A stretch of 64,000 nucleotides of DNA from Orbicella franksi. Taxonomy: Eukaryota. A program made the position numbers and the translations under genes. Below are positions 1-64,000 of the stretch, one piece after another. The notes under the pieces are model-generated. The model saw nothing but the letters and a program-made list of their open reading frames with translations. It was not told where the DNA came from and did not search any database. The DNA lies in the NCBI GenBank assembly GCA_964199315.1, contig OZ116699.1, positions 19,902,001 through 19,966,000 of the forward strand, written 5' to 3'. Numbering within the stretch: the first letter of the stretch is position 1; each line of letters starts with the position of its first letter.

Positions 1-716
1 TCAAGATTAAAGTTTTGGTCCTTTGTTGCGACCCTTGAAACCTAGTTAGCATTAAAACCGCCAGCTTTTCCCTCCAGCTGTAGGTTTGTATATAAGGTAC
101 ATTTATACGTTCCTCATCTGTGTCGAGCATGACGGTCACATACTTCGATTTTCTTTGTATTACTGACCATTGTTTTCCTTAAAGCCCGTTCAGTCATGTA
201 GAGTCCTCTTGGAAGGTTTGTAGAAGCACCCTTTTGCACAACTCTCAGCATACATACATGTATGAACAGTAAACAGTGATCCGGGGATCCAAGGAAGGAT
301 TGATAAAGTTCCCAATCTTCCCGTGAGTATCACAGGAATCCAATGATGTGATATTCACAGGAAGATTGGGAACTAAAACACCTGTTGTAAACACAAAATG
401 GCCGTGACATTTATCAATCCATCCTCGGATCCCCGGATCACTGTTTACTGTTCATACATGTATGTGTGCCTAGAGTTGTCCAAAAGAGTGTTTCTACAAA
501 CCTTTCAAGAAGTCTCTACATGATTGAACTGGCTTCGAGGAAAACAATGGTCAGTAATACAAAGAAAATCGAAGTATGTGACCGTCACGCTCGACACAGA
601 TGAGGAACCTATAAATGTACCTTATATACAAACCTACAGCTGGAAGGAAAAGCTGGCAGTTTTAATGCTAACTAGGTTTCAAGGACCGCAGCAAAGGACC
701 AAAACTTTAATCTTGA
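1..716. mobile_element. Foldback / long inverted-repeat element (arms ~1-307 and ~410-716, inner hairpin 307-374) inside a DDX56 intron; may extend left of the window
   Basis: Bases 1-60 are the reverse complement of 657-716 with 4 mismatches. Pairing continues inward to GGATTGATAAA (297-307) / TTTATCAATCC (410-420). Nested AGTTCCCAATCTTCC / GGAAGATTGGGAACT stem in the loop. No coding similarity. Confidence 0.85.
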
Positions 717-1425
717 AGCTAGGTAAGAGATTTACGTAAATTTATCAGAGCACTTTACAAAGGTGAGTATGTTAGTTACTTAATGGAATATTTTCAAAAT
801 TTCGTGAACTTTAAGGGGTCGTTAGTTTTGAAAACCTAGTGGGCAGACAAATTTTATTATTGTTTTAAATTAAGGGCCATTTATACTTTCTATTTATGTA
901 GTTCAGCAGTTTCAGACAGGTGCCACATTTTTAAAAGGTGCCTTCAAAGTAGAGCTATTTTTGCGTTTGGTTCAAAACTTGATTTAACGGGTAGAAAATC
1001 TTCTTTTAACCGTTGAAGGAACAACATTGAATTATAACTGCAACACGGCTAAGCAAACTGCTATGATAATTATATCTATGGTTGCAAAAAAGAATTGGGA
1101 CTTTTAAGCAAGTATTAATTTTTTTAGAGCGCCGGCAATATGGGCTATTTTTCCAGTTTTGGCTGGCAGGCATGCAATTTGTGTCAAGTGGACCGAACTT
1201 CAATTAATCCTAGAAAAATTCATTTAGAATGTTTAGTCAAATAAAACTCATTTTAGTGATTGACTAGGTAAGGGCTTCAAAATCCCAGTTTATGAGAAAA
1301 ATCGAATTTTCGAAGTAAAATCAGTGGTCTGTTTTTACAGAGACAGCCTCTTAATACAATACCAGTCATACAGTAAACCTGTAACACAGTACTGCAATTA
1401 TAACTGAGAATGATTAGCTATTTAC

Positions 1426-4400
1426 CTGTAACACCTGTCAATTCCATTGACAAACAGAATAGTTTTCCCTTGAACAAGTCTGTGATACAAACACAACAAC
1501 CAATCCATTTAAATCAGTCCTGCTTTTGTCACACTGTAAGTTCTAGTTTGAGAGTAGCAATAACAGTAACAACAACAACAATAATCTTTATTGACCCACA
1601 TTAACCATAGTAAATACAGGGGAATGGTTATGAAGTCCCGCAAATATCAAAGGAGCAAACACAGATGACAAGATTTATGTTGGAAGGTCCACGACCATGC
1701 ACAATCATTTGTTGTGCTCTCATACACTATGCATAAATCACGTAACCAAAACGTTTCTATTGGTTGATTCCTCGGTCAGAAGTAAACAACTATTGTGTTT
1801 TGTGCACTGTCAAGGCCAAACAAGAGAACGAAAACATACAACAAAGAACTTTCTTGGGTTTCTTAAACCATTCCCCTCTATTAACTATGCACTAACATAC
1901 ATTTGGAACTTACAGGGGAAATATCATGCACATTACAAGTTGATTTAAAAACAAAATAATAAGGAGAGGAATTATTAAATGGAGCCTAGAGGCTAAGGGA
2001 GCCACAAAGTTTTTGAGTAGCCATTGTCTAGTGACAAGACAAAGCCATTCTTGATCTTACCTTAACTTGAGAAGAGTGTATATCAAGAGGAACTTTTCAT
2101 CCATTTCACATCTAGAAAACAAATATGATAAAGGAAGGAAAACACTCCACAGGTTATACAGCCAACTTGAAGAGTAATGGTAGTCTTCTCTAAGCCCACA
2201 ATAACAGTTCACAGTTCATTGCTAACTCTGGTATTCATAGGATTACGATGCTAGGAGTGTTCTCTCCTCACACCCAGTTCTATTATGTCAGTTTGCCCTT
2301 CTAACAGTTTCCAATTATTATTCTCCTCTGTGGAGAGAAGCATGTGCAAGGTTTCTTTCATGATTATTACTGTTTTCTTTTTTGTGTGTGTTTGACCCTT
2401 CTGGGTCACAGTAAGCTGCATATATTTCCCCTTCCACTCCCCTTTCTTATTGAGATTTGCAATAAACTGCAATTTTGATTCCTTTTTACAGGGTGCTTGA
2501 GGCCATTCTCTATCAAATAAAACTCAAAGTACTGTACATGTAAAGTACATGTAAAGTGTAACATTTTCTTCTTCAAACATACTTTATAAAATACTGTGTG
2601 AGTTTGTCATCAGATGGAAGCTGTGACTCTTGCAGTTTGAGGATAACCTGTAAAACACATTGAAAAACTAAATTTTAAAAACCAGCAACCAAGCAATGAA
2701 TGAATGTACAGATACACAAAAATGTTAGAAAAAAAATCGCCAAAAAAAAATTGATTTATTGAACTTAAAACAATAATTTTATAACTAGTACCCGCAGGGT
2801 TTCATTCTGGATGAGTTTGAAGGAATCCCATTTTTTTGTTCTCTCCAGGCCTAGTTGATATTGAGGTGAAACTGCTTTTAAGTTTCTTTAATGTGCAAAG
2901 CCAGCATGATTGTACAAGTCTTACTTGTTAAGAACCTGGTAGTGGTCTGGTAGGGATTCAAGCTAACTGCAACTCTTTGCTCTTCCAAAATTACAATGTA
3001 GCTAATAAATAACTGTGTTAATCTGCTGTGGTTACATACAATATGATGTAGTTTGAAATACTTACTGGATTGTGGAGGACAAGTTTCTTTAAAGCTGTAA
3101 CATCCTGCAAAAAAAATGTTGAAAATAAATCATGACAGAATTACACAGAAATACATGACTGTACAGTCAGCCTTTAATCCATAAGTTTACTTTGTCTGTT
3201 CTGAAAATTTCACAGTATATCAAGGCCACATCGACTGGGGTGTTGGTATCATAATCATCCTTTCCAGCAGCCAGCAAACATCACAATCTCCAGCAACTTA
3301 GATTTTTTACCTCAAGTTGATAAAATAATGATCCCAGGGTAATAAAAAAAAATTATTGGGTTTCTCAAAATGCTTAGTGATTTCTCTGCCTGAATTCTAT
3401 TCTCCTAAACCAACTTGACTGGAAAAAGAAAAACCTGATACAACTCATTATAGACTTAAATGATTTTACTTTGTTGTCCTTGAGCTGTAGAAAATATGAA
3501 ACATTGGAAAGCTTTTCTTGTTTATACATGCTAAACCATCTGCTTGAAAATTCTCTTCTCCCAGGCTACACTTTTGTATTGCAAAGTGCCTTCCTAATTC
3601 AAATGACAATTTCTACACACCCATCTAATAATACACACCTCACTTAAAGTTGCAGACATCAGGAATGACTGATAAATCTTTGGAAGATGGCTGCAATGAG
3701 AGTTTACATTAACAACTAACTTGTAGAAGGTGCACGGACCTAATTATCATTAGTACAAATCTGCTAGAGTTTTATCAGGAATGCCATTCTCTGATTGGCT
3801 ATGCTGTTTACTACATGCATCTATTCTTTTGTACATGGTGAGTAGCCTAGCAGTGTGAAGAGGATTTAGATAAATTTAGATTCAGATACTAGTAGTAAGA
3901 ATTATAAGTTTTTAAAAAAAATTAGATTATTTGTTCTTAATGTCTATGCATGATAGTTGACTCAGGCTGTGCCCTCATCAACTATCATGCAAATATAGAA
4001 ATCTCAAGGCCATAATCTAATTGTTGAACAGAAGAATATATATATCTTATTAGATGTTTTGTTGTGTAGTATCGCTGTTTATTTTTACGAGTTGCGCCAT
4101 ATTTTGACGAGCCCAAAGGGCGAGTTCGGGCTCATCAAAATACAAACAATGAGTAAAAATACTAAGATTTATTATCCCACTGCTGTAGTCAATAAATTTA
4201 TCAGTGAAAGAAGGAGAGTGTGACAGTTTTGTGTGCACGTGCCAACCTGTCCGGCAAACAGGTTTTCTACTGTACAATATTACTGTATATTTGTACTGTT
4301 ATTTGGACGGTACTCACTGCAGTTGGATAATAATATGTTCTAGTCTTTTCTAACAATGACAATCACCGTGTCTCAGTGCACCTTCTATTTAACAATTAGG

Positions 4401-7400
4401 TTTCTATCACATGATAGTTGATGAGACCTGAGCCAGCCTGAGTCAACTATCATGTATCACATATATTGTTATATAAATCTACCAGTGATTCAAAACTCTA
4501 TCTAAATCCCCTTCACAGACACCTCGAAAATGCAAAGAAGTGGCTGCCTTTTTGTTAACAACCAAGTGAGTAGTGTAGCCAATAAGAGAACAGCAATCGT
4601 GATTGAATGCTAGAAGATTTATACTAATGATCACTATAAGGCAACTACCTCACTGCACATAACCAATTAGATAGAGAGTTACCAATAGTCACTTACTTGA
4701 TCACCTCAAAAATGTACAGAAACACAGAAAATGTTACCTTTCTGTGCACATGTATGTCAGGATAGAATGATTGAGAACCTGAGCATAAACATTTTCACCA
4801 CATTATTTTGCAAAGTAACTGAGATGGTCATGTTGTGGTTTATTATTTTTGGTTTTGGGTCTAAAATTTCTCAAGTCAGATAGATGTTTATTTTCCTTTG
4901 CCTTGCATTAACTATCATAATCAAGTATAACAGGGAAATAAAAATCAACCTGTTTGAAACATTTCAGACAAAAAACAAATATATAGTCAATGTTAATGGT
5001 GGAGTAGCTGTGGTCAGTTACACTGCAATGGTAGGTGATTGAAGAATTTCTTAGTGCAGTGAATGTGTCTTCCAGTATCAGACAGCCTTAATCAGCTGTT
5101 AACGTTTTGGTCAATTTGAAAATTCTCATTTTATCTTTTATACTAAAAAATGTTTCATATGTTACAATGTACATTTACCTTAGAAGAGTCTTTAGATCAT
5201 GTTCATAGCCATATGAGAAGACGAGGTCAGCTTCATCAATGACCAGTATCTGCAGACTGGCTTTAAGATCAAGATTCTGGAATAACAATGATTGTTATTG
5301 ATGCATGTAATAGTCACTCACTCGAGTATAGAATTACATATAGCTTACATGGATCTCACATTAACTCTTTTTGTCTGTTTCTTGGTCACAAGGTGAATTA
5401 ATTCAATTGTTCAGATATCCAATATAATTTAATACAATTTGATAATGCACTCCAAAGAGAGGAGAGGCGAGATAAGGTGAGGCAAAGAGAAGTGAGAGAA
5501 GGAAATACTGGTATCTTCATTGCTGTAGCTACATTTGTGTTGGGTGTGTTTAAAACACGAAATGGTGAGATGACAAAATGGCACTAAGGGTAAGAGTGAA
5601 TGTGGTATAAGGGTGTCTGTAAGGGTTAACCCTACAATCATTGAGAGCTAACCACTGTCTAGTCAGTGATATTTAGGCTAACCTGAACAATATTTCAGGG
5701 CTAACTGGAGCAGTATTTAGGCTGAGCATAGTGCCATTTTGAGTTACATGTATCTGGTTGATCCATGCTCTAAGTTCAATTGAGTGTAGATCTCACTGAT
5801 GTACACTGTACTTAATGCAATGTAATATTGTTGAATTAACTATGAACACTTACTTTGGCTTGCACATGACCAAGTAATGCACTTGGTGTTCCAATCACTA
5901 TGTCAGGACACTCCATCAACAGTGACCTTGAAAGAAATTACAATATTAGACTGGCTCTTTAGCTGAAAACAATGTACATACTTGAACCATACTTTCAGAA
6001 ATCTGTAAAAACTTTATTAAGTATGCAACAGATCACTGCCAACTTCATCCACAAAAGGATGTGTTGGAAAATTATTGCTAACATATAAAGCTTGTTAACT
6101 TGCCATTATAATATTACATTACAGTGTGATTTAGCACATGGTTCAAAAACCTGTAAATACATTGGGCTTGGCCCAGGACATCTGTCTTTCATATTGAATC
6201 TTGATAAATGAGTTTAACACTTACAATAATTCAACTACTGAAAAATAATCTATACATGCATTTGTACACCACTTAAAAACTTTGAAAATGAGTTGATGTA
6301 CATATTGTATTTGAAGACTGACCAGAGGCTCATTTGAAAACAACACTAGTTTTACTTTGATACTCACTTTGTACTAGCAAGATTTCCCTGTGCAACATCG
6401 GCAACTCTGACTTCCCGAGAGCAGTAAGAGGATAATTCCTATGATTAAACAAAAACCAAAATTACTTACAAGAACTACATGTACACAGTAATCTTAGACA
6501 ATTTGGCCATGAACAAACTCTTTACCCAGTAATTTGAAAGTTAAGCACATACAGGATAATCCGCAGACACAATATCGCTGGAGACGTCTGCTAAGGGAAG
6601 GTTGGGGAGAGGCCAGCTAGAGAGGTTCTCAAGAAGATTGAGCACATAGAGAGTTGAATGTTACCTAATGTCATGTACCTGTATATAGGTACTGCACATA
6701 CTGCAAGAGAATGACATTTAAAGTTTTACCTTGATGTTTCTGTGTGCTTGCTTTGCTAGTTCTTTGGTGGGTACTAACACAAGAGCTCTAACACCAGTGC
6801 TGGAAGAATTTGTCTGTAAGATTGATTGATATGTATTAATATGTTAAATTGTAGCAAGGGATCCTGTGTGTCAGAGTCTTATTTTTAAATGAACATACCA
6901 TACCTGTTTATCTTGTAGGATTCTCTGTATCAGTGGTATTGCATACCTAAATGTATAGAAATAAACAAACCTTACATAGTTGAAATTAAAAAATTAACTA
7001 AGATCTACTACAACACATATGTATAGCCTAAAAATAAACAAGGTATACGCCAAAAGTGTAACTGATTATAATCTTAGCTAAAACCTCAGCCCTCAGACAA
7101 CTTACGCTGCAGTTTTGCCAGATCCAGTCTTGGCTCTTGCTAAGATGTCTTTCCCTTCGAGAGCTAAAGGGATTGCTTTTTCCTGTTTAACAGTAAGAAT
7201 AAATAAAGTAAGAACTTTCTATCGAAACAGAATGTCATTGACACACAAAAGAAACAAATTAGCAGATTAAAACTCAGTGAAACTTCATTGAGCTAACCTG
7301 GATTGGAGAAGGTTGTGACCAGTTCAACTTGGCAATAGCCTAATAGAGAAAACATTAGTAGGCGTGAAGATTAAAATGAACGATTCTGGCCTATTTTGAT

Positions 7401-7484
7401 CCCTAAATTATAATTTACCTTGACCAATCGACCGTCTAAACCCATTTCGTGAAAAGAGCAACTTTCATTAATTTCGTCCGCCAT
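1426..7484 (-). CDS. DDX56: DEAD-box RNA helicase DDX56/Dbp9-like, 5' part (13 coding exons, ~271 aa; continues beyond the left edge)
   Basis: Exons 7484-7419, 7339-7298, 7182-7106, 6946-6904, 6813-6730, 6438-6368, 5926-5854, 5276-5179, 3690-3639, 3104-3066, 2647-2583, 2111-2061, 1479-1426 all have GT-AG borders and compatible phases. The spliced product reads [60 protein letters not shown]...PTKELA...GTP...[10 protein letters not shown]...[14 protein letters not shown]...[31 protein letters not shown], covering the Q motif and motifs I, Ia, Ib, II, III plus DDX56-typical segments. The ORF track misses it because the exons are 39-98 nt. Confidence 0.95.
1615..1880. mobile_element. TA-flanked MITE (~265 bp), copy 1, in a DDX56 intron
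   Basis: Termini TACAGGGGAATGGTTATGAA ... AAACCATTCCCCTCTA are inverted repeats. The body aligns with a second copy at 26424-26686. Confidence 0.75.
3749..4628. repeat. Two oppositely oriented copies (3749-4025 and 4391-4628) of a hairpin-bearing interspersed repeat in the largest in-window DDX56 intron (3691-5178)
   Basis: Both contain the CATGATAGTTGA...TCAACTATCATG internal palindrome and an AGCCAAT-A/C-AGAG segment. The same family recurs at 59449-59754 and 60047-60348. Confidence 0.75.
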
Positions 7485-8472
7485 GTTGATATTTTGCACG
7501 TGAAACGAAATGCGCGCGCATATTCTTCCAGAAAATTATCTTCGCTATTCGCCGGCTCAACTCTCTCATTTTCACCTGTCGCAAAAGAAGGTCTATTCAA
7601 ATTGGTTTTCCAAAACCGCATCGCAATTTTTAAGTCATACTTATAATTACGAATGACTTACACGTTTAAAAATCTAAAGACAGAAACAGAAATAATAAAT
7701 AGTGTATTGATTAATATAGCCTTAAAAAATATCCTTCTTCCCGAAACATTTCAAAAAATTCACAGTTATGATGTGAAATACTTATACTACTTAAGATGTT
7801 AACTGTTTGAGAGACGAAAGTGCGACTTCCTTTTTACAACATCCTTTTAATATTAGTGTTTGTGAACAGTAGGTGGCACTTATTAAACCAATCGAATGGA
7901 GGAGTTCACTTCTGTGAGATAAACAAACACCGACCTCCGTGCGCATGGTTGAATTATCCCCCAAAAGATTACACTTCATTTAAAATATCGCACCAAAGAC
8001 AAATTTCCATTCCGCGCGTGCTGAATGGCAGACAGCGAGTTTCAGAGCGGCGGGCATTTCTTAGGAGTGTGTAGCTAAAACGCGGAAAAACACCGGATTA
8101 TAAATGTGTTATCACTGTATCACAAGTAAGTCATAGCTACTGTTCTGTGATCGCAAACAGCACTTTCAGTTCTCGTGTTTTTATCAGTATACTTAAGTAT
8201 TCTGGGTGGGCTAGCATCTGGCGTGTTAGTATTAATTTCTATTTGTATTTTTGGCGTCACTAGTGGAGAGGATAAACACTGGCTCTGACAAGTAACATAG
8301 CACAGCACTGGTGGCAAATTTACTCAGCAACTGTGAAGAAAGTCATGTTTCAATTTAATATAAAAACACCAACACTGATGAACAGACGCAGCCGGCGAGG
8401 AAGAGAATTGACAAAGATCATTAACATAGACGCTGTATGCTGAAATTGACTTCAAGCGATAACTGAGAGAAA
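7485..8472. promoter_or_regulatory. Divergent promoter region between DDX56 (-) and TRP channel gene A (+)
   Basis: Start codons at 7484 (-) and 8473 (+) face away from each other, 988 bp apart. The region is richer in CpG than the flanking DDX56 introns. No individual element is proven. Confidence 0.5.
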
Positions 8473-11400
8473 ATGACGGCCAATGGAAAGATAAATAAGA
8501 ACAGAGTGATTCCAGTTCAGCTAACGACGGAAGAAGACGGCGTTATTGAGGAAAACAAGGGTGCGCAAGTGTTAGCTTCTACGTCGGTGAATTCTGAGGA
8601 GAAGGAAAGCCCCAGCATACAGAAAAAAATACGCATAGTTTCTCCGCTAAAAGCCGTAGGGCAGGCGAAGGTGAACGTGTCAAAATGGAAGAAGTATGCT
8701 AGGAGAAGGGCCGATATTTTAGCGTGGCGCGATTATCAGAAAGCGCGGATCGATTTCCCGACCATCCGTGAAAGCATGAGACAGAACCATCACCGCATGA
8801 ATGCGGCGCAACTGAGCGACTTAGAAGAACTAGTGGAGATAACTTCAGTGCAGGAAAAACACAGAAAAGATAGCGGAGTCAGTACGGTAAGTTCGCCCAG
8901 CAGAGCTTTGTTGTATTATTTTGCTAAGCTGGCTGCATCAACCCGCGAAGAGGAAGTGATTGACTTGGAGTTCGTGGAGACGCTTATTGAGAATGGCGCT
9001 TGCGTTAACACGGCGGATCGCCACGGACAGACACTCATGCACGAGGCAGCCAGGCAGTGGGATACGTCGGTTGCTAAGCTGTTACTTGAACGAGGTAAGG
9101 GAGAAGTGTCTCGAACTAGTACGTGAAATTCAGTTCATTCCACTAAACCTGACGCTAGAAGATAAACGTATTCATGTATTTACTATTACCTAGAGTAGCG
9201 GCCAGTTAAAACTGTATACAAACATTCGCAAATGCAGATTCACAAATTGTATTATAAGAATAATTGGTTTTGCAAATATCATAAGATTTCAGAGATAACC
9301 AGTGGTTTTAAATAAAGTGAAACGCTAAAGATGTTGAATACCTAAGGTGATGGGGTTTGTTCTTCTTCAAATGCTATAACATTACGAATTTACCGACTGA
9401 TGGTGATTTTCCAAAGTAGGACTTCAACAAGAAAATGAAAGAATCTAGCCTATCAGAACGCAGCATGTCACTAATACAAGGGACATTGCATTTTTGGGTC
9501 ATCTTGCAAAAAACGGCCATGTTATAGTTAGGTGTGAGGATTTTTTTTCTGTCAAATGTATAGATACCATACTAGCCGGTGGACTCACACATAATAATGA
9601 TAATAGTAATAAATAAGGAAAACAACAATTTCAGAGCTTTGAAAGCTAGTCACGATTTTCAATTCTTGTCGTCATTTCAATTATTTATTTCACGTAGAAA
9701 GGAATTAAGGAAATGATAACCTAAAAAATAGAAGGATATGAAAAAGTGTTACCACCAACTGTTTTTAATAAGCAGGGAACAGCAAGCAATTTAAAAAAAA
9801 AATTGTGTTGTGGAATTTAGAATGATCTGAGTCTACCGAGGTTTTACACGATACTTGTGTAAAAGAAGTTCAGCGAAATTCAAAATTTCTTGTTATTTTT
9901 AAACACAGCATCAGCTACCGTTTTTAAAACACCCACAGCAAAGATCGAACCCAGTCAATGGAAGTTACGGACTCCGTACATTGGAAGCTTATCAAGCCAA
10001 TGCTCAGTGGGGCAGATGTTCTGAGACAAACTATATACGACTCGCGTACAATAAGCCGGCCTTTAATGATACTTACTCTTGCTCTATTTTAGCTGAGATT
10101 CGCTTGGCATAAAAGTCAACATTGCGCTTGCCTCAGGGCGCCATTTTAACTGAACAAAAATTCAGGTTTTTTTATTTTAGTGGTGCAAGAGGTTTGTAGT
10201 TTGATCAAAATATGTTATCGGATGCGTTCTTAAGTAAATATTTACTGCTGTGTTTCTATCACTTTTCTGATGTCTTAATTTTTTCACCTAATTTTTCATT
10301 TTCCCTTAAATTTTAATCATAAACTAGCCTAAATGAATCATTTAAAGGTAGCCATCAAAATGAAAACGTATAAAAGTCTTGAAAAACAAATTTAGTAATT
10401 TCACCATGAGATGAAAACAAAATTTGCCTGAGATGACAGATGTCCTCGTTCTCACAAAAAGTTTCCTGGAGCAGTAAACAACTCCGAGACAAAACATTAC
10501 ACAGGACTTGCTCTTCCGGAGAAATATTAGCATTACGTAACAAACAACAGCATGTTTCATAAAATTCATGACGATCAGGGCTTGGAATGCATGTAAGCTA
10601 ATACGCTCCTTTTCGTTTGGTTTTCTAATTCATCTTGTCAAATGAGGTGTGGCAGTTAGCGACTCAAGGATTTACGTCAACTTGATAAAACTGAAGTTAC
10701 TGAGAAAATATTTTCGGAGAGGACCTCTTGTATATTACACGAAATGGTTCTAAGGTTAATCATTTTGTAGCTTTTACTGCTAATCGTTGAAAAGATAACT
10801 TCTCCCTCCCTCCCTCAGATTCTCTCTGAGTCGGTTCAAGTTATTTGTCCTAGAACCCACTTCTCCGATGCAGAAAGACCAACAATCATATTTAATACAA
10901 CCACACCGTACACGCACGCAATAAGTGTTGCACAGAAGGCTTTTAGCCTTAAGGTTTGCGCTGAAGTGACTGTAGTGGGTGGACTGGTGAAAAAAGCGGA
11001 ACCAGTTGCGATCCGTTTGCTTCGTTTGATCCGTCTTTTCCCCGTACCGTCCGTAGTACAGAGTCTGTTGTTAAGTTCTTTATCAACCGCTAAGTAAATA
11101 CTTAAAGCATTACATTATTTTACGTGCGAGGAATATAATTCAAAAACCGCATGGTAACTATGCTTGTTTTGCCTCGTAAATTCGTGAATGACTCAAAAAT
11201 ATAAAGAACTTATATTCGGAAATATTCAGAAATATGTGTTAGGAAATATATGCAGCTAAAACCAAAGTTCGTTTATAAATCATTAGAGCCCATGTAGAAT
11301 CTGAGCAGTGTTTATCTGATCGCCAGATTATCCATAACGCGAACTCGCAACAAACAACGGATGACCGAATGATCATTGTAATTTTTACCTGAGAATTAAA

Positions 11401-14400
11401 TTGGATCAGATCAACTAGTTTCGCCCGCGTAGAGAATTTTGGGGAAATAAGATATCATTGTTTACTCTTCAGCTGTACTAGGATTTATAGCACGAGCAGA
11501 CCGGCGATACTGCTGCTCTATTTGGATTGGATGCTATGAATCGCATGTGTATACCTCGCAGCACTTCAGTCATTTTTCTCCCATTGGATTTTCGAGTATC
11601 CAGCTGTACACTTGGCTAGAGAAACCCTGTCTCTGCCGCTTGCCACGCTATAACCTGCAATCATGCAAGCTTTATACTGTCTAAGCTCGATTTCCGCCGC
11701 TTTCTCGAGTCCGGTCTTCGTTCCTCCCCGAGAAGAGAGTGTGGGGGAGGAGCATGGGCTCCTTTCCCGAACAGCGGCTGGTAATCGAGCCTATGTACTG
11801 TCCTACATGGACACAAAGGAGAAAGGAGAGCTTGATCATACTGAAGGACTTCCGTTAGGTATTTAATGCTAATTTTTCTTCGACAGGGGCTTCTGTTAAT
11901 CAGCCTGACAAATATGGTCGCACCCCGCTGCACGTGGCGGCCGCAGTGGACTATCCAGAGATGGTGCAGTTCCTGGTGCAGAGAGGGGCAGACCTGCACG
12001 CCAAGACAGGTAAAGAGTTGCAAACACCTGTACACTTCGCTGCACGAAACGATGCAACGTCCTCGTTGAAAATGCTGATGAAATGTGGTGCTGACATTAC
12101 AGACAAGGATTTCAAACAGAGAACGCCTCTACAGGTCTGTATTTAAAAACTAACTCAGATGCAGAAAGCGATAATCTGATCACTTTTCACAAACATATGA
12201 CAGGGATGAACACATAGTCGAAGCTCATTACAAATTTCGTTCTATAAGTACCTTACTCCCTAATCCGATGGGTCACAGTCCAGTTGCCTCGATACTCAGT
12301 AGATTTTGAATGTAGCGCCAGTCCGAATGCAGCTGGAACTTGACTAGATGGGAGGAGCCAAGACCAAGATTCGGAGGTTTGGTACTTCTGTATGTCCATA
12401 TGTTCATGAATTAACTATTGAGAATAGGGTATTAGAAAAACCTTACTTAAAATACTTAAAATACTTTAAAATACCTTAAACATGGTGCAAAAAGAAGAGA
12501 ACAGTGGAATGCATATAGACTTGATTTCCCATTCACTTTAAGTTTGACATGGGCAATCTGGTGCAGGCAAGGTCATGAAAACAGTTGAAGAGGAAAGAAA
12601 TTCAAACTTATACCCTAATATGCGTGAAGAAAATAAAGTCTTTATAATCTAATAATGAACTAACAAGAAGGAAAAAAATTCGGCTAGGTGGCATGGCTTT
12701 CAAGAGCACCTTTGTGGAACCAGTCTTTATAGCGATGCCAACTCATTAACCACGCATCATAGATAAATCGTTCAACTTATCTCTACAGGTTGCTGCGGAA
12801 TTGGATCGTTCTGAGACTGCGGGGTTTCTGATTGATCGTTCAGCGGAAGCTGGTGTGGCTGACGACAGTGGAATGACAGCTCTTGTTATGATGATCAGCA
12901 AGATGCCAAGTGTAGTAAGTGGAGTTTATCTGTCAAGGGGTCATTGCCTTGTGTTCTTGGTTTGTAAATGAGCTGTTAAGACAACCCGAAAAAATGATGT
13001 GGGACATAAAATGACTGACACTAAGCTGTACACTTAGCTGTTCGGGAAAAGAGCCCGCGCTCCCCTTGGGGAGGAACGTAGACCGCACTCGAGAGACTTA
13101 TATTTATACCTTACCTCCATTGACAGTCAAAGCGCCTAACTATACGGACACAGAAACTGGGATGAACCTGTTTTTCATAATAGTTTTGTCCTCCACGGCA
13201 ACAGCTCAAGTGTCCTTAGTAATATGTTGTTCAGTTCATCATACTAGTTTTGTATCAGAGTCTAAAAATACAGAGCCGGAGTTTATGTCTTTATGTCATT
13301 TTCAAATCGCTTATGCATAACTCGATATTAAGATTCTTGTTTTGTTTCTTCATTACAGGCCAAAGAAGCACTAAACCAGTTTTACTCCACTGACCGAGCA
13401 AACAGAAAACAATACTTCCACTTAAACTACCTTGAGCCCCCAGTGCCGACCTGCATGAGCAGCGGATGCGCCAAGACAGCACTGGAGGTCATTGTACAAC
13501 TCAAGCAGTTCGATTTAATTATGCATCCAGTGATACAGAGACTCATCGCTGTCAAATGGAATTATTTTGGGAGGCGAGGAGCCTGGATCCAAGTCTTAAC
13601 AAACCTGTTTTTCGTGATAGTCTGGACTGTGCTGGGAATCACTTTACCAAATAACGCAGAAGAACTTTTTGATCCAATCGAGAAGAAATGGTGGAGACTG
13701 GTGCTGAGCATCATAGCGGTTTTGATGACGCTTAATGCTATCAGACAGGAAGTCATGGAATACTTCTCATCCAAAAGAGAACACAGGCTTTGGTTAAAAT
13801 GGCGGGAAGAACAACTGAGGAGCGATCTAGAGTTCTGTCATCCGAGATGGCCTGGGGAGAGGTTGTACCTGATGCAGGAAATTGACTTGTTACAGCATCA
13901 AGAGCCTTCTTATCTGAAAGACGCCTGGAACTTTGTCGACTGGCTGGCTTATTTCATGATTCTTGCGTCCATAGCAACGAAGTTGATAGCCTATTTCCAT
14001 GGCGACCCACTGGCAATGATCACACATGTGAATGTTCTATCTGCAACACTAGTGGTGCTCTGGATTCGTCTCATGAAGTATGCGCGCGCATTTACCGCCC
14101 TGGGTCCCTTTGTAGTCATGCTCGGTCATGTGATCTACGATGTGCTCAAGTTCGGATTTCTGTTCTTTACATTTTACATTCCGTACGCGGCGTCATTTTG
14201 GATGGTGTTTAGTAGACATGAGGTCGAAGGTTACTCCTCCATTACTGACCTACTCTTCAGCATGTTTAGGATGACTGTTGTGGACGAGTATAATTATGAT
14301 GGGCTCTCAAAAGCAAAGCCCATCATGGCTAAAGTACTTTGTGGTACGTACATTGCTTTCTCAGGTGTGATTTGCCTGAATCTGTTCATCGCTTTGATGT

Positions 14401-14846
14401 CTGACACCTTTCAAAGGGTTTACGACAATGTCAAGGCTAATGCCGTCATGCAGCAAGCCAGCACCATCCTGACTTTGGAGAAAAATCTGTCCGCTTCGAA
14501 ACGGCGCGCGTTCACGAATTACATCTACACAAGGTGCAGCCCAGAGGAACTCTACTACGATGATGATTCGTCGGAGGGGGAGGAGAGAGATCTGCAAAGA
14601 ATGACGCATCAAATAAAAGAGCAAGTTGATCACATTTCTGCGCACATAAGTGAACAAGAGAACGAGAGGAAAAGGAAAGGAAATGCTTCAACTAACGATA
14701 TACACAAACTGCGTGAAGATTTGAAGAAATTGGAACAACAACAAAGAGCCTTAACAGCGCAGTTTCACAATCAGATAGGGGAAGTCAAAGACATGTTGGG
14801 TGATGTTATTCATACTCTAGGCAAACGAAAAAAGAAGAAACATTGA
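8473..14846 (+). CDS. Ankyrin-repeat TRP cation channel, paralog A (TRPA/TRPV-like; ~827 aa; ~5-6 ankyrin repeats, 6 TM, C-terminal coiled coil)
   Basis: Exons 8473-9094, 11887-12134, 12789-12914, 13359-14846 with GT-AG borders and phases 1, 0, 0 (2484 nt). Ankyrin motifs GQTLMHEAA, GRTPLHVAA, QTPVHFAA, RTPLQVAA. Pre-S1 HPVIQRLIAVKW, S3 WNFVDW, S4 LWIRLMKY, S4-S5 LGPFVVML, pore FRMTVVDEY, S6 LNLFIALMSDTFQRV. Confidence 0.93.
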
Positions 14847-15820
14847 AAAACACTTTTTATCGCCATGGAACTACGAGACAATTGTTACTCATTGCATGGG
14901 AAATCCCAATGGTGCTCTTAATAAGCTTGAAGGCTCAAAGCTGACCAGTCTCAAGAGATGGATTATTTTCAGACCGGGCTGTTGGAACAGTTAATTAAGA
15001 CTTCATTTGTGCTCTGAATTCAACTCGAACATTTTCCATAGCAACATAGCGTGGCTCTCATGAGTCAATGATAAAGCGTCCAGGAAACGAAAGGTCATGC
15101 CTTTCAGTCCATTAAGAAGATCTCAGAATCGTTCTTCCGAGCAGCTTCTGTCATTGACTACCATTGGTGTTATCATATTGCGATTTTAAACGCCCTATCA
15201 TAAAAAAACAATGGACTACGAGAAAGGAGCCTTGAGGTAGTGTATGGAAAAGTACTTTCTCCCGCCTCGCTCGTGCCATGACTTCGTGAGCCGGAAGCAG
15301 TCTTTCCTCGCGAGTATTGCTAACAATTTTGCTCACGGAGTTTTATTTCCGTTTTTATTTCTTGGAAAATAGTCGCTGAATTAGTCATCGAAGTGGCAAA
15401 TAAGCGTACGATATATTCGTGAAAGTATAGAGACAATCGACTGGTTTAAGAAATATTTATTATGCATTGCAACATGATAGTCAACGTCAACGATTGCGAT
15501 CATTTACAAAAAATAATCCTTGAAATGGTTCCTTAGATTTTAGCAATTATTTAATGCTTTAGCTGTAAACAGAGATAAAAACTCTGAAATAAGACCATCA
15601 AATTGTTTCGTATCAAGTGTTAGTCAGGCCTGCTTCGCGCTGGCGAACACATGATTGTTTTGAATTGGTTTTGACTATATTGCATTTTGATTGCATAAGA
15701 ATATGCCTCATACGAACCTCTATATTTGATGGCAGATTCCTTCAGAGGGTCTTTCTCGTCGCCAGCTTAATAAAACGGATCTTTACTTATAGTCATGCTG
15801 TTACCCACCAGTTATATTGA

Positions 15821-15845
15821 AATAAAATAATCTGATTATTTTATT
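15821..15845. terminator. Palindromic bidirectional polyadenylation signal candidate (AATAAAATAATC-T-GATTATTTTATT)
   Basis: Perfect 12-bp inverted repeat giving AATAAA on + (15821-15826) and on - (15840-15845). It is centred at 15833, and the midpoint between the two TRP stop codons is 15836. Use as a poly(A) site is inferred. Confidence 0.5.
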
Positions 15846-16409
15846 ATTGTGATACATCAGTTCTTGCAATACTCGTATCGCGAATTTTAATGTTGGTTGC
15901 TGGTACATTTAGTACAAAAAAATCAACTTGATCTTCGAAAACTAAGACCGGTGGATTTCTTGATCATAAGCTTGGAATGTGATTAATGAAACATGAAGTT
16001 GGATATAAAGTACTTTCTCGCTCTTCGCATTTGTGGGATGTAACGATTTTAATTTATCTCCGATACTCCCTCAGAAAAGAAACGTGACCGCTTTGCATAA
16101 GTCAAACGGTACGAGACGCTTTTAAACGCTTTTAGATTTCAAGGTGTACTTCGTCTTGATTCAGCTAACTATTGCTTTGATCCAGGCGTGCGGGCATTAA
16201 ACCGACCTGCGGGAAATTCTTAAGCGAGATAAACACTTTGTATAGATGTACCTTAAAGACTACTTAGCTGATTAATTCAATTGTAAAAAGGCGGAAAATG
16301 TTGATGTTAGTCAAATCTGAACGTAATTGGATGGGTCACTTGCATGATCAGCCGAGAAAGCCGTGATCGATCGATCGATTGATCGAGTTCCATCAACGAT
16401 TATAAATTA

Positions 16410-16796
16410 CAGGTGACGGGGTTGCTCGTCGTACCTTTTAGATGTTAAAAAGCGTTTTGTGTTTTTTTTTTTCTCTCTTAGTGTTCAGCCTCAAAAGGTC
16501 CACAGCGGAAGCTTTCGCGGTACCTTTTAGGGTATCCATTTGAACTGAAAAAAAATGACATGAAATATTTGACAATCAACTTTACGAGTACAAGGTATTC
16601 GAAGCAATGGTCTTTATCGCTATTAAAAATTATGACAGCGTCAGTTTATGTGTTGTTTTAGATTTGTTACCTCTTAGGGGTAAAAATATCTTCAAGCCAC
16701 GCCCACGAAACAGGATCTTGGTACCCCTTAGGGTATTTTTTTTTTAAATTTGCGACGAACAATCCCGTCCTTTTTTTTATGGGAGTCCACCCTGGG
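16410..16796 (-). mobile_element. MITE of the CCCGG-terminal family, truncated at one end, just past the TRP paralog B stop codon
   Basis: Reverse-oriented match to 25276-25596 (GGTACC-rich body, GAACAATCCCGTCCTTTTTTTTATGGGAGTCCACCCTGGG end). The other terminus is not recognisable. Confidence 0.65.
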
Positions 16797-16825
16797 TCTA
16801 TATTATACAACTCACTATAGACAAA

Positions 16826-19800
16826 TTAGTCATCTTTGTCTTTTTCTGATTCATCATCTCCTGTATTGTTTGCATAACTTTCCTTTAGTCTGTTGATATA
16901 CTCTTCTCGAGCCCTTTGACCAGACATGGTGATTGTTCTTTTGCGCTGCCTCTCAATTGTCGAATCTCCGTCGATACTTTCAAAGTCAGAGATGCTTTCT
17001 TCAGCACCAGTTCGTTTATCAGTGGATTTCGCTGCAGCTTTCAACACTTCTCTGTTGGCCTCAACAATTAGAAACCCACCTAGGCCGCTCGATTTAGATT
17101 TGGGTCCCGAACTTGATTTTCTTTCTTTTTTCTCCTCTTTTTTCTCTTCTTCTTCCTTCCTTTTGTCTTCTTCTTCCTTCCTTCTGTCTTCTTCTACACT
17201 AACTATAAACGCTTCCAGCTCTTCGATTCGACCCGTTACGTGCTGTTCATACTGATCGTATTTTGAGTTAACTTCTTTGAATTCGATTTGTAACTCATCA
17301 AATCTTGCTCCGAAATTGCTCTCCAAGGCGCTGCTTCTCAATTTAGCCTCCGCCTCGAGATTTTCAAGACCTAAATCAATGCCTGTCGCAAGACTGCCAA
17401 CCTTTTCCTCCAGGCTAGTCTTAAAATTGGTCACTTCTGTGTTTACATCAGTTATCGCTGTCATCTGATGTTTCCCATGCTGGACCAACTTTGCAATTTC
17501 TTCATAGATGATGGCATTAAGACTTCCAATCTCTTCCAGGCGAACGTGAAAACGATCAAAGGATTTTTGCATATCAGTCTGAGAACGTTTCAAAAGATCG
17601 ATATCTTCCAGCACTGTGTCAAACTCACTTTTCTGCACCTTTCCGAACTTCTTGCCACCGAGACGGTCGCTGACAATGTTGTGGACCAAAGAAATCTTTT
17701 CTTCCTGCTTCCTGTTCTGCTCTTCTTCATCGGATATGATGACCAGGTAGTCGTTTCCCTCCGGACTGCATCTGGTGCGGATGTGTTCCCTGTAGCGCGC
17801 CACCTTCTTGTCGGAGGCATCCGATTCTAAGTCTTGCAGAAGGCGCGCACGTTGCATGGCAGCCGTGGCACGTGCGTTGTCATAGACACGTTGGAACGTG
17901 TTTGACAGAAGCGCAATGTACAAGTTCATCAGAACAATTGCCGCGAGTATGAGAAAGGTTCCACACAGTACGCGTGACATAACCGGATACGCTTGCTCCA
18001 GGTCATCGAAGTTGTAGTTGTCCACCAGTGGGAAGCGAACGACTGTATAAACCAAGTGCCCTACGTTGTTGTAGCCTCTGACGCCAGGTTCACCAGAACG
18101 GTCGCTAAACAACATCCAGAATGCAGCGGCATAAGGGACGTAAAACATTGCTATGACAAAGCCCCATCTCAGCGTGTCCCCCACGATGTTATCGAGGATG
18201 ACGACAAATGGACCTTGGCTAGGAAACGGTCTAGCAAACTTGAGAAGGCGGACCCAGACTACTATGATAGTGCAAGCAAAGATCCGCACGAAGATACCAT
18301 TGTACACATCGCTCTGCACGACGACATTGATGATGTGGAGTATAATCACGATTATGAGCATTAGATATGCTACCCAGTCTAAATAATTCCACTTATCTTG
18401 AAAGTACGTCTTTTTATAATCTTTGATCTGACGAACCTGTCCCTTAACAAAAGTTCTTTCTTGAGTCCATCGTGGATGACAGAATTCCAAATCGCGCTTC
18501 ATCTCCTTCTTCCTCCAACTTACGAACTTGCCGTTTTCTCGTCGGGACTGGTAAAATTCTTTGATCTCCTTCCTGATTTCGTTGAACGTCAAGAACACCA
18601 CAGCAGCCTCTAAGGGTATTCTCCAGCCGTTCTTGTCGAGTGGATAATAATAACTTTTCACGTTTGAAGGATGCGTGACGCCTAGCACGGTGTAAGCAAG
18701 AGCAAGTAACACGTTCAGAAAAATCCCCAGCCACGCTCTCATTCCGAAGAATCTCCATTTCACTTCGATCAGGCGCTGGAATATCGGATGCATGATAAGC
18801 TCGTAGCAGTTCATTTCTACAACTGCTTGCAAAGGTGACGTAAAAATTGCGTGACGTTTGGTATCTGCATCACACTGTTCCAGGAAATTCAGATAATATC
18901 TCTGCTTGCGATGTGATCTGTCTGTGATATGGAACTGGTCCAGTGCTCGAAGTGCCTAAATTAAAATGGAACAAATTGTGTATTTATCAGTGAACGCGTG
19001 CGCAGTACAGTTCCAAGTTGTCGTCCCTTTGGCTGTAAATGATCAGCACAAGAGACTATGTTCCGTGCCATGAAAAAATGAGAGAAAAAGGACTGCAACT
19101 CTTAATTTGAGCGAAGTATAAAAACACGAAAGCGCACAAAGTAAAATAACTTAGTACCTGTAATTAAAGTTGTTTTTGTTGTTATGATGATTAACTGATG
19201 TCAGGAGCCCACGACCCAAAGCCTCAAGAGTATGATATCTTTGAAGGCTCCGGGTCATGGGCTTCTGTTGAAAGCAGACGATTTCGTGAACATGCGCAGA
19301 GTGCTTACTCTCGTTTGTCAGCCAATCAGCATTTAGCTGAAACGACTGGAAGTCCGTGAACCGGAAACTTTCAATTCTGCAAAGACCGTAAGTCAAAACA
19401 AGTTTGATAACAAGCAAACTGCCACCCACTCACTAGTTGTTATTTAGTTAGCTTTAGTTTCATAATGGTACATAGTTGAGTCCAATTTCCGTTTGCTTAC
19501 TTAATTCTCACTCACCACACTAGGCATTTTTGTTACCATCAGCGTAAGCGCTGTCAATCCGCTGTCATCTCTTGTCCCAGCAGAAGCGCCTGCTTCCAGC
19601 AAAATCCTGGCGCACTCGGCGCTGTTACTTTCAGCTGCGATCTGTAAAGAAACCGAAAGGTTATTGTGGTACGTTTGCTGCTTTACCTGACGCTTTTTCA
19701 ACTTCCCTCTGTAAATGAGGTAGCCAACGCACTCAAATTTTCCAACACAAGTGTCTTTTTTATTGTTATGCTTTCTGTGGTTCCCACGTACATCGCTGAA

Positions 19801-22001
19801 ATGCTTATCGAATTAGCAAATAACGCATCTTTTAGACACAAAGTCAAGAAAGATTTTATGATAAGTAATAAGTGTTATCAACTTAGGTAAAGGTTGGCGA
19901 ACCTGACAATTTTTGAATATTATAGCGGAACGCCATTAACTAATCGTTTTTAATCATCCACCGTCACCCTGCTCCCATTAAAATCACTCCTGTTGCTACG
20001 CAAACTACACTGTTCCTGTGTAATTATCAGTTATATTCGCCCACTGGCGCCCATTTCGGAACATGAGCTCAGGGGCGTTGTTGGCCAATTTGGACGGAAA
20101 CTAGCGAATGAAATTTGTCATAATTAATTTTTTGTCGCCGTTTCATATATCCTTTGACGAGCTCTTTATTTGTTTCCTCCGTCTCACATCGCTCGTCACG
20201 TTTCTTTCATTCATGGAAACTTATTCAGTTGACCATCTCAAAAAAACTGAAAAAATCCACCCTTTAACTTACTTGTAGCGGTGTACGCTGCTTGTAGTCT
20301 CGAACCTCAAGCACTGCTCCATAGGCAAGGAGAATCTTAACGCACTGCGATGCTTCATTTTTCGCAGCGAAGTGTAGTGGTGTCTGTATCTCTCCCTTGG
20401 TCGTCAAGTCAAAGTTTGCGTCATTATCAATAAGGAACCTGACCATCTCTGGGTAATCAGCAGAGGCAGCCACGTGTAACGGTGTTCGACCATAATTATC
20501 TGCTTTGTTGATGTCTGCACCTAGACGACCAAAGAGTCAAAACAACTTAAGCTCTCTTAACTCTGCGGGAAAACAAATCTCCTTTTTTAAAATAATTACA
20601 AAACAATCGGTGTCACATAAAAAGAGTACTGCTTTTAGCCTTATTTCACTTAGTTAAATTTAATTTTAACTTTAATTTCAAAATATTTAGTTCGACATAA
20701 GGCTCTCTAGGAAGGGAGCAAAGTCTTCGTTTTCCATCTGGAGTTCTGTGAAATGAACGGCAACTTGTGAGCTGAATTATGGCAGGTCAAAAACCCGATT
20801 TTTTAATGAGATTTTTTTGTACTCATCTTCTGAAAAGGTTACGCTATCGTCGAGGGGGTGAAAAGTTACAGGTCTTGAACATTACTTGGCTGATTATGAT
20901 TTGTTTGATAATGAGAATTCCCGGGGTAATAAAGATGTCTGTTGGTCAACTGATGCCATGAAGTCATCAAATTATCCTGACTAGTACTATGTGAATGTTC
21001 TGGAACCAGTACGGAAACCTAAGAAGATTTCAGTAGCAAAAGGTCTGGATAGTAGCAGACATGTTGACATTTTGAGAAACAACACCACGTTTTTTAAAAA
21101 CGTGTCTTAATAGAATCTTCTGCCATCTTCAGTTTAAGATGACAGAAGATTCCGTTGAAACATGTTTTTGAAAAACGTTGTGTTGTTTCTCAAAATGCCA
21201 GTAGGAAATGAAAAGGGCAGGTTGACTGAATGGCTTACCTTGATTGACGAAAAACTGTGCAACATCTGTCCCCCAAGTTCTGGAAACTTCATGGAGCAAC
21301 GTTTGACCAAACCGATCACTCGTGTTCACAGAAGCCCCTGCATGTAACAAGGATTTAATATGCTCCAGGTCCAACGAATCGTCGACATCAGGAGAGCTAG
21401 ACAGCTTGGCGAAGTACACCAGTAAGGCCTGGTTAGGGTCCTCGGGCTTTTTGATCCCATCTGGTCGGTTTAAGTCGTTTAACTTGCTTAGATGCCCACT
21501 GCCTTCTTCTCCGTTTTCGCTTGGTTCTTTTGCTCCGCCTTCTCCTTCGTTCTCTTCACTCACTTCACAAGCAAGTTCCAAAATAGCCTCATAAGGTACT
21601 GAATTCTCCTTTCTAGTCATCGCATTAGCGTCTCTTGCGGATGCATTGATCTCTTGAAGCATTTTCTCACAGTTAGCTAGATTGCTATTTCGTCTTTTCA
21701 TCCAGGCATTTGGTGAGTGGGGTCGACTTCGGCTTTCATTTTCACTTTGCGGTGATAAAGTATTTCGATCTTGGCACAAGGAGGCGTTAGGTGGTGTGAA
21801 TTGATGGAGAAACTCAACAGTAGAAAATTGTGAAGGCAAGCCGCTCGCCAAGCCATTTGGAACAGTTAGGGGTTCTTGTAAATTGTTTCCCTCCCCTTCT
21901 TGCTTGTCTTCTAGTGTGTCTTCGTCCTCTATAGGAGCAACTCTTTTTCCGCGACTAACCATTTTTGCCACCTGTTTATGCTGGAACGTGTTTCCACTCA
22001 T
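16826..22001 (-). CDS. Ankyrin-repeat TRP cation channel, paralog B (~1088 aa, or ~1075 aa from the second ATG at 21962; long coiled-coil/charged C-terminus)
   Basis: Exons 22001-21239, 20520-20273, 19641-19516, 18955-16826 with GT-AG borders and phases 1, 0, 0 (3267 nt). Internal exons are 248 and 126 nt, exactly as in paralog A. Motifs GQTLLHEVS, GRTPLHVAA, QTPLHFAA, HPIFQRLIEVKW, WNYLDW, VWVRLLKF, RFPLVDNY, LMNLYIALLSNTFQRV. Confidence 0.93.
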
Positions 22002-23715
22002 AAGCTGATACTCGCTGTTAAAAACACAGCACTGAAGTCATGACGTGATGTTTTCACTTGAGAGAAGACCGATAAAAGGAATCAATGCTTACCAGGCGGA
22101 ACATGCATTAAGTTAGTTCTTGCTAAGTCATAACTATAAACAACACTTGTTCGATCTTATTCTACGTAATAGCGTTAATGACGAAGGCATACAAAGAACA
22201 TCCTGTTCATCTTGAACAGTTAACATGGTTACTGACTCACAGGGCTTTGTTCAACCTTGCTCAATATCACAATGATGCCAGTGCAGTTAATGAACTCACG
22301 TGACTTACTCAGATGCTAACTGACATTGCAAATATATATCTGTATATTTTAATTATGATTAATTAGTCAACGTGAACTCAATTTTGAAAATTTTCCTTGA
22401 CGTAGAAAAACATGGGATACCGTCTAGCACCCAGGTCGTACATCCTTAAGGGTGAAATGCTTATGTCATTATGTCGAAGTTAGAGTTGTCGTTAGATTAA
22501 GCACTTTACAAGAAGCTCAGTTATTCACGACAACAACAGCAAAGCCAATACTCAACGACTTAGTCAAGCATAGATGCTTTGAATCGCCAATTTGCAGCTG
22601 TTCTATTTGTTAACAGCGTTAATCGAAACACAAAGAGCTGCAAAGCGTTACCTGATTAAAACAGAAAGATTAGCAAGTGTACCCCACATCTTAAAATATC
22701 AACCACTTCCTGAACAGAAGTGGAATTGGACGTTTTTCGTTAAACGCTGATCAAGTGGAGTTCATTCGTAACCATTTGTCAAAGTTTCACCTGACATTTG
22801 AAATTAAACTTACGGTTTGTATAGTTGAAACGATATTTGACACAGTAGTTCTATATCGAGTCTACTTTGGAAACACCGCGCTGTGGTGTCATTGACGTCA
22901 CGTATTTTTCTTTTTCAAAATCGATACTTAAATACAGTGACCTGTTTCAGATCGTGAAAAGGAAATGTTTTTTAGTAGAATCAATGGAGCATTTAATTAA
23001 TCTGTTTCCGCCCCGGCCGTACGTCAATCGACATTTATAGAGCGCTAACAACGATTTATCCGACTCGTGTTGTTTAGCACTGTTTTGCATTGCACTCTGA
23101 AGTGTTTTCTATCACTAAGGAAAAAACTGTGTGTCAAGAAAGCGTGTAATTTAGCAGAGTAAACGATAATGCTACCTATAAGGTGCCCCTTCAAAGTACA
23201 AAAACTGGGTGTGACGGTCCTAACGTAGCCATTTTGTGAGAATGGTAACACATTACGAGCTGAGTGCGATGTACCCCCAGAGAGCAGACATATCCCCATG
23301 CGTTCCTCTTTTTCCACTTGTGGTATTAATCCAATTGCTTCATGGTCTTACACCTGTCGACTTGCACCTTCACGACTGTACAAAGCCATTGGTGTAAATG
23401 AAAAAAACAAAACAAAACAGAACAAAAAAAACAAGGAATTGACAACTCAATATCCACTGATATTGCTGAACTACCCGCTCCACAAGTTTTGAAGCTATAC
23501 ATAACAAGGACTAACAAGGATTTTTGTCCTATATGTTGATTTTACCATTTGTATTGCACTGTCTAGTTTTCTATATCACTCAGATCACTAAGGAAAAAAA
23601 ACCGATGCTGCCAATAAAACGCGTTCATGGAGAAAATACTGAACACTGTATTTTCGGACTGAAAGAAAAAAAACAACAACAAACAAGCAAAGGGATGATT
23701 TTTAAATCTAAATAA

Positions 23716-24031
23716 TTTAGTTTTGACTCTAAATTCGAACGACCGACCGATTTTAAAGATTTTAACTTTAACGCCCTGTCGGCTTCGACAACCCGCCACA
23801 GACATAGTGACTTTATATACAATTAGTTTTTAGTTAGTTTATTGTAATCATATGGTAGATTAACTTAGTAATAGTTCTAGTTAGCAATTAATTAAATAAT
23901 TAATTTTATTGTAAATCTAGGAATTGTAATCTAAACATTTTAATCGTAATTTTAAATTTTTAGCAAAGTTAAATTTAAATACACGACCCCACAAGCTTTT
24001 AGCTTTAATTATTATCGTGTTTAAATAAACT

Positions 24032-24122
<91 letters not shown>
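23716..24122 (+). mobile_element. Probable 3' end of a 5'-truncated non-LTR retrotransposon (CR1/L2-type tail)
   Basis: A short reading-frame remnant (...FNALSASTTRHRHSDFIYN, stop 23824-23826) is followed by an AT-rich UTR, AATAAA and directly a (TATC)n tail, the usual layout of CR1/L2 3' ends. No RT motif is visible, so the class is inferred. Confidence 0.4.
24033..24122 (+). repeat. (TATC)n microsatellite, ~22 units
   Basis: Perfect tandem TATC run, read directly. Confidence 0.98.
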
Positions 24123-24614
24123 CCGTTTAATAGAAGTAATGTTTGTAAATTTATGATCCTTGTTTGCATCATTACGGCTCGTTAACGCTTTGTCAACTTT
24201 TCACCATACGTCTTGCGTCACAGATCCTTTGCAGGAGGGCTCATTTATCACGAAGGGCTCATTTATCATTATTATTTCTTCGCTGTTTACTAACAGTCCG
24301 AGACATAAAGTGTCTCTATTGTAACGTCATCAAATTGCATAGCGGCTTGAGGCCGGTTGCGTAAAGTTGTGCAGGGACCTGGGGTGAGTTGCAAGTTTTA
24401 ACCAAACACCATATGAAAAAACCACGTTGAGATTGATCATTTGAACTGAACAAATAATACTTGATTTTTGGTTAACATCTCTTCTGGTAATGCTTGATGT
24501 TCCACCATGATATTGTTCATTAACTTCATTACAATGGTTTACAAAAGGATGCAGTGTTCTTAAGTAGGTGTGTGAAATCGGTACCTTTTTTCAATAAAAG
24601 GAACACGAAAGGGG

Positions 24615-24835
24615 TCTCTCTCTCAACCCAAGAGGCGAATGGGTACAGCACTCGCAAATTGTTTGAGCAACCTGGCAAGGGTGAGGAACTAGCATTACGT
24701 TCACTGGAGAGTAATAAAACTGAATAGAATGAATAGTATGCTGTTGGATTCTGGATGATGTTGTCCTGGTTTGAGCCATGGCCAGGGTCAACCTCTCTCA
24801 ACAGGTGTATAAATGGATATCAGGAAATTTAAAAA
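24615..24835 (+). mobile_element. Degenerate SINE fragments (same family as 45404-45644)
   Basis: CTCTCTCTCAACCCAAGAGGCGAATGGGTAC and CTCTCTCAACAGGTGTATAAATGGATATC match the SINE central box. GGTTTGAGCC resembles a B-box. Confidence 0.5.
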
Positions 24836-25275
24836 TGCTACAGGGCTAAAATATGATAGTTGCTTAATGTATGTTACTGAAACTGGACAGGAGTGTTGGG
24901 TTGGAGGGCCACAGTGCTAGAAAGTAGCCCTGACCATTACCATTGTCATAGCGAGTAAAATCAAGCTTACTTGTTACATGCTTATTTCACTGTGGAAAGG
25001 AAACAACTGCCATGCTGTGGTTTAAATATATTTTGGCTTTTAAATTTTTCAGATCAGCTTGGTTTTTATCAGTCCCTTTGTTTCAGATTATGATTGGTGT
25101 CAGATTATTAAGGCTGGTGTGACTGTTACCAACAGAATAACTTTCATAACTTAAGCATAATATTCCACTCCCAGAGGTTTGTTTAAAAGCTTTGCAATAA
25201 AAATCATTTTTTATTAAAAGAACCACCCTCAGGTGGCAGATAATAAAACTCATTGCCCATGGATGTTATCTGAGA

Positions 25276-25596
25276 CCCGAGGGATGGAGGTGGAACTCCC
25301 ATATAAAAAGGACGGGGGTTGCTTGTCGGAAATTTTGAAAAGAACCCCCAAGAGGTACCAAGGTCCTGTTTTGTGGGTGTGGCTGTGATTTTTTCACCTC
25401 TATGAGGTACCGATTCTAAAACATCACATTACCTCCTGTTAATTTTTTTCCGGCTCATTACCCTAAAAGGGACTGCAGAAGCTCCCGCTCTGGACCTTTT
25501 GAGGCTGACCACCCTAAGAGGTACCAAAACCGCTTCTCAAACCCCGAAAGGTGCGACGAGCACCCTGTCATTATATATCGGAGTCCCCCATCCGGG
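25276..25596 (+). mobile_element. Non-autonomous DNA transposon (MITE), 321 bp, CCCG...CCGGG termini, 8-bp TSD ATCTGAGA
   Basis: ATCTGAGA at 25268-25275 and 25597-25604 flanks imperfect TIRs (CCCGAGGG...ACTCCCATATA / TATATCGGAGTCCCCCATCCGGG). Confidence 0.85.
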
Positions 25597-26423
25597 ATCT
25601 GAGAGTTGGTTCTCTTGCAAGACAATATTGAAAGAGAAAAGTATTGTTAATGATCAGCTGTAATGATGGGAAACCATAATTAACACCCAGGATACCATTA
25701 CATACAAACAATTTAGACAAAAAATATATTAGAAATACCTTTGAGCCAACTCTCTGGTGTTATCTGGAGTTTCATGGATACAAAATGGATCTCCCATATG
25801 GTTCGCATAAGCTCAAAACACCTTTGATTTCATCAAAACTACTCTGCTACACAGTGTTTCAACTCTCTCCTTTGCATTTGGAAATCAGATAAGCACTCAT
25901 GTTTCATTATGTACAATCAGGTGAAAGTTCTGGGCCTTCAAATGTAATACTCACATTGAAATCTCTGCATTTCTAGTGTCAATCTGTACAACCAGCACAA
26001 GCAAACTGAGTTGAGAAACAACCAGTTACCAGTGAGGGGAAGGTATGTGGTTTATTTTTCAGTCAGACAAATTCACAAATATTTAAAGAAAAGGCCACAG
26101 GTGATCAGCCTTAGGAAGGAGATATACTAGAAAGTTCCTAAAAAATGCCTTACCTCACTTTCACATGGCATAATTATTTTTTGTCGTTTATTACGTCACT
26201 ATGCAGACTCGAGGCCATTTTAGTGTTACTTCTTGAATCAAAACCCATAAAGAGATAACGGGCTTGAATTTGTCACAGTAGGTAAACAGACAACAATGGA
26301 AGTAAGCTAACGCATTTTACTAATTTGTTTTCAATATTTCTGCTTCCCTAGGGTAATAAATAATATCGCCATACAACCTCTCCCAGTCCACCCTTATAAC
26401 TTTACAGTTGCTACCATAGTTTT

Positions 26424-26686
26424 TAGAGGGAAATGGTTATGAAGCCCAGCAAACATCACGCAAACAAAGATGCCCAAGATCTATGTTGGAAGGTCCATGA
26501 CTGTGCACAGTCTTTTGTTTTGCCCTCACACACTATGCATGAATTACTTAACCAAAACGTTCCTATTGGTTAGTTCCTCAGTATGGAGTAAACAACTATT
26601 GTGTTTGTGCACGGTCAAGGCCAAAACTGAGCAAACAAAAAAATACAACAAAGAAATTTGTTGGGTTTCATAACCATTCCCCTCTA
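26424..26686. mobile_element. TA-flanked MITE, copy 2
   Basis: TIRs TAGAGGGAAATGGTTATGAA ... TTCATAACCATTCCCCTCTA. The body is colinear with 1615-1880. Confidence 0.8.
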
Positions 26687-27134
26687 TTACTATGTTGCTG
26701 CTAATTTATAGGTGATTTGCATGATAGCATCATTAAACTGCAACTACCAGAATTCTTCACTTTTTCTTTTTCTTATGCTTATTTATATTGTTATTTAAAT
26801 CCCACTGGGGCTTCAAATTTAAATAATAAAGAAAAAACCACAGAAATTCTGGTAGTAGTAGTGAAATGATGATAACGTGCCAATCTATTTACACAAGATG
26901 ATCACCTCACAGCTAGAGCTTTGCCCACCTGTCAAAAGCCTATTACGAGGAGACAGTTCAACTACTGTCATTTACCTGACTTAGTGAATCACAGTTAGTA
27001 TTAAGTATAATCAGAGCAAGCTATCCAAGTGCTGACAGAAATGAACGGAAAGTTCAGTAAAAACTTGAACAAAGATGCACTTTTTTGTTGCAAAATTGTA
27101 ACGTGTCCATAGTAATCAAAAGTAGCCACCAATT

Positions 27135-27671
27135 TCAACCCATGGATGTCAAGCACAGTGGGCAGTGTCGCAGTTGCGACCTCAGACACGCTTGGAAACA
27201 CGTGTGATGCAGTAAATGACCACATCTCAAAACCTGACAAGGAACACGCGAGGCGTGCAAGTCTTCCATGCATATGGGACAGTTCGATCTGGAGCTCTGT
27301 TCGATACACTTGTGGGAACTCTTGATATTGTTCGGATAGCACATGTCGCACATTGAACAATGGAAGTAGTTATCTTTCCCACCGACGCGGCAAACCCCGC
27401 AGAGGTCGCAGTGGAACTGGCCTTTGTCCCGATCGTCGTACAAACGGCAAGTGGAACAGAAGTAAAAGCCAAATTTGATGCCACATTCCGTACAATGTGA
27501 CACGACATCTTGCAGTTTACCGCACTGATTGCACTTGATTTGTTGAACATTCTTCCTTTCTAACTCATGGTTTTTCTCTGCTTCATCGTGGCAAAAGCGA
27601 CAGGAGTAGATCTTGTTACAACACGGAGCCAGAAAAGAACATTTCCTCACATAATGCTCGCAGCCCGCCAT
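27135..27671 (-). CDS. RCHY1: RCHY1/Pirh2-like E3 ligase (CHY zinc finger, CTCHY, RING-H2), single exon, 178 aa, lacking the C-terminal domain
   Basis: Starts GCEHYVRKCSFLAPCCNKIYSCRFCHDE (CHY), then YFCSTCRLYDD...QFHCDLCGVCRVG...YFHC (CTCHY), then RING-H2 CPIC...CGHLLHHTC...CPLC. The stop TGA comes four residues after the last RING Cys. Confidence 0.85.
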   Translation of the reverse strand: MAGCEHYVRKCSFLAPCCNKIYSCRFCHDEAEKNHELERKNVQQIKCNQCGKLQDVVSHCTECGIKFGFYFCSTCRLYDDRDKGQFHCDLCGVCRVGGKDNYFHCSMCDMCYPNNIKSSHKCIEQSSRSNCPICMEDLHASRVPCQVLRCGHLLHHTCFQACLRSQLRHCPLCLTSMG

Positions 27672-28759
27672 GTTTTAGCTTTGTTGATTTACATTGCGTG
27701 TATTTTGATGGGATCTAGGTCCCCTCGTCTTTTTCACGCCGTGATCCACCGCACGAGATGTTGCTTAGTGTACATATTATGGGTTATTGACCAAGTGTGA
27801 GGTCAAGATGGCTGGATATTGGCCAAGTTCTTTTTTGGCGAGTTTAGGTCAGTTCATGGACTAAGACGGAGTCGAGGTCCATCTTGACCGAGCAAGCTTG
27901 GTCAATACAGGATTTATTATATGGCTTTCGGGAAAATTTTTACGGTGTATGTAACCAGGTCCCAAATGATCTAAGGATCTGTTTAACAAATTGACGTCAG
28001 TTTTTCATGCGCATGTCTTGTTATTGACAATGAATTTCGTCAGAACATTGTCAAAGTAGCAGACTACTTTACGATAACAAATTGTCCTCTCTCGCTCGTT
28101 GACGTATCTCTTAAATGATACATTTGTGTCTGTCTGCATATTGACGATGAAAATTAGCCGATGAGCGCACAAGGATTTCTGCAGTTATCGTAAAATTTTT
28201 CTTACCCCACAATGGTCATTCATATTGGTCATCCCTTTCTCCTTTAAAATCAAAACAAATGAACAATTTCGAAATTTTTGAGAGCGTTTGTTCTACTTCA
28301 GTTATTCGCCTCTTTCTAGGTCACTCTACTTCTGTAGTATAATTTTGTGTGCAGGAGGAAAGCCGTCTTTCAAGTTACTTTTAGATGTGACACCTGTAAA
28401 AGGCTCTGTATACATTGTCAAAATTTCGTTGCTTTGCCGAGTGTCTCTCAGAAGATGTTTCAGAATATTTGGACACTATTTCACCACCGAGTTCATGGTT
28501 CTGCAATTGTTGGGACGAACACACTTTTGCTGTTTGGTGACGTTCAAGGCTTAGGCGATAGATATTTTTGCCAAGTGCAAGAAACTTTGCGGCATCAAAG
28601 AAACCCTTGAATTTAATCTAACAAGTTACCAAACACTATACTATATTCCCATCTCCTCATACGATAAGGTCCCAATTTTTCCAAACTATTAAGCCATTGG
28701 TGAAATAGCTTCCACACTATGAAGGTTATGCTGAATCTGGCCTGGAGGAGGAATAACCT

Positions 28760-28963
28760 CTCCTCTCACAATGCCCTTCTCCACCCAGGTGTATAAATGG
28801 GTACTGGCAAGTTGAATGTTTAGGGATAACGACAGACTAGCATCCCATCCAGGGGAGAGTATAAATACTCCCAGTCGATTCATGCAATTCGTCGATTCAT
28901 GCTACAGAAACCAGGGTAAGCGCTGGCCTGATGGGCCACTGAACTCGTATACAGACTCACCTT
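28760..28963 (+). mobile_element. tRNA-derived SINE, 5'-truncated copy
   Basis: CTCCACCCAGGTGTATAAATGGGTACTGG...GACTAGCATCCCATCCAGGGGAGAGTATAAATACTCC matches the reverse-oriented copy at 45404-45644. Confidence 0.75.
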
Positions 28964-29404
28964 GTGGAAATTCGAATTCTGTAGACCTTTTCCTCTTTCT
29001 CTCCGGCCTTATATATTTGCTTTCTGTTGCCCTCTCCACCCGCTGCGCGGTTACAACACAAAACAGAATAATGAGGAAAAAAACAATCGAGGTACTGGCA
29101 ATGGACAATGACAAGAGACAATAATCTATTGTCTCTTGAAAATAAAAGGTGGGTAAAGCGAAGTTTTATACTGATCTTGCAACTTTTAATTAACAGATAT
29201 TTTCCTTTCCAAATGAAAAGGCAAAATGCGCGTTCGTGTCCGACACAACTTGAAATGCTGTGTCGGAAGTGCAATCCCTGTTTCTTCTCTCCCTGATAAG
29301 GCCCACTTTTTTCACGCTTGTACTAGATAAACCAAAAAGGAAAGAAGATCTGAAAGAATGTACAATTTAGTGTTGTCATTGTTTTGAGTTACAGGAGTTG
29401 TCAT

Positions 29405-31640
29405 CTACTTCAGTGGCACTAGTGAAGTTAAACAGAGCACAGTTGCGTCAAGGTGTAAAAAATCCCGACCACCCGGCTTTAAGCCTCTGGTCTTCAACTT
29501 TTCTCTGTCACATCCAAACGTGGCTGTCCCGAAAAATCCTACAACAGGTGTCCTAGGAAAAGCTTCACTTAATGACAAGCATTGGGCATTTTCATATCCA
29601 TAAGTCATTCTTCCCCTTGAAAAACACGAAAACATCAAACTAAAGCTGTTCTCTTTTGGTACATCAGAGTTGTCAAGTCTCTTAATGGCATCATGGAGAT
29701 TCTCCAAAGACTCTACTAACATGCCACCTGTAATGACTGCAGACGTGGACTGCAAATTCCCAGCCAGCACAAGACCAATGATCTCACGAGTAGTGACTTC
29801 TGTGTTGTAGAACAAATAACTGTCACTGTAACCACCTACAATAACCACCTGAAATGTCAAATAGAAAACAATTTGAAAGGTAACTGAAAGAAAAGGGTTA
29901 GTTCAGTAATTAAATTAAGTTAATACATCACATCTGTTCTGGGATGACATGCAAAACATGGCACAAGGCTCCTCTAACTGGAGAGGTGCATCTAATGGTA
30001 CAATTTATTGAGGACTGACAATGATGTTTCAATCCCCATTTTTTTTTGTGCAGGAAATTTCACATCTTGATTTCCTTAAGGTTTTAATACGCTCTCTACT
30101 GGGATTTAATCATTAGAAACGTAATTTATTTGTCTTTCTCACCTTGTTGTTTTAAAAACTAAATCCCACTAAGTGCATAGTCATTGTTCAGTCCAACACT
30201 GGACCAGAGGTGGTATGTTCCAGTGACTTAATTACACCAAAATGTTTCAATCGACAATTACAAAATCCTTTTCTCCATACAGGAAAGTTGAAAACACTGA
30301 TCCTTGCTCCACGGACTACCCACTAACCCCCATCTCCCCTCACGGACTAGTCTAAACAATCAGCGAGATTTACTTTTATGGGAGAAAGACATACGAGAAG
30401 CCTAAATGCTCCACCAACACGATCATAAATTTACGAAAAACAGCCACCATTTTCTTTTCACTGGCTTCCTTGACCCAGTCTTTTTTCATTTTCATCCCAT
30501 TCATCAACCACCAGTCCAAATGCTTATTATAGCCTGTGTCAGCCAATCGATGTATACATAAAAAATAATATGGCTAGAGACAGAGTCCAGCTTTAAAGTC
30601 ACCTTAAACTTGTCTCTGTGGTAGATCAAGGCGTACTGGGGACAAGGCAAGTTGTAATAAAGAGTAGGAAAGGAAACCTGTGAAAAGGAATTTGCTGCTG
30701 TTTTTCACAAAATTATGATCATGTAAAGGTAAGTTTGGTGGATTATTTGGGGTAGTTTGTGGGGTTAGTCCATAGGGTGGTCTGCGGAGTAGTCCATAGG
30801 GTAGTCTGTGGAGTGGGGATCAGTGGGTATTCCGAAGAGTGGGATTAGTGTTTTCAACTCTCTCCAAACATGGGAGATATTACATTCAAGACATTCAATA
30901 TGCCTGGATAGCTCCAAGGAGCTGGGGAGTTGGGTGTCATTGCAAGAAACCCCTGGTACATTATCCCTACCACTGAAACAGACTTTTAATCTAATGTATC
31001 TTACATCATCGCCGTAATTTGACCTTAAAGCCAAGGTCAAATTGGTCAGTTTTCCAAGTGACAGGGGATGAGCTAACACTATCACCAGTTTCACAGGGAG
31101 AGTCATACTAGGAAGAAACGATTTAATACCACTAATATTCTTGTACTTGTTGCGGAGGGGTATATAAAAATCACGGATTTCAAGTCCACCACAGCGCGGA
31201 AACATCATAAGTGACAATCCCGACGAGTTTTCCATTTCTTGCGGTTGGCCCGAGTTCGTTTGGTCTGAACCAATCACCCCGAGACCTGTACAGCCAATCA
31301 GCGGACAGTTCACTGGGACACAGTTTCGCACTGATCGCAGAAAATTCTTGATAAATGATGTACTGGATGAAGGAAGTGATCCTGAAAATAGTAGTAAAGC
31401 TCTTGGTTCAATGTTTTGTTGCCTTATGAAGTCAAGTACGTCCCTCGAACATTCAGAGAAGTTTGAGTCTCTTGGAGATAAATAAACGGCGCATTTCCTT
31501 CTTGATCTTCGAATCCTCTCCACTGTGTCATGCCAGAGATGACAGACTTGTGCTGCTATTGCTATGCATCTTCCTGGGAGAAAACGGAGAATAATTTCCA
31601 CAATTTCGGCGATTTCACCGAGATTCTCCTTTGCCGCCAT
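29405..31640 (-). CDS. FBXO22: F-box protein FBXO22-like (F-box plus FIST/FIST_C), 2 exons, ~359 aa
   Basis: Exon 1 is 31640-31005 (ATG in CAAGATGGCGG; F-box EIVEIILRFLP...AAQVCHLW; FIST CPLIGCTGLGVIG). A phase-0 GT-AG intron follows. Exon 2 is 29848-29405 (VVIVGG...MFSCFSRG...AFPRTPVVGFFG...GCD...LHLDATVLCL). Confidence 0.85.
30295..30825. mobile_element. Element with CACTG...CAGTG termini (CACTA/EnSpm-like, non-autonomous) in the FBXO22 intron
   Basis: 27-bp imperfect TIR: CACTGATCCTTGCTCCACGGACTACCC vs GGGTAGTCTGTGGAGTGGGGATCAGTG, plus subterminal GTCCATAGGGT repeats. No TSD is visible, so the superfamily is tentative. Confidence 0.55.
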
Positions 31641-31738
31641 CTTGGCACAGATGATGGCGCGGTTACGCAGCAAGGCTTGGCTGCATACACCAAGATTGAC
31701 AAAAACTGGAAAACATTTCAAGGTACTTCAATGCAAGG
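31641..31738. promoter_or_regulatory. 98-bp head-to-head spacer between the FBXO22 and UBOX5 start codons (bidirectional promoter or overlapping 5' UTRs)
   Basis: ATG at 31640 (-) and ATG at 31739 (+). A YY1-type CAAGATGGCGGC motif overlaps the FBXO22 start. Confidence 0.7.
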
Positions 31739-34653
31739 ATGCTCGTAAATTTTCTTCATCCTTTCTTTAAATCAAGAGTGGATTGTGACGTTGTAAGTTC
31801 AGATGGATACTCCGTTGGTAACCTTGTAAGTATAGATTTCAGGGAAAGTTCGCGAGGTTTTTTGGCCGCCCATTTTATTAAGCCTCCGGCACTGTTGCTG
31901 ATCCAATTGCCATTTCCTATTCACGTGGAATCCATGATCATCAAACCCAAAGTGGGATCTCAGATTTCATCAGGCATAGCCATTCTGGTGGCGGGAATAG
32001 CAGCCAAACGTGATCCTTCTAGAAAAGGAGACACCTCCAACAATAAATCAACACAGCTCTCGAAAAAGAAAAGAACTAAAAAAGAACTCCTTTCAGATTC
32101 AAACAAAGTTGGAATTTGTCAACAAGGTTCTGCAGTTTGTTGCCAGAATCGTTTGGAGAAAGAAACATCCATCCACTTCCCTAACCACAGTTATGAACTT
32201 GACATTACACCAGGCTCAGCAAAAGGTGAACATTCACAGTTTTTCTCTCAGGTTGCTTGGCTGAATGACAGAGAAGGAAAAACTATCCACATTCAAAACA
32301 AACTATTTCAACAGAGGAGCCCTGTTCAAGGGTTTAATCCTGGAGGAAGATCAGACTTTCACGAAGGGGAATTCCAACGACCTTATTTGCTACAAAAGGT
32401 TACTCATGTGGCACTGAAGATTGTGAGACTAAGTGGTTCCAGTGTGCCAGCTATTGGGAAAGTTGAAATTTGGGGACAACCATCTGCTGCCTGCAAACCA
32501 GGAGTTTTAGAGTATGCTTTAGGCATTCAAGAAAAAATCCAGGCAGGTGCTGTAGTCAAGACCACTGCCATCAGAAATAGAACCACTGAGAATTCTAAAA
32601 ATCACACTCTGTTAAGTTATAGCAGTAGTTCCCTAGCAGAAGACTTCATTGATCCAATCACATGTGAACTCATGACTGTACCTGTGTTATTACCATCTGG
32701 TCACAATATAGACACAACCACACTAGAAAAGCATATTACAGCAGAGAGATCATGGGGACGATTGCCTTCTGATCCATTTACTGGGAAGGTATTCTCAGAC
32801 ACAAGTAAGCCAGTGCCAAACAGTGCACTTAAAGTTAGGATTGATAAGTTTCTGTTAACATCAGTTGCCAGTACTTCAAGTTGTGGAAGAACAGTTGGAA
32901 GAGAGAGCAGCTTATCTGGAGCAAGTAATCTGAACGATGGCCTGCTACTGAAAACAAACAGCAATGCACCCTCAGGAGAATCAAACAAGAGTGTTCATTG
33001 TGACAGCAAAGAGTTCAGTGAACAGAGTGATTCAAATTCAAGAGTAGATGTATCAGATCAAACAGGTGAGTAAAGGTAAACTCTGCATCAGACCAAGTGT
33101 CCCTCTCCACCCGGGTGTATTAATGCATACCTGCAAAAGAATTACATCCCATCCAGCATGGAGTGTAATCCTGTCTGCTTCATGTTACCGAAACCAAGAT
33201 CAGCTTTGGAGTTATGGGACCCTTTGGCCTGATGCAGACTTGTTTTGGTTCCAAAACAAACAGCCCCTTCTAGTTTAATTAACTTACACTGGTACTGGCC
33301 CAATTTTTTTGGGGTTCTGGCTTTTAATAGGCCCTGTCTGTTTCATTCTGTTTTATAACAAGATAACTTGTCAAACCATTTTTGGTGGTTTGTTTTCATG
33401 TTTATATATTACTGATGAGGAAACAGTGCATGAGACTATCCTGGAAAATTTGCAGCCAAACGTGCAAGAAAATTCTCATTGTTATTGACAATTCTTAGGG
33501 ATAGAGCTTGGCCATGAGGAAGCAGTTTCTAGAAGTCTTGAGTCAGCTGTACATCAGACACTCAGAGGGCTTCACATGTTCACAAGAAATATGACAGGCT
33601 ATAAAGAAATGCCAACTGTTATGCAAGCCTCCATTACACAGGCAAACACAGGTACATATAGATCCTGGCAGATCTGTACAATATAAATAGTTTGCATACA
33701 GTAACCTGGCATTTTGTAGTGAGGCTCCTGGCCTAATGATCAGGGTATTGCACTTCTGTTTGACTGGTGGCTGGTGTTGTGTTCTTCAACAAAGCACTCT
33801 CATGGTGTCTTTCTCCACCCACGAGTACAAACGAGTATCAGGGAATTGTTGGGAAAAATTATAGCTTACTGGCATCCATTCATGGTAGTAATTACTCCAA
33901 GTTTTGGAAACCAGAGTGCTTGCCTTGTAAGCCAGTTAGGCTTGAAGAGAGAATTACAATTTTTTCTAATCTGGTAAGGTTAAGTACAGTACACACCAGG
34001 AGAGAAGGAACCATATCTTTTTCTACCTTATAATGGTCCAAGAATCCCCATTACGTCGTGATTGTTTGAAGCAAATTATGTGTTAACTTCTGTTTTGGCT
34101 AGCCAATTGGCAGGGAGCATTGACACAACCCCCATGGTACCCTTGCCCCCCTCCCCCATCCTTCCTCTCTTGAAAGCCATCCCTGCACATATTAGGTATT
34201 CATATAACATTAATGCAAATGGTCAAGTTTTGTACATTTTAAAAGATATTTTATTATTTTCTAACAGATTCAAGCTCAAGAAGGAGAAAAATATTGCTTT
34301 ACCATCACCCTTTCTTGGTATTGACCTAGTCGGTGGGGCCACTTTGTGGGATATAAGACTATTAATGTCTGGTGCGCTTCAATCCAATAGGTATACAAGG
34401 ACGAGTAAAGAGAGCAGCGCCACAAGCTTCAGAAACTTTGAGAAACCAAATCAAAAAGAAGAAATCAACAGTTTTGTGTGTGACGTGTGATAGGGATCTC
34501 TCCACGGGGTCTATATTTCATTTGCCATGTCAACACGTGATGTGTCGGTCATGTCTGATGAGTGCTACTCAAGAGAAGAACAGTGGCAGTACATGCAAGC
34601 TGTGTAAAACAAAGTTTAGGAAAATGGATGTTACTCGAGTTCATAATATGTGA
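31739..34653 (+). CDS. UBOX5: U-box and RING E3 ligase UBOX5/RNF37-like, 3 exons, ~580 aa
   Basis: Exons 31739-33065, 33499-33651, 34391-34653 (phases 1, 1). N-terminal SSDGYSVGNL...GFLAAHFIKPP, U-box EDFIDPITCELMTVPVLLPSG...SDPFTG, exon 2 HEEAVSRSLESAVHQTL, C-terminal C3HC4 RING CVTC...LPCQHVMCRSC...CKLC. The exon 3 acceptor was chosen for frame compatibility. Confidence 0.88.
33088..33900 (+). mobile_element. Two degenerate SINE copies (~33088-33241 and ~33715-33900) in UBOX5 introns 1 and 2
   Basis: CTCTCCACCCGGGTGTATTAATG...CATCCCATCCAG...GGCCTGATGCAGACTT and GTTGTGTTCTTCAACAAAGCACTCTCATGGTGTCTTTCTCCACCC match the SINE consensus seen elsewhere in the window. Confidence 0.6.
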
Positions 34654-34716
34654 TGTAGCTCGAGGAGTAGCTGCACAATGCCCAACCACTTCGAAGTTGT
34701 ACTCCTCCCAAAACGG

Positions 34717-34985
34717 GTATACGCATCTACGTGGTTACGCGGTGACGTGGCAAGCGGCTACGTGGCTACACAGCTACGCGTCTATTTGTCTACGTGGCTA
34801 CGCGGCTGTGCGGCTAAGCGGATATGCGGCTAAGCGGATATGTGGCTATGCGTCTACGTGACTTCGCGGCTACGCGTCTACAAGGCTACGCACCAATAAG
34901 GCTAATTGGCTACATAGTTACGTGTTTATTGGCTACGCGTCTATTGGGTAAGCGTCTACGTGGCTGCGCGGCTACGCGTCTGCGC
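34717..34985 (+). repeat. Degenerate 8-bp-period minisatellite (consensus GGCTACGC/GTCTACGT) just 3' of the UBOX5 stop
   Basis: Units read directly: GGCTACGC GGCTGTGC GGCTAAGC GGATATGC GGCTAAGC GGATATGT GGCTATGC GTCTACGT. Confidence 0.85.
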
Positions 34986-36140
34986 TAATCTAACAGCATG
35001 TTCGTCATAGAGGTATGTGCATAGCCGAGTAGCCACTGTTTTTTTTCACTTCTTTGTTGAAGTGTCTCTGCGTAGCCTATCGTTTTTACAGAGGTATCTT
35101 CGTAGCCGCTCCTGCGTTGTCACTATTTCAATAAGTGTTTTCGAGTGGCTGCTTATTCTGCAATGAAGAGTACCTCGAAAAGACCGTACACAGATGCTAA
35201 ATTAAGATTCTTCACAAAGTAAACACATTTATCCTTTCCGACCCCTTGCGAATGTTGCAAACGAAGCGAAGGTGGACACGTGATAAGTATTCCAGCACTC
35301 ATGTCTGAGATTGCAGATCAATAAATCCCAACAATATAATAGCCTGCTTTAGCAGAACAGTACTTAGCATTTAAAGAAATCCATTTTAGTAGAAACGGCG
35401 ACTAGCGATGGCCAAGACGGAAGTTAATTACATTGCGCGGCAACCTAAAGGGTCAGAGACATGCACGCGCACTACTCAGTCTACCCCTCACAGTACGAGA
35501 AGTCCATTAGGTTGACTTGTCTTCTTTCATTTTATTTGAAACGGTATTCTAGTTTTAATTAACTTCACTTTGTCCAAATTGCTTTACTTTAGTGATGTTG
35601 CGTTATTAAAAAGAGACGCTTCAGCGTAAGGGAATTCCCAAAAAAGAACTCGCTCATTGAAACGGCTCATCGCGCGAGGTGTAGTGTGCGATCTCCATTT
35701 CTTTCGCGCCGGCTAACCGATCAACATTTCCTGGGACATTTGAACGCACATCATGTTGCGTGAACCATCTAAACGATCCTTCCTTTGCAAAATGTTAGAT
35801 GAAAATTTCAAGTTAGGGGCGGCTAAACCGTAATGAGACATGCTCACTTGTCAAGTTGTCAAATGAACATGTTTGGTTAGTGCAGGCTGTGCAGTGCATT
35901 TCCCATGTCTCTAATGGGAGACGATCAGTTGCGTAAACTGTTAAAATGCGGTAATAAACTTCAAAGCCTCCGAAAAATATCGGGAATACTCCGACTGTCT
36001 CTATTGTTTTATTAAAACCCGATAAGGTTCATAAAGCTCTTTCAAAGAAGATTACGAATTAGCCAGATTAACACCGCATGGTTGGATTAGGAGTTCCCTT
36101 CATTGCTAAAAAGACAAGTGTATTATTTTGTGGGTCAGTC

Positions 36141-36555
36141 CCCCGGGGGGCAGGATACTCCCAGAAAAAATTTGGTGGGGGTGTGAGGCCCGCTTCCCAA
36201 AACTCTTACCCAATTTATGACGAAAATCTGCCATTTTCCCTACCTTATTTATGACCAGAACAAAGATTCGATACCTTATTTATGACCGTTGTGGCTGACG
36301 CAGTTGCCCTAAACATAATTTTTGAAGGGGTTTTGTTTGTGATCTTATCGATAACGATGAAAAAGTAGCTTCTTCTAAACAACATACCCAATTCAAGACT
36401 GGAGTACAAAAATCATACCCTATTTTTAAAAGACCAAACTGGCCAAATCGATACCCTATTTATGACCAAAACGGCTGAAACGGCTGAAAAACCATACCCT
36501 TTGGGGCCACACATACCTATATAGCCCATATAACGGAGTACCCCCCCCCCCCAGG
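36141..36555 (+). mobile_element. MITE, ~415 bp, CCCCGGGG...CCCCAGG termini, 8-bp TSD GGTCAGTC
   Basis: GGTCAGTC at 36133-36140 and 36556-36563. Terminal motif ATACTCC / GGAGTAC next to G and C runs. Internal repeated ACCYTATTTATGACC motif. Confidence 0.8.
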
Positions 36556-38929
36556 GGTCAGTCGTGGCGTACCTCGACATGGGTAAAGACACATGCGGCC
36601 TTTCAGTGTTTGTTACGCTGAGTCTTGATCATCAGTTCTTATGGGGAATGATACTTGATGCTTCCGCCTTGACTCAGTTTCATGATTAATGAGCAGGTGT
36701 AAGTGGTTGGTATACGTTATTGAAAAATGAAATGGACGCGAGAGGATTTTCTTTCGCTTGTGTTTAATCACTTTCAGGTCCGATTAATCCCAAGACTACC
36801 CTCGACAAGTCTCTCACGCTGCAAAACTACAGGGAAAGAAATGGGAATCCGCCAGCCTCCCTGGACGGGATGACCCCACTAAGTATTCCCGTGATGATAA
36901 AACTGGTAAACACTCGAAACACATGTGCTACTTCGTAACATGATGGAGTAACATTGCTTAGCCAGTAGTTTCCGAAGAGGTTAGGCCAAGCCATTTTTAG
37001 GTAGCGTCACAATAAATATTGTCGGGAAGATTGTGCAGTAACTGACAATCGAGACATATTCACTGCCTTATGAATAATTGAAGATAATCTTGTATTAATA
37101 AGCCTTTTGTTTTTCCGGGGACCTGTTGACCTCAGTAGTGGCAAAATATTAGGTAATAGTGTGAGATTCGGATGGAACGACAACAAACGTCTAATGAGAG
37201 TTGATGGAAGAGAGTTTAACAAATTTTGTCTTTAATTGAGATCATCAGATTTACCCACAAGCAGCCCCCCTTTTGCTTAGATCGCCTTAGGTTGAGCGAG
37301 ACTGAAAAGTTTTAAGCACAAGACATCAATGCCAGTTTGTTTTCCTCGGTATAGTTTAGAGAAGATATCCCATTATCAAGTAAACTAAAACAGATTAATC
37401 TGTTTAAGTGAACGAGGACAGGGAGCAACAAATCTCTGTCCAAAAATAGCTCAGTAGCCTTTCATCGCACCCCAAAATCACATTTTTCACTACAAGACAG
37501 CCATTATGTCCCCCAGGTGTCATTCAAGTAAAGGAAACTCCGGCTCGAGTTGCTTATCAGAGTGTAATCCGTATATTCGAGGCGATAATAGACCTTCAGA
37601 AGACCTCAGAAGAGATATGCAAGGGTTGCCTCTTTTTTTTACCACCAAACCAGATTGACAAGTGATTCTCTCTTTGGCAAGAGAGAGTCACTCACTGTTA
37701 GAGCTCACGAGAGCCGACGAGAGCGATGAGCGTTGATACTCAAACTTCTTCCCCCCTCCCCCCCAAAAAAGAAACAAGTAACAACATGTCTCTATCTTGA
37801 TGAAAATCAAGACCGACATCATGATTACCAGAAGCTACCTTTGTCGCACCAAATTCTCTCTAAGAGAGGTTTAGAAATGTTTAGAGCAATGAGCAGAAAA
37901 CCGTTTTCAATTAGACAGCAAATGCATTGATTCTACAAGTGAGATTTGGAAACGGTGACTGTTTCAACCGTTCCCACCAAGGGTCATAGAGCGAGATTCA
38001 GGCTACATCCTACAATTAAGAGAAGTTCATTGGTTAAACCTAACAACAAGGCGTGGAAGTCTGTTAAAGCACCTTCACGATTTATCGTTTAAATAATCAG
38101 TCCTACAAGTTAATTATGATGTTTTCGGAGGCATTTCTCACGACAACTCAGCCGACAGCCGGACAAGAATTCCAAATCTGCAGCTAGTTAGCGTTTTTTG
38201 CGGTCATTGATAAATAGCTTTCCCTCCTTAACCGCAGCTCTTCCGCTTCAAGGTGCACGTATTCAAACGCCCCACATAATTACTCTGTAAATAATTCTCA
38301 ATTGGTATTGAAGCAACCGAATTACAGTGCTCTGATTGAGTAATGACTGATAACTGTTTCATGCCCCGGCCATCGTTTCATTCGCCAAAATATAAGGGTA
38401 AAGACATGACCCCTTTATGTTTTGACGTTTTGTTATCTAATTGGGAATTATATCCCCGAATATCAGATGGCGAATGAGATAAGCAGAGTCGGGTGAACAA
38501 CTCATCTTTACGTCCTCATTTCCTAAGTCGTCAACTCTCAGTGCTATAACACTCAGGTATTGCAAGTGATACGTGTGGTATCTACTGAGTACCAAGTATA
38601 TAACTTTGACGCCAGCTAAGCTTCACTCAGACGCTTCATACGCCTGATGTTGGGATAAGATACGGATAAAGTGCATTTGGGTAAAGGGATATCTTCATTT
38701 TCTGCTAAAATCGATTGAAGGTGAGATAACTCATTGAATGGTTGGTTTTATTCGTTGCAATAATATGCTTAGTAGCTTATCATGGCGTCATATGCCTTAT
38801 CTTTCTTGTGAGTTGGCCCCATGACTATTTCCATGTGGACGTAGCGTATTGAAGTCATAAATCTCACTGTCTGCCTTATTGTACCATGATAGTCATAATC
38901 AATTAACTTAAATCTCCTCGTGTACACTA

Positions 38930-39146
38930 AATAGACCTTTCCCCTGGACCTTTCTTGTCTGGGCGGTTTGTTTTCCCACTTCAGACCACGAAATATTCTC
39001 TGAAGAAAATTTCTTTCATCCGTCTAAAAATTATTCATTCATGATATACACGCGACTATTCGAAAATTTGAACTCCAAGAATTCTCAAGAGTATCATCAC
39101 ATAGTCTGAATGGAGAAACAAACCACCCAAGCTAAAAAGGTCTATT
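38930..39146. mobile_element. Possible small MITE with an 11-bp TIR
   Basis: AATAGACCTTT (38930-38940) ... AAAGGTCTATT (39136-39146). No second copy in the window. Confidence 0.35.
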
Positions 39147-42100
39147 CATTCAGAGGGCATCCTTTGCACTGAAATTAGTTGAACAACAACATATAAACTT
39201 TCCTCGCATTCGGTGCAGATATCTCCATGACATTCCTCACCCCCTATTACAGCTGACTTATTTCAGAAATGCATGTTCATGTTTCTTTGCGTTGTCGCAG
39301 ACTATCGTAAGTACTGAAAAGTGGTCGACTTGATGACTTGTTTATCAAGAACTCCAGAAGAGTTCACTTTGTCACTGTCACAAGTAACTGTATTATTATG
39401 AAGAACACGCTTGATTGACGCTAACTACTAGCAGACGTTTCGTTGATCAGTATAGTCCAGGTCAAATCCAACTTTTTATATTCTTGCTCCATGTAATAAT
39501 CACCTGAATCGAGAGTTGCTTACATTAAATCCTTCTAGGAATACGCAACCGATTTTTTTGTAGACTCTGGGGTGAACAGTTTTGAATCAAACTGAATTGC
39601 CTCGACAAAAAAAAAATCGCGGGCTCAGCCGATTCTCGGGACGGGATTCATGAAAAGACCCGTTTCATGACAAGATCCTTCCTTGGCTTTAGCGGTTGAA
39701 CAAGGACTTAAAATCGAACTCGGCGAAAGAAAAGGACAAAATAATATAGAACAAACTGTCTAGTTTATGGCAATGGTTGTACTCTGAGGTTGCGATGGTC
39801 GACAATGAATAATGTCCCCATCAGCAGCACTGGCCATGTGCATGGGATAAACACATATAAGTACTCAATCCCATTGCTTACTTTTTTGTTTATAATTCGC
39901 GAAAACTACGTCATCGGAAACATCTGCTTGGTGCCCAAGAAAAAAAAAATCCAATTTCTTTGTCACTTGTCATTTGACCGCCACTCACAACAAATAGGGC
40001 ACTTGACCGCTGAAGCAAAATAATTTGCAAGGAAAGGCCCTCAAATGGGTAAATTAAGTAGATAAGGAACCAGGGAAACTGTTATCTCATTACGAAATAC
40101 AGCTATACAAGCCATGTTTGTCACGCTGCGAGAGGAAAGTCATTACACGAGCTAACAAAGCTTACAAAGTCCACGCGCGAATACTCGCGATTTCCGTCGA
40201 GAAGGGGAGGGGCGCTTGACTTAAAATTAAAAATGAGTGAAAGAACAAAGGGGACAGGGGAGGGCTATGTCATATGTCAGGGGAGGGCTATGTCATAGTC
40301 ATATTTATGCAATATCTTGATGTGTCTAATGTTGTACCAATAATAGCGTCGATGCTCGAAATCAGGGTCATTTGTAATCTGTATAATCTTGGCTTTTTTT
40401 TAATGACCGCTTTTCTCGTTATGGAACTAAGTGAAAGAGATACTAACTGCTTTCGGTTTACTGCTCCTTCTCTCCTTGGGGTAATGTTTATAAGTTTCAG
40501 AACCATGATCTCAAGCTTTCCATCTCTTTTAGTAACGTAATTCATCTCAGGTTGGAGTGAACGAATAGTCTCTCTATATGACTCAGTGATGACTGAACAT
40601 CAGCTCTATAATATACACTACCAGTATTAACAACACTCTTCTTTATTAATTACGTTTTCGTTTAACGGTGGAAGAAACGTGTAGCATTGTCACCGGTTCT
40701 CTTACTTCTTCAGTGGAAATTCGTTAGCAATGGATGATCAGTCCAAGATTAGAAAGTCACATCAATTGTCAGGATAGGATAATTTCTCTTAACAAATCCT
40801 GGAGATTAGCAAATGCAGTGTCCCAGTAGCACTTGGAACTTGAACCCTGTAGAAAGTGAACAAAAGTTTGCAGTTTCTTTTGTATTAGCTTGCATCTTTG
40901 TCCCTTATAACTGCGCTTAGTGCGTTTCTCAGGCGGCTACAGTGGTGTTTCCAAGTGGCGGAAAGCATTTACAACACAATAGAACAAATTTTCTTAAAAG
41001 AAAAGTCCCTGGGTTTGTCTTCTCAGCCGCATTAACTGAGGCGCGAGTGAAATAGACAGACAAGGCCCTGGGGAAGTGTTTGGAAAATTTACACAATACG
41101 CCGTGATGACGTCACATGAAGGCGTAAAACAGGTTGCAGCTGGGCGTCACATAAGGCGTGATTACACGTGTAAGGGTGTGGTCAAGGTGCGATGAATAGC
41201 AAATCAAGTGTATTATGTGGCTAGGTAGAGTCTCAGCATTTTGATAGTCACGTGAGCTGAACACACCTAACAAGCAATCATAACCTTTAAATAGAAAGAA
41301 AGTTGGAATTATTATCATTGCACTGCTTGATACTAAGCAAAGTTGATTGGTATTATCTAAACTGAACAAAACCGGCGGGGAGCAGTTTGGCGATTGGATT
41401 TGCGAATCAGTTAGGTAAGACATGTATATCACATTTATCGTTAACACTAGAGTGGATGATGACTTAAATATCATTACTTACTGTCGGCTAAAGATACTAC
41501 ATATCAACAATAACAACTCTGGCGGTTAATACGTGGGAGTAACGAATAAGGAATTTACTTAATACGCAACTTGTCTACAAATGGGGCTTTCAAACAGGGA
41601 AACTGGAAAAGTGAGCTGTCAACCCAGGTACTGAAAAAAACTTAAACCACATTTATGCAAACTTTTTAAACAAATCTCTGCCGGTATAATCTTTTGATAA
41701 TGTTCCGAATATAACAATGAAATTTTTGTGGTTGTACAAAAACAATGACCACGCGAAAATGGCTTCAACTACAATGCTGTCACTTGATTTAGCTTTATTT
41801 TCTTGCTCTAGATTTCTTTTTTAAATTTATTTAAGTCATGTGACCTGCTGTGGTTATGTCGCTTTCCAATGCACTTGAAAATGAAACTGCCAATGGAGCA
41901 TTTTGGCTTCACAAACTTTATGCTCTCCCTATTAATGCCGACCATTTAAGAAAACAAGTTGGCTTGTCAAACGCCTGCGGATGTGCCTTCGAACACTTTT
42001 CCCAAACGCCGCTTCCTGTGCGAATTAAAGTGCTTTCAGAAGCTATCGAAGTGAGTTGAAAAATATTTGAAGTGAATGGGTACGTTTGAAGGAGGGAATA

Positions 42101-43689
42101 TGCACATAAACCAATATTTCGTAAACTAAATAAAACCTTTCGTGAGCAGGACATCTCTTCTACCGTGACGTAAACAAAGTCATTCACACGTTTTTTACTG
42201 GTTTAATTATCCTTGTTGTCCAATTTGTAATTTGGAAATGATGACTTTGGACTTCCTTTATGTAAATTTTAGTTTTCCGACGTAAGGATTAAGTGGGCAT
42301 TGTAAAACACATGGGCGTGTTGACCACAAATAATTTCTGACCCCATTGGGTCATCTCTCCATTGATGGAATAAAATACAAAAAGTCTCCCCATTGATGTA
42401 AGAAGAATCTTTGTTGGTAAACATAACTCTAAAAGAGCCGTTTATGAAGAAAAACTCGTCATTTAGAGCCTGAAAGTGAAACTGTTAGTCGGAAACAGCA
42501 ATCCTCTGCTACCCAGAATGTAGACATGTCTATGTATTTGATACTCTCAGCGCCCGAGGTGAGTCGTTTGGGATAGATTTCGCCATCCCTCAACCCGTTG
42601 AAATTATTTTCACAATGCACAATTATCAATTGAATTAGCTTCACTCCTGGCTTCACTAAATCAATGAACCAAAATTTAACAGAATTTCTCAGCTCAGTTT
42701 ATACTAGCAGGTGCAGAAATGTTATCTGGAGTGTTTCGCACATCTAGCTCCCAGTCACAGAGTATAGAGGGATCCCGTCAGTAATATTCTACTGACGCAC
42801 AGTCTTGACAATTTAATTAAATCTAGACGAAAACAAGTTATCTCTGGCCACGGTTGTTTGTAATCAGATCGTCAGAGACGTAGTTCAACACACCCACAAT
42901 GCTATCTTCATGACGATCAAGGCGGATCCCTTCAGTATGTTATGATACTGCTGATACACAGAGCGCTACTAAATTTCCCGCGCATTTTTGCTTCCTTTAG
43001 CTCATGAACGTAAACCTTTTTACCTATCATCACCATGTTTTCCAAATGATTATTATGTAGACGTAGCTTCTTGTCTACTGCGTCTTTCAATGTGACCCGA
43101 CCACCGAATTATTTCTTAATTAATTAACTGGAAGCAATTCAATATATTCCATTACTAAACACAAAATATCTCTGTCACCTCTTCAGTCGCACAGGGTCGA
43201 TAGACGGTTTAAACTTAATTATCATTAGAAATCCAAATGGCCTTTTGCCTCACGTGACGTAAAGAGGACTAAGCAAATAAGGAACTCTTAGACCTCAAAT
43301 TTCCCACACGACTAATCCGTTTTGGGTCACGTGCTGCGCTCATTAATTTCAGTGATATTCACGATCACAGGATTATATTAGGCAGACAAGTAATTCAATA
43401 TTTTATCGACAGCTAAAGTTTTCACCGCTATTTTTATTAGCTGTGTTGGATCAAAGTCTTACGTGATAATATCGAAAGGAAGTATGGGTACAACAAGATC
43501 GATGAGATATAGACACGTGGTTTCGTACGTTTTCGTTGTCTTCAGAAGTGTGAAAAGAAGGTACTTTTAGCCTCACTTGAGAAAAAAACGAATATTCCAA
43601 GTGAATATCGTTATAACCTACACCAAGATTCGGTCTTAGCGTATAAGATTGAAGCTCTTATCCCACAAAATTTGGTTACATGCTATGGA

Positions 43690-44410
43690 AACGTGGTTGC
43701 AAGATAACGTGGTAACATAATATAATTACAAGGTTAACATGATAAAATGGTAACTTGGAAACACGGTGTGGCAAAATGGTAACAAGGTAACATAATGGCA
43801 CAGTAACATGATAACATGTCAACATGGTGACAGGATCACAAGGTGACATGATAACATGGCAGGAATGGTAGCTGGCAGCACGGTGACAAGGTAACATGGT
43901 AATACGGTAAGACAATAACACAATAACATGGTAACGTGGCAACATAATACCATGGTAACATAATAACAAGGTAACATAATAATATGTTAGCATGGTAGCA
44001 TGGTAACATGGTGACATGATAACATGACAGCATGGTGACATGGCAGCATGCTAACATGGTAAAACCATAACATGGTAGTATGGTAACATAGTAGGAAAAT
44101 AGCATAATAACACGGCAATATGATAACATGGCAGCCATGGTAGCATGGTGACATGGTAACACGATAACATAGTAACATCGTAACTCAATTACATGGCAAC
44201 ATGATAACGTGGTAACATGATATAATAGTAACATAATAACATGGTAATATGGTAACATGGTATAACATGGTAACATGATGACATGGTAAACCGATAACAA
44301 GGTAGAATGGTACCATGATAACATAGTAACGTAGTAGGACCGTAATAGCACGGTAACATAGTAACATAGTCACATGGTAACACGCCAACATGGTAACATT
44401 GGAACATGGA
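43690..44410 (+). repeat. Degenerate 8-bp-period satellite (consensus CATGGTAA), ~720 bp
   Basis: Runs such as CATGGTAA CATGGTAA TATGGTAA CATGGTAT AACATGGTAA CATGATGA. This explains the overlapping Y/C/H/V-rich minus-strand ORFs in the track. Confidence 0.92.
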
Positions 44411-45403
44411 ACAGTCAAACAAGACGTAACGGGGAAACTTGAAGGCCGGAAGATTTCAGTGCAAAATACATGGACTGTTCACGCTCTGGGTGCAGAGTGA
44501 TTTTTTTGTTTCGATAGACCGTACCCTAATCCACTGTTGTCCATCTTCCACGAAAGAAGACGTTAGGAGATGGACTCTGGGAGGCTACCTCATGCAAACA
44601 TCAAGAGATACAAGTAAATAACCAGGCACTTACAATACAAACAAATCTGACACAATTAGTGCACGCGCGCTACGTAACAGAGGTACCCTAAGGGTGAAGC
44701 TTCACACAATAGAAAAGTGTACAACGCTGAAAAAGTGCTTAGCGGCTTAAAACGTTCGCACGTTGTTTTGTTCACTGTTGGGCTAAGCCAATTTCAAGTC
44801 GGCAGCTTGTTTCACTAGGTTCTAATTTACATCGTCTAATGCGTATTGATTTCAGATCCCTACCGAAGTGAGGCAAAACGTGTAAGGCGCAAGGCGGGGT
44901 CTTTTTAACGCCCCGTGACTACCGCTTTATTGTGTAACTGAGTCAGAAAAGAGGAGTACTCATATAACAGTAACATATGCATTCCGCTGTGGGAGGAAGT
45001 GGGTGAGAACTGCAATATATGGTATTTTGGTTGGCTGGAAGACTTTACAAAAGCATGCAGAAACGCGTTGTTAATTTGGAACGTGACAAAATAAACAATA
45101 ATTTGGCTTCAAATTGTGTAAGATTCTTACGATCCAAAGCTCCATCAAAAACTTCTGATCATAATCCTTCTTTCCTTCATGTATATCACTCCCCAATCGA
45201 GAAGAAATTGCGGCAAAGGTTTACTCGAGAACTAATTTTACTGTACGGTTTCTTTTGTACTTTAGCGAACTTGTGTTCACACAGGAAAACGAGCGTTTGC
45301 TGCATGAACCGATGAAAGTTACGTACTGCCCGGCTTTTAATCACGCTAACGTGAGCCGCTTCTGTAATTAACAGATCACGAAAATATCAATTTACACTAG
45401 CGG

Positions 45404-45644
45404 GTAGGTAAACGAGCCAAGGAGTATATCTACTCCCCCACCCTGGATGGTAAGCTAGTCCATCGCAAGGTTACCCTCCAACATTAAATTCGCCGGTACC
45501 CATCTATACAGCTGAGTGAAGAGAGGCACTGTGAGAGTAAAGTGTCTTCCTCAAGAGCACAACACAATGTCCTCGGCCAGGACTCGAACCCGGGCCGCTC
45601 AATCCGGAGTCGAACGCACTAACCACGTGGCCACCGCGCCTCCC
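45404..45644 (-). mobile_element. tRNA-derived SINE with intact Pol III head
   Basis: The minus strand reads GGGAGGCGCGGTGGCCACGTGGTTAGTGCG (A-box region) ... CCGGGTTCGAGTCC (B-box), then TTGTGTTGTGCTCTTGAGGAAGACACTTTACTCTCACAGTGCCTCTC...ATGGGTACCGGCGAA. Further copies occur in the window. Confidence 0.88.
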
Positions 45645-48482
45645 ACACTAGTAGATAGTTTATTGAAAAATCTTCCTGTATTAAAGTGCGAAAAATCAGA
45701 CAAGCAAAAAAACTACCAAAAACAAGTACCCAGAGCTGCAGGAAATAAAATATAAAAGCCAAAAATAGAAAAGGGGGCCTTGCCAAAACGCAAAGGCAGG
45801 AACTCTTTGAGTTCGGTGATTGGTCAAAAGGATTTTCTACACTACAGGTACTGAGATGTTAAACTACAACATCTCATAAAGGCAGTAGACTAAATATATT
45901 TTAATAAATAATTTGCCGGCAGAATGAGCTTCTTAGGATCCTGGAAAAACACGCACAGTTTCTAGATCACTTGCCATCGGCTTATGCTGTGGTTCACCCA
46001 GCGCGTGATTATGACACCGATAAACCAAATGTTTTGTCTACTTCATAAGAAACGTAATTCGAGTATAACTCCGTTAAATGTTTCTTAAGCTGCAAACCCT
46101 TATCAACAGACTCCTAAATGGTACACATAAAGTCCCACAAGTGGTCTTCAAAAACTCAGTCATTCTGTCGCGGTACGGAAATTGCGTTTTTTTTTGGAGT
46201 GCGGAAACACGACTCCAAGCCACAGTGTCTCCGTAACTTCCCGGTGATAAGATTAAATGTCTAGGTGGGTTAAAAGGGTTAAAGAGACAAAAGAAGAGCT
46301 TATCACATCGTGGTGGGCAAAGCAATGTTGCAAAACCACAAGTCGAGGACGAGAAGAATCATTTGTTCCAGATAGGTTCAAGACCAAGAGGAGAGTTACA
46401 ATGCTGTCAAGTCCGTATAATTAAACTAGTGACTTGCAAGTACGGTACAAGCTAAAGAAAAGTGCTCTGGAAGAGAATCTTCAAACTGAGGTGTAATCGC
46501 GTGTCGGGTATAGTTCCATCGACCAGTATCAAGCAGAAGAGATCCTATTAGGTAATTCATTCTTCGACTTCTTGCGGTAATAGGATAGATAAAAAAATAA
46601 AACACGGAAGAAATTGGCCGTTTCAGGGTAAAAACCAATGCCAAATCGGAACACGTAACTCACAAAACGCTGCCTGTCATAGAAACCTCATCAGTGGGCG
46701 TGTTCGGCGAGAAAGGCATCGGCGCCATTACATGCGTGACATTATAGAAATACTGGACACATTGACTGAATGAACTATTGTTGTTGTAATGGTTAACAAG
46801 ACGTTTCTAATAGTTTAGAGCCATAATTTTGCGTGCAAACTTTGCACACACTGGTCACGCGATAAATCGAGAGTAAACGTGGTATTTCCGTGAAGGATCC
46901 AAGGGTAGTGGGTGGTCCCCAAACCGTCCTTCTGGTTATCAAAACACGAAGGACGTTTTTTTTTCCTTTTTCTTCGATGGAACTCTGTGGTTCTGGTTAA
47001 CGCAAGTTTATGCTAGCACGCTAATTTCTTAATTGTCATCCAATACTATGGCAATGTAAATTTTTACTTACGAAAGTCAAGTGTCCAAAAACTAATTAGC
47101 TCCTATTCGGGTCTGACCACAATCAAGCTCGTAAGATTGCTCAACTTGACAGGCCTCAAGCACTGGGTGCATGTAGTAATAATAATCGTTAGCATTTAAA
47201 AAGATTGATTATGAAGCTCACGGATGTGATGTTAAGGAAAACAGGCCGGGAACTTACTTAAAGCGGGTATTGGTATTAGTGTTAATTTGAAGTATACCTC
47301 CATCGGAGCAGGATAAGGGCATGTAGTTCATTTACCTTCTTGACATTCAAAAAAGAAGTCCAGGTCCTTCTCAGTTCAGAGAACAAGAGTGCGAGTTTCT
47401 ATTTAGACTGGATGTATACAAAACTCGTTTTGAAGTTCTTTGTGCTTCCATGTTTTGACAATTTACTTTCCAGATTAAATCTTAGATAATAAACCTCTTT
47501 TGTTAGTGAGCAATTAGCTGAGCTATTGTGTCCTGCAGGTCAGTTTGTGTCGACTGCCACTACAATAGCTTCTTTGAAGAGCCTTTCGTTCAACCGTGAA
47601 GCTTAGACTGCTAAAAACTTCTATAAGCCATACGTAGTCGGACGCAACTGACATCCTTCTTACCCTTGGGACAAGGAATTTATGGCGTACGCCGTCTAAA
47701 CGGGGCTCACGTTCCAATCCGTTTAAAGGAATCCTACATAACATATCTCCACCGCACTCGAGGTCAAATGCACGCGTAAAGTAAGCAGTCTTCATACATC
47801 TCGTTTGAATGTTGGTTTTTCGAAGGTAAGTTGTAATATCACGAGGCTCCAATCGGTACGCAATTTCAATATCGTTATCGACAAACAACGAAACTTCTTA
47901 TACTCAGTATGACAAGCGTTAACCATCGTCGTTCTCTGCCTGACAGTACTGCTTGCATAATCGGTGAAAATGTCTGTGAACAGAAATATTCTGCTTGCTC
48001 TGCGGACAAAAGCGCAGCAAAGATGCAGATACCGTATCCACAGAGAATTATTAAACAAAGCTTTGCACGTAGCTATACATCGCCACTGGAGCGTGATTTC
48101 ATTTTGTCCTTGGGTAAACGGATTTGACACTAAACTTCATTAATGCAAGTCATCTGTAAACAACCTTGTAATTTCCAAATTCATACGAAGTTAATGGTTG
48201 CTAGATATGGTTTATTTGCGACCAGAGCGATGGCTCCGAGCCAAATACTACAAAGTGTCTAATTATCAAAATTTGCCCTGGGGTTACTGTTGAACTTTGC
48301 AAGGGTAGTTTGTTTAGATTCAGTTGTATTCGCGGAAACGCCAGACAACACGTGCTTGTACCAGTGAAGATTAACACGTGCCTAACTCTGTTTTTCAGCT
48401 TTCACGGTCAGCAGTTTCATCTTCAACAAGTTTCAATCAGCGGATAATAAAACAACTGAATGTAATCGCCGCACAAGATACA

Positions 48483-58917: not shown

Positions 58918-61900
58918 ATGGATTGTCCTCTTAACTGGGTAAGTGTAGCAGTATTCCAAAAGTTGAATATGTTCTTCACGATGATTTACAGCGTAATGTA
59001 GCTGTTGGTAGTAAACTGTAACGTGAGAATCAAATTTATATATGAAGGCTTAAAATTTTCGAACAACATTGCTTATTATATAAAAAAAAGTCTTACAGAA
59101 TAAAGTAGTGAGTCCCAAACAGTGTGTTTTTTTTAAAGTTGCAATCTGAAGCTTATTATAAATACATGAACATCAAGTCAGGACAAAAAAAAAAAAGAAA
59201 AAAACTACTTTCAGAAATAATAATATAGGCTTACTTACAAAAATTTCAGCTGGTTGATTGGCTGACAGCATGTCAGTTAATCTCTAACAGTGCAGAAAGT
59301 TGAAATTGAGTGTAAAAAGTTAAATTGCATGTAATTGCATATATTTATGACCTAGTAATCAAGTGATTTTTCTTGTGCAATATTTTGGATTAGAAAATAA
59401 CCCAAAGAAAATATGCGTGCTGATTGGTTTAAAATCATGTTTTTATGAAACAATTAGATTGTGAGCTTGAGATTTCTATTTCTTAATGGTTGATGAGGGC
59501 ACAGCACAAGTCAACTATCACGCATAGGAATTGAGAACAAATAATCTAATTGTTTTAGTATAAATCTGCTAGTCCTTCAAAACTTTATCGAAATCCTCTT
59601 CACAGACACTTTGGAAATGCCAAGAAGCGGCCGTTATTTTGTTAGCAAGGGCACACTGCTATGCTGCTCACTATCTATCACAGAATAGACAGTGGGTAAC
59701 ATAGCCAATCAGAGAATGGCATTCGTGGTAGAACGCTAGTAGATTTATACTAAAACTCGATAGAAACACAGAACTAGCATGAGTTGTTGATGTAATGATG
59801 GCATGAGCAAAGAGAAGTTACATTTTAATGATCAAAGTAAACAGGTTGTTTTTCTTTTTTTTGTCGCAGTATTTTCTAAAAGATAAGAGAAAACACGTTC
59901 TCCATGGTTCTATTGAGTTTTGTTGTTTTATAAAAGCACTTGTGAAAGTTTGGGACAACTCGAAAAAGCTGTCGAAACATTTGCCTAACGGCTTCTGTTC
60001 CCACAGTATTTCTCGTTCTCCCAAACTCTCACTCATGTTTCTATTAAACAATTAGATTATGAGCTTGAGATTTCTATCGCATGATAGTCAACAAGGGTGC
60101 AGGCCGGGTCAACTATCATGCATAGAAATCGAGAGCAAGAAATCTAATTGTTTTAGCATAAATCTACTAGTCGTTCAAAACTTTATCTAAATCCTCTTCA
60201 CAGCCACTTTGAAAATGCCAAGAAGCGGTTTTCATTTTGTTAACGAGGGCACACTGCCATTCTACTCACTTTCACAGAATAGATAGTGAGTAGTGTAGCC
60301 AATCAGAGAACCGGATTCGTGAGAGAACGCTAGTAGATTTATACTAAAACTTGATAGGCACATGGTATGTGTTTTCCATTCCTTAAATGTTGTATAATAT
60401 ACAAATCACACTTCTATAATACTTTAGGCTCATCAGCAGGACAGGAGGGCTGAGGCTTTGGTCAACCACAGGAAATTTGAAGATGCAATAATTTGTCACC
60501 AAAAAGCATCAGGTGAGTGTTGAAGAATGTTTTATTGTTATTTGCATTAATTAGTTTTATTTGCATAAAATATTTCATAGAGAGGTAATGTTGGATCAAA
60601 TTGCCAAGTCAAGTTAGTATGCTAAGATAAGAACAGGATGTTGAGGCTCTGTGGTGAGCTATCAATAACTATTAACATAAATGTGTACTGTGACACACTC
60701 TAGTGACAGTTGGCAATTGAAAAGTAACTTATCAAAGACCAAATCAGAGCCCTGCTAATGACAAGCCCCCTTTTTTTATTGCTAAACACATAATTACTTA
60801 CATTGCCTTGCTCTACTTACAACACGACACAATACTTAACCTACTTACAATACACTACATTATTGCTATTATTGTTATTATTGTTATTATTATTATGATG
60901 ATGATTTCTAATGCTTTAACTGTCTTACAAATGTCACTTACAATTAGGGGTGTAACTATTCATATTCCTTGCGATTTGATTCAATTTCGATTATTGCCTT
61001 TCAATTTCGATTATTTCGATTTGATTATGCAAAATATTAAAATGTTTTTTAATTCTTACAACATAATACATGATGTAAACAACCTACAACCCTTGACCCA
61101 CATGGTTTGCCTTATTTGGAAATTCTCAAGAGGTGTTAGAAGGGCAACATTCTTACCATGTAACACAAATTGGCACATGAACTCCAAACGTCTTTACTCG
61201 TCAATCAAAAACGCACATTTTAAAGAGTTCTGGATTCTGATTTCACAATATAATAACTCACTGAGGGCACTCTGAGAAAGGTATGCAAAAAATTGAGCCA
61301 AAATTGCAACATGGAATCAAAGAATCATGAATCAAACCAAACGGTCATAATTGCGATTAATCAAGAATTCAATTAATCGTTACACCACTACTTACAATAC
61401 ATCAACTAAAAAACAAACCTATTTACAATACTTGGCATTACCTTACTTACTTACAATACGCAATAATTACTTACTATGACTTACACATTACGTTACTTAA
61501 GGAGTTACAATACAATATAATTACTTAAATATAATTATTAAAGAAAGAAAAACAACAACAACAACAAACATACAAACAAACAAAAAACTCGCAACAAATT
61601 GCAAAGGGAAATGCCTTAAAATAATGGTGAGCAGGAATTTCCACTTCTGTTGAGATTCCCTTTCACCATTCAACGTGGCAGCAATATATTTTTCTATCTT
61701 GATTTTATCCTGCACTAATGAGATGAAGCAAGCCCTTTTTTGTAGTACCAATGGGTTCATCAGTCATATTACCTTGCTGTGACTGCTCCCTTGTGTATAA
61801 TGAATGACCTTAGCCATATGATTATACTGGACATGGAAGCATTGACTAAATAATCGGCATAATTCATTAGACTTATCTGGATTTTCTTGCTGCTCTTAGT

Positions 61901-63348
61901 GACTATGAAGCTAATAGTTTCTTTTAACCTAAATATCTTCAGAGTTTCTCCAGGAGGCAATGAAGATGACCCAGGTCAAACAGGTATGATTTAAAATTTG
62001 TTCTAATATTAATATTGTGGGCAACCAAAAGGAGCCCACAATCCTAATCTCAAGGTTACTGATACACATGCACAGCATGTTAATGGTAAACATCAAGAAA
62101 ATTCCTTTTGGTCATCCACTAGGAATTAATAGGGAGCTTAAGCAAGCCATTATAGCAATGCCAATGAGAACTTTGCCAAACAAAAGGTTTAATGAGAAGA
62201 ACAATGGCTGTATTTATGCCTTATAAAGTACATTTCGTAGCTGTCCTCTGCAAAACAATAACTTGAAATGACCAAGTTCTGTGTATTTTGGAGAATGTGA
62301 ACCACACTGGCTAATTTTTCGTATTTCCTTTTGGAATTTAACTCTGTCATTACATATTTAGCCTGGGCAGGTTTTTAGACCAATGTGCATACTGAACAGA
62401 TCTAAACAGTTGCAACATTTGGAGGTAAAACTTAAAATTAATTCATTTTTTCTAGGCGTCATTTTCGGTGTCTCTGTGGTCATTGTTTAAGCTCCCTAAT
62501 GGAATGTACAAAGCATTAACCATTAGGCCACTGCACCTCCCTCAAGGGAAATATGTCTTAATTCTAAAAGTTTTTAATTTATTCCTGTCTCCTACTAGGC
62601 TCTGGTTTCCTTGCAGTTACAGGTAAACAATCATGGTCGGCAGCAAAGAATCTTGAAAGAAAAATGGAAGAGATGTGAAATTGAACAACAAAAGAGAATG
62701 CAGGAACAGGCAAGGGTAATTCAAGAAAGACCAAATCATGAAATGGCCAAAAGCGACAGAGGTGTACCAGCAAAAGTGGAAATGAAAAACAGTACAGAAT
62801 TGGTTGATGTTAAAAAAGAAACAGAATGTTTGCAATCTAGTAGTTTAGTGATATCAGCAGAGAACTTCTCGGTGTCATCCACAAGCTCTTCCTCTGACTG
62901 TGCTGGTTCTAAAGATGAGAAATCAGCAGTAAAAGATCTTGAAGGACAAGTCAGTGACTTGCAAATGCAAGTTCTATCTCTTAGTCAGGAATTAGAGGAC
63001 TGCAACAGGGAGAACTCAAGGTTGAAGAAAGCGCTAGACAATGTTCGTGAGTTTGTGAAGTTTCAATTCGGTTATGAAATTGAAGATGAAATGCTTGATT
63101 TTAATCTTGTCAAGAGCCAGCGTGGAACTCAATTAGAGCTGTTTCCTAGCAATGCTCACCTAATTCAAGAGAGTAAAGATAGGGATGTTTATAATGAAGA
63201 TTTAAAAGGAGAACATCAGGCAGTTATGTGTAAAGAAATCGGTGCCAAGACCACTGAGAGTGAGTTTGATAAAGACATACCTCTTCCTGCTTTAGAAACA
63301 CCTCAATTTACTTATGAAGATGAACATAATGAAGAAGCAACCAGTTGA
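58918..63348 (+). CDS. NRBF2: NRBF2/Atg38-like autophagy PI3K-complex subunit (MIT domain plus coiled coil), 4 exons, ~298 aa
   Basis: Exons 58918-58938, 60428-60512, 61943-61983, 62599-63348 with GT-AG borders and phases 0, 1, 0. The spliced N-terminus MDCPLNWAHQQDRRAEALVNHRKFEDAIICHQKASEFLQEAMKMTQVKQALVSLQLQ matches the NRBF2 MIT pattern (PLNLAHQQSRRA...EEAISCHKKAA, from memory). C-terminal coiled coil LEGQVSDLQ...ENSRLKK. Confidence 0.92.
59449..60348 (+). repeat. Two direct copies (59449-59754 and 60047-60348) of the hairpin-bearing repeat, in NRBF2 intron 1
   Basis: Both begin AACAATTAGATT(G/A)TGAGCTTGAGATTTCTAT and end GAACGCTAGTAGATTTATACTAAAAC. Same family as 3749-4628. Confidence 0.85.
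60945..61390. mobile_element. hAT-type MITE, 446 bp, 8-bp TSD CTTACAAT, in NRBF2 intron 2
   Basis: TIR TAGGGGTGTAAC ... GTTACACCACTA (1 mismatch). CTTACAAT at 60937-60944 and 61391-61398. TAGGG termini with an 8-bp TSD are typical of hAT. Confidence 0.85.
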
Positions 63349-64000
63349 CAGGCTCTGCCTAGTGATTCCGTGTGTAGTGTTTGGTAACGATCACTTTTAA
63401 GAGTTCAACGATATTAGTTAGTTGTTGTCAGGTAGATTGTAGCTTGTCAATGAAACTACCTTTCTTCACTGCCATTCAACACTAGCTGACTTCGCAGTAG
63501 ACATCTCCCCACAACTTTAGACATAGTTCAGAGGCTGAGTGAAGTTGGTAACATTGAAATCCATGGCAACTGAACTCATGAATGTAAAATAAATGGAAGT
63601 TACTGGTCAGTGTGTTGTTACTTGTTCCTAAAATGTTGACCTTCTTTGGGTGGACCGTCAAAGATAGTAGAAGTTTGTCATTTGGGACTTTTGAGGGGTG
63701 GGGGATTTCAAAGGCCTCAACTTTTAAAGGAAAGAATGACGATAAAATGGAATTTCCAGAGGGGTGGTGGTGGGGGTTCATACTAGGTTACACAGTCGCT
63801 CATTTTTCTTAGTGCCAGTCGAGTGGGCATGTATTTGAGCATGTGTGTGCAAAAATCATCTTGAACCAGGAGAAATTATGTGAGTCAGAAAGGTCATTTT
63901 ATGTGCACTCATGTGCCATCTCACTTGACTAACACTGAGAAGAGTATGGAGCTACTTGAAGTCTAAACCCTCTATGGATATTTTCTGGTCGGGATCAACA

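What the first reader, a model, noticed from the sequence alone, without database searches (positions are those of the whole stretch)
8473..22001. Tail-to-tail pair of diverged ankyrin-TRP paralogs with identical exon architecture: candidate obligate heteromeric channel
Seen: both genes have four coding exons, intron phases 1, 0, 0 and internal exons of exactly 248 and 126 nt, yet the proteins are clearly diverged (pore TVVDEY vs PLVDNY; unrelated N- and C-tails). This indicates an old inverted duplication kept in place. Known: invertebrate TRPVs function as heteromeric pairs (Nanchung/Inactive, OSM-9/OCR). Inference: a co-regulated two-subunit sensory or Ca2+ channel of a short-ankyrin TRPA/TRPV-like clade, possibly the cnidarian TRPV-like group sometimes called TRPVL.
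Basis: partly seen in the sequence, partly recalled or inferred. Interest (0 to 1): 0.7.

Follow-up and report, generated by a model that had tools for sequence, protein, structure and literature searches.

The report
Tail-to-tail coral TRPVL channel gene pair
Two neighbouring coral genes that point at each other encode old, diverged copies of a little-studied ion-channel family (TRPVL). The pair is real and shared by stony corals, but nothing found here shows that the two proteins need each other to form one channel.

Summary
Gene A (+, 8473-14846, 827 aa) and gene B (-, 22001-16826, 1088 aa) each have four GT/AG exons, intron phases 1,0,0 and internal exons of 248 and 126 nt. They are 40% identical and have unrelated tails. 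The models match RefSeq Orbicella faveolata XP_020619211.1 and XP_020619210.1 at 99.4-99.6% without gaps.

Both belong to TRPVL (also called Trpw), a family already described in cnidarians, protostomes and anamniote vertebrates. Gene A groups (100/100) with the Nematostella sequence used as a published TRPVL reference.

The duplication predates the coral-anemone split. The 248-nt exon is present in all nine anthozoan genes checked, so the shared architecture is ancestral and says nothing about pairing.

The convergent pair lies 1.7-3.5 kb apart in the window and three other stony-coral assemblies. It is 58 kb apart in a Montipora-like genome and absent in two sea anemones.

Both genes are expressed, under purifying selection and keep essentially all family-conserved residues.

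The obligate-heteromer idea has no direct support. Convergent genes share no promoter, B copy number varies, most bilaterians have one TRPVL gene, and crude RNA ratios differ between samples.

Verdict: ordinary members of a known family in a conserved arrangement. The scan had not noted TRPVL genes elsewhere.

The parts
8473..9094 (+). Gene A exon 1 (622 nt; N-terminal tail and first ankyrin repeat; ends in phase 1)
   Evidence: The end-to-end match to XP_020619211.1 is, and the Ank hits are.
11887..12134 (+). Gene A exon 2 (248 nt; two ankyrin repeats)
   Evidence: AG/GT borders. Pfam Ank at 7e-17.
12789..12914 (+). Gene A exon 3 (126 nt; last ankyrin repeat)
   Evidence: The splice to 13359 is seen in an RNA contig and in raw reads.
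13359..14846 (+). Gene A exon 4 (linker, six transmembrane helices, pore TVVDEY, TRP-like helix, C-terminal coiled coil, stop)
   Evidence: with RNA cover.
14847..16825 (.). Interval between the two stop codons (1979 nt), covered throughout by RNA and most likely holding both 3' UTRs. The only + strand AATAAA sites are at 15769 and 15821. The nearest - strand site is at 15840-15845.
   Evidence: The libraries are unstranded or contigs, so the exact 3' ends are not fixed.
15821..15845 (.). 12+1+12 nt palindrome carrying AATAAA on both strands. RNA contigs break on either side of it, at 15791 and 15849.
16826..18955 (-). Gene B exon 4 (linker, six transmembrane helices, pore PLVDNY, TRP-like helix, long coiled-coil and charged C-terminal tail, stop)
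   Evidence: with RNA cover.
19516..19641 (-). Gene B exon 3 (126 nt)
20273..20520 (-). Gene B exon 2 (248 nt; two ankyrin repeats)
21239..22001 (-). Gene B exon 1 (763 nt; ends in phase 1)
   Evidence: The end-to-end match to XP_020619210.1 is.
7100..8240 (-). Stretch similar to the sequence just upstream of the gene A orthologue in Stylophora, which includes the start of a DEAD-box helicase gene. The same neighbour flanks gene A orthologues in sea anemones.
   Evidence: tblastx, with gene tables.

Best explanation
These are two intact, expressed paralogous genes of the TRPVL family (vanilloid-like TRP channels, also called Trpw). Each protein has a disordered N-terminal tail, about five ankyrin-like hairpins and a linker with beta strands. 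Then come six transmembrane helices with a pore helix and a conserved filter aspartate, a TRP-like helix lacking the usual tryptophan, and a C-terminal coiled coil. By analogy with all solved TRP channels, each should assemble as a tetrameric cation channel, probably Ca2+-permeable. This function is inferred, not shown. The A/B duplication is ancient and predates the split of stony corals and sea anemones. Gene A sits in the ancestral position beside a DEAD-box helicase gene. The convergent A/B arrangement is conserved across stony corals, tightly in the robust clade and loosely in a Montipora-like genome. It is best read as an inherited tandem inverted duplicate, not as evidence of functional coupling. 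The shared four-exon structure is the family's ancestral gene structure. Homotetramers are the default expectation. Some heteromeric assembly is possible but untested.
For: Gene models and expression:
- The models agree with RefSeq proteins.
- Pfam finds Ank plus Ion_trans/PKD_channel.
- Both last exons are covered in poly(A) RNA, and intron 3 of A is confirmed.

Family:
- Gene A groups 100/100 with Nematostella XP_032222722, which a published study lists as TRPVL.
- Homologues occur at 38-47% identity in frogs, sharks, coelacanth, teleosts, Ciona, echinoderms and a sponge. This matches the Trpw/TRPVL clade of the catshark paper, described with 4 ankyrin repeats.
- The S6 motif N-x-F-I-A and the Ala in place of the TRP-helix Trp fit the published TRPVL fingerprint.

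Fold:
- A model of the gene A orthologue P0002 (pLDDT 73.9) shows the architecture described above.
- Its best PDB matches are TRPA1, then TRPV5/6/1/3.
- A transmembrane-domain profile hits TRPV3, TRPV1, Inactive and Nanchung best.

Age and synteny:
- The A and B clades are each 100/100 and each contains a Nematostella gene.
- The tail-to-tail pair is present in Stylophora, in two unnamed coral assemblies and in a Montipora-like genome. In O. faveolata the two RefSeq proteins lie on one 1.04-Mb contig with consecutive accessions.
- A DEAD helicase gene lies beside A in anemones, Stylophora and the window.

Constraint:
- dN/dS against Stylophora is 0.06 for A and 0.07-0.15 for B.
- A keeps 115 of 115 and B 114 of 115 positions conserved in at least 90% of the family.
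Against: No member of TRPVL has been functionally characterised, so ion selectivity, gating stimulus and subunit composition are inferred from other TRP families. My tree contains only TRPVL sequences and its root is not established. I could not place TRPVL relative to TRPA and TRPV myself, and the literature disagrees on this. dS is saturated (above 1), so the dN/dS values are approximate. The origin of the adjacency is inferred from parsimony only: either in-place duplication followed by separation in anemones, or later juxtaposition in corals.
Confidence: 0.85

Rival explanations
1. A and B are the two subunits of one obligate heteromeric channel, like Nanchung/Inactive or OSM-9/OCR-2, and the tail-to-tail linkage is kept because the subunits must be co-regulated.
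For: The pair has been kept in convergent order across stony corals. Both genes are transcribed in the same whole-colony RNA samples. Both lineages are retained in corals and in Nematostella. The pore motifs differ in a clade-specific way, T-V-V-D-E in A against P-L-V-D-N in B, and the B form is also found in Stylophora. Heteromeric TRPV channels exist and one has been solved (Nanchung-Inactive, entry 9nvn).
Against: - Convergent genes share no promoter.
- Spacing grows to 58 kb, with a LINE element beside B, in a Montipora-like genome.
- The two lineages are unlinked in Nematostella, and no TRP gene lies within 10 kb of A in Actinia.
- B-type copy number varies while A stays single: there is a tandem B1/B2 in one coral and a third B-like gene 167 kb away in this genome.
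- Abalone has a single TRPVL gene, so a within-family partner is not ancestral.
- Both proteins keep essentially all family-conserved residues, so neither looks like a degenerate auxiliary subunit.
- Crude A:B RNA depth is about 5:1 in one run and about 1:4 in another. This is weak evidence, because contig depth is a poor measure and the runs carry different organism labels.
Confidence: 0.12
2. The adjacency is secondary. A and B arose by an older dispersed duplication, or separated early, and B was placed next to A only in the stony-coral stem lineage. The pair would then not be a duplicate 'kept in place'.
For: Both sea anemones examined lack a B-type gene beside A, while A keeps its DEAD-helicase and DJ-1 neighbours. 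The Nematostella B-type gene has different neighbours, a purple acid phosphatase gene and a GPCR gene.
Against: Tandem, including inverted, duplication is the commonest source of paralogues. The Nematostella A-type and B-type genes lie on the same 18.1-Mb chromosome record, as expected after intrachromosomal scrambling of an original tandem pair. No octocoral, zoantharian or corallimorph locus was examined.
Confidence: 0.25
3. The RefSeq names are right: A is a TRPV3-like (TRPV family) channel and B is a TRPA1-like (TRPA family) channel.
For: The automatic names are listed. The transmembrane domain is most similar to TRPV channels. The ankyrin-linker region and the overall fold are most similar to TRPA1.
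Against: A and B are each other's paralogues at 40% identity and fall in one well-supported family. Similarity to solved TRPV or TRPA1 structures is remote: 17-20% identity, with profile E-values near 1e-24 against E = 0 within the family. The TRP-helix tryptophan of TRPV is replaced by Ala. The protein has about 5 ankyrin repeats, against 16-17 in TRPA1. The cloned coral TRPV5/6-like channel is a different protein, with 724 aa, six ankyrin repeats and a LIAM motif.
Confidence: 0.03

Closest known systems
TRPVL (vanilloid-like TRP family of Peng et al. 2015 and Himmel & Cox 2020; renamed Trpw in the catshark genome paper, doi 10.1101/2024.05.23.595469)
   Same: Gene A is the orthologue of the Nematostella reference TRPVL (XP_032222722), and B is its sister clade. 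Both show the short ankyrin domain, six transmembrane helices, the S6 N-x-F/Y-I-A motif and the TRP-like helix without Trp. The family is widespread in animals outside amniotes.
   Different: Nothing separates them from the family. This coral has four paralogues (A, B, C, D), whereas the bilaterian genomes described mostly have one. The conserved convergent A/B arrangement has, as far as my searches reach, not been described.
Nanchung/Inactive (Drosophila) and OSM-9/OCR-2 (C. elegans) heteromeric TRPV channels
   Same: They are distantly related ankyrin-TRP subunits. Their transmembrane domains are among the best PDB profile matches, with Inactive at 2e-22 and Nanchung at 1e-21. They also consist of two diverged paralogues within one family.
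   Different: They belong to TRPV, not TRPVL. Their interdependence was shown genetically and structurally, whereas no co-assembly or co-expression evidence exists here. Genomic adjacency is not part of what defines those pairs (my own knowledge).
TRPA1
   Same: It is the best Foldseek match (4.8e-16). Profile homology runs from the last ankyrin repeats through the linker to pre-S1. A C-terminal coiled coil is predicted here, as in TRPA1. The catshark study recovers TRPVL/Trpw as sister to TRPA.
   Different: There are about 5 rather than 16-17 ankyrin repeats, and identity is only 18-19%. The transmembrane domain scores better against TRPV.
PdTRPV5/6-like channel of Pocillopora damicornis (PLoS One 2025, PMC12503276)
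   Same: It is the only coral ankyrin-TRP channel with electrophysiology. It is inwardly rectifying and Ca2+-permeable, and it works when expressed alone.
   Different: It is a different gene family: 724 aa, six ankyrin repeats, a LIAM pore-lining motif and the N-terminus MGNCAQKA. It is not an orthologue of A or B.

Membership tests
TRPVL / Trpw | Groups in a phylogeny with sequences that the literature designates as TRPVL | tested here: met
   P0121 is XP_032222722 (Nematostella), listed as TRPVL in the supplement of PMC9242649. It falls in the A clade at 100/100. The B clade is sister to the A clade at 96/83.
TRPVL / Trpw | Published fingerprint residues: S6 N-x-F-I-A, and Ala where other TRPs have the TRP-helix Trp (Table 1 of PMC9242649) | tested here: met
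   A has LNLFIALMSD followed by ANAVMQQA. B has MNLYIALLSN, with Tyr in place of Phe, followed by ATAAMQRA. The alignment to the TRPV1 TRP box was done by eye.
TRPVL / Trpw | Short N-terminal ankyrin domain (about 4 repeats) followed by six transmembrane helices | tested here: met
   Pfam Ank hits fall in exons 1-3. The model shows five helix-hairpin units at 140-304, then six transmembrane helices. The catshark paper reports 4 repeats.
TRPVL / Trpw | A clade distinct from TRPV and TRPA in a tree of the whole TRP superfamily | not tested
   No reference TRPA, TRPV, TRPC or TRPN sequences could be brought into a tree with these tools. The evidence is only indirect: remote E-values to solved TRPV and TRPA structures.
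TRPV (vanilloid) | Six ankyrin repeats and a TRP box with the conserved Trp (IWKLQR-like) | tested here: not met
   The Trp position is Ala in both A and B, and there are about five ankyrin-like units.
TRPA | Long ankyrin domain (14-17 repeats in TRPA1; about 9 in Pyrexia, from my own knowledge) | tested here: not met
   There are about five repeats. The predicted C-terminal coiled coil is TRPA1-like.
Obligate heteromeric TRP pair (Nan/Iav type) | Both subunits are expressed in the same cells and depend on each other for function or localisation | not testable with these tools
   Only whole-colony RNA shows both transcripts. No cell-level or functional data are available.
Obligate heteromeric TRP pair (Nan/Iav type) | Strict co-retention and balanced copy number of the two lineages | tested here: inconclusive
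   Both lineages are present in the five stony-coral genomes checked and in Nematostella. B-type copy number varies from 1 to 3 while A is single.

The most novel reading that the evidence does not exclude
In stony corals the A-type and B-type TRPVL subunits co-assemble into a heterotetrameric channel whose mixed filter (VDE plus VDN) sets its Ca2+ selectivity. The abutting 3' ends at a shared palindromic poly(A) site would couple or balance their transcription. This would be the first functional assignment for any TRPVL channel and a second, independent origin of heteromeric vanilloid-type channels.
Probability: 0.12. Interest if true: 0.55.

Novelty: new member of a known kind. Interest (0 to 1): 0.25.

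Why it matters
TRPVL is the least studied animal TRP family. It has no solved structure, no recorded current and no known stimulus, and amniotes and the classic invertebrate models lack it. Corals carry four paralogues, so this pair gives two well-defined, expressed and strongly constrained candidates for the first functional study. Possible roles are sensory or Ca2+ handling, both relevant to coral heat and calcification biology. The RefSeq names of the two genes ('TRPV3-like', 'TRPA1-like') are misleading and should read TRPVL. The genomic arrangement is a modest evolutionary note, not evidence of a new mechanism.

Tried and rejected
- **Complex prediction was not run.** Two TRP paralogues sharing one fold would be expected to dock whether or not they co-assemble in vivo. 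Only one job is allowed, so A+A, B+B and A+B could not be compared. Neither outcome would have changed my odds.
- **Coral TRPV5/6-like channel.** I checked whether the cloned channel (PMC12503276) was one of these genes. It is not.
- **Literature search by accession.** Searching for XP_020619210, XP_020619211, XP_020619676 and XP_032222722 found no paper text.
- **Nematostella B-type position.** The lookup of isoform P0193 found nothing on record, so its exact distance from the A-type gene on the chromosome is unknown.
- **Apparent split in ERZ25067872.** The split of gene A exon 4 was an artefact of ORF calling from internal Met codons. The frame is open for 496 codons.
- **Full-length profile against the PDB.** It was swamped by generic ankyrin proteins. 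A profile of the last-exon products (linker, channel domain and C-terminal tail, without ankyrin repeats) was needed.
- **Taxon names for Logan and ENA proteins.** They could not be obtained for several tree tips, including P0011, P0012, P0020 and P0029. The octocoral placement therefore rests on Xenia alone.
Full report
**1. Observation**

ORF listing and reading of the splice sites give two convergent genes.

| Gene | Strand | Exon 1 | Exon 2 | Exon 3 | Exon 4 (with stop) | Protein |
|---|---|---|---|---|---|---|
| A | + | 8473-9094 (622 nt) | 11887-12134 (248) | 12789-12914 (126) | 13359-14846 (1488) | 827 aa |
| B | - | 22001-21239 (763 nt) | 20520-20273 (248) | 19641-19516 (126) | 18955-16826 (2130) | 1088 aa |

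Every intron is GT..AG, and both genes have phases 1,0,0. A and B are 40% identical over 706 residues, from A123/B171 onwards. The N-terminal tails do not align, and B carries an extra coiled-coil and charged C-terminal tail of about 220 residues. The pore motifs are TVVDEY in A and PLVDNY in B.

The models are independently validated. They match RefSeq Orbicella faveolata XP_020619211.1 (827 aa, 99.6%, no gaps) and XP_020619210.1 (1088 aa, 99.4%, no gaps). Those two proteins have consecutive accessions and lie on one 1.04-Mb contig. The window therefore comes from Orbicella or a very close relative.

**2. What the proteins are**

Pfam finds ankyrin repeats in exons 1-3 and Ion_trans/PKD_channel in exon 4. 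Solved structures match only remotely: TRPV6, PKD2 and TRPV3 at about 1e-14 with the single sequence.

Database searches find close orthologues in many corals. They also find 38-47% identical proteins in sea anemones, an octocoral, Hydra, echinoderms, a hemichordate, Ciona, sharks and rays, coelacanth, teleosts, many amphibians and a sponge. These carry inconsistent automatic names: 'TRPA1-like', 'pyrexia-like', 'TRPV6-like'.

This distribution fits the TRPVL family. The catshark genome paper extends TRPVL to anamniote vertebrates under the name Trpw, with four ankyrin repeats and expression of trpw1 in olfactory sensory neurons.

The direct link is a published reference sequence. Nematostella XP_032222722 is listed as TRPVL in the supplement of Cabezas-Bratesco et al. 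2022. It is protein P0121 of my search and falls in the gene A clade with 100/100 support.

The published TRPVL fingerprint is present in A: Phe in the S6 N-x-L-I-A motif, and Ala instead of the TRP-helix Trp. B has Tyr at the Phe position.

An AlphaFold model of the gene A orthologue P0002 (86.6% identical to A; mean pLDDT 73.9) shows the following:
- a disordered N-terminus;
- five ankyrin-like hairpins;
- a linker with two beta strands, and a third strand after the TRP-like helix;
- six transmembrane helices with a pore helix;
- a C-terminal coiled coil.

Foldseek ranks TRPA1 first (4.8e-16), with TRPV5, TRPV6, TRPV1 and TRPV3 just behind. A profile of the last-exon products (linker, channel domain and C-terminal tail, without ankyrin repeats) prefers TRPV3, TRPV1, Inactive and Nanchung. 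A full-length profile aligns the ankyrin-linker region to TRPA1. This mixed similarity explains both the confused names and the published disagreement on whether TRPVL is sister to TRPV or to TRPA.

The cloned Pocillopora 'TRPV5/6-like' channel is a different protein.

**3. Age of the duplication and of the arrangement**

The genome holds four TRPVL genes:

| Gene | Location | Notes |
|---|---|---|
| A | in the window | A type |
| B | in the window | B type |
| C | 167 kb downstream on the same contig | B-like |
| D | a different contig | separate clade; intron 3 is missing |

A maximum-likelihood tree of 61 channel domains gives an A clade (100/100) and a B clade (100/100). The A clade holds corals, Nematostella and Actinia. 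The B clade holds coral B, coral C and a Nematostella gene, and its sister group contains an octocoral sequence. A and B are sisters at 96/83, apart from a bilaterian-plus-sponge clade. The split therefore predates the Scleractinia-Actiniaria divergence. The root was not established.

The 248-nt phase-1 exon is present in all nine other anthozoan genes examined, including both Nematostella genes. The 126-nt exon is present in seven of the nine. 'Identical exon architecture' is thus the family's ancestral structure.

Synteny across the genomes examined:

| Genome | Arrangement |
|---|---|
| Stylophora pistillata | Convergent pair, about 1.7 kb between called genes; DEAD helicase beside A; FIST and U-box genes upstream of B, as in the window |
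| ERZ25071792 | Convergent pair, 3.5 kb apart |
| ERZ25067872 | Convergent pair, 2.5 kb apart; B tandemly duplicated; a 33-codon A-like relic between the copies; A intact |
| Orbicella faveolata | Both RefSeq proteins on one 1.04-Mb contig, with consecutive accessions |
| Montipora-like (Acroporidae, complex clade) | Order and convergent orientation kept, but the last exons are about 58 kb apart, with a LINE reverse transcriptase beside B |
| Nematostella and Actinia | A keeps its DEAD-helicase and DJ-1 neighbours, but no TRP gene lies within 10 kb |
| Nematostella B-type gene | Sits elsewhere, on a different scaffold of the old assembly but on the same 18.1-Mb chromosome |

The simplest history is an ancient in-place inverted duplication that was retained in stony corals and broken up in sea anemones. 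A later juxtaposition in the coral stem lineage is not excluded.

**4. State of the genes**

Both last exons and the whole 1979-nt interval between the stop codons are covered by RNA, in one raw-read poly(A) run and in two RNA contig sets. Intron 3 of A is spliced as modelled.

The only + strand AATAAA signals in that interval are at 15769 and 15821. A - strand signal lies at 15840-15845 within a 25-nt palindrome, and RNA contigs break at 15791 and 15849. The two 3' UTRs, each about 1 kb, therefore abut or slightly overlap. The libraries do not give strand or exact ends.

Against Stylophora, dN/dS is 0.06 for A and 0.07 (core) to 0.15 (tail) for B. dS is saturated, so these values are approximate. 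A keeps 115 of 115 and B 114 of 115 positions conserved in at least 90% of 36 family members. Both look like fully competent pore-forming subunits.

**5. The heteromer hypothesis**

Nothing beyond adjacency supports it, and several observations lean against an obligate, co-regulated pair:
- Convergent genes do not share a promoter.
- The tight spacing is not conserved (58 kb in the Montipora-like genome).
- The two lineages are unlinked in sea anemones.
- B-type copy number varies from 1 to 3, while A stays single.
- Abalone has one TRPVL gene and the catshark study finds one trpw1 orthologue in most vertebrates sampled. The ancestral channel therefore had no within-family partner.
- Crude A:B depth is about 5:1 in the raw-read run and about 1:4 in one contig set. 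This is weak evidence.

Facultative co-assembly of 40%-identical paralogues remains possible. I put the obligate or functional heteromer at about 0.12. I did not run a complex prediction, because a pass would not distinguish hetero- from homo-assembly.

**6. Verdict**

'Old duplication kept in place' is supported for stony corals only. 'Co-regulated obligate heteromer' is unsupported speculation.

The genes are already annotated, under misleading names, and they belong to a described family. The conserved convergent arrangement appears to be undescribed, but it is a minor evolutionary note. Their main value is as candidates for the first functional study of a TRPVL channel.

Noticed in passing
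window 16381-16780 (within the presumed 3' UTR of gene B): RNA depth jumps to about 780-830 in X7 and about 260-620 in X1, against roughly 10-100 in the neighbouring bins. Many reads and contigs run on into unlike sequence at 16481-16508 and 16691-16733. This looks like a high-copy interspersed repeat (SINE- or MITE-like) embedded in the UTR.
   Followed up: partly
window 15821-15845: A perfect 12+1+12 nt palindrome carries AATAAA on both strands, midway between the two stop codons. RNA contigs from both sides end within about 30 nt of it (15791 and 15849). It may serve as a shared bidirectional poly(A) region.
   Followed up: partly
G000:C12:1925828-1927120 (locus L002): The fourth TRPVL paralogue (D) has lost the intron between the 126-nt exon and the last exon. 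The open frame reads straight through the last ankyrin repeat into the channel domain. D belongs to a separate cnidarian clade together with a Hydra gene.
   Followed up: partly
G000:C2:20083229-20084587 (locus L003): A third, B-like TRPVL paralogue (C) lies 167 kb downstream of the pair on the same contig. Orthologues of C occur in other corals on the same contigs as their B genes.
   Followed up: partly
L010 15442-15540, between the two B copies of ERZ25067872: A 33-codon fragment, 73% identical to gene A residues 531-563, lies on the minus strand between the tandem B1 and B2 genes. The duplicated unit seems to have included part of the neighbouring A gene.
   Followed up: no
window 8473-9126: Reading through the exon 1 donor of gene A gives a 217-aa ORF. 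An identical-length protein is annotated in Orbicella as 'uncharacterized protein LOC110056990' (XP_020619217.1) and falls in the same 90% cluster. It is probably an intron-retention product or an annotation artefact.
   Followed up: no
window 27100-32500: This stretch is strongly similar (tblastx) to the region upstream of Stylophora gene B, where FIST-domain and U-box genes are called. Microsynteny of DEAD helicase, A, B and then these genes is therefore conserved between the two corals.
   Followed up: partly
P0193 (Nematostella 'TRPA1 isoform X2'): This annotated isoform of the Nematostella B-type gene lacks the whole pore helix and S6 region in the alignment. It is either a misprediction or a non-conducting splice form.
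   Followed up: no
L014 17535-20273: A 912-aa ORF with endonuclease and reverse-transcriptase domains (a LINE) sits about 6 kb downstream of gene B in the Montipora-like genome. It lies within the expanded 58-kb spacer.
   Followed up: no
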